Part shown: in pieces, positions 1-64,000 of the stretch
How the letters are laid out: each line of letters starts with the position of its first letter
Position numbering within the stretch: the stretch's first letter is position 1
The notes under the pieces: generated by a model
The model's input: the letters and a program-made list of their open reading frames with translations, nothing else
Told to the model about the DNA's origin: nothing
Databases searched by the model: none
Translations under genes and position numbers: made by a program
NCBI GenBank assembly: GCA_021769035.1
Contig: JAETTP010000004.1
Location: 10 to 64,009, forward strand
DNA: 64,000 bases
DNA from: Bacillota bacterium
Lineage (GTDB): Bacteria > Bacillota > Dehalobacteriia > UBA4068 > UBA4997
Direction of reading: 5' to 3'

Positions 1-579
1 CCAGAAGATATTAAAAAAGTATTCGACGATAGCATAAAACCGTTTTGGTATATTCATTATGTGCGTTTTCTGCTGATTACCGGCCTGCGCCCAGGCGAGG
101 CCGCCGGTATCCGAACTGATGAAGATATTAAAGACAACATATTAACCATAAAGCGCAGCATTAATAGCCTCAATGAAATTACGGACGGCAAAAACGCCAA
201 CGCGCTGCGCTCTCAGTACCTGCCGGAAATCGCCCAGAAAATTATTGCAGACCAGAGGCGAATGCTCCGGCAAAACGGTATTATATCACCATGGCTTTTT
301 CCCAATCCGCAAGGAAATGTTGCCAGCCCTCATTATATTTACAAAGTTTGGGCAGGTTTTCGTGACAAAAACCAATTAACAGCCTGCACCTTATATGAGC
401 TGAGACACACAATGGTATCCATTACCAAAAACGGCGTGCCAACCCACCTGCTTAAAATGGTTTTAGGCCACACCGAAGCAATGGATACATACGGCGTTTA
501 TGGGCACGAGTTTGCTGGCGATTTACAAAACGTGGCTAACGCTACCCAAAATATGTTTAATCAAATTTTAGGTAATTAA
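1..579 (+). CDS. Tyrosine recombinase/phage integrase, C-terminal fragment (5-prime end lies outside the window)
   Basis: The reading frame is open from base 1 and the first in-frame ATG is at 61. The segment ...LITGLRPGE...LYELRHTMVSI...LGHTEAMDTYGVYGHE carries the R...H-x-x-R...Y catalytic-box pattern of tyrosine recombinases. Confidence 0.7.
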   Translation, partial: PEDIKKVFDDSIKPFWYIHYVRFLLITGLRPGEAAGIRTDEDIKDNILTIKRSINSLNEITDGKNANALRSQYLPEIAQKIIADQRRMLRQNGIISPWLFPNPQGNVASPHYIYKVWAGFRDKNQLTACTLYELRHTMVSITKNGVPTHLLKMVLGHTEAMDTYGVYGHEFAGDLQNVANATQNMFNQILGN

Positions 580-716
580 CGATTATCTTTATCAAAAAAA
601 GCAGTCATTCCCTTAACAGAAATAACCGCTTTAATTTAGCTTTTTCAAGATGTGTTACAAAGTGTGTTATTAAAATTTTCGTTTACACACAAACCCCTTA
701 AACAAAGCTTTTTCCT

Positions 717-793
717 TGGTGGAGATAATAGGATTCGAACCTATGACCTCTCGCATGTGAGGCGAGCGCTCTAACCAACTGAGCTATACCTCC
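717..793 (-). tRNA. tRNA-Val (anticodon CAC)
   Basis: The reverse complement folds as a cloverleaf: acceptor GGAGGTA/TATCTCC, D-arm GCTC..GAGC, anticodon stem CTCGC/GCGAG with loop CTCACAT, T-arm ATAGG TTCGAAT CCTAT, and an encoded CCA. Confidence 0.8.
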
Positions 794-996
794 TTAACGT
801 GTGTATCTATTATACTGAAAAACCGGCAAAATGTCAAGAGGTTGCCACACACTTTTCGGATTTTTTCTGAAAGGAATATTACAACAGCGTTCAATTTGAA
901 AAACAGCTTTGTAATTGTTAAGGTCAAACAGCTTGACAATATCATCGCAAAAGTTTTACAATAAATCAAGATACAAAACCTAAGGAGGTAACCAAA

Positions 997-1626
997 ATGA
1001 GCGTTCACTTTTTTCCCAGCTGCAAAGTACAGCAGCAATTTCCCCAGGCCAGTCTGCGCTTGCAGGAATATCTGCAAAAGCGTTGGCAGCTGACGCCTGC
1101 TGGCTGCTGCCGGCTGAACCATCAGCAGCTTACGCCGGAGGACACGGCTTTTTACATCTGTAACACCTGCGCCCACATTTTAGCCGGCAGCTCAGCAGCC
1201 GGTCAAATCCAAGCCGTTTGGCAGCTTATTGACCAAGACGAGCAATTTCTCTTTCCCAACTACCAAGGCGAGCTGATGACAGTACAGGATTGCTGGCTAG
1301 CCTCAGACAAGCCGGAGGCTCAGCAGGCGGTGCGCTCTCTGCTGCAAAAAATGAATATCCAGCCGCAGGAATTGGCAGAAAATTTTGCCCAAAGCCGCTT
1401 CTGCGGGGTTACAACCTCCGCCGCCACCTGCAAGCTGGCCCCGCAACTTAGCAACAAATTGGGCCAGATGTCCCCAGAAGAACGCCGAGAGCATTTGCAG
1501 CAAATTAGTACAGATAAAGTCGTTTGCTACTGCCGCCCTTGCTATACGGAAATTAATGCCGCCGGCAAACAGGCCGTGCATATACTGGAGCTTTTGTTCC
1601 CAGAACAGCTCCAAATCGCTCCGTAA
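997..1626 (+). CDS. Hypothetical cysteine-rich protein, possibly a degenerate CCG-domain (LutA/GlpC-like Fe-S) protein
   Basis: An AAGGAGGT ribosome-binding site sits 8 nt upstream. The motifs FFPSC...GCCR...CNTCAH and CYCRPCY resemble the C-x(n)-CCG-x(n)-C-xx-C pattern but with substitutions. Confidence 0.45.
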   Translation: MSVHFFPSCKVQQQFPQASLRLQEYLQKRWQLTPAGCCRLNHQQLTPEDTAFYICNTCAHILAGSSAAGQIQAVWQLIDQDEQFLFPNYQGELMTVQDCWLASDKPEAQQAVRSLLQKMNIQPQELAENFAQSRFCGVTTSAATCKLAPQLSNKLGQMSPEERREHLQQISTDKVVCYCRPCYTEINAAGKQAVHILELLFPEQLQIAP

Positions 1627-1654
1627 ACTTCGCTCGCTGGAATCCCTGCGGTCG

Positions 1655-3808
1655 CTAAAACAAGGCCAGCAAATGCGACACCACAAAACACAGCCCCAAC
1701 CCACAGACAGTTGGCAGGGCAAAGGCAAGCGCCGTCCAACGCCAACTGCCGGTTTCCTGCTTAATCGTCAATAGAGTGGTGGAGCACGGCCAATGCAGCA
1801 ACATAAACAACAGTACGCAAAGAGCGGTTTGCCAGGTCCAGCCGTTGGCGACGAAAAGCTCCCGCAAGGCAGGCAGACTGCTAAGCTCAGTCAACGAGCC
1901 GGCTTGAAGATAACACATCACCATAACCGGCACAATGATTTCGTTGGCCGGCAGGCCTAAAATAAAGGCCAACAAAATTACACCGTCCAGCCCAAAAATT
2001 TGCGCCACTGGCTGCAAGGCCGCCGCCAGTCCGGCCAGCAAACTGCCATCTCCCCAGGGCAGATTGGCCAGTAGCCAAATCAACAGGCCGGTGGGCGCAG
2101 CCACCGCCACCGCCCGACCCAGCACAAACAAAGTGCGGTCAAAAACTGAATGAACCAACACGCTGCAAACACGCGGCCGCCGATAAGACGGCAATTCCAA
2201 AGCGAAGCTGGAGGCCTGCCCTTGCAAAACAGTTTGAGAGAGCAGACGGGTAACGCCAAATGTGAGGCCCACACCTAACAGCACCACAGCCACCAGCAGC
2301 AAAGCGGCCAACCAAGAGGCTCCAAAACCACCCGCCGCGCCCACAAAAAACATGCTGATAAGCGCAATCAGGGTTGGAAAACGCCCGTTGCAGGGCACAA
2401 AATTGTTCGTCAGAATTGCCAGCAAGCGTTCCCGTGGCGAATCAATAATCCGGCAGCCGATAACCCCGGCCGCATTACAGCCAAAACCCATCATCATCGT
2501 CAACGCCTGCTTCCCACAGGAACGGCAGGCCCGAAACGGTCGGTCCAGGTTGTAAGCCACCCGCGGCAAGTAGCCCACGTCCTCCAGCAACGTAAACAGC
2601 GGAAAAAAGATAGCCATCGGCGGCAGCATAACCGCCACCACCCAGGAAACCGTCCGCCAAACCCCTTGCGTCAGCAAATCAGTCAGCCAAAGCGGCGCCC
2701 TAAGCCAGGCCAGCAGCTGCTCCAGCCGCCCTTGCACCCAGAACAGGCCGTTGGAAAGCAACTCCGAGGGATAATTGGCCCCGTACAGGGTCAACCAAAA
2801 AACCAGAGCCAGCAGCGCCAGCATCAGGGCGTAGCCGCCCAGACGGCTGGTCAGCACCCGGTCAATTTTATAATCCAGGCAGCTGTAGATGTTGCGGCCG
2901 CCGCTAACCACCTGCGCCGCCAGCTCCTCGGCCCGGCGCATCAACACGCCCACCAGCACGTCTGCCAGCTGATCCGGGGCAAAACCGGCAGCGGCGGCTG
3001 CTTGCCGGGCCGCCGCCAGGCGCTCGGCAAACTGCTCGTTGCCCGTTAAACCCAGCTGGCTTAAAATCCGTTTATGCAGGGACTCATCATCACCCAAAAG
3101 CTGCAAGGCCAACCAGCAGCGATTTGGCCAAACAACGCCAGGTGTCCTCGGCTCCGGCAGCTCCGCCGCCAGCTGAGCCACAATCGCCTGCAATTCTTCT
3201 GGGTAAGGCAGCTGCAACGGCAAACGCTCTTCCGCCACGCTCATCTCATCCACCGCCTGCTTCAGGGCCTCCAACGTTTGCGGCTTGCTGGCAACAGTTC
3301 CCACCACCGGCACCCCAAGCAGCTGGCTGAGCCTGGGTAAATCCAGTTTGAGGCCGCGGCCGGCCGCCTCGTCCAGCAGGTTTACGCAAACAACCACTCG
3401 CCTGGTGATCTCCAACGTTTGCAGCACCAAATTGAGGTTGCGCTCCAAGCAAGCTGCGTTGCAAACCACCACCACAGCGTCCGCCTGGCCGAAGCAAATG
3501 AAATCCCGCGCCACCTCCTCCTCCGCCGAATGGGCCAGCAGCGAATACGCCCCCGGAATATCCACCAGCACATAGGAGCGGGCCTGGCTGCTGTAATAGC
3601 CCTGGGCGTTGGCCACTGTTTTGCCCGGCCAGTTGCCGGTGTGCTGACGCATACCCGTCAGCGCATTGAAGATAGTGCTTTTGCCCACATTAGGGTTGCC
3701 GGCCAAGGCCACCACCTTATCCTCCGGCTGCCGCTTTTTCAGCGTCAGCGCCTTATCCTGGGAGCTGCTGCGCGCGCCGCCGCCCACCGAACCCTTTGTC
3801 AATCCCAT
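1655..3808 (-). CDS. feoB: Ferrous iron transport protein B (FeoB)
   Basis: G-domain GNPNVGKST...DIPG, followed by the long polytopic permease domain typical of FeoB. The N-terminal 40 aa of the ORF are probably an over-extension. Confidence 0.9.
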   Translation of the reverse strand: MGLTKGSVGGGARSSSQDKALTLKKRQPEDKVVALAGNPNVGKSTIFNALTGMRQHTGNWPGKTVANAQGYYSSQARSYVLVDIPGAYSLLAHSAEEEVARDFICFGQADAVVVVCNAACLERNLNLVLQTLEITRRVVVCVNLLDEAAGRGLKLDLPRLSQLLGVPVVGTVASKPQTLEALKQAVDEMSVAEERLPLQLPYPEELQAIVAQLAAELPEPRTPGVVWPNRCWLALQLLGDDESLHKRILSQLGLTGNEQFAERLAAARQAAAAAGFAPDQLADVLVGVLMRRAEELAAQVVSGGRNIYSCLDYKIDRVLTSRLGGYALMLALLALVFWLTLYGANYPSELLSNGLFWVQGRLEQLLAWLRAPLWLTDLLTQGVWRTVSWVVAVMLPPMAIFFPLFTLLEDVGYLPRVAYNLDRPFRACRSCGKQALTMMMGFGCNAAGVIGCRIIDSPRERLLAILTNNFVPCNGRFPTLIALISMFFVGAAGGFGASWLAALLLVAVVLLGVGLTFGVTRLLSQTVLQGQASSFALELPSYRRPRVCSVLVHSVFDRTLFVLGRAVAVAAPTGLLIWLLANLPWGDGSLLAGLAAALQPVAQIFGLDGVILLAFILGLPANEIIVPVMVMCYLQAGSLTELSSLPALRELFVANGWTWQTALCVLLFMLLHWPCSTTLLTIKQETGSWRWTALAFALPTVCGLGLCFVVSHLLALF

Positions 3809-3826
3809 CAGCCCGCCCTCCTTTAA

Positions 3827-4081
3827 TCAGCCTGCAAAATTATCTGCCAAAATAATCTGGCGGCAATCCTGCGCCCGCAGAGCAATCACCGCACCCCGAA
3901 TTAAGTAAGCCGAGGGGTCGCCCGCCGGACTGCGCCCCAGGCAATGCACCAACGTGTTGTTCACCAGGCCAATATCCAACAGCCGCCGCCGCTGGCTGCC
4001 GGCCAACCGCAGCTCCTTAACCAGGCCGCTTTCGCCCGGCTGCAAATCACAAAGAGAACTTTGCCGGCCCATCGTCATCAC
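3827..4081 (-). CDS. feoA: FeoA family protein
   Basis: An 84 aa SH3-like FeoA pattern (GESGLVKEL...G..IGLV.....V) immediately upstream of feoB. Confidence 0.8.
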   Translation of the reverse strand: MMTMGRQSSLCDLQPGESGLVKELRLAGSQRRRLLDIGLVNNTLVHCLGRSPAGDPSAYLIRGAVIALRAQDCRQIILADNFAG

Positions 4082-4163
4082 TCCTTATTCCCAGATACAC
4101 GTTGTATATTATTCCACCGCGGCTTGTCAGGTTACTCTGGCATTTTTTTTGGCCAAAAGGGCT

Positions 4164-4234
4164 TGACATTTCGGTTTAACTGTTGTAAACTAAAAGCAGA
4201 AACGCCGGTTTAGTGGTTGTAAACCAATAGACCG
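4164..4234 (+). promoter_or_regulatory. Sigma-70-like promoter (TTGACA, 17 nt spacer, TAAACT) with two dyad operators, GGTTTAACTGTTGTAAACT and GGTTTAGTGGTTGTAAACC
   Basis: Two copies of the GTTTA-N7-TAAAC inverted repeat, at 4173-4190 and 4207-4225. The first overlaps the -10 element and the second lies between the promoter and the RBS of the BlaI-like gene. The same intergenic region is shared with the divergent feoA gene. Confidence 0.55.
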
Positions 4235-4252
4235 GCCAAAGGAGGAAATATT

Positions 4253-4642
4253 ATGCCTAAGGATTTTCAAACATTGGGGGAAATGGAGGGCCGCTTTGCG
4301 GAAATTATCTGGCAAAACGCGCCCCTGCCCTCCGGCGAGCTGGTGAAGCTTTGCCAACAGCAGCTGGGCTGGAAAAAATCCACCACCTACACTATGCTGC
4401 GCCGGCTTTGCGCCAAGGGGCTTTTCTGCAATCAGGACGGGCAGGTGCAGGCCCTGCTCAGCCGGGAGGATTTCCTGGCCCGGCAAAGCGAGGATTTTTT
4501 AGCCCAAAATTTTGCCGGTTCTCTGCCGCGTTTTCTCACCGCTTTTTGCAGCCGCCAAAAGCTAAACGCTGCCGATGTGCAGGAGCTGGAACAGCTGATT
4601 GCCCAAAGCCGAGGTGATTTTGATGCCGAACATACTGACTGA
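4253..4642 (+). CDS. BlaI/MecI/CopY-family winged-helix transcriptional repressor
   Basis: 129 aa whose N-terminal winged helix (EMEGRFAEIIW...SGELVKL...W..STTYTMLRRLCAKG) is typical of penicillinase-repressor family proteins. It overlaps the downstream M56 peptidase gene. Confidence 0.85.
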   Translation: MPKDFQTLGEMEGRFAEIIWQNAPLPSGELVKLCQQQLGWKKSTTYTMLRRLCAKGLFCNQDGQVQALLSREDFLARQSEDFLAQNFAGSLPRFLTAFCSRQKLNAADVQELEQLIAQSRGDFDAEHTD

Positions 4643-6326
4643 CAGCTTTTTAACCCTGCTGAATATGAGCTACACCGCCTGCTTTGTGATAGGGGCGGTG
4701 CTGCTGGCCCGCCTGCTGCTAAGCGGCCTGCACGCGCCCAAAATTTTCAGCTACGCCCTGTGGGCAGTGGTGCTGTTCCGGCTGCTCTGCCCTATCAGCT
4801 TTGAAAGCAGCCTGAGCCCACTGCCCAGCGCAGAAATTATCTCCCCGCAGATTGTGGAGGAGATTCGTCCGCAAATTCATTCCGGCTTTGCCATAATTGA
4901 CGAGCCGTTAAACGCCCACTGGCAAGACACTTACTACGAGGGCGTGACCCGGCCGGCCGGGCAAATGCAGCATTGGGCTGGGCTGGCAGCGGCCGTTTGG
5001 CTGGCCGGATTCGTCTTGCTGCTGGGCCAAAGCCTGCTGGCCCTGCGGCGGCTGCGGCGCGGTTTAGCCCAGGCCGAACCATTGCCGGCGGCCGGCGGCA
5101 ACGTTTGGCAGGCGGCAGGGCTGCCCACCGCCTTTGTGCTGGGCCTGTGGCGGCCGCGAATTTTTCTGCCGGCCGGGCTGAACCCCACGGAGCAGCAATA
5201 TATTCTGCTGCACGAGCAAGCCCACCTGCGCCACGCCGACCACCTGCTGAAGCTGCTGGCTTTTGCCGCCCTGCTGCTGCATTGGTTTAACCCGCTGGTT
5301 TGGCTGGCTTTTCGGCTGGGTGTGCAGGATATGGAAATGGCCTGCGACGAGGCAGTGCTGCGCCGCCTTGGCTTAAAGGCCCGCCCGGAATATTCCGCCG
5401 CCCTGCTGCACCTGGCCGCCTCCGGCCGGCGGCAACCGCTGGCCCCGCTGGCTTTCAGCGAGGGCAACGTGAAAAGCCGGATCAAAAACGCTCTGAGTTA
5501 TCACAAGCCGGCCCTGTGGGTTATGTTGCTTGGCCTGCTGTTGGTGGCGGCGCTGCTGTTCTTGCTTTGGGGCAATCCGCATAAACAGACGGCCACCGTT
5601 GAGGAATTATCGAATAATTTTATTGAGCAGCGCATTGACGAGCTGCAATTTGCGATTGCCGACCGGGAGGTCACCCGGCTGGAGCAGCTGGCCGAATTGG
5701 ACGATTTGCTAACGGACGGGCCGGTGCAGATTTGGACCTTGGAATATCGCCTGAAACCGGCGGATATGAACCAGGTAAACCTGATAGATTATTTGCAAAA
5801 AGACGGTTGGATTCTCGAAAGCCATAACCTGGGGCGGCATTTGCTGGTGATTTTGCAGACGGAGAACAGCCCCCAGCTTTTGGGCCAGCTGGACCTGTTG
5901 GAGCCAACCGACAGCCTGCCGGCGCTGGAGAGCAACGCCCGGCAGCTTTTGGAACGGCAAGGACTGCTGCCGCCGGAAACTTATCCCGGCCCGCACGCCG
6001 TGGTGCGTTTCCCCTTATCCGATGGGGAAGTTTGTCTGCTGCTGCTCTCCCAACCGGCCCGGCAGGGCGCAGACGGCATTTGGTGTGTGGAGCGCTGGCT
6101 GCAAGAAAATGGCAATTTATATTACGCTTACCCGGAGGCAGAGGTCAGCGCGCGGGAATATTACGCCGCTTTGCAGGCCCAATGCGACGAGGGGCACCAG
6201 CCCTGGCGTTTGGAACCTTGGGATGTGGCGGCCCAGTATATCCGGCAGGATATTGGGCAGGTTAATATCCAAAGCGAGGATATAGAGCTAATTCAGCCGG
6301 CCAGCCTGGCGGACTTTACAAATTAA
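4599..6326 (+). CDS. BlaR1-like M56-family membrane metallopeptidase (signal transducer). The C-terminal roughly 300 aa domain is unassigned and is not a penicillin-binding domain
   Basis: N-terminal transmembrane helices, an HEQAHLRHADH (HExxH) zinc motif and the downstream conserved E (MACDE). It is coupled to the BlaI-like repressor gene. The true start may be the internal M at 4623. Confidence 0.8.
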   Translation: MPKAEVILMPNILTDSFLTLLNMSYTACFVIGAVLLARLLLSGLHAPKIFSYALWAVVLFRLLCPISFESSLSPLPSAEIISPQIVEEIRPQIHSGFAIIDEPLNAHWQDTYYEGVTRPAGQMQHWAGLAAAVWLAGFVLLLGQSLLALRRLRRGLAQAEPLPAAGGNVWQAAGLPTAFVLGLWRPRIFLPAGLNPTEQQYILLHEQAHLRHADHLLKLLAFAALLLHWFNPLVWLAFRLGVQDMEMACDEAVLRRLGLKARPEYSAALLHLAASGRRQPLAPLAFSEGNVKSRIKNALSYHKPALWVMLLGLLLVAALLFLLWGNPHKQTATVEELSNNFIEQRIDELQFAIADREVTRLEQLAELDDLLTDGPVQIWTLEYRLKPADMNQVNLIDYLQKDGWILESHNLGRHLLVILQTENSPQLLGQLDLLEPTDSLPALESNARQLLERQGLLPPETYPGPHAVVRFPLSDGEVCLLLLSQPARQGADGIWCVERWLQENGNLYYAYPEAEVSAREYYAALQAQCDEGHQPWRLEPWDVAAQYIRQDIGQVNIQSEDIELIQPASLADFTN

Positions 6327-6374
6327 ATACAAAGCTCCCAACCGCTTTATGGCTGGGAGCTTTTCAGTTTGCTT

Positions 6375-7226
6375 TTAACCGACAAATTTAACCGGGATCC
6401 AGACCTCAAACCGGGCCTGACTGGGATCCGGGTTTAAGTAAACCTCCACGTCCGGGCCGTTATCATATTCATAGCCGGAGGTGGGCAGCCATTCCGTGAC
6501 CACGCGCTGCTCCAGTTCCTGAATGGCCTGCGGGCAAGCGCCCTGCCCCGGAAAAATGGCCCAGGTGAACGCCGGCACCTGATATTCCGCCCAACCGTCG
6601 GCCGGCTGATTGCTGGCCACCGCGATGTAATACTGCCATTGTTCTGCGTCGTTGCAAGCGCTGACGCCCAAAACGCCCTGCGGCTGCCCGTCCATCAAGG
6701 CTGCCAGCCGGGGCAGCGCGGCCTGCTCCGCCGCTTGCTGCCAAAGCTGCGGCACCACGGCAAAGTTTTCCGCCAAATTTTGCTGCAAAGGAGCGGAAAG
6801 CCCCAAAATCCGAAAGGCCGGTTTGCTTTCAATGCGATATTCCAGCTTTTCCGCGCCTTTAACGGCGAGTTGAAAATGCAGCGGCGGATAATGCTGCACC
6901 TGCACGCCGGCGTTTTTCACCGCCGAGGGCGCCAGCCCGTGCACAGACTGAAAAGCCCGGTTAAAGGCCGTCGGCGAGCTATAGCCATACTTTTCGGCCA
7001 CGTCAATAATTTTGGCTTGTCCGCTTTGCAAATCGGCGGCCGCGAGGGACATTCGCCGCCGCCGAATATATTCCGCCAGCGTGCAGCCCGCCATATACGT
7101 AAACATTCTTTGGTAATGATATGAGGAACAGCAAGCAATTTTGCCCAGCTGAGCATAATCTATTTCCTCTGTCAGGTGTTCCTCAATATAAGCAATGCTT
7201 TGATTTAATCTTTCCACCCATTCCAT
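6375..7226 (-). CDS. AraC-family transcriptional regulator with a GyrI-like effector-binding C-terminal domain
   Basis: N-terminal AraC helix-turn-helix (HTH) (...YHYQRMF...AEYIRRRRM...GYSSPTAFNRAF) followed by a roughly 150 aa GyrI-like domain. Confidence 0.85.
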   Translation of the reverse strand: MEWVERLNQSIAYIEEHLTEEIDYAQLGKIACCSSYHYQRMFTYMAGCTLAEYIRRRRMSLAAADLQSGQAKIIDVAEKYGYSSPTAFNRAFQSVHGLAPSAVKNAGVQVQHYPPLHFQLAVKGAEKLEYRIESKPAFRILGLSAPLQQNLAENFAVVPQLWQQAAEQAALPRLAALMDGQPQGVLGVSACNDAEQWQYYIAVASNQPADGWAEYQVPAFTWAIFPGQGACPQAIQELEQRVVTEWLPTSGYEYDNGPDVEVYLNPDPSQARFEVWIPVKFVG

Positions 7227-7697
7227 AAAAAGACCTCCTATGCTGTAATTTCAATAAATATTATGTAAATATTATACCATAGAAACAAGGTTATTTTATC
7301 TGATTTTACAAATTGCACTATGGTATTTGTTCGCAATGGGCTCTGCTTCCGCTTTGCAAGCGTCGCAATCGCCTTTGCTCACATTAACAGTTCAATCTGC
7401 GCTTTCAGCTTGATTTCACTGAGTACTCACATTATATCATAGGAACAAAGCAATTTCCTCTTAATTTATGTACCAAAAAGAGAGCTTCAGCAAAACAATC
7501 CAAAACATTATCCATTGAAATCAGACGTACACATAAAAAGTAACCGCCACTAGCTGCAATAGTGACGGTTTTTTTTTAAAAAATACTCACTAAGGCTAAC
7601 CGCTTATCTGTGGTGCCTTGTTGTTTAAATTATAACCTATTCCGGCTACTTTGTCAAGAAACCCTGCCTACTCATTTTACCAAAAAAAAGAGCGGTT

Positions 7698-8003
7698 TTA
7701 TTTCAGTTTTTTGGCTAAACTAATGAGCAGGTCAATATTCTCCGCTGAATGGCGGCTGGCCAATTCGGCCAGCTCCCGCACTTTGGTTGGCGCTTTGATC
7801 TCCACGGCGAAAAACTCGCTCGGTGTTACGCCAAGATACTCGCAAATATAAAAGAAGTTCCCCATTGAGGGATAATTATGACCGTTTTCAATGTTATTAA
7901 TATAACCAGCATCAAATCCTAGTGCCAAACTCATTTCTCTGGCAGTAACACCTTTATTATCACGTAATTGAGTCAATCTTTTAGCAAATTCAGGTGTTTC
8001 CAT
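7698..8003 (-). CDS. XRE-family HTH transcriptional regulator (in an AT-rich islet)
   Basis: 101 aa with an HTH_3 pattern (VTAREMSLALGFDAGYINNIENGHNYPS). The local GC content is far below the flanks. Confidence 0.8.
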   Translation of the reverse strand: METPEFAKRLTQLRDNKGVTAREMSLALGFDAGYINNIENGHNYPSMGNFFYICEYLGVTPSEFFAVEIKAPTKVRELAELASRHSAENIDLLISLAKKLK

Positions 8004-8144
8004 ACCAACTTCACCTCACTTATATATAATTTTACTATATATAAATTTAAGTCTGTCGTATTTAATTTGATACTATACTTGACTTATTGGTTATAATACG
8101 ATATAATAAGAAAAACATCTTTTTATTAGATATGGAGAAGAATA

Positions 8145-8585
8145 ATGTCAGAAAAAAAGATCATCTACAGCCAAAAATATCCCAAAAATAATTCGGTAAA
8201 AATAAATTACGAATTACAAAATATAGACCAAGAGGAGCTCCTCATCGCCATAAATGAACTATTTAAGGATATGGACGAAAACACAGTTTACAAACCCAAT
8301 CCTGAAAGAGAAGAAAACCGAAAGCATTTCATCGGCATAGGCAAAATCATTTCCCAGGAGTTCCAAATCGACACGGAAATCTCCGAAGACGAACACTTCA
8401 TTGCCGTTGACTTTCTCCTGGAATACGGCCCAATCAATATGTGGGTGAGAAGGTTTTTGGCCCACCTTGTGGAGTTAAGCGACAGCATATATTTATCCAA
8501 CAAACCGGACGGCCTCGGCCTGAATTTGACCTACTTCGTTTGCGATATGTACTACAAAGGCGAATTAATAAAATTTAAAGCCTAA
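8145..8585 (+). CDS. Hypothetical protein (AT-rich islet; no recognisable domain)
   Basis: 146 aa ORF with AT-rich codon usage, divergent from the XRE gene, with a rho-independent terminator downstream. Confidence 0.5.
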   Translation: MSEKKIIYSQKYPKNNSVKINYELQNIDQEELLIAINELFKDMDENTVYKPNPEREENRKHFIGIGKIISQEFQIDTEISEDEHFIAVDFLLEYGPINMWVRRFLAHLVELSDSIYLSNKPDGLGLNLTYFVCDMYYKGELIKFKA

Positions 8586-8681
8586 CAGGCAAAGCTATTG
8601 ACAATCGAAATCCAAAAGTTTTGTTAAATACAAAGAGCCGACCCTCAAACCGAGTCAGCCCTCAGAAGTTTTTGCTATAAA

Positions 8682-8720
8682 AATAGCCGCTTCCATTGGC
8701 GCTGGGCGGCTATTTTTGTT
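8682..8720 (+). terminator. Rho-independent terminator (AATAGCCGC-loop-GCGGCTATT followed by TTTTGTTT)
   Basis: A 9-bp perfect stem and T-run downstream of the 8145..8585 gene. Confidence 0.5.
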
Positions 8721-8836
8721 TGCATTCAACTTTTTCCCCTTACAGCTTTTTATTGACATCTAGTCTTTTTTATGCCATAATTTTAGGTGATAAAATTACT
8801 GATTGTTCAATAAAAAATGCAAGGGGTTTTATTTTT

Positions 8837-9889
8837 ATGTCAACAAAAATCAATATGCCAAAATTAAACAGCGCCACGGCGCGCCAGCTGGCCCCCGGGC
8901 TGCTCCTTTGCCTGTTGATTGCCCTGCCCTGCTGGCTTTTGGGCAAAGCCTGGCCGGTCGTCGGCGGGCCGGTTTTCGCCATTTTGGCCGGCATGCTGCT
9001 GGCCCTGTTTTACAAGCAACGCCGCGCCACGCAGCCAGGCATTGCCTACACCTCCAAAAAAATCCTGCAATACGCGGTTATCCTGCTGGGCTTTGGCTTG
9101 AATCTTTCCGAAATCGCCCGCGTGGGCCTCTCCAGCCTGCCCATCATCATCAGCACCATCTGCACCTCGCTGATTGTGGCCTTTGCGATTTACAAGCTGG
9201 CCAAAATGCCAGCCAACACCGCAGTTTTAATCGGCGTTGGCTCCTCAATCTGCGGCGGCTCGGCCATTGCCGCCACGGCCCCGGTCATCAAAGCCAATGA
9301 TGAGGAAATCGCCCAATCCATATCCGTAATCTTCCTTTTCAATGTGCTGGCCGCCCTGATCTTCCCCACCCTGGGCGGTTTGCTGGGCCTCAGCAACGAG
9401 GGCTTCGGCCTGTTCGCCGGCACCGCCGTAAACGACACCTCCTCAGTCACCGCCGCCGCGGCCGCCTGGGACGGCCTGCACCCCGGCGCCAACACGCTGG
9501 AAACCGCCACCATCGTCAAGCTGACCCGCACCCTGGCTATCATTCCGATCACGCTGGGCCTGGCCTTTTGGCAAATGCGCGGCGCACGCAGCGGCGGCCA
9601 AAGCGGCTTCAGCCTGAAAAACTCCTTCCCAATGTTCATATTGTACTTTGTGCTGGCCTCCGTCGTCACCACCCTGGCTATGCTGCTGGGCGTGGGCGCG
9701 GGCTTTTTCGCCCCCTTTAAGGAGCTGGCCAAATTTTGCATTATTATGGCAATGGCCGCCATCGGCCTGAACACGGATATTATCAAGCTGATTAAGGGCG
9801 GCCGCCAACCCCTGCTGATGGGCCTGGCCTGCTGGGTGGCAATCACCCTGGTCAGTCTGGCTATGCAGCACCTGCTGGGGATTTGGTGA
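8837..9889 (+). CDS. YeiH/UPF0324-family putative sulfate-exporter membrane protein
   Basis: Polytopic membrane protein with glycine-rich helices. Start chosen at MSTKINMPK, 47 codons inside the listed ORF, because the upstream part is AT-rich low-complexity sequence. Confidence 0.65.
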
Positions 9890-10028
9890 AACAAATAATT
9901 TCGCTATTAAAACAGTCTAAGACGAATAAGTATTGTAAATCTTTACACCCTTTAGGCAGTTTTGAACACACAAAAACCGACCCTGCTTTCCAACAGAGGC
10001 GGTTTTTGCTATTTATAAACTAATTGAA

Positions 10029-11369
10029 TTATCCGGCGTATTTCTGTTCCAGGAAAGGTTTGGCAACCTGCGGGAACATCACGTAAAGCAGCAAGTCCTC
10101 ATCGTTTTTGGCCAGGCTGCCAATTTCCTGCCGGGCTTCGTCCAGATACGGCGGCAAGTCGTCGGCCGGACGGTGAGTAATGCTGGGCATATCCCGAATG
10201 ATTTGCTTTTTCACTTCCTCGTCCATCGGAGCCGGCGGCTGGCCGTATTGCCCCTGGAAGTAGGCCTTAACTTCGTTCGTCACCATCTTGTAGCGGCCGC
10301 CGGACAGCACGTTCAGCAAAGCCTGCGCGCCCACAATCTGGCTGCTGGGAGTCACCAGCGGCGGATAACCCATATCCTTGCGCACCCGCGGCACCTCAGC
10401 CAGCACCTCGTCAATGCGGCCCAAAGCGTTGGCGGCTTTCAGCTGCGAGAGGAAGTTGCTCATCATGCCGCCGGGGATTTGGCTGGCCAGCACCGTCGGG
10501 TCCACGCCGGGATTGGCCAGGTCAAACTCCTTGTAATGAGAGCGGATTTCCTTAACCTTGGGGGCAATCGCCAGCAAATCATTGAGCTCAATGCCGGTGT
10601 CATATTCCGTGCCTTGCAGCACCGCCACCATAGTTTCGTCCGCCGGCTGGGAGGTGCCCATTGCCAGCGGGCTCATCGCGCAATCCACCACATCGCAGCC
10701 GGCTTCAATCGCTTTCAGATAGCTCATCGCCGCCATGCCGGTGGTGTAATGGCAATGCAGCTGCACCATCAGGCCCGCCTGCTCCTTAATGCCTTTCACC
10801 AAATCGTAAGCGCCGTAGGGATAAATCAAGCCGCTCATATCCTTAATGCAGATGCTGTCCGCACCCATCGCTTTCAGCTTTTTAGCCAGCTCCACAAAGT
10901 GGGCGGTGTTGTGCACCGGGCTGTTGGTGTAAGAAACCGCCACCTGCGCATGCGCGCCATATTTTTTGGTGGCCCGCACGGCGCTCTCCACGTTGCGCAC
11001 ATCGTTCAGCGCGTCGAAAATGCGGATAATATCAATGCCGTTTTCCACGCATTTTTGCACAAACAAATCCACCACGTCATCGGAATAATGGCGATAACCC
11101 AGCAGATTTTGGCCACGCAGCAACATTTGCAGCTTAGTGTTGGGGCAGGCCTTGCGGATTTTGCGCAACCTCTCCCAGGGGTCTTCATTCAGGAAGCGCA
11201 TGCAACTGTCAAAGGTGGCGCCGCCCCACACTTCCATGCTATGAAAACCAACTTTATCCAAATCCGACGCAACCGTCAGAATATCGTCAATAGTCATACG
11301 TGTTGCCAGCAGGCTTTGGTGCGCGTCGCGCAAGGTGGTGTCGGTAATTCCGACTTTTGTTTTTACCAT
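10029..11369 (-). CDS. Carboxyltransferase subunit (oxaloacetate decarboxylase alpha / pyruvate carboxylase subunit B-like; no biotinyl domain)
   Basis: HMGL-like TIM-barrel motifs (DTTLRDAHQSL, HCHYTTGMA) followed by the conserved carboxylase domain. The ORF ends without a biotin-attachment motif. Confidence 0.8.
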   Translation of the reverse strand: MVKTKVGITDTTLRDAHQSLLATRMTIDDILTVASDLDKVGFHSMEVWGGATFDSCMRFLNEDPWERLRKIRKACPNTKLQMLLRGQNLLGYRHYSDDVVDLFVQKCVENGIDIIRIFDALNDVRNVESAVRATKKYGAHAQVAVSYTNSPVHNTAHFVELAKKLKAMGADSICIKDMSGLIYPYGAYDLVKGIKEQAGLMVQLHCHYTTGMAAMSYLKAIEAGCDVVDCAMSPLAMGTSQPADETMVAVLQGTEYDTGIELNDLLAIAPKVKEIRSHYKEFDLANPGVDPTVLASQIPGGMMSNFLSQLKAANALGRIDEVLAEVPRVRKDMGYPPLVTPSSQIVGAQALLNVLSGGRYKMVTNEVKAYFQGQYGQPPAPMDEEVKKQIIRDMPSITHRPADDLPPYLDEARQEIGSLAKNDEDLLLYVMFPQVAKPFLEQKYAG

Positions 11370-11492
11370 GATTCATCCCTCCCAAATTAGCATAATGCTA
11401 TTTTATCTATTAATTATAGCACAGGGACTAAATAATTGCAACTCAATTTTATCATTTAATTTTTAGCTTACTTCAATTTAGCACCCAAAACC

Positions 11493-12308
11493 TCACAAAG
11501 CGATAAATTCGCCCCGGGCGGCAGCGGGAATATCCCCCACCCCATTTAAAACAACCGAGGGCCGATAAGCGTAGGTTTTCATCAACTCCAAACTGGTGAC
11601 CCCGGAAAGCACCAGCACCGTGGACATGCCGCTCTCCAGGCCGGAAACGACGTCGGTATCCATGCGGTCGCCCACCATAACCGCCTCCGCGGAATGGCAA
11701 TTCAGCAACCGCAGCCCGGTGCGCATCATCAGCGGATTCGGCTTGCCGCAAAAATAGGCGTTGGTGCCGGTTGCCATTTCAATAGGCGCAATCAAGGCGC
11801 GGCAAGCCGGCGCAATGCCGTTTTCAATCGGGCCGGAAACATCGGAATTGGCGCCAATCAGCTTGGCGCCGCGCAAAACCAAATTGGTGGCTTTGGTCAG
11901 CGTGTCCAGCGAATAGGTGCGGCCCTCGCCGACAACCACATAATCCGGGTTCACGTCGTTCATCGTAAGGCCCGCGTCATAGAGGGCGTTGAGCAGGCCG
12001 GCCTCGCCAATCGCAAACACCGAGCAGCCGGGAGATTGCTCCTGCAAAAAAGCGGCGGTGGCCAGGGCGCTGGTGTAAAAGTGCTCCTCCGGCACGTCCA
12101 CCCCCATGCGGGCCAGCTTTTGGTGCAGCTCCCGCGGCGTGTAGCCGCTGTTGTTCGTCAAAAAAAGATATTCTTTCTTTTCGTCGTGCAGCCATTGAAT
12201 AAATTCGGCAACACCCGGCAGAATTTTATTCCCGTGGTAAATAACGCCGTCCATATCACAGATAAATCCCTTTTTTTCATTAAAATCAAGCATATTATTT
12301 TGCTTCAT
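11493..12308 (-). CDS. HAD-IIA family sugar-phosphatase-like hydrolase (NagD-like)
   Basis: CDMDGVIYHG motif I and the overall HAD-IIA layout. Confidence 0.8.
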   Translation of the reverse strand: MKQNNMLDFNEKKGFICDMDGVIYHGNKILPGVAEFIQWLHDEKKEYLFLTNNSGYTPRELHQKLARMGVDVPEEHFYTSALATAAFLQEQSPGCSVFAIGEAGLLNALYDAGLTMNDVNPDYVVVGEGRTYSLDTLTKATNLVLRGAKLIGANSDVSGPIENGIAPACRALIAPIEMATGTNAYFCGKPNPLMMRTGLRLLNCHSAEAVMVGDRMDTDVVSGLESGMSTVLVLSGVTSLELMKTYAYRPSVVLNGVGDIPAAARGEFIAL

Positions 12309-12443
12309 ATATTCGCTGCCTTTCTTAATATAATTATGTCTGCAATGCTTAAAATAATATTATATATTCATATCATAAGATAAAAATGTAAAATTGAAAA
12401 GCTATTTTTTATAAAATCTATGTAAAATCTGCTCAGAAAAATT

Positions 12444-12480
12444 TAAGGCGGCGTTTCGTTTGAAAAACACCGCCTTAATT
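12444..12480 (-). terminator. Rho-independent terminator downstream of coaD
   Basis: AAGGCGGCG...CACCGCCTT hairpin followed by a T-run on the minus strand. Confidence 0.5.
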
Positions 12481-12489
12481 TGCTTAGTT

Positions 12490-12978
12490 TTATTTTTGCT
12501 GCCCCGCCAGCTTGGCCGCTATGGCTTCCGCCACGCATGGCGCGACAATTCTGTCCGGCAGGCAGCCCAGTTTGCTAAAATTTTTGACAATGCTGGAGCT
12601 GACGAACTGATACTCCGGGGCCGTCATCAAAAACAGCGAGTCAATCTCCGGGGCCACGCTTTTGTTCATCAGAGCAATTTGAAACTCATTGTCAAAATCG
12701 GAAAGCGCACGCAGGCCGCGGATAATCACCTCCGCCCCCTCCTGCCGGCAAAATTCCACCAGCAGGCCGGAAAACTGCTTAACCTCCACATTGGAGAGAT
12801 CCGCCACCGCCTTTTGGGCAATCTCCACCCGCTCCTGGGCGGTGAAAAAGGTTTCCTTGTAATTATCCACCGCAATCGCCAAAATCAGCTTGTCGAACAA
12901 ATGGGCGGCCCGGCTTAAAATATCCTGGTGGCCGAGGGTTATCGGGTCAAAGGTTCCGGCGTAAACAGCAATTTTCAT
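12490..12978 (-). CDS. coaD: Phosphopantetheine adenylyltransferase
   Basis: MKIAVYAGTFDPITLGHQDIL signature. Start taken at MKIAV, inside the longer listed ORF. Confidence 0.85.
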   Translation of the reverse strand: MKIAVYAGTFDPITLGHQDILSRAAHLFDKLILAIAVDNYKETFFTAQERVEIAQKAVADLSNVEVKQFSGLLVEFCRQEGAEVIIRGLRALSDFDNEFQIALMNKSVAPEIDSLFLMTAPEYQFVSSSIVKNFSKLGCLPDRIVAPCVAEAIAAKLAGQQK

Positions 12979-13018
12979 TAGTTTTTCTCCTAATATCTTG
13001 TAATTCAAAAACGGGCGT

Positions 13019-13669
13019 TCAGCCTATAGCCTGGCCAAAAAGTTCCTTGCACATCAGGCCCAGATTTTGCACATCGTTTTCGTAGGCCGTCTTTTTGGAA
13101 GCGTCGTAAATCAAGGCCGCCGGGTGATACAACGGATAAACCGGCAGGTTGTACTTTTCCCAAACAAAAACCTTGCCGTGATACTGCCCCACCGAGGCGT
13201 TTTTGCCCACCACATAGGAAAGCGGTACGCCGCCCAGCGTCACCAGCAGCTTGGGCCGCAGCAGCTGAAGCTCCAGCTCCAACCAGGGCGAGCAGGTTTT
13301 GATTTCGTCCAGTGTGGGCTTGCGGTTGGCATAGTTGCCGTAAATGCCCTTGTTGGAGGGGCGGGTGGGCCGGCACTTCACCACGTTGCTGATGTAAACC
13401 TCCTCGCGCTTCAAATCCGCCAGGCGCAGAAAATCGTCCAAAATGCCGCCTGCCTGGCCACAGAAAGGCCTGCCCTCCTGGTCCTCCCGGCCGCCCGGCG
13501 CTTCGCCCAGCATAAAAATCAAAGGGTCCTTACGATATTCCCCCGCCACCGCCTGGGTGCGGGTTTCACAAAGAGAGCAGCGGCGGCATTCCCTCAATGC
13601 CTCCCGCCAAACGGGAAAGGTTAAGGGCTGTTTTTCAGCCTGCAAATTTTCTGGCGCCATATTAATCAC
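13019..13669 (-). CDS. Uracil-DNA glycosylase, family 4
   Basis: GEAPGGRED...FCGQAGGILD motif plus an N-terminal Cys cluster for a 4Fe-4S centre. Confidence 0.8.
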   Translation of the reverse strand: MINMAPENLQAEKQPLTFPVWREALRECRRCSLCETRTQAVAGEYRKDPLIFMLGEAPGGREDQEGRPFCGQAGGILDDFLRLADLKREEVYISNVVKCRPTRPSNKGIYGNYANRKPTLDEIKTCSPWLELELQLLRPKLLVTLGGVPLSYVVGKNASVGQYHGKVFVWEKYNLPVYPLYHPAALIYDASKKTAYENDVQNLGLMCKELFGQAIG

Positions 13670-13690
13670 CTAATTTTTACTATATTAATG

Positions 13691-14962
13691 TTAGTCCTCG
13701 TAGCCAGGAGCCACTGCCACCGGCTGCGGCTCGCCGCCAATCAAACGGCCGGCCGCCTCCTGCGGGAACAACTGCGCGCGCACCCGCATCGGCAGGGCGA
13801 AGATGTTAATGAAGCCGCCCGCGTCCGCCTGGTCGTAAACGTCGTCGGCGTCAAAGGTGGCAAAATCCTGGCTGTAGAGCGAATAGGGGCTGGTGGTGCC
13901 GGCCGCGCTGATATTGCCCTTGTAAAGCTTCAGGCGCACTTTGCCGGTCACGGTCTTTTGGGTGGAATCCACAAAAGCGTCCATTGCCTCACGCAGCGGG
14001 GAGAACCAAATGCCATCGTAAACCAGCTCCGCGTAGCGCAGGGCCAGGCCCTCCTTGTAATGCAGGGTCAGACGATCCAGGCACAGCTCCTCCAGCTTCT
14101 GGTGGGCATAGTACAAAATGGTGCCGCCGGGGGTTTCGTAAACGCCGCGGGATTTCATACCGACCAAACGGTTCTCCACCATATCCTCAACGCCAATGCC
14201 GTTGGCCGCGCCTTTTTCATTCAGATACATAATCAAATCCGCCGGGGAGAATGTTTTGCCGTCCACCTTAGTGGGAATGCCCTGCTCAAACTCAATTTCC
14301 AGATAGGTGGGCTCGTCCGGGGCCTGCTCCGGCGGCGTGCAAATCAGCAGCATAGAGCTTTTCGGCTCATTGGCCGGATCCTCCAAATCCATACCCTCGT
14401 GGCTCAGGTGCCACAGGTTGCGGTCCATAGAATAGTTGTTTTCCTTGGTGACCGGCAGCGGAATATCATGCGCGGCGGCGTAATCCACCTCCTGCTCGCG
14501 GGACTGCAAATCCCACTCCCGCCAAGGGGCGATAATCTTCAAATCCGGGGCCAGAGCTTTCACCGCAGCCTCAAAACGCACCTGGTCGTTGCCTTTGCCG
14601 GTAGCGCCGTGCGCAATAGCCACCGCGCCCTCCTTGCGGGCAATCTCCACCAGGCGGCGGGCAATCAGCGGCCGGGCAAAGGAGGTGCCCAGCAGATATT
14701 TACCCTCGTAAACCGCGCCGGCTTTCATCGTGGGGTAAATATAATCGGTGACAAACTCATCCCGCAAATCCTCAATATAAAGCTTGGCCGCGCCGGTTTT
14801 AATCGCCTTTTCCTTCAGCGGGGACAACTCCTCGCCCTGGCCCACGTCGGCGCTCATCGCAATAACATCGTAGCCGTAATGCTCCTTCAGCCACGGGATA
14901 ATAACCGAGGTATCCAAACCGCCGGAATAGGCCAGCACAACCTTTTCTTTCTGCTCACTCAT
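13691..14962 (-). CDS. argG: Argininosuccinate synthase
   Basis: [11 protein letters not shown]-loop and full-length similarity to ArgG. Confidence 0.95.
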
Positions 14963-15092
14963 TTATATAACAGCTCCTTTTTTTCAATTGTTTTACTTTT
15001 TCTATACTTTTACTTTTTTCCTATATTTTACAACAATTTAAACTGTATTACAATATATTTTACAAATTTATTTCACATTTAAGGCCGCCGGC

Positions 15093-16289
15093 TCAAAAGC
15101 CCGGCATTTGCAGCTCCCGGCAGAGATAGGTTAAATCCACCGTCCAGATTTTGCCGCGCTGCAAAACCGCCGCCAAATCCGCCTTGGCCGCCGCGTCGTT
15201 GCCCAGCCAGTGCCAACGATACGCTCTGGACACCTGGTAAAAATCCTGATTAGCCTCGTCCAGCTCCAGCAGCCGGGTTAAATCCGCAACATGCCGCTGA
15301 TAGCGTTTGCTGGTGCCAGTGGTGGGGCAACGGGCCCTAAGCGCCCAAATATTGTCCGGCTCCAGCTCCAAAGCCCGGCTTAAATCGCGGTCCATATCCG
15401 GCCGGCGGTTGCGCCCCTGCTTCAAATTCTCCAGCTGGCACCAACAAAAAGCGCGCAACAGATACAAGCCCGCCTGCTTCGGATTAGCCTGAATGGCCTC
15501 CGTCAGCAACGGCAAAGCCTCCGCGTATTGGCCGGCCTCAATCAGGCGGACAATCTCAGCGTATTCCGCCGGCAGAGCCGCCGCCCTTTGCCGGGCGTAA
15601 GCCGCGTCGGTCAGAGCGTCCGGCAAAACAGGCGTGTCCACCGGCCGTTGCTTATAGGCAATGGCCGGCAAGGCGGCTTTGGGAGAATCATCAACAGCCT
15701 GAGCCGCCTTATCCGACGCTGCCGCCTGGCGGCCGTATTCCGGCAGGGCCGCTTCCGGCGGCGGGCAAAGCTCGTCGTATTCAAAGCCCAAAGCCCGCAT
15801 AAAATCCGCCAGCTGCCAGCAATCGCCAATCACAAAATCATCGCCGGGGCAGGCAAACTCGCCCATACGCGCCTCCACCCAGGGCTGCAAATAAGGCTCC
15901 AGCACTGCCGCCTCCACCTTAAAGCAGGCGGCCAGGGCCAGGGCGTTGCCCGGCTTGGCCGGCGGCTGACCGGGCTCAAAGTAATCCGACAGGCTGGCAA
16001 ATTCATCTAACCGTTTGCCGGCCTGGGCCAGCTCGTAGCCCCAAAAATCGTCGTCGTAAATGTAAAGCAGCAGGGCCGGGCAGGCCAACAGCGGCGAAAT
16101 AGCCTCCAAAACGGAGTGGCCCAGGCAGCCGTCGTTGAGCAGTACCGCCGGGCCTTTGGCAAAGGTGTGCCAGCTGCACTCATTCGGCTGCAAGCCGGTC
16201 TGCCGGTCTGCCGCGCAACGCCAAACCGCCTGCTGGCATTGCTTTTCCGCGCTGCCGGGAAACAGCAGCGCGTGCAAAAACAGGCCCAT
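15093..16289 (-). CDS. Hypothetical protein with C-terminal TPR-like repeats, inserted between argF and argG
   Basis: 398 aa ORF with GC-rich coding character and no catalytic motifs. Helical-repeat (TPR-like) segments start around residue 250. Confidence 0.5.
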   Translation of the reverse strand: MGLFLHALLFPGSAEKQCQQAVWRCAADRQTGLQPNECSWHTFAKGPAVLLNDGCLGHSVLEAISPLLACPALLLYIYDDDFWGYELAQAGKRLDEFASLSDYFEPGQPPAKPGNALALAACFKVEAAVLEPYLQPWVEARMGEFACPGDDFVIGDCWQLADFMRALGFEYDELCPPPEAALPEYGRQAAASDKAAQAVDDSPKAALPAIAYKQRPVDTPVLPDALTDAAYARQRAAALPAEYAEIVRLIEAGQYAEALPLLTEAIQANPKQAGLYLLRAFCWCQLENLKQGRNRRPDMDRDLSRALELEPDNIWALRARCPTTGTSKRYQRHVADLTRLLELDEANQDFYQVSRAYRWHWLGNDAAAKADLAAVLQRGKIWTVDLTYLCRELQMPGF

Positions 16290-16312
16290 TACCGCACCTC
16301 CTCAAGCCGGCT

Positions 16313-17263
16313 TTAGGCCAGCAGCAACGCCATCACCGCCATTTGAGCATACAGCCGATTTTCCGCCTCGTCGAAAATTTCTGGGTGCGCTTCAAAAACC
16401 GCTTCGGTGATTTCCTCGCCCCGGTGGGCCGGCAGACAATGCAGCACCATTGCGCCGGGGTTGGCCGCCGCCATCAGCTCGTCGTTCACCTGATAAACGC
16501 CGCCGAAAACTTTCTCCCGTTCGGCCTTTTCCGCCTCTTGGCCCATCGAAGCCCAAACGTCGGTGTAAATCACATCCGCCCCGGCCGCCGCGGCCAGTGG
16601 GTCGGCCAGCACCTGCACGCTGCCGCCGCTCTCCGCCGCCGCAGCTTCAGCCGCCGCCACAACCGCCGCGTCAGGCCGATAACCCTCCGGACAGGCCACG
16701 GCCACCTGCATACCCATACGCGCGCCGCCGTTCATCAAGGAATGGGCCATATTGTTGCCGTCGCCGATAAAGGCCATTTTCAGGCCGGCCAGCTTACCCT
16801 TGTGCTCCCGAATAGTCTGCAAGTCTGCCAGCACCTGGCAGGGGTGCAGCAAATCCGTCAGGCCGTTAATCACCGGTATGTTCGCATATTGGGCCAGTTC
16901 CAACACAATGTCATGGCTGAAAGTGCGGATCATCAACCCGTTAAGGAAACGGGAAAGCACCCGCGCGGTGTCCTTAATTGGCTCGCCGCGGCCAATTTGC
17001 AGGTCGTGACTGGAGAGGAAAAGCCCCTGGCCACCCAGATAATAAATGCCGGCCTCAAAGGAAACCCGCGTACGGGTGGAGCTCTTCTCAAAAATCAGGC
17101 CCATCGTTTTGCCCTGCAAATAGGGCGTGGGGCGGCCGGCCTTGTGCTCCGCTTTCAGGTAATCGGCCACCTCCAAAAAATATTGCAAATCCGCCGCGCT
17201 GTAATCCAGCAGAGAGATGAAATCCCGCCCGGCGTAATCCTTTTTCAACTGCATTGCCGTCAT
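16313..17263 (-). CDS. argF: Ornithine carbamoyltransferase
   Basis: STRTR and HCLP motifs. Confidence 0.9.
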   Translation of the reverse strand: MTAMQLKKDYAGRDFISLLDYSAADLQYFLEVADYLKAEHKAGRPTPYLQGKTMGLIFEKSSTRTRVSFEAGIYYLGGQGLFLSSHDLQIGRGEPIKDTARVLSRFLNGLMIRTFSHDIVLELAQYANIPVINGLTDLLHPCQVLADLQTIREHKGKLAGLKMAFIGDGNNMAHSLMNGGARMGMQVAVACPEGYRPDAAVVAAAEAAAAESGGSVQVLADPLAAAAGADVIYTDVWASMGQEAEKAEREKVFGGVYQVNDELMAAANPGAMVLHCLPAHRGEEITEAVFEAHPEIFDEAENRLYAQMAVMALLLA

Positions 17264-18459
17264 TATTGCAGCACCTCCTGTAGGGCGGCGTCCAGCACCG
17301 CCATAAACTCGTCCGCCTCCGCGTGGCTGACGTTCAGCGGCGGAATCAGCCGCAGCACCGTGCCAGCGGTGCAGTTAAGCAACACGCCGCGGCGCAGGCA
17401 GGCCTGCACCACGTCCGCGCCGGGCCGATCCAGCTGCACGCCCAGCAGCAGGCCCTGGCCGCGGATTTCCTTAATGCAGGGATATTTCGCTTGTAGCTCC
17501 GTCAGTTTGCCCCGCAGATACTCGCCTAGCATAGCCGCCCGCCCGGGAATATCCTGCTCCAGCATAATTTTCATTACGGCCAGGCCGGCCGCGCAAACCA
17601 GCGGGTTGCCGCCAAAGGTGGAACCGTGGTCGCCCGGCTTAAAGGCCGCCGCCACCTTGTCGGTGCTTAAAAAGGCGCCAATGGGCGCGCCGCCGCCCAA
17701 CGCCTTAGCCAGCGTCATAATATCCGGGGCCACGCCGGCGTGCTGATAGGCAAAAAGTTTGCCGGTGCGGCCCAGGCCGGTCTGCACCTCGTCGTAAATC
17801 AGCACGACGTCCCGCTCGTCGCAGAGCCGGCGGATTTGGCGCAGATATTCCGGGTCGGCCGGGAAAACGCCGCCCTCGCCCTGCACCGGCTCCAGCATAA
17901 TGGCGCAAGTTTGCTCGTTCACCGCAGCCTGCAAGGCTTCCCAGTCGTTGAAAGGCACGTAGGTGAAGCCCGCCGCCAGCGGCTCAAAGCCCTGGTGCAT
18001 TTTGGCCTGCCCGGTGGCCGTCAGCGTGGCCAGGGTGCGGCCGTGGAAGCTGCTTTGCATAGTGATAACCTGCTGGCGTTCCGGGCGGCCCTTGTAAACT
18101 GCGTATTTGCGGGCCAGCTTCAGCGCGCCCTCGTTGGCCTCCGCGCCGCTGTTGCCGAAAAACACCTTGTCAAAGGCGGAATTTTCCACCAGCACCTCCG
18201 CCAGCCGCACCTGCGGCTCAATCCAATAGAGGTTGGAGGAATGAATCAGCTGGGCCGCCTGCTCCGCCAGGGCCGCCGCCACGTAAGGGTGGGCGTGGCC
18301 CAAAGCGTTTACGGCAATGCCGCTGACAAAATCCAGATATTTGTTGCCGTCGGCGTCAAAAACGTAACTGCCCTCACCCCGCACCATGGCAATGGGCAGG
18401 CGGTTGAAAACGTTCAGGCAGTATTTTTGGCCTTTGGCGATTATTTCCGCATTGTTCAT
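17263..18459 (-). CDS. argD: Acetylornithine aminotransferase
   Basis: Class-III PLP aminotransferase pattern. Sits between argB and argF. Confidence 0.9.
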   Translation of the reverse strand: MNNAEIIAKGQKYCLNVFNRLPIAMVRGEGSYVFDADGNKYLDFVSGIAVNALGHAHPYVAAALAEQAAQLIHSSNLYWIEPQVRLAEVLVENSAFDKVFFGNSGAEANEGALKLARKYAVYKGRPERQQVITMQSSFHGRTLATLTATGQAKMHQGFEPLAAGFTYVPFNDWEALQAAVNEQTCAIMLEPVQGEGGVFPADPEYLRQIRRLCDERDVVLIYDEVQTGLGRTGKLFAYQHAGVAPDIMTLAKALGGGAPIGAFLSTDKVAAAFKPGDHGSTFGGNPLVCAAGLAVMKIMLEQDIPGRAAMLGEYLRGKLTELQAKYPCIKEIRGQGLLLGVQLDRPGADVVQACLRRGVLLNCTAGTVLRLIPPLNVSHAEADEFMAVLDAALQEVLQ

Positions 18460-18471
18460 AATTATAACTCC

Positions 18472-19368
18472 TTATTTATTGATAACCATAGTACCAATAC
18501 CCTCTTTAGTAAATATTTCTAATAGAAGGCAATGCAGCACCCGGCCGTCCAAAATATGCACGCTGCCCACGCCCTGTTTAACGGCATGCACGCAACAATC
18601 AATTTTGGGCAGCATGCCGCCGGAAATCACGCCCTGGGCTTTCAGGCCCTCCACCAGGCGCACCGGCAGAATGGAAATCAGCGAGCTCTTGTCCTTGTAA
18701 TCGCGATAAAGCCCCTCCACGTCGGTCAGCAACATCAGCTTTTCCGCTTGCAGGGCCGCGGCCACGCGCCCGGCCACCAAATCGGCGTTCACGTTCAGGC
18801 TCTCGCCCTTGCGGTCCACCGCCACCGGCGAAATCACCGGGATATAGCCCTGGTCCAGCAGGGAGTTCAGCAAGTCCACGTTGACGCTTTCCACCTCGCC
18901 CACCAGGCCCAAGTCCATCATCTGCTGGCCGCCGTCCGGGGTGGGTACGCGGGCCCGCTGCTTGTGGGCCAGCAGCAGATTAGCGTCCGCGCCGGAAAGG
19001 CCCACGGCAGAGCCGCCGTTCTGGTTAATGTATTTGACAATGCTGCTGTTCACCTTGCCGGTCAGCACCATCTCCACCACTTCCATCACATTTTCGTCCG
19101 TCACTCGCTGGCCGTTGACGAACTCCACTTTCATACGCATTTGCTCCATAACGCTGTTGATGTCCGGCCCGCCGCCGTGCACCAGCACCGGGCGCATGCC
19201 CACCAGCTGCATGAGCACCACGTCTTTCAGCACGCCCTCTTTCAGCTCCTCGCTGAGCATAGCATTGCCGCCGTACTTGATAACCACCGTTTTACCGTGG
19301 AAGCGTTTGATATAGGGCAAGGCTTCCACCAAAATACTAGCTTTGTCGATAGCTGAGATGTCCTGCAT
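18472..19368 (-). CDS. argB: Acetylglutamate kinase
   Basis: Amino-acid kinase fold (VIKYGG...) in arg synteny. Confidence 0.9.
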   Translation of the reverse strand: MQDISAIDKASILVEALPYIKRFHGKTVVIKYGGNAMLSEELKEGVLKDVVLMQLVGMRPVLVHGGGPDINSVMEQMRMKVEFVNGQRVTDENVMEVVEMVLTGKVNSSIVKYINQNGGSAVGLSGADANLLLAHKQRARVPTPDGGQQMMDLGLVGEVESVNVDLLNSLLDQGYIPVISPVAVDRKGESLNVNADLVAGRVAAALQAEKLMLLTDVEGLYRDYKDKSSLISILPVRLVEGLKAQGVISGGMLPKIDCCVHAVKQGVGSVHILDGRVLHCLLLEIFTKEGIGTMVINK

Positions 19369-19395
19369 ACCATTCTCCTCCTTATTAAATATATT

Positions 19396-20649
19396 TTAAC
19401 TGCGGTAGTCCGCATTAATATTTACGTACTCATGTGATAAATCACAGCCCCAGGAAGTAGCCTGATATTCGCCGCTTCCCAAATCCAAATTGATGAAGAT
19501 TTCCCGCTCCTGCAAAATCCGCTTGGCCGTTTCCTCATCAAAAACCAAACCGCTGCCCTCGCGCATCAGCTCAATTTCCCCGGCCGCGCTCCGCAGGCTC
19601 AGGTTCACCTTGGCCGCGTCAAACTGCGCCCCGGAGTAGCCCGCCGCGCAGGCAATCCGGCCCCAGTTAGCGTCCTCGCCGTAAAAGGCCGCTTTCACCA
19701 GGCTGGAGCCCACCACCGCCTTGGCCGCCAGCCGCGCGTCCTGCAAGCTGGGCGCGCCGCAAACCTGGCATTCCAGCAGCTTGGTTGCGCCCTCGCCGTC
19801 GTAGGCCATCAAGCGGGCCAGCCGCGCCGCCACCAGCGTCAGCGCCTGCACAAATTCCGCATAGCCGGCGCCGCCTAATTGTACAGTTTCATTGCCGGCC
19901 TGTCCATTGGCCAGCACCAGCATGCTGTCGTTGGTGCTGGTGTCGCCGTCCACCGTCACCATATTAAAGCTGGCGTCGGCGGCCTCTTTCACGGCCTGCT
20001 GCAAGGCGGCCGCCTCAATCTGCAAATCTGTGGTGATAAAACACAACATCGTCGCCATATTGGGGTGAATCATACCGCTGCCTTTAGCCATACCGCCCAC
20101 CGTCACGGTTTTACCCTGATATTGATAGCTAACCGCCGTTTCCTTACAATATAAATCGGTGGTCATAATCGCCTCGGCCGCCGTGTGACCGCCCTGGGCC
20201 GAAAGCTGCGCCGCGCAGGCCGCAATGCCGCCGCGCAGCAGGGGCATTGGCAGCTGCACGCCGATAACCCCGGTGCTGCAAACCAAAACCTGCTCCGGCG
20301 GGGCCTGCAAAGCCCGTCCACAAACCGCCGCCATTTCCGCCGCATTAGCCGCGCCCTCCGCGCCGGTGCAGGCGTTGGCGTTGCCGCTGTTCACCACCAC
20401 CGCCTGGGCCCGGCCGCCGGCCACCACCTGCCGGCACCAATTCACCGGGGCGGCGGCAAATTTGTTCTGGGTGAAAACGCCGCCCACCACCGCCGGGGCC
20501 AGCGAGTGGATAATCGCCAAATCCTTTTTGTCCGGGCACTTTTTGAGCCCGGCGTGCAGGCCGCCGGCCTCAAAACCGGCCGCCGCCGTCACACCGCCCG
20601 CCGCCTCCTGTATCTCAACGTTTAATGCTTGCTTCTGTTGCTCTGTCAT
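19396..20649 (-). CDS. argJ: Bifunctional glutamate N-acetyltransferase / amino-acid acetyltransferase
   Basis: ArgJ family, with the autocatalytic ATML-like site (TMLCFITTD). Confidence 0.9.
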   Translation of the reverse strand: MTEQQKQALNVEIQEAAGGVTAAAGFEAGGLHAGLKKCPDKKDLAIIHSLAPAVVGGVFTQNKFAAAPVNWCRQVVAGGRAQAVVVNSGNANACTGAEGAANAAEMAAVCGRALQAPPEQVLVCSTGVIGVQLPMPLLRGGIAACAAQLSAQGGHTAAEAIMTTDLYCKETAVSYQYQGKTVTVGGMAKGSGMIHPNMATMLCFITTDLQIEAAALQQAVKEAADASFNMVTVDGDTSTNDSMLVLANGQAGNETVQLGGAGYAEFVQALTLVAARLARLMAYDGEGATKLLECQVCGAPSLQDARLAAKAVVGSSLVKAAFYGEDANWGRIACAAGYSGAQFDAAKVNLSLRSAAGEIELMREGSGLVFDEETAKRILQEREIFINLDLGSGEYQATSWGCDLSHEYVNINADYRS

Positions 20650-20736
20650 TTCTCTTAAAATTCACTCCTGTTTTATAGATATTGTATATTTATACATTTT
20701 TGTTATTTTGATTTCGGCATTTTAAGCTCCGCGCCC

Positions 20737-21798
20737 TCACGGCATCATCGGCACCTGTTGCAGGCCTGTTTGCTCCGGCAGGCCAAAGATGATATTCATA
20801 TTCTGCACCGCCTGGCCGGCCGCGCCTTTCACAATGTTATCAATGGCCGCGCAAACCACCAGCAGGCCGGTGCGCTCGTCCAGCTTTAAGTTAATATCGC
20901 AGAAGTTGCTGCCGGCAACCCACTTGGTATGCGGCCAAACCTCCGGCGGCAGCAGACGCACAAAGTACTCGTCCGCGTAAAACTCCTGCCAAAGGGCGCG
21001 CAGCTTGTCCTCAGGCAGCGGCTGGCGCAGGCGCACGTAAATAGTGGAGAGAATGCCGCGGCTCATCGGCGTCAGGTGTGGGGTGAAAAGCACGCTGGCC
21101 GCTTCCCCGGCCAAGCGGCTGAGGCCCTGCTCAATCTCCGGCGTGTGGCGGTGCCCCGCCACCCCGTATGGGTTAATGCTGTCGTTCGCCTCGCAGAAAA
21201 GCAAGTGCTTTTCGGCCTTGCGGCCCGCCCCGGTGATGCCGGACTTGCAATCGGCAATCACCGGCTGGCTTAAATCCGCCAGGCCCGCCGCCAGCAACGG
21301 AGCCAAGGCCAGCTGCACACTGGTCGGATAACAGCCGGGGTTGCCAATCAACGAGCAGCCGCGGATTTCCTCCCGCCAAAGCTCCGGCAGCCCATAGCAG
21401 GCCTGCGGCAGCAGCTGCGGCCGAGCGTGGGGCGCTTTGTACCATTGTTCATAAACAGCCGCGTCCTTAAAGCGAAAATCCGCCCCCAAATCAATCACTT
21501 TAACGCCGCGCTGCAACAATTCCGCTGCTGTTTCGGCAGAAACGCCGGCCGGCAACGCCAAAAAGGCCACGTCTGCCTGGGCAGCCTTGGCAATATCAAA
21601 TTCCTCTATTGTGGCGGTTTCCGCCGGCAGAAAACCGGCAAACCAGGGAGAAACCTCCGCCAGCGGGCGGCCGGCATTGCCGTGCCCCACCAGAGCGCAA
21701 ATTTCCGCCTGTGGGTGCTGCAACAGCAGGCGAATCAACTCGCCGCCGGCATAGCCTGCCGCGCCTACCACCACAGCTTTAATTGAAGCCGTACTCAT
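20737..21798 (-). CDS. argC: N-acetyl-gamma-glutamyl-phosphate reductase
   Basis: N-terminal Rossmann fold (VVGAAGYAGGEL) and a catalytic Cys region. Confidence 0.9.
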   Translation of the reverse strand: MSTASIKAVVVGAAGYAGGELIRLLLQHPQAEICALVGHGNAGRPLAEVSPWFAGFLPAETATIEEFDIAKAAQADVAFLALPAGVSAETAAELLQRGVKVIDLGADFRFKDAAVYEQWYKAPHARPQLLPQACYGLPELWREEIRGCSLIGNPGCYPTSVQLALAPLLAAGLADLSQPVIADCKSGITGAGRKAEKHLLFCEANDSINPYGVAGHRHTPEIEQGLSRLAGEAASVLFTPHLTPMSRGILSTIYVRLRQPLPEDKLRALWQEFYADEYFVRLLPPEVWPHTKWVAGSNFCDINLKLDERTGLLVVCAAIDNIVKGAAGQAVQNMNIIFGLPEQTGLQQVPMMP

Positions 21799-21912
21799 TT
21801 CCCTAAGCCTCCCAAATGATATAGTAATAGATGATATTGACTATTATATACCCCGGCGGCCGGAAATGCAAGCTTTTTTTTGATATAATATGCAAAAACC
21901 GCGCATAATCTA

Positions 21913-22872
21913 TCAGGATAAATATACGCGGTGCAGAATACTGCCTGCTGCGTCGGCGCAGCACATAATTTTCTCCTTTTGCTCCGGGCTGAGTTCGCCA
22001 GGCGGCACTATCAAATGATAGGGTAAATCCGGGCCAAAGTTTTGGGCCAGATAAGCGGCTATGCGGGCCACGTCCTCCGGCTCGTCATTCTGGCCGGGCA
22101 AAAGCGGCGTAGCCACCTCCAAATGCACGGGCGAGTTCGCCAGCAGCTTCAGGGAAAGCAGCACCTCCGCAAAGGAAATTTGCATTTTGTTGCGGTAAAA
22201 GGCGGAATCAAAGGCAAACAAATCAAAACGCACCGCGTCCAGATAAGGCAAAAGCTCCTGCATAGGGCGCGGGTTGACAAAGCCAGCCGTGGCCAGCACG
22301 TTGCGCATATCGCACTGCTTGAGCAGCATGGCGGACTGCATTACAAACTCGTACCACAGCATTGGCTCGGCAAAAAGGTAGGCCGCGCCAATGCAGCCTT
22401 GCTTCACCAGGCTGCGGCAGATGTTGGCTAAATCCAGCGGGGTGAAGCTGCGGCCGCTACCCACCTCCGCCCCAAAATGCTCCCGCTCCGCCTGCGGCCG
22501 GAAGTTGCAGCCAAAGGAACCAACCTTCAGCACCACGCCGCCGTTGGCGTATTCCACCAGCGGCACGCTTTCAATCCGGCCAAACTGCAAAATGCTCAGC
22601 CAGTTGTAATTGGCGGCCCACAAACGGCCCCGGCGGTTGTAACGGGTCTGGCACCAGCCGCGCTGACCAGGAGCCAGCTCGCAAAAGCGAGGGCAGAGGT
22701 CGCAAATCAGATGGCCGGAGGGCAAACGGTGCGCAAAGGCGGCCTCGCCCTTGGTAACCTGCGGCCGCGCCGCCCGGCGTCTTACCGCTTCCGATATTGC
22801 TGCTCCTGATACTTTTGCTTCCGATGTTGCCGTTTTTGCCGCTGCCAATTTTATCGCCGCCGAATTTTGCAT
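21913..22872 (-). CDS. AmmeMemoRadiSam-type radical SAM homolog with a degenerate cluster motif (possible pseudoenzyme); N-terminus likely over-extended
   Basis: The N-terminal C-x-L-C-P-x-x-C...G.RG.C..R.N motif is characteristic of this radical SAM subfamily. The expected GCN-x-RC-xx-C motif reads GCNFRPQAE, so two of the three cluster cysteines are absent; this was checked codon by codon on the DNA. Confidence 0.55.
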   Translation of the reverse strand: MQNSAAIKLAAAKTATSEAKVSGAAISEAVRRRAARPQVTKGEAAFAHRLPSGHLICDLCPRFCELAPGQRGWCQTRYNRRGRLWAANYNWLSILQFGRIESVPLVEYANGGVVLKVGSFGCNFRPQAEREHFGAEVGSGRSFTPLDLANICRSLVKQGCIGAAYLFAEPMLWYEFVMQSAMLLKQCDMRNVLATAGFVNPRPMQELLPYLDAVRFDLFAFDSAFYRNKMQISFAEVLLSLKLLANSPVHLEVATPLLPGQNDEPEDVARIAAYLAQNFGPDLPYHLIVPPGELSPEQKEKIMCCADAAGSILHRVYLS

Positions 22873-22974
22873 TTTTCAATCCCCTACAAATTTTATATTG
22901 TGCTTATATTCGGCAAAAAAGCGGCAAACCCTCTTTTATCCGGCAGGCAAATGCTGCCGATATACCGACAGACC

Positions 22975-23862
22975 TCAGGGCTCGCTGCTCACCGCCACCG
23001 GCTGCTCGCTGTAATAGCTGACAATACCCAGAAAGATGGCGTAGGCCGTCAGCTGCTGATAACGGCTGTCCGCCAGCAGGGCCTCCTCCTCCGGGTTGGA
23101 GAGGAAGCCGCATTCCACCACGATTGAGGGAATGGCCAGTTTGTTCACCACGTAAATGTTCTCGATAGATTTGGCCTGCCGGGTGGTGTTTTGCAGCACC
23201 TGGCCCAGGCTTTGCTGAATACTTTCGGAAAGCCCCTGCCCCTCCGTGCTACCGGCGGCGTAAAACACCTGCGCCCCACGATACTGCTGCTGGGGAATAC
23301 TGTTGGCCTGAATAGTGATGAAAAGTTCCGCCTGGCATTGCTCCGCAATTTCCACCCGGCGATATATATCCGCCCGCTTGCTTTCCGCCAGCGCCTCGTC
23401 CGCCGTACGCGTTTCCACCACCGTGGCCCCAACCTGACGCAGCAAGGCTGCCACCCGCTGGCTGATTGCCAAATTAACGTCCTTTTCCAAAACCCCGCCG
23501 GCCCCGATAGCCCCAGGGTCGAAGCCGCCGTGCCCGGCGTCAATCACAATGGTTTTGCCCAGCAGGGCCAGGGCCAAAGCCGGTTGCGGCGCCTCCGCCT
23601 GCGGGCGCGGTCCCAAAACCAAAACCGCCAGCAGCAAAAGCCCGCCGGCCACCGCCCAACCGCGCCGCCTTTTTTTCCTCCTCCGCCAACCAAAAATCAT
23701 CATAGCCTCACCTGCCCGCAAGCGTATTTGCCTAAATTTATGAGCAAGGCCGCCAAAAAATGAATTGACTTTGCGCCAAAAAGAGAATATAATAAGGAAT
23801 ATTTTATTTTTTTTGCCGCAAAGGAGGCGCAGATTGACCCAATGGAGTTGACCCTGCTGCAC
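22975..23862 (-). CDS. N-acetylmuramoyl-L-alanine amidase (Amidase_3, CwlD-like) with an N-terminal membrane anchor
   Basis: IVIDAGHGGFDPGAIG zinc-amidase motif plus a TM helix. Confidence 0.8.
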   Translation of the reverse strand: MQQGQLHWVNLRLLCGKKNKIFLIIFSFWRKVNSFFGGLAHKFRQIRLRAGEAMMIFGWRRRKKRRRGWAVAGGLLLLAVLVLGPRPQAEAPQPALALALLGKTIVIDAGHGGFDPGAIGAGGVLEKDVNLAISQRVAALLRQVGATVVETRTADEALAESKRADIYRRVEIAEQCQAELFITIQANSIPQQQYRGAQVFYAAGSTEGQGLSESIQQSLGQVLQNTTRQAKSIENIYVVNKLAIPSIVVECGFLSNPEEEALLADSRYQQLTAYAIFLGIVSYYSEQPVAVSSEP

Positions 23863-24618
23863 TTTTTAATCGTCTGCCCGCTGGTTTTTCTGGCCGGCTT
23901 TGTGGACGCGGTGGCCGGCGGCGGCGGCCTGATTTCTCTGCCCGCCTATATGCTGTGCGGACTGCCCTCGCACCTGGCAATCGGCACCAACAAAATTAGC
24001 AGCTCAATGGGCACGGCCCTGGCCACCTGGCGCTACGCCCAAAGCGGCTTCATTGAATGGCGGCTGGCGCCGCTTTGCGTGGCCTGCGCCTTTTGCGGCT
24101 CCGCCGGCGGCGCCAGGCTGGCCCTGCTGATTGACGAAAGCCTGCTTAGGGCCTTGCTGCTGGTTGTTCTGCCCCTCACCGGTCTTTATGTTCTGCGCAG
24201 CCAAAGCCTCAGCCAAAAGCAGCCGGCCCAGCCCGCAAATCAGCCGGCGGATTATGGCCGCACCCTCCGGCTGGCCGCCCTGGCCGCCCTCGCTATCGGC
24301 CTATACGACGGCTTTTACGGCCCTGGCACCGGCACCTTTTTAATCCTGCTTTTGTCCGGCCTGGCTCAAATGCCCCTGCGCCAGGCCAACGGGCTGACCA
24401 AAGTTATCAACCTGACCACCAATCTAGCCGCGGTGTCCGTCTTTTTATGGCACGGCCAGGCCTTGCTGCCGTTGGGACTCACTGCCGGCTGCTTCAACAT
24501 GGCCGGCAGTTATCTGGGCACGCGCAGCTTCACCCGGCAGGGAGCCGGCATTGCCAAACCAATCATCCTGACCGTGCTGCTTATCTTCTTCATTAAAACA
24601 GTTTGGGAGTTAATATAA
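23842..24618 (+). CDS. TauE/SafE (DUF81) family anion exporter
   Basis: Two-repeat membrane protein with GFVDAVAGGGGLISLP and matching second-half motifs. Confidence 0.8.
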   Translation: MELTLLHFLIVCPLVFLAGFVDAVAGGGGLISLPAYMLCGLPSHLAIGTNKISSSMGTALATWRYAQSGFIEWRLAPLCVACAFCGSAGGARLALLIDESLLRALLLVVLPLTGLYVLRSQSLSQKQPAQPANQPADYGRTLRLAALAALAIGLYDGFYGPGTGTFLILLLSGLAQMPLRQANGLTKVINLTTNLAAVSVFLWHGQALLPLGLTAGCFNMAGSYLGTRSFTRQGAGIAKPIILTVLLIFFIKTVWELI

Positions 24619-24662
24619 ACAACGGCCCTGGGCGCTCAACCCAGGGCCTTGCTTTTTTAATA

Positions 24663-25430
24663 TTAAACATAACGCCTTAAATGCAGCAGGGCGTTTTTTT
24701 CCAAACGGCTCACCTGAGCCTGACTAATACCGATTTCGTCGGCCACCTCCATTTGGGTTTTGCCCACAAAAAAGCGCAGGTTGATAATTTTCTGCTCCCG
24801 CTCGTTCAGGCAGGCCAGAGCGTTGGAGATGCACAGCTCCTCCGCCCAACGCTGCTCGCTCTCCCGCTCGTCTTTCACCTGGTCCACCACGTAGATAGGG
24901 TCGCCGCCGTCGTTGTAAATCGGCTCAAACAGAGAAACCGGCTCGGCAATCGCGTCCAGCGCAAAAACCACCTGCGAAGCCGGCAATGACAAACGCTCGG
25001 CAATCTCCTGCATTTTCGGCTCCACCCCCTTTTGGGCCGCCAACTCGTCCCGCGCCGACAACGCCTTGTAGGCCACGTCCCGCACAGAACGGCTGACCCG
25101 AATAGCGTTATTATCCCGCAGATAACGCCGGATTTCCCCAATAATCATCGGCACGGCGTAGGTTGAAAAGCGCACGTTCATGCTCAAATCAAAGTTGTCA
25201 ATCGCTTTCAGCAAGCCAATGCAGCCCACCTGAAAAAGGTCGTCCGGGTTTTCGCCCCGGTTGCCAAAACGCTGCACGATAGACAGCACCAGGCGCAGAT
25301 TGCCCTGCACCAGCTGGTCCCGCGCCGGCTTATCCCCGGCCTGCGCCTGCACAAACAGCGCCCGCATTTCCTCATTGTTCAGCAACGGCAGCTTGGCCGT
25401 GTTCACCCCGCATATTTCCACTTTCCGCAA
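24663..25430 (-). CDS. sigG: Sporulation sigma factor SigG
   Basis: Near-colinear with Bacillus SigG (KVEICGV...LPLLNNEEMR...GNLRLVLS...FDLSMNVRFSTYAVPMIIGEIRRYLRDNN). Confidence 0.9.
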   Translation of the reverse strand: MRKVEICGVNTAKLPLLNNEEMRALFVQAQAGDKPARDQLVQGNLRLVLSIVQRFGNRGENPDDLFQVGCIGLLKAIDNFDLSMNVRFSTYAVPMIIGEIRRYLRDNNAIRVSRSVRDVAYKALSARDELAAQKGVEPKMQEIAERLSLPASQVVFALDAIAEPVSLFEPIYNDGGDPIYVVDQVKDERESEQRWAEELCISNALACLNEREQKIINLRFFVGKTQMEVADEIGISQAQVSRLEKNALLHLRRYV

Positions 25431-25575
25431 AAAAATCGCCTCCCAGCAAATCGTCAGCCGGAATCAACGCCTCGGCTTATAAAAATTATGGCCGGGGCTC
25501 AAGGCAAATATACGCCAAAGCGGCAAGCGGCGGGCAGCCAAATTCAGCCAATTTCCCACCCTCTGCGACAGGGCC

Positions 25576-26394
25576 TTATTCCATCTTGCTGATTTCCTTG
25601 CGCAGCCGGCTGAAAATACGCTTTTCCAGCCGCGATATGTAGGATTGCGAGATGCCCAGCAAATCCGCCACTTCCTTTTGGGTTTGGGCCTCGCCGCCAG
25701 ACAGGCCAAAACGCAGCTCCATAATCTTCTTTTCCCGCGGGGAAAGCTTATCAATCGCCATACGCAGCAGCTTCTTATCCACCTCCTCTTCCAGCTCCCG
25801 GCAGACGATGTCGCCGTCAGTGCCCAGCACGTCGGAAAGCAGCAGCTCGTTGCCGTCCCAGTCGATATTCAGCGGCTCGTCAAAGGAAACCTCACTTTTC
25901 AGTTTGCTGTTGCGGCGCAGGCACATCAAAATTTCATTTTCAATACAACGCGAGGCATAAGTGGCTAGTTTGATTCGCTTTTCCGGCTCAAAAGTGTTCA
26001 CCGCCTTAATCAGCCCAATAGTGCCGATGGAAGCCAAATCCTCAATGCCAATGCCGGTGTTTTCAAACTTGCGGGCGATATACACCACCAGCCGCAGATT
26101 GTGCTCAATCAGGGTGCTGCGCACACTGAGGTCGCCGGCGGAAAGCTTGCTCATCAGCTCCGCCTCCTCCTCGGCGGAAAGCGGCGCGGGCAGGGTTTCG
26201 CTGCTGCCCACGTAAAATATGCCCTCGCCGTCGTCCAGGGCTGGGTTGTCCAGGCCCAGCAGGCGGTTCCAGTAAACCCCTAAAAGCTGTTTCAGCGCGC
26301 CCAGCCCGCCCTTGCAATCAAAAAGCTGCCGCCTAATTCCGCCCAAATTAACGCCTTGCTCAATGCTTTCTTGCTTTAAGCCCCAGTTTTTCAT
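25576..26394 (-). CDS. sigE: Sporulation sigma factor SigE (pro-sigma-E)
   Basis: [13 protein letters not shown] pro-sequence junction and sigma-70 regions 2 to 4. The position immediately downstream of spoIIGA supports the call. Confidence 0.85.
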
Positions 26395-27467
26395 GCCAAA
26401 TTCCTTTCCTTATATAAATCCAACTGCAATTCCAATTCCACCAGCGCGCCGCCGGCCTGTTTGGCCGAAACCGGCAGCAGCTGCAAATCCGCCGCCTGCG
26501 CCTTGGTATAAGGCTGAGGGCCGGCCGCCGTTTTCCCTGCCGCCGCGCCTGCTGCTTCCGCCGGCTCAAAATCCAGCAACGCCTCCGGGTGCACAATAGC
26601 CCGGCAGCCTTTCAGGCCGCGCAGGGGCAGCGGGCAAATGCCCAGCACAATCTCCTGCCGGCTTTGCACCTGCCGGCCGTCGGCCAGCTGAAAGGTCAGC
26701 TCGTCCGGCACAAAACCCAGCAGCAGTCCCTGCTTTTCCCCCACGGAGTGAAACGGCAACAGCAACAGGCGGCGGCTCCAGCCAAAGCTTTGGCAGGCCA
26801 GCCACACCTGATAGGGCCGGGCGTTTTCCCCCTCCGTGCGATAAAGCCTGTGCAGACCGTGCCAAAGCGCCGGCGGCAGCACCTGGCGCAGGGCCGCCAG
26901 CTCCACCAGCAGCACCGGCCTTTGGCCCAGCGGTTCCCGCAGATTGTTGCCGGTGTCCAGGAAGCAGGGCAGGCTGACTTTTTGCTCGCCAAAGCTGATT
27001 TGCACCTTGCTCATCAGGCCAAAACGGCGCAACATACGGCGGAAGCCGGCCACGCCCACGCCGCCCGCGACCGCCGCCAGCAGCAGGGCCGGCAGCAACC
27101 AAAGCGCGCTGGCCTGCCGCCCCAGACCCCAGCCTAGTAAGGCTTGCAATGCCAGCACCAAACCGCCCATGCAAAAGCTCAGCAGATAAAAGCAGGCCAA
27201 AAGCCAGCCGAAACGCCGCCAGGGCAGCCGCCCAAAGGCCGCCAGCAACAGCAGCACAGAAGCTACCACCGGCAGCGGCATAACATAAAGCGGAGCCAAA
27301 GCCGGAAACAGCAGCCCCACGCCGTAAAAGGCCCCCAAAGCCGCCGCCAACAGCAGACGCGGCCAACTGGTTAAAAAACTGCCAAAGCGGGCCGTGGCCC
27401 AAAGAATTGCTAAATCCAACAGAAAATTGACCAGCCAAAGCACATCGGCATAGACCGTATAAACCAC
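26391..27467 (-). CDS. spoIIGA: Sigma-E processing peptidase SpoIIGA
   Basis: N-terminal membrane domain and a C-terminal aspartic protease with [11 protein letters not shown] (DTG). Confidence 0.8.
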
Positions 27468-27627
27468 AAATGCCGCCCCTTTCCGATTAGGCCGGCGCGC
27501 CGCCCAGCTAAACAGCAGCGCCCCCTCCCTTTATGACCATTATAAGCCTTTGCCGGAGCAAAAGTTGTCATAATCGGGAGAGAGCGCCGCGCTTTCTTCC
27601 AACAAATTATTCTGTTTAAGTGAGCTA

Positions 27628-27900
27628 TCACTCAATATTTTGCAGCTTTTTACGGTTTTTTGGTTCATTTTGCGGGGCCTTGCCGGGAAAACGCCCGGAG
27701 AGCACCCCGCCCAGCCGGCCGCTTTCGGCTGCCGTCAGGCTGGCCCAGCCGCTGGCCTGCACCTTGTCCCAAAGGCCCAGTTCCTTGGCAATCTCCGCCT
27801 TGGCCGCCTCCCAACCGTCCGTCCGCCGTTTCATCTTGCTTTTGCGGGACCTTTCCTCCTGCCCCTCGCCGCTTTCCGTTTTCTGCGCCGCTTTGGCCAT
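27628..27900 (-). CDS. Small basic protein resembling an alpha/beta-type small acid-soluble spore protein (SASP)
   Basis: Roughly 90 aa and K/R-rich, with AKAEIAKELGL...LTAAESGRLGG echoing the SASP KxEIAxElGV...T...G.VGG pattern. Start taken at the internal MAKAAQ. Confidence 0.45.
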   Translation of the reverse strand: MAKAAQKTESGEGQEERSRKSKMKRRTDGWEAAKAEIAKELGLWDKVQASGWASLTAAESGRLGGVLSGRFPGKAPQNEPKNRKKLQNIE

Positions 27901-27942
27901 ACCATCACCCCTTGGGCTTAGCTTGTCCAAAACGGCGCTTAA

Positions 27943-28605
27943 TTATAACTGTTTACAGGGAATTTGCAGCCAGGCCGCTTCGTCCAGCAGCAACAGGCTG
28001 GGCGGCTGCCCCAAAAGCTCGCTCAGACGCTGGGGCAGGGCCTCGCACAGAGCCAGCGGGGCCGCAAACTGCACGTCCACCCGGTCGGTGAAGCTCACGT
28101 TTTTCTGCTCGCAGCCGCTGCTTTGCAAAAAGGCCTCCACCCGTTGCCAGCTGGCGTAATCCACCGCCAGGGCGTAAAGGCGGGCCGGCTCGCAATGCAC
28201 CAGGCCGGCCGCCTCCAGGGCCAGCTTGGCCGCCGCGCCGTAGGCCCGCACCAGGCCGCCGGTGCCCAGCAAAATGCCGCCAAAGTAACGTGTCACTACC
28301 ACGGCGGTGTTTTTCAGGCCTCGCCCTCGAATAACCTCCAAAATGGGCCGGCCGGCCGTGCCGGAGGGCTCGCCGTCGTCGCTGGAGCGTTGAAATTGGT
28401 CGTTATCGCCCGTCTGATAAGCATAGCAGTTATGCGTAGCGTCGCGATGCCGGGCTTTTATTTCCTGCACAAAGGCCAGGGCGGCCGCCTCGTCCACCAC
28501 CGGCGCGGCATAACCAATAAAACGCGATTTTTTCTCCACCATTTCAGCCGCAGCCGGGCCGGCCACGGTCAAAAACGCCTGCTGTTCATTCGCCATAGCG
28601 TCCAC
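27943..28605 (-). CDS. yigZ: YigZ/IMPACT family protein
   Basis: KKSRFIGY...HNCYAY...DDGEPSGTAG motifs. Confidence 0.8.
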   Translation of the reverse strand: MDAMANEQQAFLTVAGPAAAEMVEKKSRFIGYAAPVVDEAAALAFVQEIKARHRDATHNCYAYQTGDNDQFQRSSDDGEPSGTAGRPILEVIRGRGLKNTAVVVTRYFGGILLGTGGLVRAYGAAAKLALEAAGLVHCEPARLYALAVDYASWQRVEAFLQSSGCEQKNVSFTDRVDVQFAAPLALCEALPQRLSELLGQPPSLLLLDEAAWLQIPCKQL

Positions 28606-29214
28606 CTACAACAAATCCGGGAAGCCCTGCTGGCGCAAGGCCTCAAACAGCACCACGGCCACCGCGTTAGAGAGGTTCAAAGAGCGATACTCGCTGCGCA
28701 TCGGAATCCTGAGGCGTCGGCCGGGATAGGCCTGGTGCAGCTCCTCCGGCAGGCCGGCGGTTTCCTGGCCGAAAACCAAAAACGCGCCGCGGGGATAGCG
28801 GATTTCCGTGTAGGGCACGCTGCCTTTGGTGGTGGCCAAAAAAATCTCCGCCCCGGGATTGCGCGCCAAAAAATCCGCCCAATCGCGGTATGTATAAAGT
28901 TGTAGCTTCTGCCAGTAATCCAAACCGGCCCGGCGCACGGCGCGATTGCTGATGTCGAACCCCAGGGGCTCGATTAAATGCAGGGCCGCGCCCGTCACCA
29001 CGCAGGTGCGGGAGATGTTGCCGGTGTTGGCCGGGATTTCCGGCTGATAAAGCACCACGTTCAGCGGCGGCCGGCCCCAGGCTGCCAGATTGGGGTGCGG
29101 CCAATGGCGTATATCCGGCACGCTGCCCGCGCGGCCCGCGCCGGCTACGCCGGCCATATCAACCGCCCCGGCCGCTCCGGCCGTATATGCTGCTTGTTTA
29201 TTTTGCTCTGCCAA
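28606..29214 (-). CDS. trmL: tRNA (cytidine/uridine-2-prime-O)-methyltransferase, SpoU/TrmL family
   Basis: SPOUT motifs (YQPEIPANTGNISRTC...HLIEPLGF). The N-terminus is probably over-extended. Confidence 0.8.
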   Translation of the reverse strand: MAEQNKQAAYTAGAAGAVDMAGVAGAGRAGSVPDIRHWPHPNLAAWGRPPLNVVLYQPEIPANTGNISRTCVVTGAALHLIEPLGFDISNRAVRRAGLDYWQKLQLYTYRDWADFLARNPGAEIFLATTKGSVPYTEIRYPRGAFLVFGQETAGLPEELHQAYPGRRLRIPMRSEYRSLNLSNAVAVVLFEALRQQGFPDLL

Positions 29215-29246
29215 ATTAGATCACTTTCCTATTCCTGATTTTTTAT

Positions 29247-29531
29247 TCACAGTATTTCCTGCTTAAAATCCAACAATTCCAGCTCCGGGCTGAAATTCTC
29301 CACAAAATCCGTAATGCTGGCGAGCATGCTTTCCAAATGCCGCTGTTGATTGCTCAGCACGGCAACGCCCAAGGTGCTGCGCTGCCAAAGCTCCTGCTGC
29401 TCCGCCTCGCAGACGGCCGCCGGAAATTTGTTGTGCAGACGCGCCTGCAAGCTTTTCAGCACCGCCCGCTTCTCCTTTAGGGAATGGGCGTTGGGCAGAA
29501 AAAGCTGATATTCGCAAATGCCCACCAGCAT
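29247..29531 (-). CDS. DUF503 (YlxP-like) protein
   Basis: 94 aa with an ...LP.AHSLKEKRAV...AEQQELWQR..LGVA pattern. Confidence 0.6.
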   Translation of the reverse strand: MLVGICEYQLFLPNAHSLKEKRAVLKSLQARLHNKFPAAVCEAEQQELWQRSTLGVAVLSNQQRHLESMLASITDFVENFSPELELLDFKQEIL

Positions 29532-29581
29532 AAAATCATCTCCATTTAATACGATATTCGCCTAAGCCGACCAGCGGCAAA

Positions 29582-30274
29582 TCAGTTCACCAGCAGCTCG
29601 TCCAGGGATTCCAAAAGCTCGTCCAGCTCCGCTTGGGAGGCCAACTGATAGCCGCCCTCCGCCAGGCTGGCCAAAAAATCCGGTGGCAGCTCCGCCTCGT
29701 CGGCCTGAATCGGCATTTCCAGCAGCAGGCGGCCCTTGTGCTGCCGTGTGCCCTCAAAAACCGCCAGGCCGCGCTCCGTGCGCTGCACCAGCCGCTGCCC
29801 GGCCTCCTGCGGGCAAAGCTCGTCCCGCTGGCGGCTCAAAGCCAGGGTGTGCTCGCCGGTTTGGGCCACCGCCCAGCCTTGCAGGGCCAGCTCGTCAAAG
29901 GAAACGCCCACCAGCCCACATTCCGCCGCGGAGAACTCACTCTCCACCGCGTGGCCGCACAGGGTGTAAAGCTCGCTGAAGCTGAGCTGCGCCTGCGGCG
30001 AAACGGTCTTCACCGCCACCTCCATATTCACCACCGGCGTGCCGGCCACCTGATAGGGCTTATCCGCGCCTGCGCCGCTGCCGGCCAGGGCAAAATAAAT
30101 ATAGGAAGCCGATGCGGTGAAAACAAAAACCAGCACCAGAGAAAACACAAACCAAAAACGACGCATTGCCGAGCGTTCCATTCTCGCCTTTTCCATAGGA
30201 CAAAACCTCCAGACGCCCTGCCAAAGCGCGCCCAAAGCGCCTGACAGGGCTTTTTGTCTGTAAGTTTTCCCCAA
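29582..30274 (-). CDS. Hypothetical membrane-anchored protein
   Basis: Single N-terminal TM helix (FWFVFSLVLVFVFTA) followed by a soluble acidic domain. No assignable family. Confidence 0.45.
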   Translation of the reverse strand: MGKTYRQKALSGALGALWQGVWRFCPMEKARMERSAMRRFWFVFSLVLVFVFTASASYIYFALAGSGAGADKPYQVAGTPVVNMEVAVKTVSPQAQLSFSELYTLCGHAVESEFSAAECGLVGVSFDELALQGWAVAQTGEHTLALSRQRDELCPQEAGQRLVQRTERGLAVFEGTRQHKGRLLLEMPIQADEAELPPDFLASLAEGGYQLASQAELDELLESLDELLVN

Positions 30275-30375
30275 AAGCCGGCCTGCTATACCTTTTAGAC
30301 CGTAATTATATTATACAGGCCGGAGGGGCGGGCTGTCAAATGTTTTTGCGCCGGCCCGGCAATTTTTTATTACGC

Positions 30376-31206
30376 TCACAAATTCACCGGCACGTCGTCC
30401 GCCAGCAGGGCCAAATTTTCCGGCAGCTCCTCCGCCTCCTGGCGCTGGCGGCGCGCCTCCTGCCGGGCCTCGTTAATATGCTGCAAAACGCCGCGCCCCA
30501 AGCGCTGAGTGCCGCCCACCGTCTGCTGCCAAAGGCCGGCTGCCCGCTCCTTGGCCGCTGCAAAATTCACCTGCAAAACGCTGGCCGTCACCTGCAAATG
30601 CTCCAGGCAGGCGCGCTCCACCACCACGGCCTCGGCCCCAATGGTGATGATAAAGCTGGCCGGCACGCTGGTGTGCCCGGCCCAAAGACCGCTCAGCGGG
30701 CCGCCGGCGATGTCCAGCCGGCTGATTCGGCCGGATTCCCGCTCCAGATAGAACCGCTCCACCTTGCCCAACAAATGGCCGTCGTCGCTAATAATCCGGC
30801 TGCCCACCAAACTGCAAGGCTTGTGCATATTCTCTACAATCCGCGGCAGATTGACCGCCCGCTGCGCCGATTGCTTTTCATCAATATTGATAACGTCCTC
30901 GCCAATGCTGCGGATTTTGGCCGCCGGAATAACCCGCACGTCGTGATACCAGCCGCGCTTATCCACAGCCAAAGCCAGCAGGCATTTTTCCACCGGGTCG
31001 ATAATAATATTCTTCACCACCCCAATGGCCTCCGCCTCATTAATGCTGAAAACCGGCATATCCAGCAGATACATTGCATTAACCTCATTGGTCTCCTGCA
31101 TTTTGGCCTCTTTATTTTCAAGGTTCAACATTGCCAACACCCCTTTTTTGCACTTTGCTTTATAATTTGTATGCCGCGGGCCGCCCGATATTCTAAAAAA
31201 CCGCAA
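30376..31206 (-). CDS. PRC-barrel domain protein (tandem PRC domains, YlmC/YmxH-like)
   Basis: Two repeats of the PRC-barrel pattern (G..IG.V.......G....L.V). Confidence 0.6.
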   Translation of the reverse strand: MRFFRISGGPRHTNYKAKCKKGVLAMLNLENKEAKMQETNEVNAMYLLDMPVFSINEAEAIGVVKNIIIDPVEKCLLALAVDKRGWYHDVRVIPAAKIRSIGEDVINIDEKQSAQRAVNLPRIVENMHKPCSLVGSRIISDDGHLLGKVERFYLERESGRISRLDIAGGPLSGLWAGHTSVPASFIITIGAEAVVVERACLEHLQVTASVLQVNFAAAKERAAGLWQQTVGGTQRLGRGVLQHINEARQEARRQRQEAEELPENLALLADDVPVNL

Positions 31207-31368
31207 ATTTTTTTGCTAATTACAGCGGCGTTTTCAAAATTGAACGCCGCTGTAAATTGTTCCTAAAAAAAAGCCGTTTGGCTCTTTATCTGGCGGCCAA
31301 TTTGTGTTAAACTATAAGTTACGGATATTTTTACAGCTATTTTTTCATATATAACAAGGAGAAGTAAA

Positions 31369-31974
31369 ATGAAGCTAATCGTCGGCCTGGGCAACCCGGG
31401 CGCGGAATACCAAAACACCAGGCACAACCTGGGCTTTATCACCGTTGATTATCTGGCCGAGCAGTTGGGGGCGCAGTTTGGCAAAAGCAAGTTTTTCGGC
31501 CTGCTGGCGGAGGCCCGCCACCAGGGAGAAAAACTGCTGCTGCTGAAGCCGCAAACCTTTATGAACCGCAGCGGCCAGGCGGTGCGGGCCGCCGCGGATT
31601 TTTATAAAATCCCCCATGAGGATATTCTGATTATTTTTGACGATATGGACCTGCCCTGCGGCCAGCTGCGCCTGCGCCAGCGCGGTTCCGCCGGCGGCCA
31701 CAATGGCATTAAGGATATTATCGCCCAGTTGGGCAACGATAACCAGCTGAGCCGCTGCAAAATCGGCATTAACCACCCTCTCTACGGCGACACCGTCAAT
31801 TACGTGCTGGGCAGCTTCAGCGAAGAGGAAAAGCAGCTGCTGCGCCCGGCGGTTAAGGAAGCCGCCGCGGCCGCCCTCTGCTGGGCGGAGCGGGGAATCA
31901 CCGCCGCTATGAATGAGTACAACGGAGCCGGCGCGGCCAACAAAGCCGAAAAGCCAGCCAAAACCAACGCTTAA
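31369..31974 (+). CDS. pth: Peptidyl-tRNA hydrolase
   Basis: MKLIVGLGNPG...TRHN(L)GF signature. Confidence 0.9.
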   Translation: MKLIVGLGNPGAEYQNTRHNLGFITVDYLAEQLGAQFGKSKFFGLLAEARHQGEKLLLLKPQTFMNRSGQAVRAAADFYKIPHEDILIIFDDMDLPCGQLRLRQRGSAGGHNGIKDIIAQLGNDNQLSRCKIGINHPLYGDTVNYVLGSFSEEEKQLLRPAVKEAAAAALCWAERGITAAMNEYNGAGAANKAEKPAKTNA

Positions 31975-32014
31975 ATGCCAACTTAAATGCAAAAATGAGA
32001 GATAAGGAGCAGCA

Positions 32015-35000
32015 ATGTTACAGCAGGAACTACTAAACGTCCTCCAGCAGGACGGCAGGCTGGCCAGCCTGTTTGACTATCGCAGCAGCCGGGCCCCCTT
32101 TGCTATCGGCCTGCCGCCGGCTATGCAGGCCGCGGCGGCGGCCAGCCTTTTTAAGCGCAGCGGACGCAGCTTTTGTATCCTCACGCCGGACACCGAAAAA
32201 GCAGCGGATTGCCTGCAAAATCTGAAAGCCCTGCTGCCGGACGACAGCATTTTTTTGCTGCCGCCGTTGGAGATTTCTCCGCTGACGGATTTTCAGCCGG
32301 AAGCCGAAGTGACGGCCGCCCGCCTGCAAGCCCTGACGGCTCTGGTTAAGGCGGATCCCTGCCTAGTCGTCACGCCGGCGGAGGCCCTTTTGGGCAAATT
32401 TCAGCGCAAGGAGGCCTTTTGCCGGGAGCGGTTGGAGCTTCGCCCCGGCAGCCAGCTGGAAATTGAGGACCTAGCCCGCCGCCTGGTAAGCCTGGGCTAC
32501 CAGCGCGAGGCAATGATTGACGCACCCGGCACTTTTGCCTGCCGCGGCGGCATTGCGGATATTTTCCCCGTCGGCTGGGCCCGGCCGGTGCGCCTGGATT
32601 TTTTTGATAGAGAAATTGAAACTATCCGCTATTTCGACCCGGACACCCAACGCTCCGCCGAACCCTGCCCGCAAGCCTTGGAGCTCTACCCCTGCCAATA
32701 CGGCGTGATGCAGGACGGCGAATTTCTGCTCTCCTACCTGCCGCCGGACGCGCCCCTGCTGCTGCTGGAGCCGGCCCTCTGCGAGCAGGCCCTCTGGGAC
32801 GCGGAAAAGGAACGCCAGCTTTATTTTGACGATCTGCTGGAGGCCCGCCGGCTGACTAAACAGCAGCTTGGCGGCATTTTGGGCAATTACCTGCCCGCGG
32901 AACGAGTGCTGGAGGAGCTTAACCGCCGCCCGCACACCGGCTTTGCCGCCCTACCCCAGCGTTCAGCTATCAGCCAACAGCAGCATATTGAGCTGAGGGC
33001 CGAGGAGCCGCCCGCCTACACCGGCCAGCTGCCGCTCTTCGCCCAGGATTTGCAAAATTGGCGCCAGGCCGGCTGGCACCTCTTTTTTGCAGCCAGCTCC
33101 AAGGTGCGGGCGGAACGCCTGCGGGCCATCATGACCGAATACGACTATCCCCAGGCCAACATTGGCGTTTGCGGCCTGAACGGCGGTTTTGTCTACCCAG
33201 CCGGCAAGCTGGCCGTCCTCACGGAAAAGGAGCTGCTGGGCCGGGCGGCCAAGGCCAAACGCCGGCCGGCGGCCGGCAAGGAAGCCGACCTGAACACATT
33301 TGTGGAGCTCAAGCCCGGCGATTACATCGTGCACACCAACCACGGTATCGGCCTGTTCACCGGCATTGAAAGGGTGACGGCCGACGGAGTGACGGCGGAT
33401 TATCTGAAAATTGAATATGCCGCCGGTGACAAGCTGTTTATCCCGGCCGAGCAAATGCACCTGGTGCAGAAATATATCGGCAGCAACGCCACCGCCCCCA
33501 AGCTGGACCGCCTGGGCAGCAACCGCTGGGAGCGGGCCAAAGCCAAGGTGCGGGCCTCCGTGCAGGATATGGCTGAGGAACTGCTGCGCCTTTACGCCCT
33601 GCGCGAGCAGGCCCAGGGCTTCGCCTTTTCCCCGGACACCAACTGGCAGCGCGAATTTGAAGACGCCTTTGAATTTGAGGAAACCCCCGGCCAGCTGCAA
33701 GCCCTGGCCGACATCAAACGGGATATGGAAAGCAGCCGGCCAATGGATCGCCTGCTGTGCGGCGACGTGGGCTACGGTAAAACGGAGCTGGCTATGCGGG
33801 CCGCCTTTAAGGCCCTGCAAGACGGCAAGCAGGTGGCGGTGCTGGCCCCCACCACCCTGTTAGCGGAGCAGCATTTCAACACATTCAGCCGGCGCTTTGC
33901 GGATTACCCCATCAAAATCGGCCTGCTGAGCCGCTTTGTCACCGGCAAAAAACAAAAGGGAGTGCTGGCGGAGGCCGCCGCCGGCCAGCTGGATATTTTA
34001 ATCGGCACCCACCGCTTGCTCTCCCAAGACGTGAAATTCGCCGACCTGGGCCTGCTGATTGTCGACGAGGAGCAACGCTTCGGCGTGGCGCACAAGGAGC
34101 GGATTAAGCAAATGCGCGGCTCTATCGACGTGCTAACCCTCTCCGCCACCCCAATCCCCCGCACTCTGCATATGTCGTTGGTAGGTATGCGGGATATGAG
34201 CGTGATCAGCACGCCGCCCAAAAACCGCCTGCCGGTGCAAACGTTTGTCACCGAGCATCACCCACGCCTGCTGAAAAATGCTATTGAGCGGGAACTGGCC
34301 CGCCAAGGCCAGGTGTATTATATCTTCAACAGCGTGCAGCATATTGAGGAAAAGCTGGCCCAGCTGCAACAGCTGGTGCCGCAGGCGCGGATTTTGGTAG
34401 CCCACGGCCAGATGACGGAAAGCCAGCTAAACCCGGTGATGACGGCCTTTTTGGCCGGCGAGGGCGATATACTGCTTTGCACCACCATTGCCGAGGCCGG
34501 GCTGGACATACCCAACGTCAACACGCTGATTGTGGAGAACGCCGAGAACTTCGGCCTCTCCCAGCTTTATCAGCTGCGCGGCCGCGTGGGCCGCTCCACC
34601 CGCCAGGCCTTTGCCTATTTCACCTATCGGCCGGATAAAATGCTGGCCGACGACGCGCGTAAACGGCTGGCCGCTATCCGTGATTTTACCCAGCTGGGTG
34701 CCGGCTTCAAAATCGCTATGCGGGATTTGGAAATCCGCGGCGCGGGCAATCTGCTGGGACCGGAGCAGCACGGCCACATTGCCGCCGTCGGTTTCGACCT
34801 CTACTGCCGCCTGGTGAACGAGGCCATTGAAAAAGGCCTGAACGGCGACGCTGCCACGGCCGCAGAGACCGCCGCGGAAAGCAACCGGGAATTGAAGCTG
34901 GATTTGGGCATTAGCGCCTACATTCCGGAAAGCTATATCCCGGAAACCAACCTAAAATTTGAGGTTTACAATCGTATTTCCGCCTGCCGCACGATCACGG

Positions 35001-35344
35001 AGGAGGTTCTGCTGCAAAACGAGCTGCAAGACCGCTTCGGCCAGCCGCCACGGCCGGTTTACAATCTGTTTGAAATTTTGCATATCCGCAACCAAGCGCA
35101 GGCCCTGGGCCTGCTGGCCCTGCTGGCGCCCCACCAGCTGCTGACCCTGAACTTTGGCGAGCATAACCCCCTAAGCGGGCCGGCGATGGTTCAGCTCAGC
35201 CAGGAATACAACCGCCGCCTGAAATTCAGCAGCCAAAAACAGCTGCTAATCAAGCTGCAACTGCAACAGCAGGACGACGAGCCACGCCTGAAGGAAATTT
35301 CCGCCTTTTTGAACAAACTGCTTGCATTAACTGGCAAAAAATAG
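32015..35344 (+). CDS. mfd: Transcription-repair coupling factor
   Basis: 1109 aa with a UvrB-homology N-terminus and superfamily-2 helicase motifs ([25 protein letters not shown]). Confidence 0.95.
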
Positions 35345-35416
35345 TACAATTATATAGTCTAAGTAAATTGGACATTAATATTATTAAATTCAGATAGTTA
35401 TAGGAGGTATTGAATT

Positions 35417-36511
35417 TTGAAATTTAACCTGAATTTAAAATGGCCCGCCGTCGGCCGTAAAACTGCGACGGCTCTGTGTGCCCTGCTCTGCCTGCTGTTG
35501 GCGCTGACTTTGGCCGGCTGCACCGGCAAGGCGGAAAAGCCGGCGATGGTGGTAAACGACGTAGCCGTGCCCCAGGGCGTGCTGAACTACTATATCAATT
35601 ACGGCAAGGATTATCTGGCCAGCTACGGCATTGATATTAACGATGCGGAAACCGGAGCGCAGTATATGAGCCTGATTGAGGAGCAGGGCGTGGATATTGT
35701 CACCGAGATTGCCGTGGTGCGCTCGCTGGCTAAGGAGGCCGGCCTGACCGTTGCACCGGAGCAGGTGACGGAAAACCTGCAAACGGAAAAAAGCTACTTC
35801 ACCGACGACGCAGCCTGGCAGGAATGGCTGACCACCTACCAGCTGACCGAGGACGATGTGAAGTGGATTTTGGAATATCAGCTGCTATCCGACGCCCTTT
35901 TTGACTACGTCAATCAGGATTTGACAATGACCGACGAGGAAGTGGCTGCTATTTACAACGCCGCCCCCGCCGACTACGACACCTATCGCTTTGGCCACAT
36001 TTTGATTACCCCGGACGGTGACGACGACGCAGCCTGGGCTGCCGCGCTGCAAACCGCCAACGAGGCCCTGGCCAAAATCAACGACGGCTCCGCCACCTTT
36101 GAGGAATTGGCCGCGCAGTACAACCCCGATAGCACCCAGGCCACCGGCGGCGATTTGGGGCAGTATGTCAGCCAAAACGCCAGCCCCTACGTTGAAGAAT
36201 TTTCCCAGGCGGCCTTTGCCCTGAACGAGATAGGCCAAGTTTCCGCCGCGCCGGTACGCAGCAGCTTCGGCTATCATCTGATTAAGCTGCTGGATAAAAA
36301 AAGCGGCCTGGAAAACGCCCGCGACGCAATCATTGATGCGCAGCTGGGCGAGGCCCGCACCGCTAAATATAACGACTACCTGAACGAAGCGGTGGCCAAC
36401 GCCGTGGTTTCCCAGGAATATCAGCGTCAGTATGTAGTGGAGAACAATGCCGAAAATGGCCAAAACGGTGAAAACGATACCAACACCACAAACACCACCG
36501 ACAACAACTAA
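35417..36511 (+). CDS. Parvulin-type peptidyl-prolyl isomerase lipoprotein (PrsA/foldase-like)
   Basis: Lipobox LAGC plus the parvulin core (FGYHLIKL). Confidence 0.8.
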   Translation: MKFNLNLKWPAVGRKTATALCALLCLLLALTLAGCTGKAEKPAMVVNDVAVPQGVLNYYINYGKDYLASYGIDINDAETGAQYMSLIEEQGVDIVTEIAVVRSLAKEAGLTVAPEQVTENLQTEKSYFTDDAAWQEWLTTYQLTEDDVKWILEYQLLSDALFDYVNQDLTMTDEEVAAIYNAAPADYDTYRFGHILITPDGDDDAAWAAALQTANEALAKINDGSATFEELAAQYNPDSTQATGGDLGQYVSQNASPYVEEFSQAAFALNEIGQVSAAPVRSSFGYHLIKLLDKKSGLENARDAIIDAQLGEARTAKYNDYLNEAVANAVVSQEYQRQYVVENNAENGQNGENDTNTTNTTDNN

Positions 36512-36705
36512 ATAAACCAAAATAAACCTAAGGCGTTTCCAAGACATATATCTTTGATGTGTTTATTATGGAAGAATCTGCAAATATTAGCATAAACAAG
36601 CAGATAATCTATTTTAAATCATTTTAATAATTCCAAAATCCTTAATACCCAGTTAATCTAACAGGTATAAAATATTTTCATAAAAAATAATAAGGAGCCA
36701 GGCCT

Positions 36706-37377
36706 ATGTTTAATATTTTAGTTGTAGAAGACGACGCCGCCTTGCGCAAAATGATGCAGAGCGTTTTGCAGCGCAACGGCTACCGCACGCTGCTGGCGGA
36801 GGACGGCGAGGCTGCGCTGGCCGTGCTGGAGCGCGAGCAGGCGGATTTAATCATCACTGATATTATGATGCCAAATATGGACGGCTACGAGCTGACCGAG
36901 CTCCTGCGCCAAAGCAATTACAACATGCCCATTTTAATGGTAACAGTTAAGGAGAGCTACACCGACAAGCACCGGGGTTTCTCCGCCGGCATTGACGATT
37001 ATATGGTGAAGCCCATTGACATCAATGAGATGATTTTGCGGGTGCGGGCCTTGCTGCGCCGGGCCCAGATTGCCAACGAGCACCGTTTGCAGGTGGGCGC
37101 CACCCTGCTGGATTGGGACGCGCTGCAAGTCACCTTTAACGGACAGGAACTTTCCCTGCCGCAAAAGGAATTTTACCTGCTTTTCACGCTGCTCTCCTAT
37201 CAGGGCAAAATCTTCACCCGCCAACAGCTGCTGGACGAAATTTGGGGTATGGACACCGAAAGCGACGAGCGCACCGTGGACGTGCACATCAACCGCCTGC
37301 GCGATCGCTTCAAAAACAATCAGGATTTTGAGATTGTCACCGTGCGAGGCCTGGGCTACAAGGCGGTGACCAAGTGA
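36706..37377 (+). CDS. OmpR-family response regulator
   Basis: Receiver domain (D..D, MPNMDGYEL) plus a winged-helix output domain. Confidence 0.9.
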   Translation: MFNILVVEDDAALRKMMQSVLQRNGYRTLLAEDGEAALAVLEREQADLIITDIMMPNMDGYELTELLRQSNYNMPILMVTVKESYTDKHRGFSAGIDDYMVKPIDINEMILRVRALLRRAQIANEHRLQVGATLLDWDALQVTFNGQELSLPQKEFYLLFTLLSYQGKIFTRQQLLDEIWGMDTESDERTVDVHINRLRDRFKNNQDFEIVTVRGLGYKAVTK

Positions 37378-38510
37378 AACGGCGTTTAACCAACCGCGAC
37401 CTGCACCGTCAACCAGGCCTTTTGCGCTTTTCCCGTCTGAGCATCACCTTGCGCTTTTGCGCCTTTATTATGCTGACTATCTTCTGCGTACATCTCATCG
37501 TGTTCTGCCTGATGAATTTGGCCGCAGTCAACAACTGGCTACATTCCGACAACCAGATTATGCTGGTGACGGCTCTGCTAATGCTGATAAGCTGCCTGCT
37601 TACCGGTCTATTTTTCACCAACGTTTTTTACAAAATGATATTTCAGCCGTTGCAAAACCTGATGCACGCAATCCACGAGGTTGGACACGGCAATTTTCAG
37701 GTACGTCTGAACAGCGACGACCCACACGAGATTGGCTTTTTAGCCAGTGCCTTCAACCAGATGATTGAACAGCTGGGCGAGTTGGAAACCCTGCGCAGCG
37801 ATTTTATCGCCAACGTTTCCCACGAGTTCAAAACGCCGCTGGCCGCCATTCAGGGCTGCGCCGCCCTGCTCCAGGACGACACCCTCTCCCCCGCGGAACG
37901 CCGCCAATATGTTGACCTAATCTACAACTCCGCCAAACGGCTTTCCGTGCTCTCCACCAACATTCTGGAGCTTTCCCGGCTGGAACATAGCAAGGTGGAG
38001 GTGAAACGCACCAGCTTCTCGTTGGACGAACAACTGCGCCAGGCCTTGCTGGTGCTGCAAAGCGACTGGCAGCAAAAGGATATTGAGCTGGATTTGGATT
38101 TGCAGGAGCTGATTTACTACGGCAGCGATGAGCTTTTAATGCAGGTTTGGCTAAATTTGTTAGGCAACGCCATCAAATTTAGCCCGGAGGGCGGCAAGGT
38201 GACGGTGCTGTTGGAAAAACTGCCCGCCGCTGTGGCTGTGACCGTGCAGGACGAGGGCATTGGCATTAACGAGGCCGCCCAACACCGCATTTTTGATAAG
38301 TTTTACCAGGTGGACACTGCTCACAAAACCGAGGGCAACGGCCTGGGCCTGGCAATGGTGAAGCGAATTTTGGATTTGCTGCAAGCAGACATTGAAGTGG
38401 AAAGCCAACCAGGCCAAGGCGCAACTTTCACCGTTTATCTGCCGCTGACAGCTGCGCCCAAGGAGCCCAAGGACAACGGCGCGGCAGCTAAAAACAGCCC
38501 TCAAAAATAA
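37374..38510 (+). CDS. Sensor histidine kinase
   Basis: Two TM helices, HAMP, H-box (SHEFKTPL) and an HATPase_c domain (GxGLGL). Confidence 0.9.
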   Translation: MKRRLTNRDLHRQPGLLRFSRLSITLRFCAFIMLTIFCVHLIVFCLMNLAAVNNWLHSDNQIMLVTALLMLISCLLTGLFFTNVFYKMIFQPLQNLMHAIHEVGHGNFQVRLNSDDPHEIGFLASAFNQMIEQLGELETLRSDFIANVSHEFKTPLAAIQGCAALLQDDTLSPAERRQYVDLIYNSAKRLSVLSTNILELSRLEHSKVEVKRTSFSLDEQLRQALLVLQSDWQQKDIELDLDLQELIYYGSDELLMQVWLNLLGNAIKFSPEGGKVTVLLEKLPAAVAVTVQDEGIGINEAAQHRIFDKFYQVDTAHKTEGNGLGLAMVKRILDLLQADIEVESQPGQGATFTVYLPLTAAPKEPKDNGAAAKNSPQK

Positions 38511-38707
38511 AACAACTCTTCAAATTTAACATCTAAAGCAATGCAAAGGACTAAAGCCAGTTTGGCCGTTGGGTTGAACTGCCCGGTTTCAATGGAACTG
38601 ATAGTGTTGCGAGAAACACCCACCAGTTCCGCCAGCTGGGCCTGAGAAAGCTTTTTAGCCTGCCGCATTGCTTTTAAATTGTTTTTTAAAATTAACTTTT
38701 CATTCAT
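38501..38707 (-). CDS. Short XRE-family HTH regulator
   Basis: 68 aa HTH_3 (LSQAQLAELVGVSRNTISSIETGQFNP). Confidence 0.75.
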   Translation of the reverse strand: MNEKLILKNNLKAMRQAKKLSQAQLAELVGVSRNTISSIETGQFNPTAKLALVLCIALDVKFEELFYF

Positions 38708-38742
38708 TTACTCTTTTTTCCTATTATTTTTTTACCAATTTC

Positions 38743-39054
38743 CTACGCCAAAACCTCAACAACGTGGCAAAGCAAAAACAAAACTGCCGCCACACAAGCC
38801 ACAACCGTCGTCACCAGATAGGACTTTTTTCGGGTAAATTTGTATTTGGGATAGGCCTCCGCCCCGGTAAAAATCCACAGCATCGCAAATGGAACATAGT
38901 TGGAAACACCGTTAAACCAGTTAAAAATAACAATCGTCAGCTCCATAATCCCAAACGCGGTGATACCCAGCTGCCGCCCCCGGCTTTCCGCCTCCCGCAA
39001 GCCCTCGTCCACAGCCTCGCTACGACTTATAGCTAAAACTTCTTCTCGATTCAT
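38743..39054 (-). CDS. Small hypothetical membrane protein, upstream partner of the XRE gene
   Basis: Two predicted TM helices. Start taken at MNREEV. Confidence 0.5.
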   Translation of the reverse strand: MNREEVLAISRSEAVDEGLREAESRGRQLGITAFGIMELTIVIFNWFNGVSNYVPFAMLWIFTGAEAYPKYKFTRKKSYLVTTVVACVAAVLFLLCHVVEVLA

Positions 39055-39090
39055 AAAAAATCCTCCCTCTCGCACTATCATCTGTGCAAT

Positions 39091-39152
39091 ATAATAAGCT
39101 TGACAAGTTTTATTGTCAAGCTTATTATACCACTGCCAAGTTTACTTGTCAA
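39091..39152 (-). promoter_or_regulatory. Minus-strand promoter (TTGACA, 17 nt spacer, TATAAT) overlapped by a 38-bp perfect palindrome ATAATAAGCTTGACAAGTTTTATTGTCAAGCTTATTAT
   Basis: Exact 16-nt inverted arms around a 6-nt centre at 39091-39128. The reverse complement of 39124-39129 is TATAAT and that of 39147-39152 is TTGACA. Further TTGTCA half-sites occur up to 39187. Confidence 0.55.
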
Positions 39153-39174
39153 CAGTTTTTGCAAAGTTTTCTTG

Positions 39175-40041
39175 TCATTTTGTCAAGGCGTGCTCAGCGC
39201 AACAAAGGCAATCATCAGCCGGCTGCTTTTTAGCAAGGAATATTTCCCGATAAGCGCCGGGCGTCAGGCCGATAAAACTGCTGAAATAGTTAGTAAAATG
39301 GCTTTGGTCGGCAAAGCCGCAGGACATAGCGGCATGCAAGGGCGAGGCCCCCTGCTGCAACAGCTTTTTGGCTTCATTAATACGCACCGTTTCCAAATAG
39401 CGATAGGGCGTAATCCCTTTGGTTTTAGTAAAAGCGCGCAGCAGGGCCGATTTGCTGAGGCCGGCCGCATTGCAGATTTGGACCAAGCTGAGGCGTTCGG
39501 CAAAATTTTGCTCCATAAAGCGACAGGCCAGCTCAATCTCCCGGCGGCATTCCGGCAAGTATTCCGCAAAGGACTGGCCGCAGCTTTTGATAAGCGCCCC
39601 TAGCAAAAACAGCAACGCCTCTTCCTTGCCGAAGCCACTGCAACCCGCCATCACCTGCCGGTGCAGCCGGCGCAGATAGAGGCTGATTTCCTTGTCATAA
39701 AGCACATTTTCGGCAAAGGCAGGCAAGGCCGGGCTGCCAGTCAGCTCGCAAACCCACTTCCGCATAGCCTCCTGGCTGATATTAAAGCTTCGATAATCTA
39801 AAAACTGCTCGTCCAGTTGGGTGCAGGAATGATTGTCACCCGGATTGAACAGCACCAGACTACCCGGCTCCAAAACATACTCCTGCCGTCGACAGCAAAG
39901 CAGTCTACGGCCGGCCTCCACAAAACCGACCACATAATACTCGTGAAAATGATTGGGAAAGGGCTGCGTCACCCCTGCCAAACGATAGGCCTCAATTTGC
40001 AGCTGCTCGTCCCAAACCACAGTCCGCGTTTCTTTTTTCAT
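39175..40041 (-). CDS. AraC-family regulator with an N-terminal cupin sensor domain
   Basis: Cupin N-terminal domain and a C-terminal AraC HTH (...GLSKSALLRAF...GITPYRY...FADQSHFTNYF). Confidence 0.85.
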   Translation of the reverse strand: MKKETRTVVWDEQLQIEAYRLAGVTQPFPNHFHEYYVVGFVEAGRRLLCCRRQEYVLEPGSLVLFNPGDNHSCTQLDEQFLDYRSFNISQEAMRKWVCELTGSPALPAFAENVLYDKEISLYLRRLHRQVMAGCSGFGKEEALLFLLGALIKSCGQSFAEYLPECRREIELACRFMEQNFAERLSLVQICNAAGLSKSALLRAFTKTKGITPYRYLETVRINEAKKLLQQGASPLHAAMSCGFADQSHFTNYFSSFIGLTPGAYREIFLAKKQPADDCLCCAEHALTK

Positions 40042-40221
40042 CTAAACCGCGCCCCCTTTGCTTTATTTTAACACAGACAGCCGCCAAAAGTATTGTAAAA
40101 TATGCGCAACAAAAATTTTCCCGTTTTTTATGGATAATTTTAACGCAAAGTCTTGACAAACAGCCGCCAATTTGTTATTATAATTTGTGCTACATGGCTT
40201 TTAAGCATTTGCAGCTTTTAT

Positions 40222-40298
40222 GGTGGATATGGCGAAGCGGTTAACGCACCGGATTGTGGCTCCGGCACGCATGGGTTCGATCCCCATTATCCACCCCA
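40222..40298 (+). tRNA. tRNA-His (anticodon GTG)
   Basis: The extra 5-prime G(-1) pairs with C73. Anticodon stem CCGGA/TCCGG with loop TTGTGGC, and a GGTTCGATCC T-arm. Confidence 0.8.
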
Positions 40299-40301
40299 CA
40301 T

Positions 40302-40366
40302 TGGGGCGTAGCCAAGCGGTAAGGCAACGGGTTTTGGCTCCGTCATGCGTAGGTTCGAATCCTGCC
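40302..40366 (+). tRNA. tRNA-Gln (anticodon TTG)
   Basis: 5-prime UGGGG acceptor typical of tRNA-Gln, anticodon loop TTTTGGC and T-arm GGTTCGAATCC. Lies 3 nt after tRNA-His. No CCA is encoded. Confidence 0.75.
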
Positions 40367-40368
40367 GC

Positions 40369-40397
40369 CCCAGCCAAAGGTCGGGCTAAATGCCCGA
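40369..40397 (+). terminator. Rho-independent terminator (GGTCGGGC-TAAAT-GCCCGACC followed by a T-run)
   Basis: A perfect 8-bp GC-rich stem followed by TATTTTT. Confidence 0.6.
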
Positions 40398-40449
40398 CCC
40401 TATTTTTAGGAAAATTTCACAGTTTAAAAAACGCCGCTGTGATTAATCT

Positions 40450-40532
40450 GCGGACGTGGCGGAATTGGCAGACGCACCAGACTTAGGATCTGGCGAGCAA
40501 TCGTGAGGGTTCAAGTCCCTCCGTCCGCACCA
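40450..40532 (+). tRNA. tRNA-Leu (anticodon TAG), class II with a long variable arm
   Basis: Acceptor GCGGACG/CGTCCGC, anticodon stem CCAGA/TCTGG with loop CTTAGGA, a long variable arm and a CCA end. Confidence 0.8.
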
Positions 40533-40619
40533 TTTTTTTCCTGACTTGCCGCAAAAAAAGCAAAAAAACTATTGCAAAAACGGCGGCAAAGTAGTATGAT
40601 AATAAGGTAAGCTTTTTAA

Positions 40620-40695
40620 GGGCCCATAGCTCAGCTGGGAGAGCGCTGCGTTCGCATCGCAGAGGCCGAGGGTTCAAATCCCTTTGGGTCCACCA
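40620..40695 (+). tRNA. tRNA-Ala (anticodon CGC)
   Basis: The G3:U70 identity pair (GGGCCCA/TGGGTCC), anticodon loop TTCGCAT and a CCA end. Confidence 0.8.
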
Positions 40696-40702
40696 CCAAC
40701 AA

Positions 40703-40737
40703 AGGATGACGCTTAATTAGTAGTCATCCTTTTTATT
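40703..40737 (+). terminator. Rho-independent terminator after the tRNA cluster (AGGATGAC-loop-GTCATCCT followed by TTTTT)
   Basis: An 8-bp perfect stem plus a T-run, placed at the GC to AT composition break. Confidence 0.55.
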
Positions 40738-40816
40738 ATAAAAACGTTTGTATTCTTTAATAATGTGCATACTCTAATATATATAACTATATAACAAAAT
40801 AAAAGGATGTGGCATT

Positions 40817-42031
40817 ATGCAAATTGAATCACTAAACATTAAAAATTATCGTGTTTTTCATAATGTATCCGTTGACAACCTGCCACAAATGGCAGTTTTT
40901 ATGGGACAGAATGGTGTTGGTAAAACAACTTTTTTTGATGTGTTTGGCTTTCTAAATGATTGTTTAAGCAGTAATGTCCGCTCAGCTTTAGCTAAACGTG
41001 GTGGTTATAACGAAGTAATATCTAGAGATCAAAACGAGGATATGCATTTTGAAATTAAATTTCGCCCATCACCTGACGAACCTATAATTACCTATGAACT
41101 TACAATCGGTTTAAATGAAGCTGCAGCACCAGTTGTAAAAAAAGAGGTAATGAGATTTCGCCGTGGACAGCATGGAGCACCTTGGAAAATCCTAGATTTT
41201 GCTTATGGCGAAGGCGTAGCGGCAGATGGCAGCTTGCAATCCTATGAAACCGTACAAATGGCAACTCGTAAACGTCAAAAAGTTGCCGCACCTGATATAT
41301 TAGCAATCAAGGGATTGGGACAATTTGAAGATTTTCCTGCGGTTGCTTCATTACGACGCTTAATTGAAGATTGGTATGTATCAGATTTTCATATTGAAGG
41401 AGCGCGTGAACGCCAACAAGCTGATTATAGCGAATCTCTTTCCAGAACAGGTGACAATTTATCACAAGTTGCAAAATATCTTTACGATAATCATCGTGAT
41501 AGATTTGACTCTATTTTGCAAGCAATGAGAGAACGTGTTCCCGGTGTAAATAACGTTGAGGCTAAACTTACAGAAGACGGCTATGTAATCTTACGTTTTC
41601 AAGATGGGCGTTTCAAAAATCCTTTTTCGTCTAAGTTTGTTTCAGACGGAACAATTAAAATGTTCACATATTTAATATTACTCAGAGACCCCAACCCACA
41701 TGCTTTACTTTGCGTTGAGGAGCCGGAAAATCAACTGTATCCAGAGTTATTGCCACAACTGGCCGAGGAATTTCGGCATTATACAGACGTTGGAGGTCAG
41801 GTTTTTATTTCAACTCACTCACCAGATTTTTTAAATGCTATTCGTTTAGAAGAATTATACTGCTTAGTCAAAATTAATGGTTACACTGATATTATTTGCG
41901 CCTCTAAACTACCGCTTATTGTTTCATTATACAAAGAAGGAGATTTGTTAGGTGAGTTGTGGCAACAAGGTATTCTTTTAACTGAAGCTACAAAGGAAGC
42001 GCACAATTTACAAAAGGAGTCCTCGCAATGA
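40817..42031 (+). CDS. ABC-type ATPase (AAA_21/RecF-SbcC-like), putative defense-system ATPase
   Basis: Walker A GQNGVGKTT, ABC-signature-like SDGTIKM, Walker B/D-loop LLCVEEPE and H-loop STHSP. AT-rich codon usage (roughly 35% GC). Confidence 0.8.
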   Translation: MQIESLNIKNYRVFHNVSVDNLPQMAVFMGQNGVGKTTFFDVFGFLNDCLSSNVRSALAKRGGYNEVISRDQNEDMHFEIKFRPSPDEPIITYELTIGLNEAAAPVVKKEVMRFRRGQHGAPWKILDFAYGEGVAADGSLQSYETVQMATRKRQKVAAPDILAIKGLGQFEDFPAVASLRRLIEDWYVSDFHIEGARERQQADYSESLSRTGDNLSQVAKYLYDNHRDRFDSILQAMRERVPGVNNVEAKLTEDGYVILRFQDGRFKNPFSSKFVSDGTIKMFTYLILLRDPNPHALLCVEEPENQLYPELLPQLAEEFRHYTDVGGQVFISTHSPDFLNAIRLEELYCLVKINGYTDIICASKLPLIVSLYKEGDLLGELWQQGILLTEATKEAHNLQKESSQ

Positions 42032-42579
42032 AACTCATATTTCTTTTAGAGGAGTTTTCAATGAAATATTTACTTGATGAGCTGTTGCCCAAAATACTTC
42101 CTGACGATGTGGAGTTTCAAACAATACCACACACAGGTAAAAGTGCACTAGAAAAATCTATACCACGTAAATTGCGTGCTTGGAATGAACCCAATGATAT
42201 TCGATTTGTAATTTTACACGATCAAGATAACAAAGATTGTCGACAATTAAAAAAGAAACTCTTAGAGCTTTGCAATGTAACAGACCGACCTGTCCTCGTT
42301 AGAATTATCTGCCAAGAATTAGAATCCTGGTACTTTGGTGATATGAATGCTGTTGCACAAGCCTATGATAAACCTAATTTACGAAACATATCTAAAAAGA
42401 AAAACTATCGAGTTCCTGACAATATTCAATCACCAAAGGCAGAGTTACTTAAACTAATACCCAATCATCAACAAATTAGCGGCGCAAAAAAAATTGCACC
42501 ACTAATGTCAATAGAGAACAATTCATCTGAAAGTTTTCAATATTTCATATCTGGTATTCATAAATTGATTGGCCGATAA
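42028..42579 (+). CDS. DUF4276-like small protein with a TOPRIM-like E...DxD signature (putative nuclease partner)
   Basis: Its ATG overlaps the ATPase stop codon (ATGA). It has an N-terminal acidic LLEEF and a VILHDQDNKD (DxD) motif about 60 residues later, with no other known domain. Same AT-rich composition as the ATPase gene. Confidence 0.6.
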   Translation: MKLIFLLEEFSMKYLLDELLPKILPDDVEFQTIPHTGKSALEKSIPRKLRAWNEPNDIRFVILHDQDNKDCRQLKKKLLELCNVTDRPVLVRIICQELESWYFGDMNAVAQAYDKPNLRNISKKKNYRVPDNIQSPKAELLKLIPNHQQISGAKKIAPLMSIENNSSESFQYFISGIHKLIGR

Positions 42580-42659
42580 TTGCAAAAACTGAAATAAATG
42601 CCAAAAAAACTTCCACGCTTAGATTATATTCGATCTGTTTATATTTCAACTCAGCCAAA

Positions 42660-42712
42660 AAGAAAAGCAAGGCGCATCCCCGTGCGGGAAACATCGCCCT
42701 GCTTTTCTTTTC
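42660..42712 (-). terminator. Bidirectional rho-independent terminator at the right edge of the AT-rich islet
   Basis: GCAGGGCG...CGCCTTGC hairpin with T-runs on both strands, downstream of the minus-strand gene 42752..43294. Confidence 0.45.
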
Positions 42713-42751
42713 TGCAAGAGTTTAGCCGTTAAGCATAATACACCATTTTAA

Positions 42752-43294
42752 CTACCAGGCCTGCATCATCTGCTCCAACACCTGCACCATTCTGTTAAAC
42801 AGCAGCGCGCTGGGGCTTTTCCTAAAGGTCTGGCTGGTTGGGTCAAACTCCTCAAAGGAAGCCTGATAACGCGCCCAATCCAAGATGTTGTTGGGGCCGG
42901 CCTGCAAAGCGTAGGCAACGCCCTGCGCCGGCGCTGAAATCTGCGCGCCGGTTTCAGCGTCCTCCAGCCGCGTCAGGCTCAGGCCGGAAACGCGGCTTTT
43001 GCCCTCTGCCGGAATAACGCCGTAGGCGCAAAGCTCCTCCACAAATTTGTAATATTCCTCCCGCGTCATATTCTGGGGATCGTACTTTTTAGCCAACTCC
43101 GCCGCCTGCTCCTTTGTCAGGCCGGGCTGGCTTTGTGCGGCCTGCAAACGGGCCGCAGACTGCTCCTTGGCCTCGGCCAACGCCGCCGCCAGCGCCTCCC
43201 GGTATTCAGCCTTGGCCACTCCGTATTGGCCCTTATAAGCGAACCAATCCGCTTTGAACACGCCGCTTGTTCCATCAACCAACAAACTAAACAC
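42752..43294 (-). CDS. Hypothetical protein
   Basis: 180 aa ORF with GC-rich coding bias and no recognisable motif. Confidence 0.45.
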   Translation of the reverse strand: MFSLLVDGTSGVFKADWFAYKGQYGVAKAEYREALAAALAEAKEQSAARLQAAQSQPGLTKEQAAELAKKYDPQNMTREEYYKFVEELCAYGVIPAEGKSRVSGLSLTRLEDAETGAQISAPAQGVAYALQAGPNNILDWARYQASFEEFDPTSQTFRKSPSALLFNRMVQVLEQMMQAW

Positions 43295-43398
43295 TCCTCT
43301 CCTAAATTCTTACAACAACTATATATCCGCATTATAACATTCTTCAGAATAAATTTCAAGTTTTTTTCCTGTTTAATAGCAAATTTTTCAAATATCAG

Positions 43399-43428
43399 TT
43401 GACATGAAAAGCTTTCATTTGATACAAT
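43399..43428 (+). promoter_or_regulatory. Sigma-70-like promoter (TTGACA, 18 nt spacer, TACAAT) with a near-palindromic spacer TGAAAAGCTTTCA
   Basis: Consensus -35 hexamer and a good -10 hexamer 30 nt upstream of the FIST gene ATG at 43460. Confidence 0.5.
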
Positions 43429-43459
43429 GTTAAAAAGTCACAAAATAGGAGGCTATTGC

Positions 43460-44515
43460 ATGAAACAAGTCTTTGGAATGAGCCAAAACGGCAACCTGCG
43501 GGAGGCTGCCAGCGCCTTAACCAATCCTCAATTTATTATGCTGCTGTCCAATCAGGCGCAGTTTGAGCAACACGTTCGTGAGCTTGAACAGCTGTTTCCT
43601 GGCGTTCCCAGCATCGGATGTATTGGTATGAGTTATGACACCAGAGTGGTGGAAAATGGCGTGGGCCTTATCGGCTTTTCAGATGGCGTTCAAGCAACCG
43701 CCAATGTGCTGGAACAGGTTTCCACTATGCCGGTAAAATATATCAGCCGTTTGGAGGAGGACGTGAAGAAGATTGACGCCGCCGCCCAAAACACGGTTTG
43801 TATTGATTTTTGCGCAGGCAACGATGCTTGCGTGCTGACCACTCTGAACACCGTGCTGAAACACCGGGGCATTTCTCTGGTGGGCGGCACCGGCAACGCC
43901 GGCAAGGTTTCTGCCAACGGCCGCGTCTACGAGGACGCCGTGGCTTACGGCCTGGTGCGCAACCAAAGCGGCCGGGTGAAAACATATAAGGAAAACATTT
44001 ATCATCAGATGGGAAACTATCGTTTTATCGCTTCGCAAACAGACCGGGCCAAATATGTGCTTGGCGCGCTCAACGGCAAGCCGGCCAAACAGGTATATCA
44101 GAGTATTCTGCACGTTACGGACGAGCAAATTTTAACCCAAACATTTAAAAACCCCTTTGGCAAAATTAATGGCGATGATGTTTGTATCATTTCTATTAAA
44201 GAGGTAGATGGCAACGCACTGGCCTGCTTCCGGCAGGTAAATGATTCCGATGTGTTGGTGCTGCTGGAACTGGGCGACTATCGAGAAATCGCCCGGCAGA
44301 CAATCCAGCAAATCTGCCAGGAATTTCCGCACCGTTCAGCTGTTTTTTCAGTCAACTGCCTGTTCCGCTACAAACTGTTCAGCGAGCAGGGTTATATGCA
44401 GGATTATCTGCAAGATATGCGCGCTTTGGGCAGCCACGCTGGTTTTGTCGGCTACGGCGAGCATTACAACAACCGCTTTGTCAACCAATCAATGACCTGC
44501 GTTGTTTTTGAATAG
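43460..44515 (+). CDS. FIST-domain (FIST_N plus FIST_C) sensor protein
   Basis: Architecture matches FIST N and C domains. An AGGAGG RBS sits 8 nt upstream of the chosen start; the listed ORF start at 43427 overlaps the -10 element. Confidence 0.6.
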
Positions 44516-44528
44516 GGAGGTAATCAGC

Positions 44529-45488
44529 ATGTTTTTTTCCAAAAATAAACCGGCCCAGGCGGCGCCAAAGCCCCAAACCAAAGCGGTTGGCAAACCAAAC
44601 AACCTCCAACCCGTGCTGCACGTAACCGACAGCCTTAAAGACTATCAAAAGGAACTGGCCCTGCGCGAGGTGGAGGCGCTATCTGAATTGAGCCTGGTAG
44701 GCAGCACCTTTTCCGGCGTGTTGCATGAAGCAGACCAGTTTCAGGAGAAATTGCAGGAATTTGGCCTGACCTTTGCCAACGTCAACCAGGTGGCCGGCCA
44801 ATATGTTCAGGTGCGAGAATCCATCGGGCAAGCCGTCGACGAAGCCCAAAACAAGGTGGAAGAGCTAAAAGACACCTCCATTAAAGTGGAAAACTCCTTT
44901 GGGGAGATGGAGGCCACTTTCACCCAACTGCAAGCAGCGGTGGCCAGTATTCAGCAATGTATGAGCAAAATTGTTTCGATTGCCGATGAAACCAACATTT
45001 TGGCCCTCAACGCCTCCATCGAGGCCGCCCGCGCCGGCGAAAAAGGCAAAGGTTTCGCCGTGGTGGCAGTTAAGGTTAAGGAGTTGGCCGAGGAAATCAA
45101 GGAGCTGGCTAACGAAGTGGATTCCGGCGTACATAATGTAGAAAACGGCACCAACCGCCTAAACGACAGCATTATGACCTCCCGCAAGGCTTTAGGCCAA
45201 AGCGTGGAAACCGCCAACAGCACCTACGATACTTTTCACAATATCACCGAAGCGGCAGAGGGCTCGGCCACTGTTCAGACGGAAATTTCCGATGTTATCG
45301 AACAGTCCCAAAGCGCCTTACAGATAATCTGCCAATTTTTTGACGCTATTAAACAGCAACACCAGGAGGTTATGCAGCACCTTCGCCGGGCCAGCAATCT
45401 TGGCACCTTAAAAAGCGGTATGTTTGAGGATATGAACAATATGCTTTCTCAAATTCCGCCAATGGTTGAGGAAATGGAAAAGAAATAG
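44529..45488 (+). CDS. Soluble methyl-accepting chemotaxis-like protein (MCP signalling domain only, no TM region)
   Basis: Highly conserved MCP signalling core ([28 protein letters not shown]). No hydrophobic segments. A GGGAGG RBS precedes the start. Confidence 0.8.
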
Positions 45489-45503
45489 AACCCAAACATT
45501 AAA

Positions 45504-45548
45504 GTAGCGTCTGGAATTAATCCGACGCTACTTTTTTATTTTTTTTGC
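45504..45548 (+). terminator. Rho-independent terminator (GTAGCGTC-loop-GACGCTAC followed by T6)
   Basis: Perfect 8-bp stem followed by TTTTTTATTTTTTTT. Confidence 0.65.
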
Positions 45549-45557
45549 CAAAAGAGC

Positions 45558-45586
45558 TTGACAAGTACACACGATATGTGTATAAT
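45558..45586 (+). promoter_or_regulatory. Consensus sigma-70 promoter (TTGACA, 17 nt spacer, TGTG-TATAAT extended -10)
   Basis: Exact consensus hexamers with 17-nt spacing. An AAAGGAGGT RBS follows at 45602. Confidence 0.7.
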
Positions 45587-45617
45587 GTAAGTATGAATTG
45601 AAAAGGAGGTCACACCA

Positions 45618-45974
45618 ATGGAAAAAGAACGTATCAATATTTCTATCGATCAGGAGGTTCGTGAAATGCTCAAAGAATTGGCCGAGGCCCGGCACACCAC
45701 AGTTTCCCAGCTTATCACCGACTGGACTGTGGATAAGTACAAGGAAATGAAAGCCTGGGAGCGGCTGGACAACATCTTCTCCATCCAAGGGGAACTGGAT
45801 TTGGCAGTTGACGAATATCTGGAGCAAAATCCCCAGGCCGACCCGGCGGAGGTGCGGCGCAGCCCTGACCTGCTGGCGGCAATCCTTAACGGTTATCGGA
45901 GCAGAATGGAAACCGAGCTGCTGGAGCAAGGACTGCTGCCGGTGAACGACCCCGACAACCCCGTCTTTAACTAA
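45618..45974 (+). CDS. Hypothetical protein with a possible N-terminal ribbon-helix-helix (CopG-like) fold
   Basis: MEKERINISIDQEVREMLKELAEARHTTVSQLI resembles an RHH beta-strand plus helix region. The rest is acidic and unassigned. Confidence 0.4.
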   Translation: MEKERINISIDQEVREMLKELAEARHTTVSQLITDWTVDKYKEMKAWERLDNIFSIQGELDLAVDEYLEQNPQADPAEVRRSPDLLAAILNGYRSRMETELLEQGLLPVNDPDNPVFN

Positions 45975-45997
45975 ATTTGCCTCACAATTTTCTGATA

Positions 45998-46034
45998 ACA
46001 GCGTCGGATTTATGATCCGGCGCTGTTTTGCTAT
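45998..46034. terminator. Bidirectional terminator hairpin between the convergent genes 45618..45974 and permease P1
   Basis: ACAGCGTCGGAT-TTATG-ATCCGGCGCTGT (12-bp stem with one mismatch) followed by TTTTG. Confidence 0.5.
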
Positions 46035-46047
46035 CTAATAAGCCTCT

Positions 46048-47274
46048 TTAATCATAGCGCAAAGCCTCAATCGGCTCCAGTTTGGCCGCCTGCCGGGCCG
46101 GATAAGTGCCGGAAAGCACGCCCACCAGCACGGAAACCGCCACCGCCGCCAAACTGGGCAAAATCGCGCCAATTAAATAATCAAACGAAACTTCCATAAC
46201 CAAAATCAGCAGGAAAAAGGCCCCAAAACCGACTATAACCCCAAGCCCGCCGCCGATTAAGCCGATGATAACCGCCTCCAGGGCAAACTGCCGCTGAATA
46301 TCCCGCCTGGTGGCCCCAAACGCCTTGCGGACGCCGATTTCCCTGGTGCGGGCCTGCACGCCGGCCAGCATTACGCTCATAATGCCCGCGCCGCCGATAA
46401 GCAGCACAATCACGGCCAAAAACACCTGCTGCACCGCGTCGCCGATAATAAAACCTTTTATCATTTCCGATGATTCCCCTAAGGAGATAATTGTCAGCCA
46501 CCAAACGGTTCTCCGCTCCCGGCCGGTTCGTTCCTTTAGCATATCCATCACCAGCGTTTGCGCTTCATCCATTTTATCTTTTCCATTAGCATATACATAA
46601 TATTTATCCTCATATATACCGGCATTATAAGGATCAAGCCTATCTCCAAGCATTTTTCTGGCGTTGGTGTAAGGAATATAAACCTCGCTATTCAGGGTTC
46701 GGGACTTTGGCACCTCGGCCAAAACCCCAACAACGGTGTAATTCTCGCCCCAAACTTTGATTTCCTTACCCAAAGCGTCGCCGCCCAGCAAATCGTTAGC
46801 AATGCTGTTGCCTATCACGCAAACTTTGCGTTCCCTATCTATATCCAAATCGGCAAAAAAACGCCCCTCCTGCAAATGCAGCACCGGCCGCATTTTAAGA
46901 TAGCTGTCGCCCACTCCATAAACCTGCGCTTCGTCAGCAGCCGCATCGCCATATCTCACGCCGCCCGGCAGGTCAAACTCAGAATACGGCGATATGGCGC
47001 TGATAACCTCTGGATTATCCGCCGCAACCTGCTCCATATCCTCCGGCGTAATCCTTACCGGATAATCCACGTCAGTGCTGACCCACATATCCAAAAGGCT
47101 GTCGGCATATTCCTCCTTTTCATTCTGAACGAACATCAAGGAAACATTGCAGCAGCTCAAAGCAAGGATAAAACCGGCAATGCCGATAAACATCCCCAAA
47201 ACAGCTTGCAGGCAACGCCACTTGTTGGCGGCCAAATTGCGCACCGCATTTTGCAGACTTTGTTTAATATCCAC
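46048..47274 (-). CDS. FtsX/MacB-type ABC transporter permease, paralog 1 of 7
   Basis: N-terminal TM helix, large extracytoplasmic MacB-like domain, three C-terminal TM helices and a GVRKAFGA motif. GTG start preceded by GGGAGG. Confidence 0.85.
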   Translation of the reverse strand: MDIKQSLQNAVRNLAANKWRCLQAVLGMFIGIAGFILALSCCNVSLMFVQNEKEEYADSLLDMWVSTDVDYPVRITPEDMEQVAADNPEVISAISPYSEFDLPGGVRYGDAAADEAQVYGVGDSYLKMRPVLHLQEGRFFADLDIDRERKVCVIGNSIANDLLGGDALGKEIKVWGENYTVVGVLAEVPKSRTLNSEVYIPYTNARKMLGDRLDPYNAGIYEDKYYVYANGKDKMDEAQTLVMDMLKERTGRERRTVWWLTIISLGESSEMIKGFIIGDAVQQVFLAVIVLLIGGAGIMSVMLAGVQARTREIGVRKAFGATRRDIQRQFALEAVIIGLIGGGLGVIVGFGAFFLLILVMEVSFDYLIGAILPSLAAVAVSVLVGVLSGTYPARQAAKLEPIEALRYD

Positions 47275-47298
47275 CTAAAAAACCTCCCTTAAACACAG

Positions 47299-48504
47299 TT
47301 AATCGTAACGCAAAGCGTCAATCGGCTCCAGCCGGGCCGCCCTGCCCGCCGGCAAAAAGCCGAAAATTATCCCCAGACCGACGGAAACGCTGAAAGAAAG
47401 CAACACGGAATCCCCGGCCAACGCAAACGGCAGCTTCATAAAATGACAGGCCAAAAAGCTGGCCGCCACCCCCAGGCCCACGCCAAACAAGCCGCCCGTG
47501 GCGCTGGTGCAGGCCGCCTCAATTATAAATTGCAGCCGAATATCCCGCCGCCTGGCCCCAAAGGATTTGCGCACGCCAATTTCCTTAGTGCGCTCCGATA
47601 CGGAAATGGACATAATATTCATAATCCCCACGCCGCCCACCAGCAGGGCAATGCCGGCAATCATTGAAAGCACGGAAAGCATACTTCCTTGCATAGCAAT
47701 CATCATTTCCATCCGTTCCTTTTGGCTGGTGATTTGAAAGTAATCGTCCTTTTCATAACATTCCAGCAGCAGTTCCTCAATCGCCGCCACCGCGGCCTCG
47801 GAACATTCTCTAGTGCGAGAATTTAAAGTGTAGCTGCTCACAAAAGGCGTTTCCCCCAGCTGCAAAACGTTGGTGTAAGGGATATAAACCACATCATCCA
47901 CGCCGCCGGCCGCGTTTTGCAAATCAATATCGGAAAGCTCGTCCTGCGGGCCCAGCACGCCCACCACGGTGTAATTCCGCCCGCGGATTTTAAGGCTGCT
48001 GCCCAAGGCCCGGCCGCCCATAATCACCCGGTTCACGTAATGCCCCACCACGCAAACCTGGGCCTGCCGCTCCACGTCCATATACTGCAAAAACCGCCCC
48101 TCCGTCAGGTCCAACAGCTGCGTTTGCAGATAAGCCTCGCTCACGCCATAAATCTTCGTCCCACTGTGGCGCTCGTTGCCGTATTTAACGCCGCCGCCCA
48201 GCCCCACGCTGGGGCTTAAATCGCAGAGCAAATCCGGCTTGCTGCTCACCAACTCATACATATCCTCCACACTAATTTGGCGGGTGGAATCCCGATTGTA
48301 CAGACTGACGCTGATCATATTGGCCCCCAGCTTATCGAAACGGGCCTCCACCTTGGCCACCGTGCCCCGGCCGATAGTCATAATCGCAATAACCGCCGCC
48401 ACGCCGATAATTATGCCCAGCATAGTCAGCAGAGAGCGCACCTTGCGCGCCAGCAGGCTTTTAATGGCCAGCTTAAAACCTTGGCTAATATTCATTTGGT
48501 GCAC
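47299..48504 (-). CDS. FtsX/MacB-type ABC transporter permease, paralog 2
   Basis: Same architecture as paralog 1. C-terminal ...AARLEPIDALRYD. Confidence 0.85.
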   Translation of the reverse strand: MHQMNISQGFKLAIKSLLARKVRSLLTMLGIIIGVAAVIAIMTIGRGTVAKVEARFDKLGANMISVSLYNRDSTRQISVEDMYELVSSKPDLLCDLSPSVGLGGGVKYGNERHSGTKIYGVSEAYLQTQLLDLTEGRFLQYMDVERQAQVCVVGHYVNRVIMGGRALGSSLKIRGRNYTVVGVLGPQDELSDIDLQNAAGGVDDVVYIPYTNVLQLGETPFVSSYTLNSRTRECSEAAVAAIEELLLECYEKDDYFQITSQKERMEMMIAMQGSMLSVLSMIAGIALLVGGVGIMNIMSISVSERTKEIGVRKSFGARRRDIRLQFIIEAACTSATGGLFGVGLGVAASFLACHFMKLPFALAGDSVLLSFSVSVGLGIIFGFLPAGRAARLEPIDALRYD

Positions 48505-48530
48505 CTCCTGACTTATTTAATTAATCGCTG

Positions 48531-49772
48531 TCAGCCCTCGCTGATAGCCGCCACCGGCTCCAGCTTGGCCGCCTTGCCTGCCGGATAAGTGCCGAATATC
48601 ATACCCACGCCAACCGAAATCAAAGCTGTTATAACCAAGGGTAAAAAAGGAACCCCAAGCACATCTAACGGCAAATGTAAAACATCACAAACAATGTAAA
48701 TAATTGGCACGGCTAAAAAAATACCAACCACACAGCCAAGCATACTAATACAAACACTTTCACACAAAAATTGCTTTTGTATATCCTTGTTTGTTGCGCC
48801 GAATGCCTTACGAATACCAATCTCCTTGGTGCGCTCCTCAACCAAAGCTATCATCATATTCATAATACCGTTGCCACCCACCAGCAATATCAAAAAGGCA
48901 AACAAGGCAAAAGGAGCAAACACCATTGACAAACCTTGGCTCATCTGTTTTCCCTGCCAATCTAACGATGTTATATTGGCCGCGTCGGTTTCATTCAGAC
49001 AACTGTCCAACATAGACCTGATTGCAGCATGGGCTTCAACCGTATTTTCTGCGCTTGTAACGCCAACAAAATATGAGCTGAAGTAAGACCCAATGCCGCT
49101 AAATGTTTCTGGACGAAAATCTGCTCCAGTTATTTTTAATGCACAAGTGGACGGAAGCAAAATTGTATCATTCCAATTTTCAGCGTCTAAATCAATTTCT
49201 GCCAACACACCAATAACAGAAAAATTAGTTCCGGCTATTTTTAGGCTTTGCCCTAAAGCATTACCACCCATAATTTTATTTGCAATATTACTGCCTATAA
49301 CACACACATTCTGCTCGCGTTCAATATCCATATTTTGTAAAAACCGGCCTTGTTTAACCTGCAAAACATGGATAATTTTATAAAAATCCTCATTAATCCC
49401 CTCAATATTTATATTGCTGTTATTATATAGCTTATTATCATACACAAAACCGTCAACATAATCAGATACATATATCATCGGGCTTACAGCGTAAATCAGA
49501 TCTGGATTTTCCTTAATCAAATTCTGCCAATCCTCGTCCGTTAGCGTATCACGTGAAAAGGTGTCCATTCTTTCAAAAACGCTCACCCATATCACACCCG
49601 AATTATAATTTGCAACCTGCATTTTAATTTGATTTAATAAGCCTTGGGCAACGCAAACCACAGTAAAAACAGATACTAAACCAATAACAAAAATTAATGT
49701 TGATTGCAGGGTTCGCATTTTGTTTTTTAATAAGCTTTGAAAAGATAAACGAAAAAGCTGCTTAATATCCAT
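48531..49772 (-). CDS. FtsX/MacB-type ABC transporter permease, paralog 3 (AT-rich body with a GC-rich 3-prime end)
   Basis: Same architecture. The body is roughly 40% GC, while the last 70 nt or so are identical to the 3-prime end of paralog 4. Confidence 0.85.
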   Translation of the reverse strand: MDIKQLFRLSFQSLLKNKMRTLQSTLIFVIGLVSVFTVVCVAQGLLNQIKMQVANYNSGVIWVSVFERMDTFSRDTLTDEDWQNLIKENPDLIYAVSPMIYVSDYVDGFVYDNKLYNNSNINIEGINEDFYKIIHVLQVKQGRFLQNMDIEREQNVCVIGSNIANKIMGGNALGQSLKIAGTNFSVIGVLAEIDLDAENWNDTILLPSTCALKITGADFRPETFSGIGSYFSSYFVGVTSAENTVEAHAAIRSMLDSCLNETDAANITSLDWQGKQMSQGLSMVFAPFALFAFLILLVGGNGIMNMMIALVEERTKEIGIRKAFGATNKDIQKQFLCESVCISMLGCVVGIFLAVPIIYIVCDVLHLPLDVLGVPFLPLVITALISVGVGMIFGTYPAGKAAKLEPVAAISEG

Positions 49773-49805
49773 AATTTCTATTCCTTTTTCCGATCTTAAT
49801 CGCTG

Positions 49806-51086
49806 TCAGCCCTCGCTGATAGCCGCCACCGGCTCCAGCTTGGCCGCCTTGCCTGCCGGATAAAGACCAAAAATTACGCCAACCAGCATTGCTGCAACCG
49901 CCGCCAGCAAAGCCGGCAACAGCAAAGACGGCAAATTCAACAAATCAGGGCTGAAAAGCAGCTGGCCGGCATAACCAATCGGCACGCTGCCCATAAAACG
50001 GCAAACCAGCCAACCGGCAGGCAGGCCCAACGCCACGCCCAGCAGCGCGCCCAGGCCGCTGGTGCAAACGGCCTCCAGCAAAAACTGCCGGCGGATTTCC
50101 CCAGCCGTGGCCCCAAAAGCCCGCCGGACGCCAATTTCCCGCTTGCGCTCCTGCACGGCGGCCAGCATCACGTTCATAATCCCAACGCCGCCCACCAGCA
50201 GCACAAACCCGGAAAGGCCAAGCAATTTGCCCACCAGACCAAAAACGCACTCCCGGTCATATTTTTGCGAGGTGCGATTGCTTAGGGAAAACAGCAGGGT
50301 GGTTTCCCCGTGCGGCCGGCCGCTGACCTCCGCCAGCAGCGCGCGCACTGTGTCGCGTCCATTGATGATGTTATCCGTGCTGTTCAGGTTCACGTAGTAA
50401 ATATCCAGATAAAATTCCTCGTTTTCCCGCAGCGGCACCAAAATTTCCCCGGTCAGCTGTTTGGCGCTGGTGTAAGGAATATAGGTGCGATAATTGCCCT
50501 CCTCCAAATCAGGCTTAATTTCGCCAAAAACACCGATTACCGTAAAATTCTGCCCGCAGATTTTCACCGTTTGGCCCAGGGCCTGCTCATAATCCTGACA
50601 GCCCAAAAGCTCCGCAGCCACCGCGCTGCCCACCACGCACACATTTTGGCGGCGGCTGACGTCCAGCGGCTGCAAAAAACGCCCCGCCGCCACCTGGCAG
50701 GCCGGCTTCATACTCAAAAACTGCTCGCTAACCCCTTGCACCGTGGCCTTTTCCAAGGTTTCCCCGTTATAGCGCAGGTTGGGCTCCTCCACAAAAACCA
50801 GGGGCGATACCGCCGTTATGTACTCGGAGCTTTCCACCAGCCCCTCCATATCCTCCACCGTCACCCGCGGCGATTTCTCTGCACTCACGTAAACGCCCAT
50901 ATACATCAGGCTGGGGCTGTAGGCGGAATAAAACTTGCCCACGCCTTGCAGCAAATTGCTGCCCATACATAAAATAACCACCGCAGCCGCCACGCCAATC
51001 ACCATTCCCAGCGTGGTTTGGGCAAAACGTAGCTTGTTGGCCCGCAAATTGCGCCAGGCCATCGACAAACCCTGCCGAACATCCAT
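49806..51086 (-). CDS. FtsX/MacB-type ABC transporter permease, paralog 4
   Basis: Start reassigned to the ATG at 51084-51086 (MDVRQG...), which has a GGAGGTG RBS and removes the overlap with paralog 5. Confidence 0.85.
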   Translation of the reverse strand: MDVRQGLSMAWRNLRANKLRFAQTTLGMVIGVAAAVVILCMGSNLLQGVGKFYSAYSPSLMYMGVYVSAEKSPRVTVEDMEGLVESSEYITAVSPLVFVEEPNLRYNGETLEKATVQGVSEQFLSMKPACQVAAGRFLQPLDVSRRQNVCVVGSAVAAELLGCQDYEQALGQTVKICGQNFTVIGVFGEIKPDLEEGNYRTYIPYTSAKQLTGEILVPLRENEEFYLDIYYVNLNSTDNIINGRDTVRALLAEVSGRPHGETTLLFSLSNRTSQKYDRECVFGLVGKLLGLSGFVLLVGGVGIMNVMLAAVQERKREIGVRRAFGATAGEIRRQFLLEAVCTSGLGALLGVALGLPAGWLVCRFMGSVPIGYAGQLLFSPDLLNLPSLLLPALLAAVAAMLVGVIFGLYPAGKAAKLEPVAAISEG

Positions 51087-51111
51087 AATTAACACCTCCA
51101 TAAATTTAAGC

Positions 51112-52383
51112 TCATAAACCCTCGTTGATAGCAACCACCGGCTCTATTTTGGCCGCCTGCCGGGCCGGATAGGTGCCGAATATCATACCCACGCCAACCG
51201 AAACGGCCAGGGCCAGCAGAATCGGCCAGGCACTCAAGGCAATATCCAAGTATGCCGTAGGATAAGTTACGCCCGTAGCGTCAAAACTTATACTATCAAA
51301 AAGCACCGGAACAGCAAAGCTGGCCACCTCGCCCAGAACAACGCCAACCACACCGCCAAGCAAGCTTGTAATTATCGCCTCTAACATAAACTGGCGCTGA
51401 ATATCCTTATTAGTAGCGCCAAATGCCTTGCGAATCCCAATCTCTTTGGTGCGCTCCCGTACACTGGCCAGCATTACGTTCATAATGCCCACGCCGCCAA
51501 CCAGCAAAACACCACTAGCCCCCAACATCAGGTTAAAACCCAAGGAATAAGTGCCGCCTTTACCGGCCTCATAAAAAAACAATTCGCTGGCGCAGGTTAA
51601 AAACCACTTATCAATATTAGCCTCCTCACCCACTATCGCCGACACCTCCTGCTCTACGGCCCTGCGGGCGTTGCCGATATTATCCACGCCGTTGGCAAAA
51701 AGCACAAAACGGTTTGAATAGTAATCGCCTAGATAACCCTTTCCTATCCTCTCACCGGTTATTTTAAGGGCGTTGGTATAAGGCAGATATATATGCTCTT
51801 CATTATTTGAGCGTCCTGATTTTTCCATTATGCCAACCACTGTACAATTTACACCCCAAATTTTCAGCGTTTTGCCCAAAGCGTCGCCGCCCATAAGCTC
51901 ATTGGCAATATCGCTGCTCACCACGCAAACGTTTTGTTCCCGGCGGCAATCCATATACTGGATAAAACGCCCCTCGGCCAGTTTTTCATTAGGCGTAGCG
52001 TTTAGATAATTTTCATTTACGCCAACAAAGATAGCCTCGTCAAAACATTTATCGCCATACCAGATATTGCCACCCAAAGTATGGTCATATACAAAAGGCG
52101 AAACCGCCACAATGGTCTCCGGATATTTGGCGGCAATTTCGTCCATATCCTCAATGGTTATCGGCCTGTTAAGCTCCAGTCTGGTAGCAATATACATATG
52201 CATAACGCTGAAACTTTCCGGGTTCCAAATCTCTTCCATCAGATTGAGTAATACTTGACAGATATTGCCGGTTGCCACAATCGCCGCCACGCCAATCATC
52301 ATTGCCAGCGTAGTCTGGGCAAAGCGCATTTTGTTGACGCACAAATTCCTGATTGCTGCAAAAAAGCTTTGTTTAATATCCAC
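51112..52383 (-). CDS. FtsX/MacB-type ABC transporter permease, paralog 5
   Basis: Same architecture. GTG start with an AAGGAGGG RBS. Confidence 0.85.
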   Translation of the reverse strand: MDIKQSFFAAIRNLCVNKMRFAQTTLAMMIGVAAIVATGNICQVLLNLMEEIWNPESFSVMHMYIATRLELNRPITIEDMDEIAAKYPETIVAVSPFVYDHTLGGNIWYGDKCFDEAIFVGVNENYLNATPNEKLAEGRFIQYMDCRREQNVCVVSSDIANELMGGDALGKTLKIWGVNCTVVGIMEKSGRSNNEEHIYLPYTNALKITGERIGKGYLGDYYSNRFVLFANGVDNIGNARRAVEQEVSAIVGEEANIDKWFLTCASELFFYEAGKGGTYSLGFNLMLGASGVLLVGGVGIMNVMLASVRERTKEIGIRKAFGATNKDIQRQFMLEAIITSLLGGVVGVVLGEVASFAVPVLFDSISFDATGVTYPTAYLDIALSAWPILLALAVSVGVGMIFGTYPARQAAKIEPVVAINEGL

Positions 52384-52418
52384 AAAACACCCTCCTTATT
52401 AACTTCTCTTAATCGCTA

Positions 52419-53648
52419 TCAGCTTTCGTTGATAGCCGCCACCGGCTCCAGCTTGGCCGCCTGCTGAGCCGGATAGGTGCCAAAGATTACGCCAACCGAC
52501 ACCGAAAGCCCCAAAGCCAGCAAAATCGGCCAGGCTGTTATGTGAATATCTAACTCAGACACAGGAAAACCAAAAACACTAAAGTCAAGCAGCCAAGGCG
52601 CGGCAAAGCTTAACATCACACCAAAAACCAGGCCTAAAAAACCGCCAAACAGGCTGGTTATCAAGGCCTCCAGCCTAAATTGCCAGTGGATATTTTTATT
52701 TGTCGCGCCAAAGGCCTTGCGTATGCCAATTTCTTTGGTGCGCACCTCCACGCTGGCTATCATCACATTCATAACGCCCACGCCGCCCAGCAGCAGCACA
52801 AGCAAAGCCAGCAGAAAATACTTGTAAACCTGACTGACGGCATAACCAATGACATCTTCCTTAACAAATTGATAACTTAAAAACGTCATAGACCAATTAT
52901 CCTTACCCAGCAGTTTATCTATCTCCTCCTGGATCAAATTACGCACGTTACCGATATTTTCCATACCGTTAGCCTTAACCTCAAAACGGTCAGCATAATA
53001 TTTATTTTCCTGATAACCGGTGCGAATAACATCGCCAACCATTTTGCGCGCGCAGGTATACGGCAGAAATATCAGCCCCGCTGTGTTATCGTCATCAACC
53101 CCCACCACCGTAAAATTATATCCGTCAATATTCAGGGTTTTACCCAAGGCATCGCCGCCCAGCAGTTTATCGGCAATGTCCGTGCCAACCACGCACACGT
53201 TTTGCTCCCGCCGGCAATCCATATACTGAATAAAACGGCCCTCCTTGAGCTTTACGCAGTGCATATCAGCATACTGTTCATTTACGCCAAAGTAATTGCC
53301 TTTTTTGTAAATTTTATCACCGTATCGCACATTACAATAGATTGAATCAGCAACAATATACGGTGAAACTCCTAAAATAATATCGGGGTTAGCTTCGGCA
53401 ATTTTTTCCAAATCCTCAATAGTCGCCCGTTTGTTTGAATCAACCCGGCTGCTGATATATATATTGTTATTGCTCATAATGTCCGGCGTCCAGGAAGTTT
53501 CCACCTGCTGAATCAACACCTGACAAGTATTGCCAAGAACGATAAACGCCGCCACGGCCACAATCAGAGCAAACATAGCCTGTATTGAGCGCCGCTTGTT
53601 GGCATACAAATTGCGCGCCGCATTCAAAAAACTCTGTTTTATATCCAC
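52419..53648 (-). CDS. FtsX/MacB-type ABC transporter permease, paralog 6
   Basis: Same architecture. Its 3-prime end and downstream intergenic region are identical to those of paralog 7. Confidence 0.85.
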   Translation of the reverse strand: MDIKQSFLNAARNLYANKRRSIQAMFALIVAVAAFIVLGNTCQVLIQQVETSWTPDIMSNNNIYISSRVDSNKRATIEDLEKIAEANPDIILGVSPYIVADSIYCNVRYGDKIYKKGNYFGVNEQYADMHCVKLKEGRFIQYMDCRREQNVCVVGTDIADKLLGGDALGKTLNIDGYNFTVVGVDDDNTAGLIFLPYTCARKMVGDVIRTGYQENKYYADRFEVKANGMENIGNVRNLIQEEIDKLLGKDNWSMTFLSYQFVKEDVIGYAVSQVYKYFLLALLVLLLGGVGVMNVMIASVEVRTKEIGIRKAFGATNKNIHWQFRLEALITSLFGGFLGLVFGVMLSFAAPWLLDFSVFGFPVSELDIHITAWPILLALGLSVSVGVIFGTYPAQQAAKLEPVAAINES

Positions 53649-53685
53649 AAAAAACGCCCTCCTTATTAACTTCTCTTAATCGCTA

Positions 53686-54912
53686 TCAGCTTTCGTTGAT
53701 AGCCGCCACCGGCTCCAGCTTGGCCGCCTGTTTGGCGGGATAAGTGCCGGAAAGCAGGCCGACCAGTATCGTAATCGCAAAGGCAGCCAACATCGGCCAA
53801 ACAGTACCTGTTATATAAGTTAAAGGCGAATGGCTTGTAAGAAAAATCCCAAGAATTATGCCAAAGCCAACTGCCACCCCCAGCAGGCCGCCAATCAAAC
53901 CGGTAATCACCGCCTCCAGCATAAACTGACGCTTAATATCATTGGCAGTGGCTCCAAAGGCTTTCCGAATGCCAATTTCCTTAGTGCGGGCCTGCACACT
54001 GGCCAGCATAACGTTCATAATGCCCACGCCGCCCACCAACAGCGCCACCACAGAAAACAGCAGGTACGTACACATAGTTTGATAAACATCTATTTTGGAC
54101 ATTTCCTCAAAATAGCGGTAAGAGGCTGAAATATAATACCAATCCCGGTTGATCTGCCCCAAACGCTCCGCCAGCATATCCGTCGCGGCCAACCGAGCGT
54201 TGGCGATATTTTCAACGCCATTAGCTTTAATATAATAGCTATCTACGTAAAATTCACCCTGCAAATCGTACCTTGGCGTGGTAACCTCACCCTGCACGCG
54301 CTTCATAATCGTATACGGCAGCATAATGCAGCGATTGTAATCCGCAGCGCCCATATCCAACACGCCAATCACCTTGTAATCCGCCCCCCAAAGGCGCAGC
54401 GTTTGGCCTAAAATTTCATTGTTATTATTATAATTTAACGCATAGCCAACCACGCACACCCTTTGCTCCCGGTCAATCTCCATAGGTTTAAAAAAACGTC
54501 CCGCAGCCAGCCGCAAACTGCTCATCGTGCCCAGATAATTTTCATCAACCCCAAAAACGTTGTACTCCGCAGCTTCTCCCGCGGCCCCTTTAAGGGACAC
54601 CGGCAGGCCGGAATTAATATGCGGGCTCACCGCCTTAATAAACTCCGGGTTATCCGCAGCCAGTTGGCGCATATCCTCAATGCCTACCCTTTTGGTGTTA
54701 TTTATATTTGTCATCACCATAAAGTGCATAGTGTCCGGGCTGTTATATTGCTTATAGACGAACTCCACCACGTCAAAGGTTGCCGGTATAATATTCAGCA
54801 TTACAATAACGCTTGCCGTCCCCATAACAATCCCCAACACCGCCTGCAAACAACGCCACTTGTTGGCAAATAAATTGCGCATAGCCGTCCTAAACGTCTG
54901 CTTAATATCCAC
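53686..54912 (-). CDS. FtsX/MacB-type ABC transporter permease, paralog 7
   Basis: Same architecture. GTG start, 32 nt downstream of the ATPase gene. Confidence 0.85.
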   Translation of the reverse strand: MDIKQTFRTAMRNLFANKWRCLQAVLGIVMGTASVIVMLNIIPATFDVVEFVYKQYNSPDTMHFMVMTNINNTKRVGIEDMRQLAADNPEFIKAVSPHINSGLPVSLKGAAGEAAEYNVFGVDENYLGTMSSLRLAAGRFFKPMEIDREQRVCVVGYALNYNNNNEILGQTLRLWGADYKVIGVLDMGAADYNRCIMLPYTIMKRVQGEVTTPRYDLQGEFYVDSYYIKANGVENIANARLAATDMLAERLGQINRDWYYISASYRYFEEMSKIDVYQTMCTYLLFSVVALLVGGVGIMNVMLASVQARTKEIGIRKAFGATANDIKRQFMLEAVITGLIGGLLGVAVGFGIILGIFLTSHSPLTYITGTVWPMLAAFAITILVGLLSGTYPAKQAAKLEPVAAINES

Positions 54913-54944
54913 AAACGATCACCAGCCCTTTCCCCAAACCGCGC

Positions 54945-55679
54945 TCAGCCCTCCGCCGCCACCACGGCCTCCGCGCCGTCGGCCGGCCCGTCGTAGACGA
55001 TTTTACCGTCCTCCAGCCGCACAATCCGCTGCGCCTGCCGGGCAATGGCATTGTCGTGCGTAATCAGCACCACGGTGCGCCCCTCAGCGTTCAGCTGCTG
55101 CAAATAGCCCAGCACCTCCCGGCCAGTTTGGCTGTCCAGCGCGCCGGTGGGCTCGTCCGCCAAAATCACCGCCGGCTCCCCGGCCAAAGCCCTGGCAATC
55201 GCCACCCGCTGCTGCTGGCCGCCGGAAAGCTGATTGGGCACGTTGGCCGCCTTGTCCGCCAACCCCACCTTTTCCAGAAGCTGCAAGGAGCGCTTGTGCC
55301 GCTCCCCAGCCGGCATACCGGCGTATAACATCGCCAACTCCACATTCTCGCAAAGGTTCAGCTTGGGTATCAGGTTATACTGCTGGAAAATGAAGCCCAG
55401 CGTTTTGTTGCGCAACTTAGCCTTAGCGTTATCGTCCATTGCCAAAACGTCCTCACCGGCCAGATGATAGCTGCCGGAGGTGGGCACGTCCAGGCAGCCG
55501 ATTATGTTCATGCAAGTGGATTTGCCGCTGCCGCTGGCCCCCACAATCGCCACAAACTCCCCCCGGCAGATTTCCAGCGTCACCCCGTCCAGGGCGTGCA
55601 CCGCAGTTTCCCCCGTTTGGTAAATCTTAAAAACCTCCTGCAATTTAATCAACGCTTCGCCATTTTTTACTTCACTCAT
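54945..55679 (-). CDS. ABC transporter ATP-binding protein (MacB/LolD-type nucleotide-binding domain)
   Basis: Walker [10 protein letters not shown], signature [15 protein letters not shown] and Walker [12 protein letters not shown]. Confidence 0.9.
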
Positions 55680-55702
55680 TTTAAAAGCCTCCTTTTGTAT
55701 TA

Positions 55703-57214
55703 TCAGCTGCCGCTCCCATTGGGCACGGCAATCTTTTCGCCCTCCCGAACGCCGGAGATGACCTCCACATAGTAATCGTCGTTCAGGCCCAGCTCCAGCT
55801 GCCGCCAGCAGTAGCCGGGCAAATCGCTGGCCTCGCCATTGCTGCCCTCGACCAGCAACATATTTCCCCGGCTGATTGCATTCATCGGCACCAGCAGCAC
55901 GTCCTCCGCCTGCTGCAAAACCACCTCGGCATTAATATTCATACCCGGCAGCAACGCGCCAAACTCATCTAAAGTTACGGTAATCGGGTAAGTGGTTACG
56001 CCGTTGCTGCTGCTGCCCTTAATGCTGATTTTGCTGACGCGGCCGGTAAACTCCTGGCCGTCCAGCGCGTCCGCCACCACCTGCACCGGCTGGCCCACCT
56101 GCATCAGGCCAATGTCCAGCTCGTCAACATTCATCACAAACTCCAATTTACTCATATCGTAAATAACCGCCATTTCACTGGCATTGTTGTTGCTGTCTAT
56201 GGTGTCGCCCTGGTTGAACTTTTTTTCAATCACGGTGCCGGCAATCGGCGATTTAATGCTGTAATCCTCCAGCGCCGCCCGGGCGTTTTCCAGCTCCAGC
56301 CGGGCCCGTTGCAGCTCGTTTTCCACGCTTTCATCACTCAGCCGCACCAACGCCTGCCCGGCCCGCACATTGTCGCCCTCGGCCACCAAAATTTCCGCCA
56401 CGTCGCCGCTGCTTTTGGCCAAAACCTGTTCGCTGTAGGCATATTCCAGCAGGCCGCTGCGCACGCCGGCAAAGCCGCCGGCCTCCGCCTGTGCCCAATC
56501 GCCCTCCTGCAAGCCGCCGGGATTGCTCAGGCTAATCGTCACCTTATGGGTAAGCGCGCCGGCGCTCACCTGCTCCACCGGGGAAACCTCCAGGATTTGC
56601 CCCTCAAGGCGCTCGCCCGTTTTTTCCACAATCACCGCCGCCGTCTGGCCGGCTTGCAGCTGCTGGGCCTCCTCCGTTTTGAAAGGGGCCTCCAGCAGCA
56701 TTTTTTCCCTATCACGCAGGTAAACAAGCTGTGTGCCAACGCTCACATTGTCGCCAACCGCGCAGTGGATTTTCACCACCTGCCCGTCCGCCGGGGCCGT
56801 CACGTTCAGCTTGGCCGCGTCCGCCTGGGCCTCCGCCAAATTCAGCTGGGCCAATGTGTAGTTATTTTGGGCCCAGCCCGCATCAATCTGATAGAGCAGC
56901 TGGCCGGCCTCAATCACATCGCCCTCGCTGAAAGGGGCGCTTAAAACATCCCCCGTCACCAGGGCTTTCACGGTGTAGGAATTCACCGGCTGCACCGTGC
57001 CCACCCCCTCCAGGGTGGAGATAATGCTGCCCCGCTCCACCAGCTGATAGCGATAGGCCGGGGCCTCTCCCTGCTGCTCCGCCTGGCTTTGGCTGAAAAA
57101 CCACCAGCCGCCGGCTGCGGCCGCCGCCAGCAGCAGAATTAGCAGCCAAAGCCAGACTTTGCTGCCAGTTTTTGTGCCCACTGATCCCCGATCAGCGCTT
57201 TTGCCTGTAAACAT
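55703..57214 (-). CDS. HlyD/MacA-type periplasmic adaptor (membrane fusion protein)
   Basis: N-terminal TM anchor, coiled-coil, and lipoyl/barrel-like segments typical of membrane fusion proteins. Confidence 0.85.
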   Translation of the reverse strand: MFTGKSADRGSVGTKTGSKVWLWLLILLLAAAAAGGWWFFSQSQAEQQGEAPAYRYQLVERGSIISTLEGVGTVQPVNSYTVKALVTGDVLSAPFSEGDVIEAGQLLYQIDAGWAQNNYTLAQLNLAEAQADAAKLNVTAPADGQVVKIHCAVGDNVSVGTQLVYLRDREKMLLEAPFKTEEAQQLQAGQTAAVIVEKTGERLEGQILEVSPVEQVSAGALTHKVTISLSNPGGLQEGDWAQAEAGGFAGVRSGLLEYAYSEQVLAKSSGDVAEILVAEGDNVRAGQALVRLSDESVENELQRARLELENARAALEDYSIKSPIAGTVIEKKFNQGDTIDSNNNASEMAVIYDMSKLEFVMNVDELDIGLMQVGQPVQVVADALDGQEFTGRVSKISIKGSSSNGVTTYPITVTLDEFGALLPGMNINAEVVLQQAEDVLLVPMNAISRGNMLLVEGSNGEASDLPGYCWRQLELGLNDDYYVEVISGVREGEKIAVPNGSGS

Positions 57215-57231
57215 TTGTTTACACCTCCACT

Positions 57232-57939
57232 TTAATCAGATCCCCGCTCCTCCTGCTTGGCCTCTTTGCGCAGATTTTCCGGTTTTTCCGTGTTCTCCAA
57301 CAACTCGTCAATAGCCTGAAAATACATATGATCCAAGGTTGAGCTAAAATAAAGCAACGGTAAAAAAATACTCAATAAAACAAAAAACATTACAGTGTCC
57401 AAAATAAAGCTTTCAAATAGCAGAACCGCACCGATAAACAGCAAAAAACGCCCTTTGTTCAGATAGATAATCCCGCCAAGCGCCACCGCTATTATCAAAA
57501 TAGCCAGCAAAACTAAGTGGGTCGACATCTCATAATAACCATCCAGCAGGTGTTCGTTCAGGTTTTTTAACACATTGAGGTTAAAAAAGCCGGCGATAAG
57601 TATAGCCAGAACCGTAAGGCTCAAACCACGAGAAAGCCAGCGGGTTTCCCTAATCTCCCGGATTTTTTCAATCAGCTGCATTGTTTTCAGCAGCTGCGCG
57701 TCCGCCTCCCGTTTATATTCCTCCTCCGCAAAGCGGTCCCCAGCCATCAGCTCATTAACGCTGACGCCCAGCACCTCCGCCAGGCTGGGGATAATCGCCA
57801 GCTCCGGCATATAATTGCCGTTTTCCCAACGGGAAACCGTTTTGTTGGTAACGCCCAGCATCTCCCCCAGCTGGGCCTGCGTCCAGCCCTTTTGCTTGCG
57901 CAACTCCGCCACAAATTTACCAATCTTAACCTGATCCAT
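57232..57939 (-). CDS. Membrane-anchored XRE-family HTH regulator (BcrR-like architecture)
   Basis: N-terminal HTH_3 (KGWTQAQLGEMLGVTNKTVSRWENG) followed by three or four predicted TM helices. It is the first gene of the transporter operon. Confidence 0.8.
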   Translation of the reverse strand: MDQVKIGKFVAELRKQKGWTQAQLGEMLGVTNKTVSRWENGNYMPELAIIPSLAEVLGVSVNELMAGDRFAEEEYKREADAQLLKTMQLIEKIREIRETRWLSRGLSLTVLAILIAGFFNLNVLKNLNEHLLDGYYEMSTHLVLLAILIIAVALGGIIYLNKGRFLLFIGAVLLFESFILDTVMFFVLLSIFLPLLYFSSTLDHMYFQAIDELLENTEKPENLRKEAKQEERGSD

Positions 57940-58107
57940 TACAACCTCCGTCTATTCTCTACTGATTATTATAGCAATAAAGGCCCAATTTGTATTCCCC
58001 GCAAAAAGCGAATTAGTCAATTTCGTCCTTTTTCTGCCTTTCAAAGATTACCCACAAACAGCGAATGCCCAGCTACAGGCGTTGTCATCTCTAATTGTCC
58101 CCAGGAA

Positions 58108-59751
58108 TTACCGGCCCGGATTATCCCCAGAAATTGGCGTCGCCCAGTTGTCTTTCCCAAAATCCCAGGTGCACAAAAGGGCCGGCATTAAATGCCCGCC
58201 CTTTTGTTGTAAATCTATTTCATGTACGGTTTGGCCAAAGCTGCCGGCCCAAACGGCCTGGCAACGCAGCACGATGGTGGCCAGTTCCGCCCGCGTTGTG
58301 GCGCCGGCCGGCTCCAGCATATCGGCGGCAACCCCGGTTAAAATCCCCTCAGCCACCGCCCAGCTTACGCCCTCCCGCGCGTAAGGGCTGACGCGGCCCG
58401 CGTCCGCAAATTGCCGCAGGGCCTCCGGGGCCGCCTGCCCGCCGCCAAAGCGGTGCAAGATCACGGCCAGCTGCTCCCGCGTCAGCGGCTTGTCCAGTTC
58501 CGTTGCGTCCGTCAAAATTTGCTGCTGCAAGGCCCAGCCCACCGCCGCGCTGTCCGCTCCGGCCTGGGCGGCCTTGCTGGGCGGCTGCTCCTCCGGCGGC
58601 GGGCTGCCCGCCAGCCGATAAAGCACCGTCGCCAAATCGCGCCTGGTTAGCAAATCGTCCGGCCTAAAACGCCCCTGTTCCGTGGTCATCAGGCCTGCGG
58701 CCACCACCTGGTCCACATCTTCGGCGCACCAGCTGGCCGGCTTAATATCCGTAAACAGGTTCCCCCGGGGCGAATGATACAGGCTGGCCTCCGCCAGCCG
58801 GCTGCGCCCGCCATTCAGGTTGAAAGCGGCAAAGGCCCGCACCGTCGCGTTTTCCGCCAGCTCAAAGGGGCCGTTGTAAACCTGGCTTTGGCCGTCCGGC
58901 CGGCTGCCGTCCAAAGTGTAGTAAATTTGGGCGCCCTCGTCCGCCGCAATGCTGACGATGGGCCGCCCCGCCTGATATTCCACCGCAATCCGCGGCGCGG
59001 CAATGCCCGGCAAGGTTTTGCCCTGGTTGTAGGCGTTGGAATAACGGCTGCCGTCGGCCGGCGTAACGCCGCGGCGGCGCAAAAGCTCGCTGACCGTCAC
59101 CAGCTCATAGCCCTGCTCCCGCAGATAATCAATGCCGCGCAGCGCACCCTCCACCGTGGTTGGGTACAAATCATGCATTAAAATAATGCTGCCGTCCCTG
59201 GTATCATTGACAATATGCTGATAAACCGCGTCCGCCCGGCGCGTTTTCCAATCCAACGTGTCCACCGACCACAAAATCACCGGCGTGCCGCTGGCCGCCA
59301 GTACAGCGGCGTTGTAGCTGCCGTAAGGCGGCCGCAGCATATAGTTGTTTTCCACGCCGATAGCCTGGTTCAAAATATCCCGGGTTCGGCTCAGCTGTTT
59401 TTGCACCTCCTCGGTAGAGAGCTTTACCAAATTGGGGTGGTTATAAGTATGCGAGGCGATCTGGTGCCCCGCCTCGTAGGCCTTTTTGATAACGCCGCCA
59501 TATCTTTCCGCATTGCAGCCCTGCACAAAAAAAGTCACCACCACATCGCGCTTGGCCAGCTCGTCCAGCAGGCCGTTGGTATATTGACCAGGTCCGTCGT
59601 CAAAGGTGACGGCCACCAGTTTGCCGCCGACCGCCGAATCGTCGGCCCAAGCCGCCGCCGCCAAGGCCGCCCAGAGTAGCAGCGTCCAAAACAGTAACAT
59701 CCCTTTTTTCATCATCATTGCTCCCTCACTTATCAGAATCCTTAGCTTCAT
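58108..59751 (-). CDS. Polysaccharide (peptidoglycan) deacetylase with a NodB-homology domain and C-terminal repeat domains
   Basis: Signal peptide, then TFDDGP...H.Y.H NodB motifs, then repeated helical segments that are possibly SLH-like. Confidence 0.8.
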   Translation of the reverse strand: MKLRILISEGAMMMKKGMLLFWTLLLWAALAAAAWADDSAVGGKLVAVTFDDGPGQYTNGLLDELAKRDVVVTFFVQGCNAERYGGVIKKAYEAGHQIASHTYNHPNLVKLSTEEVQKQLSRTRDILNQAIGVENNYMLRPPYGSYNAAVLAASGTPVILWSVDTLDWKTRRADAVYQHIVNDTRDGSIILMHDLYPTTVEGALRGIDYLREQGYELVTVSELLRRRGVTPADGSRYSNAYNQGKTLPGIAAPRIAVEYQAGRPIVSIAADEGAQIYYTLDGSRPDGQSQVYNGPFELAENATVRAFAAFNLNGGRSRLAEASLYHSPRGNLFTDIKPASWCAEDVDQVVAAGLMTTEQGRFRPDDLLTRRDLATVLYRLAGSPPPEEQPPSKAAQAGADSAAVGWALQQQILTDATELDKPLTREQLAVILHRFGGGQAAPEALRQFADAGRVSPYAREGVSWAVAEGILTGVAADMLEPAGATTRAELATIVLRCQAVWAGSFGQTVHEIDLQQKGGHLMPALLCTWDFGKDNWATPISGDNPGR

Positions 59752-61078
59752 CTAAAACCTCATCTGAAACCTCATCTAACACCTCAATGCTCATCAGCCG
59801 CCGGTTGATGGCCCTGGTGCGCACGCCCACCAGCTTGTCCAGCTCGTCGTCGGCCTGGCGCAGCCGTTTACGCACCGCGTCCAGCACGCTCCCAAAATTC
59901 TCAAATTCCTTTTTGGCCGCTTCCAAAATCTGCCAAACCTCGCCGCTCTTCTGCTGAATAGCCAAAGTGCGGAAGCCCATTTGCAGGCTGTTCAACATCG
60001 CCGCCATTGTGGAGGGCCCGGCTACACTCACCTTAAAGCTGCGCTGCAAATTTTCCAGCAGCCCCAGATTAACCACCTCCGCGTAAAGGCCCTCGCAGGG
60101 GAGGAACATAATCGCAAAGTCCGTGGTATAGGGCGGCGCGATATATTTGTCCGCAATGCTTTTGGCGCATTTTTTCACGGCCGCCTCCAGAGCGGCCCGC
60201 CGCTCTTTCAGCTCCGCCGCGTCGCCGCTTTCGTAGGCCGTCAGCAGATTGGCGTAGACGTCCGCCGGAAATTTGGCGTCAATCGGCAGATAAACCTGCT
60301 CGCCCGGCTGCCGGCCTGGCAGACGCACCGCAAAATCCACCCGCTCCGCGCCGTCCGGGGTCAGCCGCAGCTGCTCGCCGTACTGCTCCGGGGCCAGAAG
60401 CTCCTGCAAAATGGCCCCCAGCTGAATTTCGCCCAAAGTGCCGCGGGTTTTCACATTAGCCAGCACGTTTTTCAAATCCGCAACCCCGGCCGCCACACTT
60501 TTCATCTCGCCCAGGCCGGCGTAAACCTCGGCCAGCCGTTGGTTGACCGCCTCAAAGGATTGGGAAATCCGCGCTTCCAGCGTTTTTTGCAGCTTTTCAT
60601 TCACCGTTTCATTGATACGGTCCAAACTGGCCTGATTATCCCGGCGCAGCCTGTCCAGATGTTCGGCGTTGCTTTTTTGGATACTCTCCAACATTTGCAC
60701 AATACTAACCTGAATCCGATCAAAATTGCCGGAAAGACCCGCCAAGTGCTCCGCCACGGCCCGGCGCTGCTTTTCCTGCTCGTCGCGCAGGCCGCCGCCC
60801 AGCTGCGCCACCGCATTGACGGCGGCCTCCTGCTGCCGGGCCGCCTGCTGGGTAAACAAATTGCCCTGGCGGGTTGTCGTTTGCTCCAAAAGCTCCAGCT
60901 GCCGGCGTAGCTCCGCCAGTTCCCGCCCCAGCTGCCCACCGGCCGTAGGCCGCAGGCTCCGCCAGAGCAGCAACAGCAGCAAAAGCACTATCAACAGGCA
61001 GCAGCCTAAAATTATATTTTCCAATCCTCTAAACACCAGCCTATTATCATCTCTGCCAACTTTTGGCTTTTCTACCAT
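59726..61078 (-). CDS. rmuC: DNA recombination protein RmuC
   Basis: N-terminal TM helix and coiled-coil, plus the RmuC C-terminal nuclease-like domain. Confidence 0.8.
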   Translation of the reverse strand: MVEKPKVGRDDNRLVFRGLENIILGCCLLIVLLLLLLLWRSLRPTAGGQLGRELAELRRQLELLEQTTTRQGNLFTQQAARQQEAAVNAVAQLGGGLRDEQEKQRRAVAEHLAGLSGNFDRIQVSIVQMLESIQKSNAEHLDRLRRDNQASLDRINETVNEKLQKTLEARISQSFEAVNQRLAEVYAGLGEMKSVAAGVADLKNVLANVKTRGTLGEIQLGAILQELLAPEQYGEQLRLTPDGAERVDFAVRLPGRQPGEQVYLPIDAKFPADVYANLLTAYESGDAAELKERRAALEAAVKKCAKSIADKYIAPPYTTDFAIMFLPCEGLYAEVVNLGLLENLQRSFKVSVAGPSTMAAMLNSLQMGFRTLAIQQKSGEVWQILEAAKKEFENFGSVLDAVRKRLRQADDELDKLVGVRTRAINRRLMSIEVLDEVSDEVLDEAKDSDK

Positions 61079-61101
61079 TTTAATATTTTAACAGCGTTTA
61101 G

Positions 61102-61743
61102 TCAAGCCCTTTCCGGCAAACTGCTGCGCAAAAGCTGAATTAAAGCGGCCGGCTCCGGGCAGGTCATCAGGCTGCTCATCAAGCAGGCCCCAGCCGCCCC
61201 GGCCGCCTGCACCTGCGCCAGATTGGCCGCCGCTATGCCGCCGATAGCCCAAACCGGCACCTGCGCCGCCGCGCAGATTTGCTGCAAAAAAAACAAGCCG
61301 CGCCCCGGTTGGCCCTGCTTGCAAGCCGTGGCAAAAATATGCCCCGCCGTGATATAGCTGCAACCCAAACGCTGGGCCGCCTGCAAATCCGCCAGGCTGT
61401 GGCAGGAAGCGCCCAGGCAGGCAAAGCGCCGCCGCTCCGCCTCGCTCAGCCGGGCCAGCTGGGGCAAAGGCAGGTGCAAGGCAGGCGCGCCCAGCTCCGC
61501 CGCCTGCCGGGCAAAGCCGTGCAGCAGGCAGGGCACGCCATATTCCCCACAAATCGCCTGCGCCTGCTCGGCTAAACGCCGGTAGGCCGCCGCCGGCAAA
61601 TCCTTTTCCCGCAGGATAATCGCATCCGGCCCGGCGGCCGCAATTTTCGCCAGGCGCAGACTGAAATCCTCCCGGCAAAGCCGGCGGTTGGTGACGCAAA
61701 TCAGCTTAAACGTATTAGAATTAAACATATTGGGCTTAAACAT
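61102..61743 (-). CDS. thiE: Thiamine-phosphate synthase
   Basis: TIM-barrel ThiE pattern (ICVTNR...ILREKDL...AIGGI). Confidence 0.85.
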   Translation of the reverse strand: MFKPNMFNSNTFKLICVTNRRLCREDFSLRLAKIAAAGPDAIILREKDLPAAAYRRLAEQAQAICGEYGVPCLLHGFARQAAELGAPALHLPLPQLARLSEAERRRFACLGASCHSLADLQAAQRLGCSYITAGHIFATACKQGQPGRGLFFLQQICAAAQVPVWAIGGIAAANLAQVQAAGAAGACLMSSLMTCPEPAALIQLLRSSLPERA

Positions 61744-62950
61744 AGAGGTAATCGTTCAGCACCGGCTGCAAACCGGCGGCCGCCATATCGGCGTACATCT
61801 GCGGCAAACTGCGAGAATCGTCAATAGAAAACTGCTCATCGCCGGCCAAAGCGTCAGCCGAAGCGGCCTCCTGCTGATATTTTTGGGCGTGGTCGCCCAC
61901 GCCGGTGGAAACGCCGGCCGAAATTTTGGTGGCGGCCAGCTTCACAATACCGTTGCGGAAAGCCTCGCTCTCCCGCGAGGACACCGTAATCCCCACATAA
62001 GGCAGAAAAATGCGATAAGCGCAGAGGATTTGGCAAAGCTGCCGTTCGCTCAGGGCCGGCGGCGGCATAGCGGCCCCGTCGCTGATAGGCCGCAGCCGCG
62101 GGCAGGAAAGGGAAAATTCCGCCTGCGGATACTGCCGCTGCAAATAGTACGCGTGCAGGGCGCTGGCCAAAGCGTCGCGCCGGAAATCGGCCAGCCCCAG
62201 CAGGGCGGAGCAGGCCACGCCGCGCATACCGGCCCGCAGCGCCCGCTCCTGCGCCGCAAAGCGATAGGGCCAAACCCGCTTGGGCCCCCGCAAATGCAGC
62301 TGCGCGTAAGCCTCCTGGTCGTAGGTTTCCTGAAAGACCGTCACATAGTCCGCGCCGCACTCGTGCAGATAGCGGTACTCGTCCGTGTTCAGCGGATAAA
62401 CCTCCAGCCCCACCAGCCGGAAATATTGGCGGGCCAGCCGGCAGGCCTCGCCGATATAGGAAACATCGCTCATCTGGCGGCTTTCGCCCGTCAGCAGCAA
62501 AATCTCCTCCATACCGGAGGCCGCAATCACCTGCATTTCCTGCTCAATCTGCCGGGGAGAAAGCCGCAGCCGCTTAATCTGGTTATGGCAGTTAAAGCCG
62601 CAGTACACACAGTAGTTTTCGCAGTAATTGGCAATGTAAAGCGGCGTGAAAAGATAAACCGTGTTGCCAAAGTGGCGGGCGGTTTCCTGGCGGGCCCGCG
62701 CGGCCATTTGCTCCAAAAAGGGCTCCGCTGCCGGCGAAAGCAGCGCCTTAAAAGACTCAATATCACAGTGTGGTCGGGCCAGAGCTGCCTGCACCGCCGC
62801 CGCGTTGTAAGCATTGTAGGCCGCGGAATCGTAGGCCTGCCATTGGCTCATCACCTGCCGGCAAACGTCTGATTCCAGCTGCTCCATACCCGGCAGATAA
62901 GTCATTACATCAGCCGGAGGGGCAGAATTTTGTTGCATATTTGACATCAT
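61736..62950 (-). CDS. thiH: 2-iminoacetate synthase (radical SAM)
   Basis: CENYCVYCGF radical SAM motif within thiGHE synteny. Confidence 0.9.
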   Translation of the reverse strand: MMSNMQQNSAPPADVMTYLPGMEQLESDVCRQVMSQWQAYDSAAYNAYNAAAVQAALARPHCDIESFKALLSPAAEPFLEQMAARARQETARHFGNTVYLFTPLYIANYCENYCVYCGFNCHNQIKRLRLSPRQIEQEMQVIAASGMEEILLLTGESRQMSDVSYIGEACRLARQYFRLVGLEVYPLNTDEYRYLHECGADYVTVFQETYDQEAYAQLHLRGPKRVWPYRFAAQERALRAGMRGVACSALLGLADFRRDALASALHAYYLQRQYPQAEFSLSCPRLRPISDGAAMPPPALSERQLCQILCAYRIFLPYVGITVSSRESEAFRNGIVKLAATKISAGVSTGVGDHAQKYQQEAASADALAGDEQFSIDDSRSLPQMYADMAAAGLQPVLNDYLYV

Positions 62951-62964
62951 ATCACCTCAATCCC

Positions 62965-63774
62965 TTAATCCCGCAAAAAACCGGTCAAAGGGTCGGAGGC
63001 CGCCGCGCCCCGGCTCAGCACCCGGCCCAATCCGGCCAGATAAGCCTTGCGCCCGGCCTCAATCGCCTGGCGAAAAGCCTGCGCCATCAGCGGCAAATCC
63101 CCGGCCGTCGCCAAAGCGGTGTTGGCCATAATCGCCGCCGCCCCCATTTCCATCGCCTCGCAAGCCTGCGAGGGCCGGCCAATGCCCGCGTCCACGATAA
63201 TCGGCAGGTCAATCTCATCAATCAAAATCTGGATAAAATCGCGAGTGGTCAGCCCCTTGTTGGAGCCAATCGGCGCCGCCAGCGGCATAACCGCCGCCGC
63301 ACCGGCCGCCTGCAAATCCCGCGCGGTATTCAAATCAGGATACATATAGGGCAGCGGCACAAAACCCTCCGCGGCCAAAAGCGCGGTGGCCCGCACCGTT
63401 TCCGGGTTATCCGGCAGCAGATACTTGCTGTCGCGCATAATTTCAATTTTCACCAAATCGCCGCAGCCCAACTCCCGCGCCAGGCGAGCAATGCGCACCG
63501 CCTCCTCCGCGTTGCGTGCGCCGGAAGTGTTGGGCAGCAGAGTGACGCCCGGCGGAATATGCGCCAGAATATTTTCTTGCTCCCGGCTGTTGGCCCGGCG
63601 CACCGCCAATGTAATCAGCTGAGCCCCGGCCTCCTGCACCGCCGCCTCAATCAAAGCCATTGAATACTTGCCCGAACCCAAAATAAAGCGAGAGGTGAAC
63701 TCCCGCCCGCCAATAATCAGCTTATCCTCAGCCATTTTGTTAATCGGCATAAAAATCCCTTCCTTATTATACAA
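62965..63774 (-). CDS. thiG: Thiazole synthase
   Basis: [19 protein letters not shown]...DAGIG pattern. Confidence 0.9.
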
Positions 63775-63781
63775 AATGTAA

Positions 63782-64000
63782 TCACTCCACGGTTTCCCCA
63801 GTGAGAATTTGCAGAACCGCCTGAGCTTGGTGTGCAGCGCAGACCATCACCCGCGCCGCGGTGAGCGAGCCCTCCGCCGCCACATCGCTGCGGCCGTCCC
63901 CGCAGAGGTAAAAATGCTCCGTTATTTTGCGGGTGCGAATAGTGTTGGCCGAACCCCAGCCGGCCATACCGGAAGCCGCCACCAGATACTTGTCCGGCAT
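63782..64000 (-). CDS. thiF: ThiF/MoeB-family E1-like adenylyltransferase, C-terminal fragment (gene continues beyond the window end)
   Basis: The C-terminal region aligns with the ThiF segment ...SAVGFGG...C.RC...GV.GP..G..G.LQA.EA.K.L.G. It is the gene immediately upstream of thiG. Confidence 0.6.

Follow-up and report, generated by a model that had tools for sequence, protein, structure and literature searches.

Results

The locus consists of an AT-rich cassette of two genes at positions 40707–42656 of the window, by which we mean the whole 64,000-nucleotide stretch of Bacillota DNA that was analysed. The cassette is 1,950 bp long and has a GC content of 0.357, compared to 0.508 and 0.509 in the 5-kb flanks and 0.549 in the window outside insert and flanks; no 1,950-nt stretch of the window is lower in GC. 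GC3 is 0.25 in both cassette genes, against 0.58–0.72 in neighbour genes. An abrupt fall in GC had been part of the original prediction, and both the fall and its limits are borne out, but the flank value then given, roughly 60%, is too high, the local flank being about 50%. Judged from its sequence, the cassette has very probably been acquired horizontally.

Both ORFs lie on the + strand. The first (40817–42031) codes for an ABC ATPase of 404 aa, and the second (42028–42579) for a 183-aa partner, a DUF4276 protein and predicted nuclease of Toprim fold. They overlap by 4 nt as ATGA at 42028–42031, confirming that the islet holds two translationally coupled genes. Directly upstream, also on the + strand, are the four tRNA genes described originally: tRNA-His (40223–40298), tRNA-Gln (40302–40376), tRNA-Leu (40450–40532) and tRNA-Ala(CGC) (40620–40695). 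The last, identified by ARAGORN and Rfam, is of host type and forms the left boundary of the insertion. It is followed on the + strand by a terminator-like hairpin (40701–40732, inverted repeat I24), AAAGGATGAC-12 nt-GTCATCCTTT and then a T run; in sister cassettes, too, a hairpin of their own follows the tRNA at the equivalent position. A consensus promoter scan upstream of the ATPase gene found none, including the candidate TTTAAT ... TATATA (40756–40785, + strand). Alignment with sister cassettes suggests that this candidate is a possible, weak promoter, since the same positions are homologous to TTGAAT-17-TATAAT in L107 and to TTGAAT-17-TATGAT in L125 and L130. The cassette ends with an AT-rich 3′ untranslated tail (42580–42656, + strand), and the right junction lies at 42656|42657. 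The next hairpin (42658–42711, inverted repeat I2, with 17-nt arms that are 94% complementary) is a bidirectional terminator of the host, here called terminator 2. It lies outside the cassette and is found in the empty sites described below (43/45 aligned with L099).

Neighbours of the cassette are pth, mfd and the genes for a PrsA-like rotamase, a two-component system and an AraC regulator, as well as those for a FIST protein together with a methyl-accepting chemotaxis protein (MCP). Pfam-annotated genes on either side are regulators, tRNAs and transport genes, while the gene p180 and a 118-aa ORF belong to no family. No further defence genes were found near the cassette, so that guilt by association is missing for the window copy. 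The site is a housekeeping region, as pth, mfd and the two-component system illustrate, and the defence-island location proposed earlier is rejected.

Related metagenome contigs with about 92% nucleotide identity carry the order tRNA-Ala, terminator, terminator, next gene, and lack the gene pair. Such empty sites were found in L017 and in L099–L104. In the junction alignment, positions 1–75 of the reverse-complemented L099 correspond to window 40636–40706 and positions 110–248 to window 42657–42800, the cassette standing in place of 34 bp that make up the first terminator hairpin of the relatives. The left limit may lie anywhere from nt 17 of the tRNA (40636) to 40706, because tRNA-Ala is identical in relatives: from nt 17 onward in the cassette-free L099 and L102, and over the entire gene in L017. 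The existence of pair-free relatives at this level of identity implies that the cassette is a recent insertion with replacement of 34 bp. Absence of the pair from the same locus in these close relatives, together with its foreign composition, agrees with the mobile character that had been supposed. In same-species contigs from eight metagenome runs, the cassette is 100% identical over the covered stretches (2.4–2.9 kb).

Several other readings of the insertion were tried and set aside. A 9-bp repeat, ACCAACAAA (40695–40703 and 43278–43286), was rejected as a target-site duplication because L099–L104 put the right junction at 42656|42657 and not near 43280. The similarity between the ends, ACGCTTA(A/GA)TTA (40710–40721 and 42618–42630), is unsupported by sister cassettes and was treated as chance, and the ending TCAGCC common to the window and L113 cassettes, at 6 nt only, was not relied on. 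A single 2.6-kb insertion that includes the GC-rich gene p180, as a comparison with L017 might suggest, was rejected since contigs with p180 homologues show two separate events.

The motifs predicted for the ATPase were all read directly, namely Walker A (GQNGVGKT, residues 30–37), a motif that is only signature-like (VSDG, 275), Walker B (LLCVEE, 297–302) and the H-loop (TH, 333–334). Its Pfam families are AAA_21 and AAA_15. Compared to the PADLOC models, the protein matches the HEC-01 ATPase profile PDLC04144 with an E-value of 2.6e-163, residues 1–387 aligning to profile positions 1–389 of 395, and a second HEC-01 ATPase model, PDLC04182, with 3e-127. Other models matched far more weakly (AriA, 1.4e-24; GajA, about 1e-15), and mad3 was likewise far below HEC-01. 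In fold comparison, the predicted structure, a model of moderate confidence (pLDDT 71.9), resembles an SMC/Rad50/OLD-type ABC head, and defence ATPases rank shortly after. With phmmer, the only PDB matches of the ATPase were marginal, N-terminal ones to GajA.

The partner belongs to DUF4276 (PF14103, E 3.2e-15, 57.3 bits, cutoff 30.2), and Pfam gave no other family; the membership put forward originally is thus upheld. This family comprises 1,361 clusters at 50% identity. Among PADLOC models, matches were limited to HEC-01 (PDLC04143, E 8.6e-61; PDLC04202, E 4.1e-46) and, weakly, mad4. The partner had been described as a protein with no known catalytic domain, a statement now out of date, as DUF4276 has already been placed in the Toprim superfamily (PMC12065111). 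The predicted fold is indeed an OLD-type Toprim fold: a three-layer alpha/beta arrangement with strand order b2-b1-b3-b4, a Glu after b1 and a DxD motif after b3. A sequence-profile search against PDB sequences gave no match, and the Toprim likeness came from fold comparison only. The N-terminal glutamate and the DQD motif of the original prediction are present as E8, after strand 1, and D65-Q-D67, at the end of strand 3, and are joined by E97 and E99 after strand 4. Across 58 homologues of 33–59% identity, no substitution occurs at E8, D65 or E99, while conservation of D67 and E97 is at least 90%. These five residues are candidate metal ligands. In the surveyed literature, we found no DUF4276 protein with demonstrated nuclease activity or biochemical characterisation.

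On these profile matches, the pair reads as a clear example of HEC-01, a catalogued but mechanistically unstudied PADLOC candidate anti-phage system, and not as a new kind of system; the earlier suggestion of a candidate defence module is in keeping with this match. HEC-01 (Hma-embedded candidate 01; PADLOC-DB v2) was discovered embedded inside Hma systems and is defined as an ABC ATPase plus a TOPRIM protein whose metal site is OLD-like (Payne et al., bioRxiv 10.1101/2024.01.29.577857). The window pair agrees with it in having the gene of an ABC ATPase next to that of a small TOPRIM (DUF4276) protein in the same orientation, each product matching the models over its full length, but stands alone beside a tRNA cluster in a housekeeping region instead of being embedded in Hma. 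Tests of defence by the family are split, one negative and one positive: Payne et al. saw no protection from BASEL and classic coliphages with their representative (bioRxiv 10.1101/2024.01.29.577857), while a single sentence, without mechanism, reports that one stand-alone HEC-01 protected from one or more of the phages T4, T5 and T7 (PMC12881386).

The original description of the pair as OLD/PARIS-like holds for its split OLD-like architecture. However, each OLD-family protein (class 1, P2 Old and T. scotoductus; class 2, B. pseudomallei; Gabija GajA) carries both domains on one polypeptide, and the cassette instead encodes them in two ORFs, each with a start codon. In addition, the partner has no Toprim-Old match in Pfam, and the cassette lacks the GajB-type helicase of Gabija. 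PARIS (AriA/AriB) likewise pairs an ABC ATPase gene with a Toprim gene on mobile DNA, but AriB belongs to DUF4435 and has about 300 aa, and the 183-aa DUF4276 partner matches no AriB model; the ATPase matches AriA about 140 orders of magnitude less strongly than it matches HEC-01. The pair is therefore neither PARIS nor a true OLD but of HEC-01 type, distantly related to Mad3/Mad4 of the MADS system of Pseudomonas aeruginosa. Those two proteins form a homologous pair of an AAA_21-type ATPase and a DUF4276 protein, both required for MADS defence, but the relationship is distant (NCBIfam MAD3, 129.4 bits with a cutoff of 420; MAD4, 16.9 with a cutoff of 160). None of the remaining six mad genes, Mad6–8 included, was found among the annotated neighbours in the window.

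The two genes stay together elsewhere. Of the 73 metagenome loci that extend far enough, 70 have the partner directly downstream of the ATPase, at ATPase identities as low as 52%, and the same arrangement is seen on the Synechocystis plasmid pSYSM. In IMG/VR, only three viral contigs were convincing, at about 50% identity, and a downstream DUF4276 partner was detected in one of them (L116); INPHARED gave seven weak matches. The HEC-01 family is rarely phage-borne, and the distribution of the pair is patchy and strain-specific.

Neither an integrase nor a tRNA 3′ repeat was found inside the window islet, as reported originally, and no tRNA-Ala fragment that would indicate an att duplication was found at the right end of the insert. 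Such repeats do occur in sister cassettes: whole or partial copies of tRNA-Ala(CGC) flank the pair in L107–109, L113–115 and L125–130, and a 2,088-bp unit recurs in two unrelated contexts with 99.9% identity. Both observations point to site-specific integration at tRNA-Ala(CGC) by a recombinase acting in trans. Among 80 JGI metagenome loci, tRNA-Ala copies were seen at one only, L130, which is a member of the close clade, and more distant HEC-01 pairs (52–77% ATPase identity) showed no tRNA-Ala association. Since this association is confined to the close clade, it is a feature of that clade and not of the HEC-01 family.

Discussion

We propose, with a probability of about 0.65, that the cassette is an acquired HEC-01 pair acting as a split OLD-like nuclease, in which the ATPase senses phage and licenses cutting by the Toprim protein. 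The SMC/Rad50-class ABC ATPase and the translationally coupled, stand-alone Toprim nuclease would form a complex, with the ATPase as its sensor or regulator. Upon phage infection, the ATPase would license the Toprim domain for metal-dependent cleavage of nucleic acid. Of the possible substrates, DNA, the target of OLD and Gabija, is more probable than tRNA, the target of PARIS. The outcome would be phage DNA loss or abortive infection, and the window copy would in this way act in defence. The context of the pair in other loci, both mobile and defensive, speaks for this reading: it adjoins large serine recombinases, IS elements, RepA_N/ParB genes with TIR proteins, and Abi_alpha, and its neighbours on pSYSM are toxin–antitoxin and HNH genes and a phosphorothioation-associated methyltransferase. 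So does a finding in MADS, where the methylase gene mad5 is deletable only together with mad2 or mad3, which implies that this ATPase module contributes to self-DNA toxicity. In essence, the original interpretation is supported.

In a PARIS-like variant of the mechanism, an oligomer of the ATPase would sequester the Toprim protein until a phage anti-restriction protein binds and frees the nuclease, whose cleavage of host tRNA would lead to abortive infection. We consider this unlikely.

Less likely still, the pair could be an orphan effector module that works only within a larger methylation-based system of the Hma or MADS type and is inactive, or has another role, when alone. Such dependence would fit the original discovery of HEC-01 within Hma, the negative result with one stand-alone representative and the place of Mad3 and Mad4 as accessory parts of the eight-gene MADS. 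The methyltransferase next to the pSYSM pair would fit as well. Yet most loci examined have no adjoining methyltransferase or helicase, a stand-alone HEC-01 has been reported as protective (PMC12881386), and in the window neither ORF is disrupted and no motif is missing, in a cassette that is fully conserved across the eight runs.

The pair might also serve no defence at all. Its frequent position at the edge of serine-recombinase elements and beside plasmid replication and partition genes, and the Pfam name of AAA_21, which refers to a toxin–antitoxin toxin, could indicate that it stabilises mobile elements or acts as their addiction module, or that it is a DNA-repair accessory of RecF/OLD type that happens to be mobile. 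We regard this as very improbable: the patchy, strain-specific distribution, the foreign composition and the presence of Abi_alpha and TIR proteins among the neighbours elsewhere argue against it, and all relatives with genetic data (MADS, PARIS, OLD and Gabija) are anti-phage systems.

Tentatively, the clade to which the window copy belongs could be a minimal mobile defence unit of about 2.1 kb that lacks a recombinase and combines the two genes with a 3′ segment of tRNA-Ala(CGC), a hairpin and a promoter. Acting in trans, a recombinase would place such units at a TGGGAG core within the D-arm of tRNA-Ala(CGC), so that cassettes and tRNA fragments build up into arrays, and the window copy would have lost its right att copy and 34 bp of host DNA and now be fixed. 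If so, the att sites of the responsible recombinase would contain CTGGGAGAGCG, and circles of L125/L126-type units would show the junction ...CATCTCGCTTGGGAGAGCGTACGG.... Cis-mobilisable elements (CIMEs), which are flanked by att sites and lack their own recombinase, are known from Streptococcus tRNA and other integration sites. The sister cassettes resemble them in being about 2.1 kb long, free of recombinase genes, bounded by tRNA-derived direct repeats and in tandem with other pieces at a tRNA. They differ in that their mobilisation is putative, and the window copy has the left tRNA only, with no right-hand repeat. To find a defence cassette close to a tRNA is ordinary, and the mobility point is new only in detail; nevertheless, the tRNA-Ala-bounded 2.09-kb unit of the sister loci gives a hint of how defence cassettes of very small size spread when they carry no recombinase.

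HEC-01 is reported to be among the more abundant uncharacterised candidate types and ranks, for example, in the top 12 most abundant in cold-seep genomes (PMC12881386). The window copy, from a mouse-gut Clostridia lineage, has exact insertion junctions with matching empty sites and intact motifs. It could therefore serve as a defined test article for the phage protection and the cleavage target of a stand-alone split-OLD pair.

An AT-rich cassette of two overlapping genes

Genes for tRNA-His (40223-40298), tRNA-Gln (40302-40376), tRNA-Leu (40450-40532) and tRNA-Ala(CGC) (40620-40695), all on the + strand, are followed by an ORF encoding a 404-aa ATPase (40817..42031) and, 3' of it, an ORF encoding a 183-aa partner (42028..42579). 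The ATPase stop and partner start overlap as ATGA. GC content is 0.31-0.43 across about 40600-42700, and the insert delimited below (40707-42656, GC 0.357) is the lowest-GC 1,950-nt stretch of the window, compared with 0.508 and 0.509 in the 5-kb flanks and 0.549 in the remaining window. Third-codon-position GC is 0.25 in both cassette genes and 0.58-0.72 in neighbouring genes. The ORFs, tRNAs and GC drop of the original prediction were thus all found, although the flanking GC of roughly 60% that it gave is too high for the immediate flanks.

The cassette encodes an HEC-01 ATPase and a predicted Toprim partner

Pfam places the 404-aa protein in AAA_21 (9.8e-28) and AAA_15 (5.5e-21) and the 183-aa protein in DUF4276 (PF14103, 3.2e-15, exceeding the gathering score), in agreement with the families expected earlier. 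In PADLOC-DB, both proteins gave full-length matches to a single candidate defence system, HEC-01 (PDLC04144, 2.6e-163; PDLC04143, 8.6e-61); matches to AriA (1.4e-24), GajA (about 1e-15) and mad3/mad4 were far weaker. Both proteins also resemble MAD3 and MAD4 of the MADS system, but below the NCBIfam cutoffs (129 bits against 420 for MAD3; 17 against 160 for MAD4). The A/B labels of the two PADLOC models are reversed relative to other HEC-01 models, 'HEC-01B' PDLC04144 being a 395-position ATPase profile and 'HEC-01A' PDLC04143 a 190-position DUF4276 profile, which could confuse automated calls.

A structure model of the partner, built from an alignment of 61 homologues, is confident (pLDDT 93.2, pTM 0.87). 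Its order is b1(2-7)-a1-b2(29-34)-a2-b3(58-65)-a3-b4(89-94), and the C-terminal part beyond is helical. Acidic residues lie right after b1 (E8), at the end of b3 (D65-Q-D67) and after b4 (E97/E99). In a deeper alignment of 58 proteins (33-59% identity to the query), E8, D65 and E99 never vary, and conservation is at least 90% for D67 and E97. The predicted structure is a Toprim fold of OLD type, as the suggestion of a TOPRIM-like partner had anticipated, with E8 and D65-Q-D67 at the canonical glutamate and DxD positions. The acidic pair after b4 may form a second metal site. Sequence-only searches of the partner against the PDB gave no match.

The exact 183-aa protein recurs on contigs of several metagenome runs, all representing the window context at 100% nucleotide identity. 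Beyond these, the nearest homologues share 84% (ATPase) and 74% (partner) identity, and typical values are about 80% and about 68%. The ATPase is thus consistently more conserved than the nuclease partner, the opposite of what might be expected if it were a fast-evolving phage sensor.

Empty sites define the junctions of a recent insertion

Using the downstream FIST protein as query and scanning one genome per species, we found one syntenic relative, MAG JAAWKH010000006 (L017), with protein identities of 93% (FIST), 92% (histidine kinase), 97% (XRE) and 80% (AraC). Its locus keeps the His-Gln-Leu-Ala tRNA cluster, but neither cassette gene is there. Also missing is p180, a 180-aa ORF (42752-43294, - strand, GC 0.587) between the cassette and the FIST gene; this absence constitutes a separate event. 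Contigs carrying p180 homologues at 90% (L099-L101) or 75% identity (L102 and L104) are likewise without the pair; they show tRNA-Ala, terminator 1, terminator 2, p180 and then, where the contig extends so far, FIST. The original prediction had asked whether relatives carry the pair at this locus; these do not.

Pairwise alignment placed L099 1-75 on window 40636-40706 and L099 110-248 on window 42657-42800, the common right flank being about 92% identical. From these junctions, an insert of 1,950 bp (40707-42656) stands in place of 34 bp holding the first terminator hairpin. The cassette is therefore a recent insertion with defined junctions. We detected no target-site duplication, no recombinase and, in accordance with the earlier reading, no tRNA fragment at the right end of the insert. 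Insertion by illegitimate recombination is possible; the sister cassettes described below point to another route.

Six Logan contigs with the cassette (L002, L004-L008) and five without it (L099-L102, L104), eleven in all and from ten different sequencing runs, begin at exactly the same base, the TGGGAG of the tRNA-Ala D-arm (window 40636). The probable cause is a branch of the assembly graph where tRNAs have sequence in common. The position is also that of the recombination core to which the sister cassettes point.

Sister cassettes are bounded by tRNA-Ala(CGC) sequences

In L107-L109, whose ATPase is 84% identical to that of the window, a complete tRNA-Ala(CGC) ends 146 nt 5' of the ATG, and a tRNA-Ala 3' fragment (about nt 23 to the CCA end), with a strong terminator behind it, starts 124 nt past the stop. 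In L125, L127-L129 and L130, the pair is flanked on each side by complete tRNA-Ala(CGC) genes, and 5' and internal fragments are present as well. In L126, a fragment of nt 17-76 directly adjoins the left end of the cassette; L113-L115 have a fragment of this kind on the right.

L125 (1266-3353) and L126 (5804-7891) are 99.9% identical across 2,088 nt, with unrelated flanks. This unit, which holds tRNA-Ala(CGC) nt 17-76, a hairpin, a promoter, the ATPase gene and the DUF4276 gene, starts at tRNA nt 17 and has TGGGAG at both bounds; the preceding base is C at the left in L125 and T elsewhere. A 55-nt piece follows the unit in L126 and precedes the tRNA in L125. Together, the copies and units suggest repeated site-specific integration and accretion at the D-arm of the tRNA gene. 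Since the units encode no recombinase, any such enzyme would act in trans. Within the clade defined by at least 79% ATPase identity, roughly half the independent contexts showed the tRNA-Ala association, which was not found for pairs more distant than this clade.

Part of the tRNA-to-ATG leader can be aligned between the window and L107. Good promoters (TTGAAT-17-TATAAT or TTGAAT-17-TATGAT) occur in the leaders of L107, L125 and L130; the window homologue, TTTAAT...TATATA (40756-40785), is weaker and was not reported by a consensus promoter scan of the window. In the simplest reading, the window copy reached tRNA-Ala by the same route as its sisters and later lost the right-hand repeat and 34 bp of host DNA.

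The family occupies mobile contexts elsewhere

Among close relatives (66-74% partner identity), the pair adjoins large serine recombinases (L009-L016, L113-L115), lies between IS elements (L125, L127-L129), stands beside RepA_N and ParB genes with TIR-domain proteins (L126), directly follows an Abi_alpha gene on its 3' side (L120-L124) or is alone amid housekeeping genes (L110-L112). In L009, L013 and L015 its GC (about 0.40) is below that of both flanks (0.45-0.59). More divergent copies of the pair, about 50% identical, are carried by plasmids of cyanobacteria, Bacteroidota and Deinococcota. On plasmid pSYSM of Synechocystis sp. PCC 6803, a tractable model cyanobacterium for testing the family, SGL_RS00110 and SGL_RS00115 (L097; NC_005229.1 25994-27735; ATPase 52.6% identical) are flanked by a cysteine desulfurase gene and a gene annotated as a DNA phosphorothioation-associated methyltransferase, with toxin-antitoxin (RelE/HigA), HEPN/MNT-type and HNH genes in the surroundings. 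The pair is rare on phage records. A DUF4276 gene lies 3' of the ATPase in 70 of 80 JGI metagenome loci, and 7 of the other 10 end 300 nt or less from the ATPase gene; clustering at 50% identity divides the partner family into 1,361 clusters (E up to 1e-3). These contexts support a mobile defence role of the family.

The window neighbourhood is not a defence island

Around the insert lie genes for peptidyl-tRNA hydrolase, Mfd, a PrsA-type rotamase, a response regulator and histidine kinase, an XRE regulator with a DUF6442 protein, an AraC regulator, the tRNA cluster, p180, the FIST protein, an MCP (methyl-accepting chemotaxis protein) and a run of MacB-type permeases. The immediate neighbours, tested against PADLOC models, gave no match except generic HTH. 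The proposed defence-island setting is thus not borne out. No Pfam or PADLOC family matched p180. Its homologues fall into just four protein clusters among 5.8 billion (99, 90, 75 and 53% identity), and none of 80 related genome loci contains it; it is an orphan gene restricted to its lineage.

The MacB array (46048-57939, - strand) is an unusually long tandem of seven consecutive MacB_PCD+FtsX paralogues (401-442 aa each), then a single ABC_tran ATPase, an HlyD-family membrane-fusion protein and an HTH_3 regulator. A GC dip to 0.397 over 49001-50000 falls mostly inside the paralogue at 48531-49772. A second AT-rich islet (7227-8695; GC about 0.39-0.40 over 7001-9000) holds divergent genes for a 101-aa XRE-type HTH protein (7698-8003, - strand) and a 146-aa protein matching no Pfam or PADLOC family (8145-8585, + strand), and may be another small acquired module. 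At the window start, in an AT-rich stretch (GC 0.40 over 1-1000), a Phage_integrase-domain ORF (61-579, + strand, E 2.8e-9) adjoins tRNA-Val(CAC) (717-793, - strand). It covers profile positions 28-168 only and may be truncated or extend past the window start; the region 61-793 probably marks the border of an integrated element.

A candidate anti-phage system

HEC-01 was defined by Payne et al. as an ABC ATPase plus TOPRIM protein embedded in Hma systems, with an OLD-like metal site noted in the predicted structure; their representative failed to protect E. coli against the BASEL and classic phages (bioRxiv 10.1101/2024.01.29.577857). A cold-seep study reported one HEC-01 that gave E. coli B protection against one or more of T4, T5 and T7 (PMC12881386). 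DUF4276 was placed in the Toprim superfamily, with conserved Glu and DxD, in the Menshen paper (PMC12065111), and the PARIS paper counted MADS3-4 among ABC-ATPase-plus-TOPRIM systems (PMC11464382). In MADS, loss of mad3 or mad4 lowers defence, and the methylase gene mad5 can be deleted only jointly with mad2 or mad3 (bioRxiv 10.1101/2023.03.30.534895), which suggests that toxicity against unmethylated self DNA stems in part from the ATPase module.

Family identity, fold, catalytic-type residues, pairing and recent horizontal acquisition are secure. Family relationships and contexts elsewhere make the pair a candidate anti-phage system, experimental support for HEC-01 being thin and mixed. An orphan effector needing a partner system, as the embedding in Hma systems might allow, is less likely, as is a non-defence role. 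Most likely, the pair would act as an OLD-like, ATP-regulated, metal-dependent nuclease on DNA. This model is favoured because the Toprim domain resembles OLD more than AriB of PARIS, and because MADS genetics link the homologous ATPase Mad3 to methylation-sensitive toxicity. PARIS-like tRNA cleavage is its main rival.

The antiphage reading of the original prediction is therefore supported by the HEC-01 assignment, the Toprim partner and the acquired state, and corrected in naming, setting and novelty. The papers cited here had already described the family, assigned its fold and proposed its defence role, though they do not give the biochemical mechanism. The cassette is a well-delimited member of HEC-01, a family already catalogued as candidate defence; the part that goes beyond the catalogue is solely the tRNA-Ala-bounded unit, without a recombinase of its own, at the sister loci.

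Follow-up and report, generated by a model that had tools for sequence, protein, structure and literature searches.

Seven MacB-type permease genes behind a single ATPase and adaptor: a strain-variable operon of a gut Firmicute

The minus strand at 46048-57939 of the window (the whole 64,000-nucleotide stretch of DNA that was analysed) contains, according to Pfam and the open reading frames, single genes for a membrane-anchored XRE regulator, an adaptor and an ATPase, together with seven intact, tightly packed permease genes. Judged from sequence comparison, the seven copies are ancient orthogroups kept under purifying selection, not recent in-situ duplicates, and strains differ in the array, a recombination hotspot whose breakpoints lie in the conserved gene ends. 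On balance, it seems probable that the shared ATPase and adaptor serve strain-variable specificity permeases directed against peptide toxins.

Operon organisation, encoded proteins and control region

The ten reading frames of the original prediction were all recovered in place, and the genes and the elements at both ends of the operon are as follows (TM, transmembrane).

58047..58065, minus strand: direct repeat 1 (TTCGCTGTTTGTGGGTAAT), putative XRE operator, conserved upstream of XRE orthologs
57994..58012, minus strand: direct repeat 2 (TTCGCTTTTTGCGGGGAAT), 53 nt from repeat 1, overlapping a weak -35 box AATACA (57991-57996)
57968..57973, minus strand: -10 box TATAAT of the probable operon promoter, conserved
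57232..57939, minus strand: XRE-family membrane-anchored regulator, 235 aa (Pfam HTH_3, E 9e-17; hydropathy)
55703..57214, minus strand: MacA/YknX-type membrane-fusion (adaptor) protein of 503 aa that has a TM helix at its N-terminus (Pfam HlyD_3 and HlyD_D23)
54945..55679, minus strand: MacB-type ABC ATPase, 244 aa (Pfam ABC_tran)
53686..54912, minus strand: permease P1 (type T1), 408 aa (MacB_PCD and FtsX; AlphaFold2 and Foldseek; L081 ortholog)
52419..53648, minus strand: permease P2 (type T2), 409 aa (MacB_PCD and FtsX), with 74-nt exact direct repeats on both sides
51112..52383, minus strand: permease P3 (type T3), 423 aa (MacB_PCD and FtsX; L082 ortholog)
49806..51086, minus strand: permease P4 (type T4), 426 aa, 58% GC (MacB_PCD and FtsX; L001, L081 and L002 orthologs)
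48531..49772, minus strand: permease P5 (type T5), 413 aa, 39% GC (MacB_PCD and FtsX), with 68-nt exact direct repeats on both sides
47299..48504, minus strand: permease P6 (type T6), of the canonical type, start probably at ATG 48495 (MacB_PCD and FtsX)
46048..47274, minus strand: permease P7 (type T7), 408 aa (MacB_PCD and FtsX), with a 3' tail that copies the T6-type tail
45998..46026, minus strand: stable hairpin at the operon end, a unique match (-21.2 kcal/mol, z = -4.1)

The domains MacB_PCD (E 1e-24 to 2e-37) and FtsX (E 1e-20 to 1e-23) were found by Pfam in all seven downstream frames, and because P1-P7 each cover a profile made from the seven end to end (positions 1/2-411), they carry no frameshift or truncation; a profile search found no permease beyond the seven within the 64-kb window. 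The predicted permease lengths of 401-426 aa hold with the P4 start at ATG 51086, which is supported by a GGAGG 8 nt upstream and by its alignment with the MDxxQ starts of the paralogs, and the intergenic gaps of 17, 23, 32, 37, 35, 25, 33, 26 and 24 nt bear out the expected range of 17-37 nt. The claim that the start codons are mostly GTG is right for P1, P2, P3, P7 and nominally P6, but P4 and P5 start with ATG, and so probably does P6, where the GGAG abuts GTG 48504, so that the true start is more likely ATG 48495 (398 aa). The GC content is strongly uneven, reaching 60% in the ATPase and adaptor genes against the 39% of P5 and 58% of P4.

A full-length profile of the permeases matches the solved MacB (E ~1e-60) and Spr0695 (1e-50), and a Foldseek search with the AlphaFold2 model of P1 (pLDDT 91.7) returned MacB 5gko and Spr0695 5xu1_M on top, with LolE, YtrF, YbbP and HrtB also among the best matches. 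The ATPase is matched best in the PDB by the MacB nucleotide-binding domain (NBD) 5lil and Spr0694 5xu1_A (both ~3e-70), while the adaptor scores 187 bits against the NCBIfam model RND_mfp (cutoff 95), matches MacA 4dk1 (4e-19) and Spr0693 5xu0, and has orthologs in related loci annotated with BSH_YknX and Beta-barrel_YknX.

In the regulator, the HTH occupies residues 11-64 and a hydrophobic region residues 101-203, and the motif MYFQAIDxLL is conserved in the C-terminal part. The hydropathy of residues 101-203 has three peaks, and since the third is 41 residues long and is read as two helices, about four TM helices are predicted. The protein is orthologous across the XRE-bearing loci (48-57% identity, with the HTH and linker conserved and the TM part divergent) and belongs to a small full-length family of ~30 clusters. 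The pair of direct repeats upstream of its gene is probably its operator: the pattern TTCGCTnTTnnnGGGnAAT occurs only twice in the 64-kb window, where 0.05 occurrences would be expected, the repeats are kept upstream of the orthologous XRE genes in L001, L002 and L096, and among 179 loci a match to the pattern was found in 14, in 13 of them directly upstream of an XRE gene. At the -10 box, GCTATAAT/GTTATAAT is invariant across the alignment of four XRE upstream regions, and to judge by where repeat 2 lies with respect to this box, the promoter may be activator-dependent. In the L081 lineage the upstream genes instead encode a protein with sigma-70 region 4 and one with DUF4367, which may be an ECF sigma / anti-sigma pair and likewise a sensor of envelope signals. 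At the other end of the operon, the hairpin is probably a bidirectional terminator common to the convergent gene.

Divergence, orthology and rarity of the permeases

The pairwise identity among the seven paralogs is 33-53%, with the lowest mean in the extracytoplasmic domain (ECD, 32%), followed by TM2 (35%), TM3-TM4 (40%) and the N-terminus with TM1 (42%), while it is highest, at 69%, in the cytoplasmic TM2-TM3 coupling loop and reaches 64% in the C-terminal tail. The expectation of divergent ECDs and of conserved C-terminal TM regions and C-termini is, accordingly, sustained for the ECD and the tail, but not for the TM helices (35-42%). Single permeases of unrelated loci have the same domain-identity profile, which makes the pattern a family-wide one and no property of this array. 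The ECDs are acidic (net charge -6 to -17), a weak hint at cationic ligands.

Reciprocal one-to-one orthologs of all seven permeases, 56-78% identical and in a different gene order, were found in a mouse-gut metagenome-assembled genome (MAG; L081/L082). The individual counterparts include those of P1 (L081 10001-11227, 62%), P2 (L081 8736-9986, 64%; L001 12227-13486, 59%), P3 (L082 9663-10928, 70%), P4 (L001 83%, L081 78%, L002 76%), P5 (L001 77%, L081 66%) and P7 (L081 4946-6166, 56%). In every ortholog pair dN/dS is ~0.04-0.25, the values being approximate with dS close to saturation, and the ECD evolves no faster than the remaining protein. The idea of a library of distinct ECDs fits these data, each of the seven types having its own ortholog elsewhere under purifying selection.

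Among relatives such an array is, as had been supposed, highly unusual: exactly one permease was present at 77 of the 80 ATPase-related loci, which come from species-representative genomes. Towards the single permease of these ordinary loci P6 is 40-53% identical and the other six ~30%; P6 falls inside the single-permease clade in the NJ tree, and T6 orthologs occur in all the ATPase-linked arrays that were covered from end to end. By these comparisons P6 is the ordinary cognate (canonical) permease of the ATPase, and P1-P5 with P7 fall in a small clade of ~70 protein clusters, sister to the canonical permeases; with the profile of these extra permeases, only ~70 clusters score above 420 bits, followed by a sharp fall to <=370 bits. 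The extra permeases appear to divide into at least nine types of ancient divergence, each maintained by purifying selection. An orphan locus was also observed, in which a T5-like permease is accompanied only by an XRE regulator.

The statement that seven is far beyond the known systems was too strong, since a cluster of ten MacB-domain ADOP paralogs has been published (PMC3914696). In 80 sampled MacB-family metagenome loci there were permease runs of two (10 loci), three (2 loci) and five (1 locus), and peat metagenome contigs hold runs of 3-5 MacB-type permeases. The peat arrays adjoin family-21 glycosyltransferases.

Recombination at the gene ends and strain variation

Two pairs of exact direct repeats, found by exact-run comparison, lie at the 3' ends of the permease genes.

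53657..53730, minus strand: 74-nt repeat, copy A (P1 3' tail and intergenic spacer), the longest exact run common to the P1 and P2 regions
52390..52463, minus strand: 74-nt repeat, copy B (P2 3' tail and intergenic spacer), also seen in the junction sequences
49796..49863, minus strand: 68-nt repeat, copy A (P4 3' tail and the first 10 nt of the spacer)
48521..48588, minus strand: 68-nt repeat, copy B (P5 3' tail and the first 10 nt of the spacer)

Despite the 74-nt exact shared run, the gene bodies of P1 and P2 are merely ~45-55% identical in nucleotides. Within a genome, the homogenised copies (T1, T2, T4 and T5 of the window) show 0-4 differences over the last 42 nt, while between genomes the orthologs differ at 7-13 positions; the 3' tails of T3 and T7 in the window differ more than the homogenised ones. 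The permease 3' tails, as read from these differences, evolve in concert inside each genome.

Whole cassettes vary between strains. L084 and L086 are 99.3% identical save for the exact loss of the T5 cassette, with the alignments overlapping by 90 nt in the repeated tail, and among the strains of the sister species the orthologous T5 cassette is present or absent on both allelic backgrounds. The allele replacements in the sister species (cassettes of 424/419 aa against 405/406 aa, and 424 against 412 aa) have one breakpoint ~90-115 nt after the start of the first gene and the other ~44-65 nt short of the last gene's end; all four combinations of the two polymorphisms were found, and the 419-aa cassette occurs beside either the 424-aa or the 412-aa one. 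A truncated FtsX-only remnant of 208-225 aa lies between the regulator and adaptor genes of the sister species. In the conspecific contig L180, 99.2-99.6% identical to the window, an eighth permease is inserted behind P7, with the left breakpoint in the P7 tail and the right one at the edge of the downstream hairpin. The number of permeases per array is 7 or 8 in this species and 4 or 5, with alternative alleles, in the sister species.

Proposed function, alternative explanations and related systems

The operon is probably a chromosomal envelope-defence system of the MacB / type VII ABC kind, with the YknXYZ / Spr0693-0695 layout, in a gut Peptococcaceae-like Firmicute. A single promoter upstream of the regulator gene probably drives the regulator, adaptor, ATPase and permease genes as one transcript. 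We infer both the role of the XRE regulator and the sharing of the ATPase and adaptor: because all the permeases keep the NBD-coupling loop and the C-terminal helix, each would dock on one ATPase dimer and use one adaptor, and the conservation of loop and tail is compatible with such sharing, but it is family-wide and not specific evidence for it. The differing ECDs and TM helices would give differing substrate specificities, and the substrates would be peptides active on the membrane or the cell wall (bacteriocins or antimicrobial peptides of the host, for instance), which mechanotransmission would drive off the membrane. Homologous recombination is anchored in the conserved 5' heads and, above all, the 3' tails of the genes, and through it cassettes are deleted, inserted and replaced, producing conspecific strains with different permease sets. 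Toxin, bacteriocin or biosynthetic genes adjoined none of the arrays examined, which leaves no direct pointer to the substrate.

It is also possible, but unlikely, that the permeases are obligate heteromers, either a constant T6 with a variable extra or fixed pairs, so that the array encodes a few composite machines and not seven specificities. LolCDE, a heterodimer of diverged permeases on one ATPase, is a precedent in the family; the constant presence of T6 agrees with such machines, and the co-retention of the seven types in two divergent genomes could equally fit a fixed multi-subunit set; strains of the sister species sometimes have the first two cassettes swapped jointly (424+419 against 405+406). 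However, single cassettes are also lost or swapped with the neighbours kept, as for T5 and the 419-aa cassette, the adjacency of types is not kept across the compared genomes, and the orphan T5-like permease does with an XRE regulator only. TM2, which lines the dimer interface in the solved MacB structures, is among the least conserved regions, which speaks against promiscuous pairing and still allows specific pairs.

Slightly less probable is the export of the cell's own envelope components or peptides (glycolipids, lipoproteins or secreted peptides, the first two as for DevBCA and Lol, respectively), with the paralogs handling different cargo. It is favoured by sub-threshold matches of the adaptor and ATPase to DevB/DevA and bacteriocin-export models, by an SLH-domain polysaccharide deacetylase gene as conserved upstream neighbour, and by the glycosyltransferases beside the peat arrays. 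Presence/absence and allele replacement at the strain level would, however, not be expected of a housekeeping exporter, the Firmicute arrays examined have no linked genes for cargo or biosynthesis, the membrane one-component sensor or the apparent ECF sigma / anti-sigma pair suggests an external stimulus, and all the NCBIfam Dev and Lol matches lie far under their cutoffs (lolCE models, ~46 bits against 362).

That redundant tandem duplicates are heading to pseudogenes is effectively refuted: the extra copies are lower in GC and GC3 than the core genes, and the sister species has its FtsX-only remnant, but no copy of the seven is decayed, each has an ortholog under purifying selection, and the divergence between the paralogs is far above that between orthologs. 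Least credible of all is an assembly artefact merging separate single-permease operons, for although the source assembly is of metagenome type with repeats inside the array, and several independent same-species short-read contigs end within the ATPase gene, the exact repeats are no longer than 68-74 nt, the XRE-adaptor-ATPase and P6-P7 junctions recur in independent Logan contigs, numerous independent MAGs and metagenomes hold multi-permease arrays with the same flanking genes, and merged complete operons would not leave one ATPase and one adaptor for seven permeases.

The preferred reading, specificity permeases on a shared ATPase and adaptor, has its closest counterparts in YknWXYZ of Bacillus and Spr0693-0694-0695 of S. 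pneumoniae, monoderm operons which likewise encode a separate MacB-type ATPase, a 4-TM permease with a MacB periplasmic-core domain, and an adaptor of the MacA/YknX type whose TM helix is N-terminal. They have one permease gene, whereas here there are seven, eight in a conspecific strain, with turnover by recombination. The ykn operon is under sigma-W control; the present operon has no YknW-like gene, and its regulator is a membrane-bound XRE protein. Gram-positive MacB-like pumps have been shown to protect against SDP, AS-48, LL-37 and bacitracin (PMC5985334). LolCDE, the only well-studied system in which one ATPase serves more than one type of permease, is similarly a type VII ABC system with diverged permease paralogs (two) on one ATPase dimer, but its two subunits are fixed and essential, and it is Gram-negative and has no such adaptor. 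The ADOP clusters, e.g., the ten paralogs of Psychroflexus torquis, which are reported to be highly translated and of unknown function (PMC3914696), are a comparable grouped expansion of permeases with the MacB periplasmic domain and demonstrate that large paralog clusters exist in the superfamily; ADOPs, however, are proteins of ~800 aa from other phyla that have two FtsX modules and are described as orphans, while here each permease is a single 4-TM module of ~400 aa, encoded after a dedicated ATPase and adaptor, with scores of 103-128 bits with the ADOP model (cutoff 622).

As to the mode of evolution, tandem immunity-gene arrays evolve through recombination between conserved 5' and 3' blocks (PMC9484751), and the esaG/tipC arrays of the Firmicute type VII secretion systems resemble the permease array in their non-identical paralogs with conserved ends, which strains lose, gain and replace; they encode small soluble or membrane immunity proteins with a known cognate toxin, unlike the ABC permeases here, which need a shared ATPase. 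For the regulator, the parallel is BcrR of the E. faecalis bacitracin-resistance system, a one-component membrane-bound protein that controls an ABC transporter for resistance to a peptide antibiotic, is encoded directly upstream of BcrAB and has no extracellular sensing domain (PMC3968067). The likeness lies in the architecture of an N-terminal HTH with multiple TM helices; BcrAB does not belong to the MacB type of transporter. Inverted repeats form the BcrR sites, in contrast to the direct operator-like repeats of the present operon.

Layout and regulation of the operon

On the minus strand of the window, ten closely packed ORFs with gaps of 17-37 nt are located at 46048-57939, and both the ORFs and their Pfam domains agree with the ten-gene layout of the original prediction, namely a regulator, an adaptor, a single ATPase and seven permeases, as follows.

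Features of the operon and its upstream region
57232-57939, minus strand: regulator, Pfam HTH_3
55703-57214, minus strand: adaptor, Pfam HlyD-family
54945-55679, minus strand: ATPase, Pfam ABC_tran
46048-54912, minus strand: seven permeases (P1-P7 in order), Pfam MacB_PCD and FtsX in each
58047-58065 and 57994-58012: two TTCGCTnTTnnnGGGnAAT repeats, 53 nt apart

The permeases are of 401-426 aa, with one module each and the ATPase adjacent, and the family profile is spanned end to end by all seven, so that neither truncation nor frameshift is present. The reassignment of the P4 start to the ATG at 51086 is correct, and the true start of P6 is probably the ATG at 48495. The ribosome-binding site that had been ascribed to every gene is recognisable as a Shine-Dalgarno sequence for most of them, but is weak at P1 and P5.

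The regulator contains HTH_3 at residues 11-64, while its C-terminal half is hydrophobic (residues 101-203) and fits about four TM helices with short loops. An N-terminal XRE-type HTH with several TM helices and no extracellular domain is the architecture of the BcrR-like regulators, and in this respect the protein is similar to BcrR, which senses bacitracin as a one-component transmembrane regulator (PMC3968067). The homolog search with the regulator returned no relative with a source name, and none of the curated families reached its cutoff. Orthologs of the XRE-TM protein of the window are encoded in both Peptococcaceae relatives (the sister species, L001, and a further relative, L002) and in an orphan locus (L096), and upstream of all four genes there are two direct repeats, TTCGCTnTTnnnGGGnAAT, the second of which overlaps a weak -35 and is followed by a conserved TATAAT. 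The repeat pattern is found nowhere else in the window (0.05 matches expected), and among the fetched loci that match it, 13 of 14 carry it upstream of an XRE gene. At the operon end, a hairpin is located at 45998-46026 (z = -4.1), and the scan for promoter and terminator consensus inside the array gave nothing over background. The whole set is probably one autoregulated transcript ending at this hairpin, since the gap between the regulator and the adaptor is 17 nt.

In the orphan module (L096 9300-11215, also L097), the XRE-TM regulator with the same upstream repeats is directly followed by one T5-like permease (the types T1-T7 denote the orthologs of P1-P7), with the ATPase and adaptor absent within 10 kb and a BlaR1/BlaI-like pair adjoining (Peptidase_M56, Penicillinase_R). 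In a database protein of 353 aa (P0151), the XRE and FtsX domains are located in one chain.

The locus lies in a conserved chromosomal neighbourhood with no obvious mobile element, flanked on one side by thiamine genes, RmuC and an SLH polysaccharide deacetylase, and on the other by MCP, FIST, AraC and a two-component system. The plus strand at 40817-42579 encodes an AAA_15/AAA_21 ATPase of 404 aa and a DUF4276 protein of 183 aa, which are hits to HEC-01, a candidate defence system in PADLOC (E 3e-163 and 9e-61), and are located where the GC content of the window is at its lowest (0.41). As the sister species (L084) lacks both genes in its syntenic FIST-AraC interval, they resemble an inserted defence islet. 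At 45528-45974, in the interval that separates the array from the MCP gene, there are two overlapping ORFs on opposite strands, of 133 aa (minus) and 118 aa (plus), neither with a Pfam match; the 118-aa version, convergent with the array, is called in the conspecific contig L180.

Family assignment and rarity of the array

The permease profile matches the solved MacB structures 5lil, 5gko and 5nik (E 1e-56 to 1e-60) and Spr0695 of S. pneumoniae (5xu1_M, E 1e-50) at full length, and the topology is that of the four-TM MacB permeases, with a large extracytoplasmic domain (ECD) between TM1 and TM2 and a C-terminal FtsX module, in agreement with hydropathy. The AlphaFold2 model of P1 (pLDDT 91.7) comprises, in order, an N-terminal helix, TM1 with a stalk (18-55), the ECD of about 210 residues (56-264), and TM2, a short coupling helix, TM3 and TM4 (265-397) before a C-terminal helix; its best Foldseek matches are MacB, Spr0695, LolE, YtrF, YbbP and HrtB, with TM-scores of 0.63-0.68 for MacB and Spr0695. 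The ATPase matches the MacB NBD and Spr0694 (both ~3e-70), and the adaptor matches MacA and Spr0693, with an RND_mfp score above the cutoff. Therefore, the operon is a Gram-positive MacAB/YknXYZ-like type VII ABC system. The Lol, ADOP, FtsX, DevB and DevA models all scored far under their curated cutoffs. In particular, an ADOP is a protein of ~800 aa with two FtsX modules and an orphan from the ATPase, whereas the window permeases are single modules with an adjacent ATPase and reach 103-128 bits against the cutoff of 622 of TIGR03434, with half of the model matched.

In the ATPase scan of species-representative genomes, a single permease followed the ATPase in 77 of the 80 loci; the exceptions were only the two closest relatives (Peptococcaceae MAGs, ATPase 89-91% identical) and a third locus, L003, which overlaps L001 on one contig. 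P6 is 40-53% identical to the single permeases of such ordinary loci and groups with them in the NJ tree, while the other six permeases (P1-P5 and P7, hereafter the extras) are ~30% identical to them. A profile of the extras retrieved ~70 protein clusters at 420-625 bits among 5.8 billion, followed by an abrupt fall to 370 bits or lower. The background census in metagenomes counted 80 unrelated MacB-family loci, with 67 runs of one permease, 10 of two, 2 of three and 1 of five, its motifs being so generic that only ~30%-identical family members were retrieved. Larger runs, of 3-5 single-module MacB-type permeases, in peat-soil metagenome contigs (five at L163 797-7309, four at L164 10001-15754) are followed by family-21 glycosyltransferase genes, with no ATPase or adaptor in view on the contigs, and are a different kind of multi-permease array from another lineage. 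The literature search found no earlier description of multi-permease MacB operons in Firmicutes. However, a cluster of ten ADOP paralogs, duplicated permeases with the MacB domain, has been published for a Bacteroidetes genome (PMC3914696). Thus, the claim that seven permeases are far beyond the known systems holds in that the array is rare and extreme for this architecture, but was overstated for the superfamily, where paralog clusters are known.

Age of the permease types and exchange of cassettes

The seven permeases are 33-53% identical among themselves, and a mouse-gut MAG (two independent assemblies, L081 and L082) contains reciprocal one-to-one orthologs of all of them, with identities of 62, 64, 70-71, 78, 66, 78 and 56% for P1-P7, respectively. 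Their order differs there from that of the window (T7-T5-T4-T2-T1, then the adaptor and ATPase, then T6-T3), and the XRE regulator is replaced upstream by a sigma-70 region 4 protein and a DUF4367 protein, which we read as an ECF sigma/anti-sigma pair. The Nei-Gojobori dN/dS of every ortholog pair is 0.04-0.25, an approximate range with dS near saturation, and the ECD, with the same reservation as to dS, evolves no faster than the remainder of the permease. Hence the types diverged long ago and have each been maintained separately, which rules out decaying redundancy; the decayed copies that were to count against the prediction are not found, all seven permeases being full length and their orthologs having these low ratios. 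Recent in-situ duplication was also rejected, as the paralogs are 33-53% identical versus 56-83% for the orthologs.

The gene ends follow the opposite pattern. The 3' tails of P1 and P2 with the following spacer share 74 identical nt, and those of P4 and P5 share 68 nt, unlike the gene bodies with a nucleotide identity of just ~45-55% (GC 39% in P5 versus 58% in P4). The homogenised tail is specific to each genome: over the final 42 nt, there are 0-4 differences between the homogenised paralogs of one genome (T1, T2, T4 and T5 in the window, where T3, T6 and T7 keep distinct tails), and 7-13 differences between orthologs across genomes. Paralogs alike and orthologs unlike, as judged by the sequences, is concerted evolution of the 3' tails within genomes. 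P7 itself was possibly inserted behind a once-terminal T6, as suggested by the resemblance of its tail and downstream sequence to those of the sister-species T6.

In every genome examined (window, L001, L081, L087, L099), the GC and GC3 of the extras are markedly under those of the adaptor, ATPase, T6 and T4; GC3 in the window is 0.37 in P5 versus 0.78 in the ATPase, and it is 0.26-0.40 in the variable cassettes of the sister species. This could be due to lower expression, foreign origin or frequent exchange. A recent horizontal acquisition of the low-GC P5 was rejected, as the T5 ortholog of the sister species is equally low (36% GC), the GC content of the extras is below that of the core genes in all three genomes, and T5 orthologs from different genomes resemble each other no more than the genes next to them do.

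Strains of the sister species, with flanks 99.3% identical, differ in their cassettes, which are named here by protein length in aa: the complete arrays found are 424-419-413-404-395, 424-419-404-395, 405-406-413-404-395 and 405-406-404-395, and a fifth haplotype starts with 412-419-413 before the contig ends. All four combinations of two polymorphisms are thus found. Where the 413-aa (T5) cassette is lost (L084 versus L086), the junction falls in a 90-nt overlap within the repeated tail, and where alleles are replaced (L084, L087 and L099 compared), the breakpoints lie 90-115 nt from the start of the first gene and 44-65 nt from the end of the last. In the species of the window, the Logan contig L180 (99.2-99.6% identical) contains one more permease after P7, the eighth, which represents a further type; one of its breakpoints is 25 nt ahead of the P7 stop codon, and the other coincides with the edge of the terminator hairpin. 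The array is a hotspot of recombination, and such strain-level turnover of cassettes is as expected of an arms-race locus.

Other genes also vary around the cassettes. A small ORF of ~45-52 aa (MLKNKKLIIVILLLIISGAFLWWFVSWRDNLKNF...), a predicted single-pass membrane peptide, separates the first cassette from the second in the sister species (L084 9848-9985, L087 ~11236-11390, L099 ~7390-7525) and is kept even where the flanking cassettes are swapped; it has no counterpart in the window. The interval between the regulator and the adaptor contains an FtsX-only truncated permease ORF of 208-225 aa in all sister-species strains (L001 7763-8437, L084 5588-6214), two intact permeases in L002 and nothing in the window. 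A few kb downstream of the sister-species array (L003 8522-11919; L089 from 20131), there is a second, ordinary operon of adaptor, ATPase and single permease, with the ATPase 74% identical to that of the window and the permease 52% identical to P6; no further permease outside the array was found anywhere in the 64-kb window. Independent short-read contigs of the window's species (L184, L186, L190, L191; also L185, L188) cover the regulator and adaptor, and four of them end at one point, 477 nt into the ATPase gene, which suggests that the assembly graph branches there, either because strains differ or because the genome contains another, nearly identical ATPase at a different site.

Readings of the array and comparison with known systems

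The best-supported reading is that one ATPase dimer and one adaptor would serve the whole permease set, whose members differ by type in their ECDs and TM helices; by mechanotransmission, they would expel, or protect the cell from, different peptides that act on the membrane or the wall, as the characterised Gram-positive relatives do for SDP, AS-48, LL-37 and bacitracin (PMC5985334). However, no toxin genes are linked to the arrays, and the conserved coupling loop is a generic family trait; together with the C-tail it was dropped as specific evidence for ATPase sharing, because single permeases of other loci have the same profile. The presence of all seven types in two lineages is also compatible with a fixed heteromeric machine of the LolCE kind with T6 as the constant subunit, which is considered unlikely, and export of endogenous envelope products by the permeases is less likely still. 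Decaying copies or an assembly artefact are effectively refuted. The window permeases are not members of LolCDE, as the lolCE equivalog TIGR02212 gives them 43-47 bits against a cutoff of 362.

The shared-engine reading may be tentatively extended to a modular type VII ABC machine, in which interchangeable permease cassettes, acting as homodimers or with T6 as a constant partner, would be attached to one ATPase-adaptor engine and diversified within species by end recombination, forming a strain-variable innate library against the bacteriocins of competitors or host peptides. The original observation stands, and its interpretation only in part.

MacB-family pumps have been studied with one permease, or with the fixed LolC/LolE pair, per ATPase. 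Here, at least nine permease types share a single ATPase, adaptor and regulator, each kept across genera, yet shuffled among strains of one gut species, and the locus is a natural experiment on substrate choice by the ECD and on the role of the adaptor in bacteria that have no outer membrane. Should the permeases be specificity modules, combining the common engine with one permease at a time would assign ECD sequences to substrates and tell whether heterodimers form, and the array would represent a new kind of polymorphism in resistance or immunity among strains of gut Firmicutes. The conserved putative operator repeats and the membrane-bound regulator provide a tractable sensor for a ligand search.

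Among the known systems, the rule of one (homodimer) or two (heterodimer) permease genes per ATPase in MacB/type VII transporters is broken by the seven of the window. In contrast to YknWXYZ, the window operon lacks an accessory YknW-like membrane protein, its sole other membrane protein being the XRE regulator, but extra small membrane ORFs are present in related arrays; in L002 (12198-12773), the T4 and T6 permeases are separated by a multi-TM protein of 191 aa, which has a promoter-like sequence of its own and may be an accessory membrane protein, possibly analogous to YknW. The mechanism of cassette exchange has already been described for the esaG and tipC immunity-gene arrays (PMC9484751), in which conserved 5'/3' blocks on divergent tandem paralogs correspond to the junction repeats of 68-74 nt in the window, and closely related strains differ by the loss, gain or replacement of copies, the breakpoints falling in the homology blocks, as in the sister species and between the window and L180. 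What is new here is a MacB/YknXYZ-type pump with an enlarged, anciently diversified and actively recombining permease cassette array. The modular machine proposed above, with interchangeable permease cassettes on one ATPase-adaptor engine, would be comparable to the S-components that share one ECF module, and would unite a transporter with the population genetics of an immunity array, a combination so far undescribed for MacB-family pumps.

Follow-up and report, generated by a model that had tools for sequence, protein, structure and literature searches.

The locus studied here raises the question of why permease genes that have diverged greatly in their bodies carry identical DNA at their 3' ends, and whether these shared ends allow whole genes to be exchanged. 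The window (the whole 64,000-nt stretch analyzed) comes from a gut bacterium of the Peptococcaceae and contains a chromosomal operon for a MacAB/YknXYZ-like pump. The same array was compared with contigs of other strains and species.

Organization of the operon

The genes are ordered as HTH regulator, HlyD adaptor, a single ABC ATPase and then seven MacB/YknZ-type permeases (Table 1); Pfam assigns MacB_PCD and FtsX to seven genes of the operon, ABC_tran to one and HlyD to one. The adaptor scores 187.5 bits against the NCBIfam model RND_mfp (cutoff 94.9), and its orthologs match BSH_YknX and Beta-barrel_YknX. The top NCBIfam match of the ATPase is MacB, over residues 3-233. The operon is flanked by ThiH/ThiE-like, RmuC, deacetylase, MCP and FIST genes.

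Hydropathy of the permeases gives TM1, an external domain of about 220 aa and two to three more hydrophobic blocks that are taken as TM2-4. The alignment of P7 to solved MacB reaches the C-terminus via ...PAKNAAKLDPVAAL. According to a review, the C-terminus of MacB holds the minor coupling helix, which contacts the NBD (PMC5985334). All of the permeases probably use the single ATPase, and the variable repertoire may serve different substrates, such as antimicrobial peptides. The tail of P2 is retained by the P2 orthologs of every species examined.

Table 1. Coordinates of the operon genes, shared tracts and strain-variable units in the window.
Feature	Position	Strand	Remarks
XRE-type HTH regulator, opens conserved block	57232..57939	-	Pfam HTH_3/HTH_31/HTH_19; synteny kept in L001/L098
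HlyD/YknX-type membrane-fusion (adaptor) protein	55703..57214	-	Pfam HlyD_3, HlyD_D23; NCBIfam RND_mfp
Sole ABC ATPase (NBD), MacB-NBD/LolD/FtsE class	54945..55679	-	Pfam ABC_tran
Permease P7 (MacB_PCD + FtsX)	53686..54912	-	Pfam; aligned to solved MacB through C-terminus
Permease P6	52419..53648	-	Pfam; P6 unit missing in L118
Permease P5	51112..52383	-	Pfam; P5 unit missing in L011
Permease P4	49806..51086	-	Pfam; start set at ATG; 426 aa, as P0015
Permease P3, AT-rich cassette	48531..49772	-	Pfam; GC 0.39, GC3 0.37; missing in L010, L011, L012
Permease P2, 'core' permease	47299..48495	-	Canonical ...EPIDALRYD* tail
Permease P1, closes array in window strain	46048..47274	-	Pfam; other tail and extra downstream permease in L013-L017
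68-nt exact repeat, P3-end copy	48521..48588	-	58 nt coding incl. stop, 10 nt downstream
68-nt exact repeat, P4-end copy	49796..49863	-	Letter-for-letter as 48521-48588
74-nt exact repeat, P6-end copy	52390..52463	-	45 nt coding incl. stop, 29-nt intergenic incl. P5 RBS
74-nt exact repeat, P7-end copy	53657..53730	-	45 nt coding incl. stop, 29-nt intergenic incl. P6 RBS
31-nt tract in P3, same as P5 tract	48589..48619	-	Global p<0.0005
31-nt P3/P5 tract, P5 partner	51173..51203	-	Permutation test
P3 unit, 1,275 bp (one repeat copy, intergenic, P3 body)	48589..49863	-	Missing from L010, L011, L012
P6 unit, 1,267 bp	52464..53730	-	Missing from L118
P5 unit, about 1,304 bp	51167..52470	-	Missing from L011
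P1 RYD-type end and 22 nt downstream, 47 nt	46026..46072	-	Replaced in L013-L017

Identical 3' ends on diverged genes

The initial annotation reported that the ends of P3 and P4, and of P6 and P7, are identical in DNA although the proteins are much more diverged. Both pairs are real and the sequences were quoted correctly; their coordinates were off by 1-4 nt, the exact lengths being 68 nt and 74 nt. Pairwise, the paralogs of the array share 33-53% amino acid, 47-63% nucleotide and 31-48% third-position identity. Polymorphic sites were permuted 2,000 times in a GENECONV-style test, and no permutation reached the P3/P4 tract, the P6/P7 tract or the P3/P5 tract, which the initial annotation had not reported (global p<0.0005 for each). 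The P3/P5 tract, next to the 68-nt repeat, shows that the 3' end of P3 combines P5-like with P4-like sequence in a mosaic. A 31-nt block is common to P3, P4, P6 and P7, where zero matches are expected by chance.

The last 60-100 nt of the genes code for the end of TM4 and for a cytoplasmic tail at the C-terminus, G-x-Y-P-A-x-x-A-A-K-L-E-P-V-A-A-I. Identical residues of the tail use the same codon in 18/18 cases in P3/P4 and in 15/17 in P6/P7, and the same-codon fraction is raised in the tails of all pairs (0.75-1.0). The identity spans synonymous positions and runs on into the non-coding spacer, and the ends of the tracts are not alike from pair to pair.

The permease types are old orthogroups, with orthologs in other species at 57-83% identity. 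The tails of three species, however, cluster by genome and not by orthogroup. Tails of different types within a genome have an identity of 0.81, which is higher than the 0.74 of orthologs between genomes, whereas the bodies show the opposite trend (0.65 and 0.73, respectively). Orthologous tails are not identical across species. Tails in the window have AAG/AAA-CTG (Lys-Leu), with P3-P7 finishing in GCTATCARCGARRGN, and those of L001 have AAGTTG. Another species (L007/L008) has AAA/AGA-ATG (Lys/Arg-Met) in all seven paralogs and GCNATTAAY...GATTAA endings in five (the P3, P4, P6, P7 and P1 orthologs); its permease order is also permuted, with the orientation unchanged. Across strains, non-orthologous tails have SNPs and mosaics in common, and the P6 tail of another strain (L117) is a different mosaic.

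Presence and absence of cassettes among strains

An array invariant across strains would have spoken against recombination at the junctions; the opposite is seen, since units vary. The comparison drew throughout on contigs from short-read metagenomes or MAGs. Exactly the P3 unit is missing from three independent contigs (L010 and L012, MEGAHIT k119; L011, Logan), which belong to the same species and match the window at 98-100% identity. They retain a single 68-nt repeat, with flanks that are 98.3-99.9% identical. L118 is without exactly the P6 unit; a single 74-nt repeat is left and P7 is joined to P5. This form is known from one Logan contig, built with k-mers taken as shorter than the 74-nt repeat (presumably k=31, as for Logan contigs generally). 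The contig that is missing the P5 unit (L011) also carries a hybrid gene with a P6 body and a P5 tail, whose crossover falls within GGCACCTATCC(GGC), a sequence present at both 52471-52481 and 51167-51177.

The end of P1 is also variable. The window form occurs in at least 11 contigs, and in L013-L017 its 47 nt give way to an AAINCD* tail, followed by an intergenic region and an eighth permease of 424 aa, with the left breakpoint immediately after CTGGAGCC (46073). The sister species has three haplotypes, which differ by a 1,427-bp '419' unit or a 1,266-bp P3o unit in flanks that are 99.3-99.5% identical; these come from many independent MAGs and metagenomes. The position of the crossover varies along the tail from event to event. 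Two related species (L021 vs L022) differ by one cassette indel that lacks tail boundaries, and no reciprocal duplication product was seen among the comparison contigs.

The exact absences of the P3 and P6 units and the further tail-bounded variants in two species support the proposal that the junctions act as recombination substrates. Cassette shuffling is borne out directly as unit loss or presence, tail swaps and one hybrid gene; reordering is suggested by the permuted order in another species.

Proposed mechanism and alternative explanations

The tracts, their statistical excess, the genome-specific tails and the tail-bounded unit polymorphisms are very probably the result of gene conversion and unequal crossover in the conserved C-terminal tail, which give rise to a strain-variable cassette array. 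The last 60-100 nt and the short spacer behave unlike the old permease bodies. Interlocus gene conversion, by homologous recombination between copies, would repeatedly homogenize the 3' ends, leaving exact tracts of 68, 74 and 31 nt and placing a GC-rich tail on the AT-rich P3. The homogenized tails would then provide sites at which unequal homologous recombination can cross over in frame. One crossover would delete a whole unit of spacer and gene body (1.27-1.43 kb) and leave the remaining genes intact; presumably, it could add or move a unit as well. The outcome would be a strain-variable set of permeases sharing one ATPase and one adaptor. The mechanism is probably of the RecA type, and each event may have been a loss or a gain. 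Selection for fit to the single ATPase could add to the uniformity of the tail at the protein level. That the boundaries were homogenized by recombination, as first suggested, is supported by the synonymous and non-coding identity, the internal-block control (below), the genome-wise tails and the shared tail SNPs.

Tail recombination does not explain the strong GC heterogeneity of the bodies. Per-gene GC and GC3 confirm the initial description of an AT-rich P3 body with a GC-rich tail and of AT-richer P5 and P6. The body of P3 (from 48620) has a GC of 0.372, compared with 0.632 in its 68-nt tail; GC3 is 0.35 in the body and 0.83 in the tail. GC and GC3 are 0.57 and 0.69 in P4, 0.555 and 0.69 in P2, 0.48 and 0.52 in P5, and 0.46 and 0.52 in P6. 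One explanation is that the AT-rich cassettes (P3; less so P5, P6, P7 and P1) came from lower-GC donors and were integrated at the tails, with the repeats as scars; the strong form of this view has P3 (re)inserted only recently into the array of the window strain. Such a foreign origin, taken as a whole, is possible but rather unlikely. The GC3 of P3 as a whole gene is low (0.37) relative to the mean of the window genes (0.65, sd 0.11), its amino acids are also AT-shifted (FYMINK 0.32, GARP 0.20), and the AT-rich block begins right after the upstream repeat and takes in the spacer (GC 0.30). Another AT-rich cassette, '419' (GC 0.37), is carried by some members of the sister species and not by others. 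P3 at ≥90% identity was found only on the window's own contig, and the P3-less junction occurs in three samples; therefore, a recent re-insertion of P3 fits the perfect flanking repeats as well as a deletion elsewhere. However, in the sister species the P3 ortholog occupies the same position, is preceded by a homologous spacer and has an equally low GC (0.37), and it shares 78% of amino acids with P3, where the neighbors P4 and P2 share 83% with theirs. Since this ortholog is equally AT-rich and equally diverged, the composition of P3 is old and does not reflect a recent import. No closer donor of P3 was found, the next matches being at most 41% identical. Even a low-GC relative has accessory cassettes richer in AT than the core, so weaker selection or mutation bias fits as well as transfer. 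Different origins of the copies, as first suggested, and a foreign one for the AT-rich copies are not established: the types are old orthogroups, and P3 has its AT-richness in common with its sister-species ortholog.

It is very unlikely that the junction is a dedicated element, whether one recognized by a site-specific recombinase, as in integrons or shufflons, or an RNA structure or terminator kept for regulation. The cassettes have the same orientation with a repeated junction between them, the P6 and P7 tails have a 7-bp hairpin across the stop codon, and the P3/P4 junction is predicted to fold somewhat better than shuffled sequences (z = -2.35). However, the operon and its flanks have no recombinase gene, the predicted structures vary by tail type, with no significance in the case of P6 (z = -0.27) or P5, an Rfam search of the junctions gave nothing at E<0.2, and no terminator-like sites were found at the junctions. 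Crossovers at differing positions in the tail are expected of homology-driven exchange, not of a site-specific one.

An assembly artefact, in which the identical segments or the cassette-less contigs are collapsed or mis-joined repeats, is extremely unlikely. The short-read assemblies used throughout, the Logan contigs (L011, L118, L013-17), whose assembly k-mers are taken to be below the repeat length, and the many Logan contigs that stop inside a repeat would be in keeping with it. However, collapse cannot make identities of 68-74 nt within unique flanks, and the same tail sequences come back in independent assemblies. The P3-less junction is present in two MEGAHIT contigs, whose k119 prefix is read as a final k of 119, longer than the 68-nt repeat. 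The P6/P5 hybrid crosses at just 11-14 shared nt; therefore, the junction k-mers must be present in the reads. The three haplotypes of the sister species occur in many NCBI, JGI and ENA assemblies of up to 99 kb.

Least probable is an explanation free of recombination, by purifying selection on the C-terminal peptide with codon bias or by a conserved translational-coupling signal: the tail peptide is strongly conserved and can be aligned with the conserved C-terminus of MacB, and same-codon fractions are high in the tails of all pairs, but the even more conserved internal block of 45 codons gives only 37-55% same codons and exact runs of at most 10-23 nt, the spacer is identical too, tract ends vary by pair with P3 a P5/P4 mosaic, tails agree within genomes and differ between species, P3 codons are AT-rich except in the tail, and strain variants break exactly within tails.

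Comparison with known systems

Like YknXYZ of Bacillus and other Gram-positive MacAB-like pumps, the locus has an HlyD/YknX-type adaptor, a separate ATPase and a MacB_PCD permease in one operon. Such systems have been described as protecting against peptide toxins (PMC5985334). The locus differs in having seven (eight in some strains) highly diverged permeases per ATPase and adaptor instead of one, and the operon in the window lacks a YknW-like gene. The best solved-structure matches are MacB of E. coli, A. baumannii and A. actinomycetemcomitans (PDB 5NIK, 5GKO/5WS4, 5LIL), with an alignment that extends to the C-terminal ...PAxxAAKLxPVAAL tail, homologous to the MacB C-terminus. Unlike MacB, the locus has its NBD on a separate gene, scores 130-287 bits, far under the equivalog cutoff of 966, and has no evident outer-membrane partner at the locus.

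The NCBIfam lolCE matches to the locus are weak. In LolCDE, a type VII ABC system, one ATPase species serves two different paralogous permeases, LolC and LolE, and this is a precedent for mixed permease sets. However, the two paralogs of LolCDE are fixed and their lipoprotein function is defined, and the locus is a variable array; to our knowledge, homogenization of tails has not been reported for LolCDE.

In tufA/tufB and the rRNA operons, gene conversion keeps copies of the same genome more alike than orthologs between genomes. These share with the locus a non-reciprocal homologous exchange, but at the locus it is limited to the 3' end of about 60-100 nt and the spacer of saturated paralogs, and homogenization is coupled to the loss or gain of whole units. 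Integron arrays resemble the locus in their same-orientation cassettes, repeated junction, presence or absence of single cassettes and permuted order between species. However, the locus has neither an integrase nor an attC-type hairpin, and its 'site' is coding sequence with variable crossover positions; the exchange is driven by homology and is not site-specific. In Rhs/CDI orphan modules, pilE/pilS and vls, parts of one expressed gene are swapped with silent copies. There, as at the locus, a conserved coding stretch provides the homology for exchange of variable modules, but at the locus it is complete genes, apparently co-transcribed, that are removed or kept.

Operon Structure and Protein Class

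The permease array belongs to one tightly packed gene block on the minus strand, which runs from 57939 to 46048. The spacers in the array are 22-37 nt long and every one contains an RBS, and no terminator-like site was found at any array junction. The array is flanked by ordinary chromosomal genes (ThiH/ThiE-like, RmuC and SLH deacetylase upstream; MCP and FIST downstream). Close relatives come from Peptococcaceae and 'Firmicutes' MAGs, one of which has a mouse-gut catalogue name (MGBC).

Genes of the permease block and their positions in the window
Feature	Position	Strand
XRE-type HTH regulator	57232-57939	-
HlyD-family adaptor	55703-57214	-
ABC ATPase (sole copy in block)	54945-55679	-
Permease P7 (MacB_PCD + FtsX)	53686-54912	-
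Permease P6 (MacB_PCD + FtsX)	52419-53648	-
Permease P5 (MacB_PCD + FtsX)	51112-52383	-
Permease P4 (MacB_PCD + FtsX)	49806-51086	-
Permease P3 (MacB_PCD + FtsX)	48531-49772	-
Permease P2 (MacB_PCD + FtsX)	47299-48495	-
Permease P1 (MacB_PCD + FtsX)	46048-47274	-

MacB-type pumps are usually described with one permease per ATPase, and LolCDE with two. All seven permeases match MacB_PCD (85-130 bits; Pfam gathering cutoff 27) and FtsX (73-84 bits; cutoff 25.5). A crude Kyte-Doolittle scan places TM1 at about residues 20-50, then a polar external domain of about 220 aa, two to three hydrophobic blocks between about 270 and about 410, which were taken as TM2-4, and a cytoplasmic tail of about 20 aa. 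The last two helices of P1 and P3 are fused into a single hydrophobic block. On this predicted topology the permeases would have the four TM helices and the large TM1-TM2 extracytoplasmic domain of MacB-type (type VII) proteins. MacB proteins are their best solved-structure matches; the alignment reaches the C-terminal ...PAKNAAKLDPVAAL, and P7 residues 4-406 align with 5GKO residues 276-669 of 671 (E = 1.5e-33). The permease tail aligns with the MacB C-terminus, where a minor coupling helix contacts the ATPase (review, PMC5985334).

The ATPase next to the array (244 aa, ABC_tran) belongs to the MacB/LolD/FtsE class expected of a cognate partner and has MacB residues 3-233 as its best NCBIfam match. 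The ATPase and the permeases map to the two halves of MacB, under the equivalog cutoff; the scores against the E. coli MacB equivalog (NF007826) are 130-287 bits versus a cutoff of 966. E. coli MacB has its NBD fused to the permease, whereas the window encodes them as separate genes. The adaptor matches HlyD_3 and HlyD_D23, scores above the cutoff for RND_mfp, and has orthologs that match BSH_YknX and Beta-barrel_YknX. The window shares with YknXYZ-like pumps the arrangement of an HlyD/YknX-type adaptor encoded with an ATPase and permease. However, those pumps have one permease gene and an accessory membrane protein, YknW, while the window has seven permease genes and, by gene position, no extra gene between the regulator and the adaptor.

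Further genes were seen in and around these arrays. In a sister species (species A), the regulator and the adaptor are separated by a 208-aa ORF whose sole domain is FtsX (L001 5731-6357, L018 9349-9975, L098 3588-4214). This ORF could be a shortened permease or else a small subunit in its own right. It has no counterpart in the window, where the regulator-adaptor gap is 17 nt. A 45-aa hydrophobic ORF (MLKNKKLIIVILLLIISGAFLWWFVSW...; L018 13609-13746) lies in the spacer before the permease of the '419' cassette, an AT-rich unit of species A. A 118-aa ORF between the window array and the MCP gene (45618-45974, plus strand) has no Pfam match and is called at the equivalent place in strains L013 and L108. 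At 40817-42579 (plus strand), two strongly AT-rich genes (GC 0.34-0.38, GC3 0.25) encode an AAA_15/AAA_21 ATPase and a DUF4276 protein. This pair matches the PADLOC candidate defence system HEC-01 (E = 1e-163 and 9e-61), is 100% identical in strain L108, and is probably a horizontally acquired defence pair.

Identical Tracts at the Gene Ends

The initial annotation described identical DNA at the ends of P3 and P4 and of P6 and P7, and both identities are real. The P3/P4 repeat is 68 nt long (48521-48588 = 49796-49863) and consists of the final 55 coding nt, the stop and 10 nt downstream. The P6/P7 repeat is 74 nt long (52390-52463 = 53657-53730) and consists of the final 42 coding nt, the stop and a 29-nt spacer including the RBS of the next gene. 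A third tract of 31 nt (P3 48589-48619 = P5 51173-51203) lies immediately upstream of the 68-nt repeat in P3; therefore, the 3' end of P3 is a mosaic of P5-like and P4-like sequence. A 31-nt block is also identical across P3, P4, P6 and P7. The 28-nt tail common to four window paralogs had no match in the scanned JGI metagenome contigs.

Outside the tails the paralogs are near saturation, with 33-53% amino acid identity and 31-48% third-position identity. In a GENECONV-style permutation (1,040 polymorphic alignment columns, 2,000 permutations), the concordant runs were 29 for P3/P4, 21 for P3/P5 and 21 for P6/P7, versus a permuted maximum of 19. These tracts are not accounted for by protein constraint. 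In the 45-codon internal block of highest conservation (LLVGGVGIMNVML...ERTKEIGIRKAFGAT), each pair shares 27-36 residues, of which 37-55% use the same codon, and the exact runs are at most 10-23 nt. In the tails, the same codon is used at 18 of 18 identical residues (P3/P4) and 15 of 17 (P6/P7), and the identity extends into non-coding DNA. A conserved structured element was also dropped, as was the stop-codon hairpin as a reason for the conservation: the predicted folds of the six junctions differ in structure (z +1.3 to -2.35, mostly no better than shuffles), and an Rfam scan at E≤1 gave no family at the junctions, only three chance-level matches.

The stops of P3, P4, P6 and P7 are followed by (C/T)AGCGATTAA (48521-48530, 49796-49805, 52409-52418 and 53676-53685). 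This sequence corresponds to an old gene end (...AACAGCGATTAA = N-S-D-stop) that the sister species still uses. In the window lineage, about 10 nt were added and a new TGA arose upstream, leaving the old terminus as a fossil in the spacer. Since the derived terminus is common to four non-orthologous genes, it implies spread by conversion.

Comparison with Related Species

Exact-protein look-ups of P3 and the ATPase returned no record. Relatives were found through a P3 homology search, contig look-ups and a scan of species-representative genomes. Species A (L001-L006, L018, L098-L107) has an adaptor 81% identical to that of the window and the same flanking genes, and a second relative, species B (L007, L008, L019), has an adaptor 78% identical. 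Orthologs of every window permease type were identified at 57-83% identity, versus 33-53% among paralogs. The order is P4-(419)-P3-X-P2 in species A and P1-P3-P4-P6-P7-adaptor-ATPase-P2-P5 in species B (L007 8761-19727, and L008), where all genes point the same way. The permease types are thus permuted while their orientation is kept; inversion cannot produce the all-same-orientation order of L007/L008.

The tails follow the genome rather than the permease type. In the window, six of seven copies read ...AAR-CTG-GAG..., and P3-P7 have GCTATCARCGARRGN before the stop (P5 with one additional codon). All seven copies in species B, P2 included, read ...A(A/G)A-ATG-GAR..., and five of the seven (the P3, P4, P6, P7 and P1 orthologs) end GCNATTAAY...GATTAA. 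Across 43-45 nt, species A has one and the same sequence in its P4, 419 and P3 tails. Genome-specific codons are common to six or seven paralogs. The 54-nt tails have an identity of 0.81 between types within a genome versus 0.74 between orthologs, and the bodies are reversed (0.65 versus 0.73); the body values were obtained with a global aligner that favours gaps and are overestimates compared with a codon alignment, so the contrast is relied on for its direction alone. Such a pattern is characteristic of concerted evolution limited to the tail. The tail variants GCC/GCT, CCA/CCG and AGC/AGT also occur in different cassettes across sister-species strains. The long tracts, synonymous and non-coding identity, within-genome likeness and shared polymorphisms are those of interlocus gene conversion.

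P2 orthologs keep the canonical ...EPIDALRYD-stop end in all species examined, and every related locus has P2 together with the adaptor and ATPase. P2 looks like a core permease, with the remaining permeases as accessory cassettes. In comparisons of the window with L007/L008 and L098, accessory permeases are 57-71% identical at the amino acid level to those of species B, and P2, P4, the adaptor and the ATPase are 78-91% identical between species, suggesting that the accessory cassettes may evolve faster.

Two further MAGs (L020, L022 and L023 of S11_Bin2; L021, L024 and L027 of the second) have two to three separate adaptor-ATPase-P2 loci per genome, each with one or two accessory permeases upstream of the adaptor, so cassette exchange between loci is conceivable. 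Within a 94.5% identical region (L021 12264-13701 versus L022), these two related species differ by a P4-type cassette. This indel is not tail-bounded; it is delimited by the ATPase stop and by a promoter-like, AT-rich spacer that appears duplicated. Both L021 and L022 encode a multi-pass membrane protein of about 210 aa between the ATPase and P2.

Strain Variants

Contigs of other samples with 98-100% identity to the window fall into five array forms. In the first (L010 and L012 from MEGAHIT, with a k119 prefix, and L011 from Logan), P4 joins P2 through one 68-nt repeat and the P3 unit of 1,275 bp is absent. In the second (L118), P7 joins P5 through one 74-nt repeat and the P6 unit of 1,267 bp is absent. 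The third is a hybrid gene in L011 with a P6 body and a P5 tail; the crossover falls in the shared GGCACCTATCC and the P5 unit of about 1,304 bp is absent. The fourth (L013-L017; 8 contigs) agrees with the window (99.6%) as far as ...CTGGAGCC, at 46073 within the P1 tail, followed by an AAINCD-stop tail, a spacer and an eighth permease type of 424 aa before the window sequence resumes at 46025. At least 11 contigs from several studies have the window form of the P1 end, with 100% identity in those checked. The fifth (L117) has the window order P6-P5-P4, with a P6 tail that is another mosaic of P5-like and P3/P4-like pieces.

Species A has three haplotypes at 99.3-99.5% flank identity. P4-419-P3-X-P2 occurs in many MAGs. 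P4-P3-X-P2 (L001-L006) is missing the AT-rich 419 unit of 1,427 bp, and P4-419-X-P2 (L100, L107) is missing the P3 unit of 1,266 bp, with the crossover in TATCCAGCCCA. One tail is kept at each junction. Whole-unit differences with a single or hybrid repeat at the junction, as unequal crossover produces, occur for P3, P6, P5, 419 and the species A P3 unit (P3o). No recent duplicate of any cassette body was found in the loci examined. The repeats had been proposed as recombination substrates, and this was borne out, since both flagged pairs coincide exactly with unit presence/absence polymorphisms.

Assembly artefact is an unlikely general explanation of these junctions. The P3-less junction was assembled with k=119, as we read the contig-name prefix, which exceeds the 68-nt repeat. 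The L011 hybrid junction shares only 11-14 nt, so real junction reads are needed to produce it, and the haplotypes of species A reappear in assemblies of up to 99 kb from NCBI, JGI and ENA. The P6-less form is the item most open to this explanation, being a single Logan contig with k presumably 31, below the 74-nt repeat length. Short-read assemblies and MAGs will often break at, or under-represent, the permease tails, and pangenome tools may mis-call the cassette content.

Base Composition

The AT-rich body of P3 and the AT-richer P5 and P6 that had been noted from the sequence were confirmed. P3 has a GC of 0.39 and a GC3 of 0.37; its body is 0.372 GC versus 0.632 in the tail and 0.304 in the preceding spacer, and its codons are AT-rich throughout (GC3 0.35) save in the tail (0.83). 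GC3 is 0.52 in P5 and P6 versus 0.69 in P2 and P4, 0.57-0.59 in P1 and P7, and 0.75-0.78 in the ATPase and adaptor (window mean 0.65, sd 0.11). The heterogeneity of the bodies is real and partly type-specific across species: P3 GC3 is 0.37 in the window, 0.29 in species A and 0.51 in species B, and P4 GC3 is 0.69, 0.45 and 0.65, respectively. Even in a low-GC relative, the accessory cassettes have a higher AT content than the core.

It is possible that the AT-rich bodies have an ancient foreign origin, or that they result from weaker selection and AT-biased mutation. It is also possible that GC-biased conversion elevated the tails alone. Tail GC3 (0.50-0.83) equals or exceeds body GC3 in 17 of 19 cassettes (window, L098, L007/L008), and the gap is widest in AT-rich cassettes (body 0.27-0.35, tail 0.67-0.83), which is compatible with GC-biased gene conversion or GC-rich donor copies. 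The idea that P3 was recently imported from the sister species was dismissed, as P3 and its ortholog are no closer to each other than the neighbours and their orthologs.

Mechanism

Homologous recombination between the conserved tails, in two modes, is the best-supported mechanism. In the first mode, gene conversion (non-reciprocal exchange) would homogenise the tails and spacers. In the second, unequal crossover in the tails would remove one in-frame unit, and could probably add or relocate units as well. The steps seen directly are the tract statistics, the genome-specific tails, the shared tail polymorphisms and the unit variants with a single hybrid tail; we infer the RecA dependence of the exchange and the polarity (gain or loss) of each unit event.

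With a single ATPase presumably serving all copies, uniform tails may be favoured functionally too. In species B, Lys-Leu-Glu is replaced by Lys-Met-Glu in all seven copies, which fits either conversion or co-evolution. The polarity of the P3 event can also be read in two ways. P3 was seen only in the strain of the window, so it is possible that it was recently re-inserted there. However, the P4-P3 adjacency and spacer are also present in species A, which argues that P3 is ancestral and was deleted in the other strains.

The number of permeases (seven or eight, deeply diverged) varies between strains of one gut species. The variation has a well-defined molecular basis: a coding tail of 60-100 nt that recombination keeps identical and that serves as the crossover point. 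One prediction from the array is that strains of gut Firmicutes differ in transport or resistance phenotype.

Comparison with Known Systems

An integron has an IntI-type tyrosine recombinase beside the array and attC-type imperfect inverted repeats between its cassettes. In contrast, the operon and the genes about 5 kb to either side revealed no recombinase domain, IntI-type or other, and the junctions of the window array are coding sequence with inconsistent folds. An integron or shufflon was therefore rejected, as there is neither a recombinase nor a fixed crossover position. The array resembles an integron in outcome but fails its defining tests (no integrase, no attC).

A tentative and rather doubtful extension is that such arrays are a homology-driven counterpart of integrons, in which the conserved, ATPase-contacting C-terminal tail of the permease doubles as a portable in-frame recombination site. 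If so, whole cassettes could be cut out, lost, put back at any other tail and passed between arrays and strains; one related genome has three such permease loci. Gut Peptococcaceae would then have a fast-changing repertoire of exporters or immunity pumps on one ATPase and adaptor, with bacteriocins and host peptides among the candidate targets. Tail homogenisation would itself be selected, as it would keep the cassettes both ATPase-compatible and recombination-competent.

The literature covered gave no relevant description of multi-permease MacB/FtsX arrays or of gene conversion in tandem ABC permeases. As far as found, three features are new in combination: one ATPase and one adaptor with seven or eight anciently diverged permeases, homogenisation limited to the tail homologous to the ATPase-contacting C-terminus of MacB, and natural strains that differ by whole cassettes at the tails. 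The individual elements are of known kinds, namely a MacAB/YknXYZ-like pump, concerted evolution and unequal crossover in tandem arrays, and the array shows, in compact natural form, how a modular gene array evolves with no recombinase dedicated to it.
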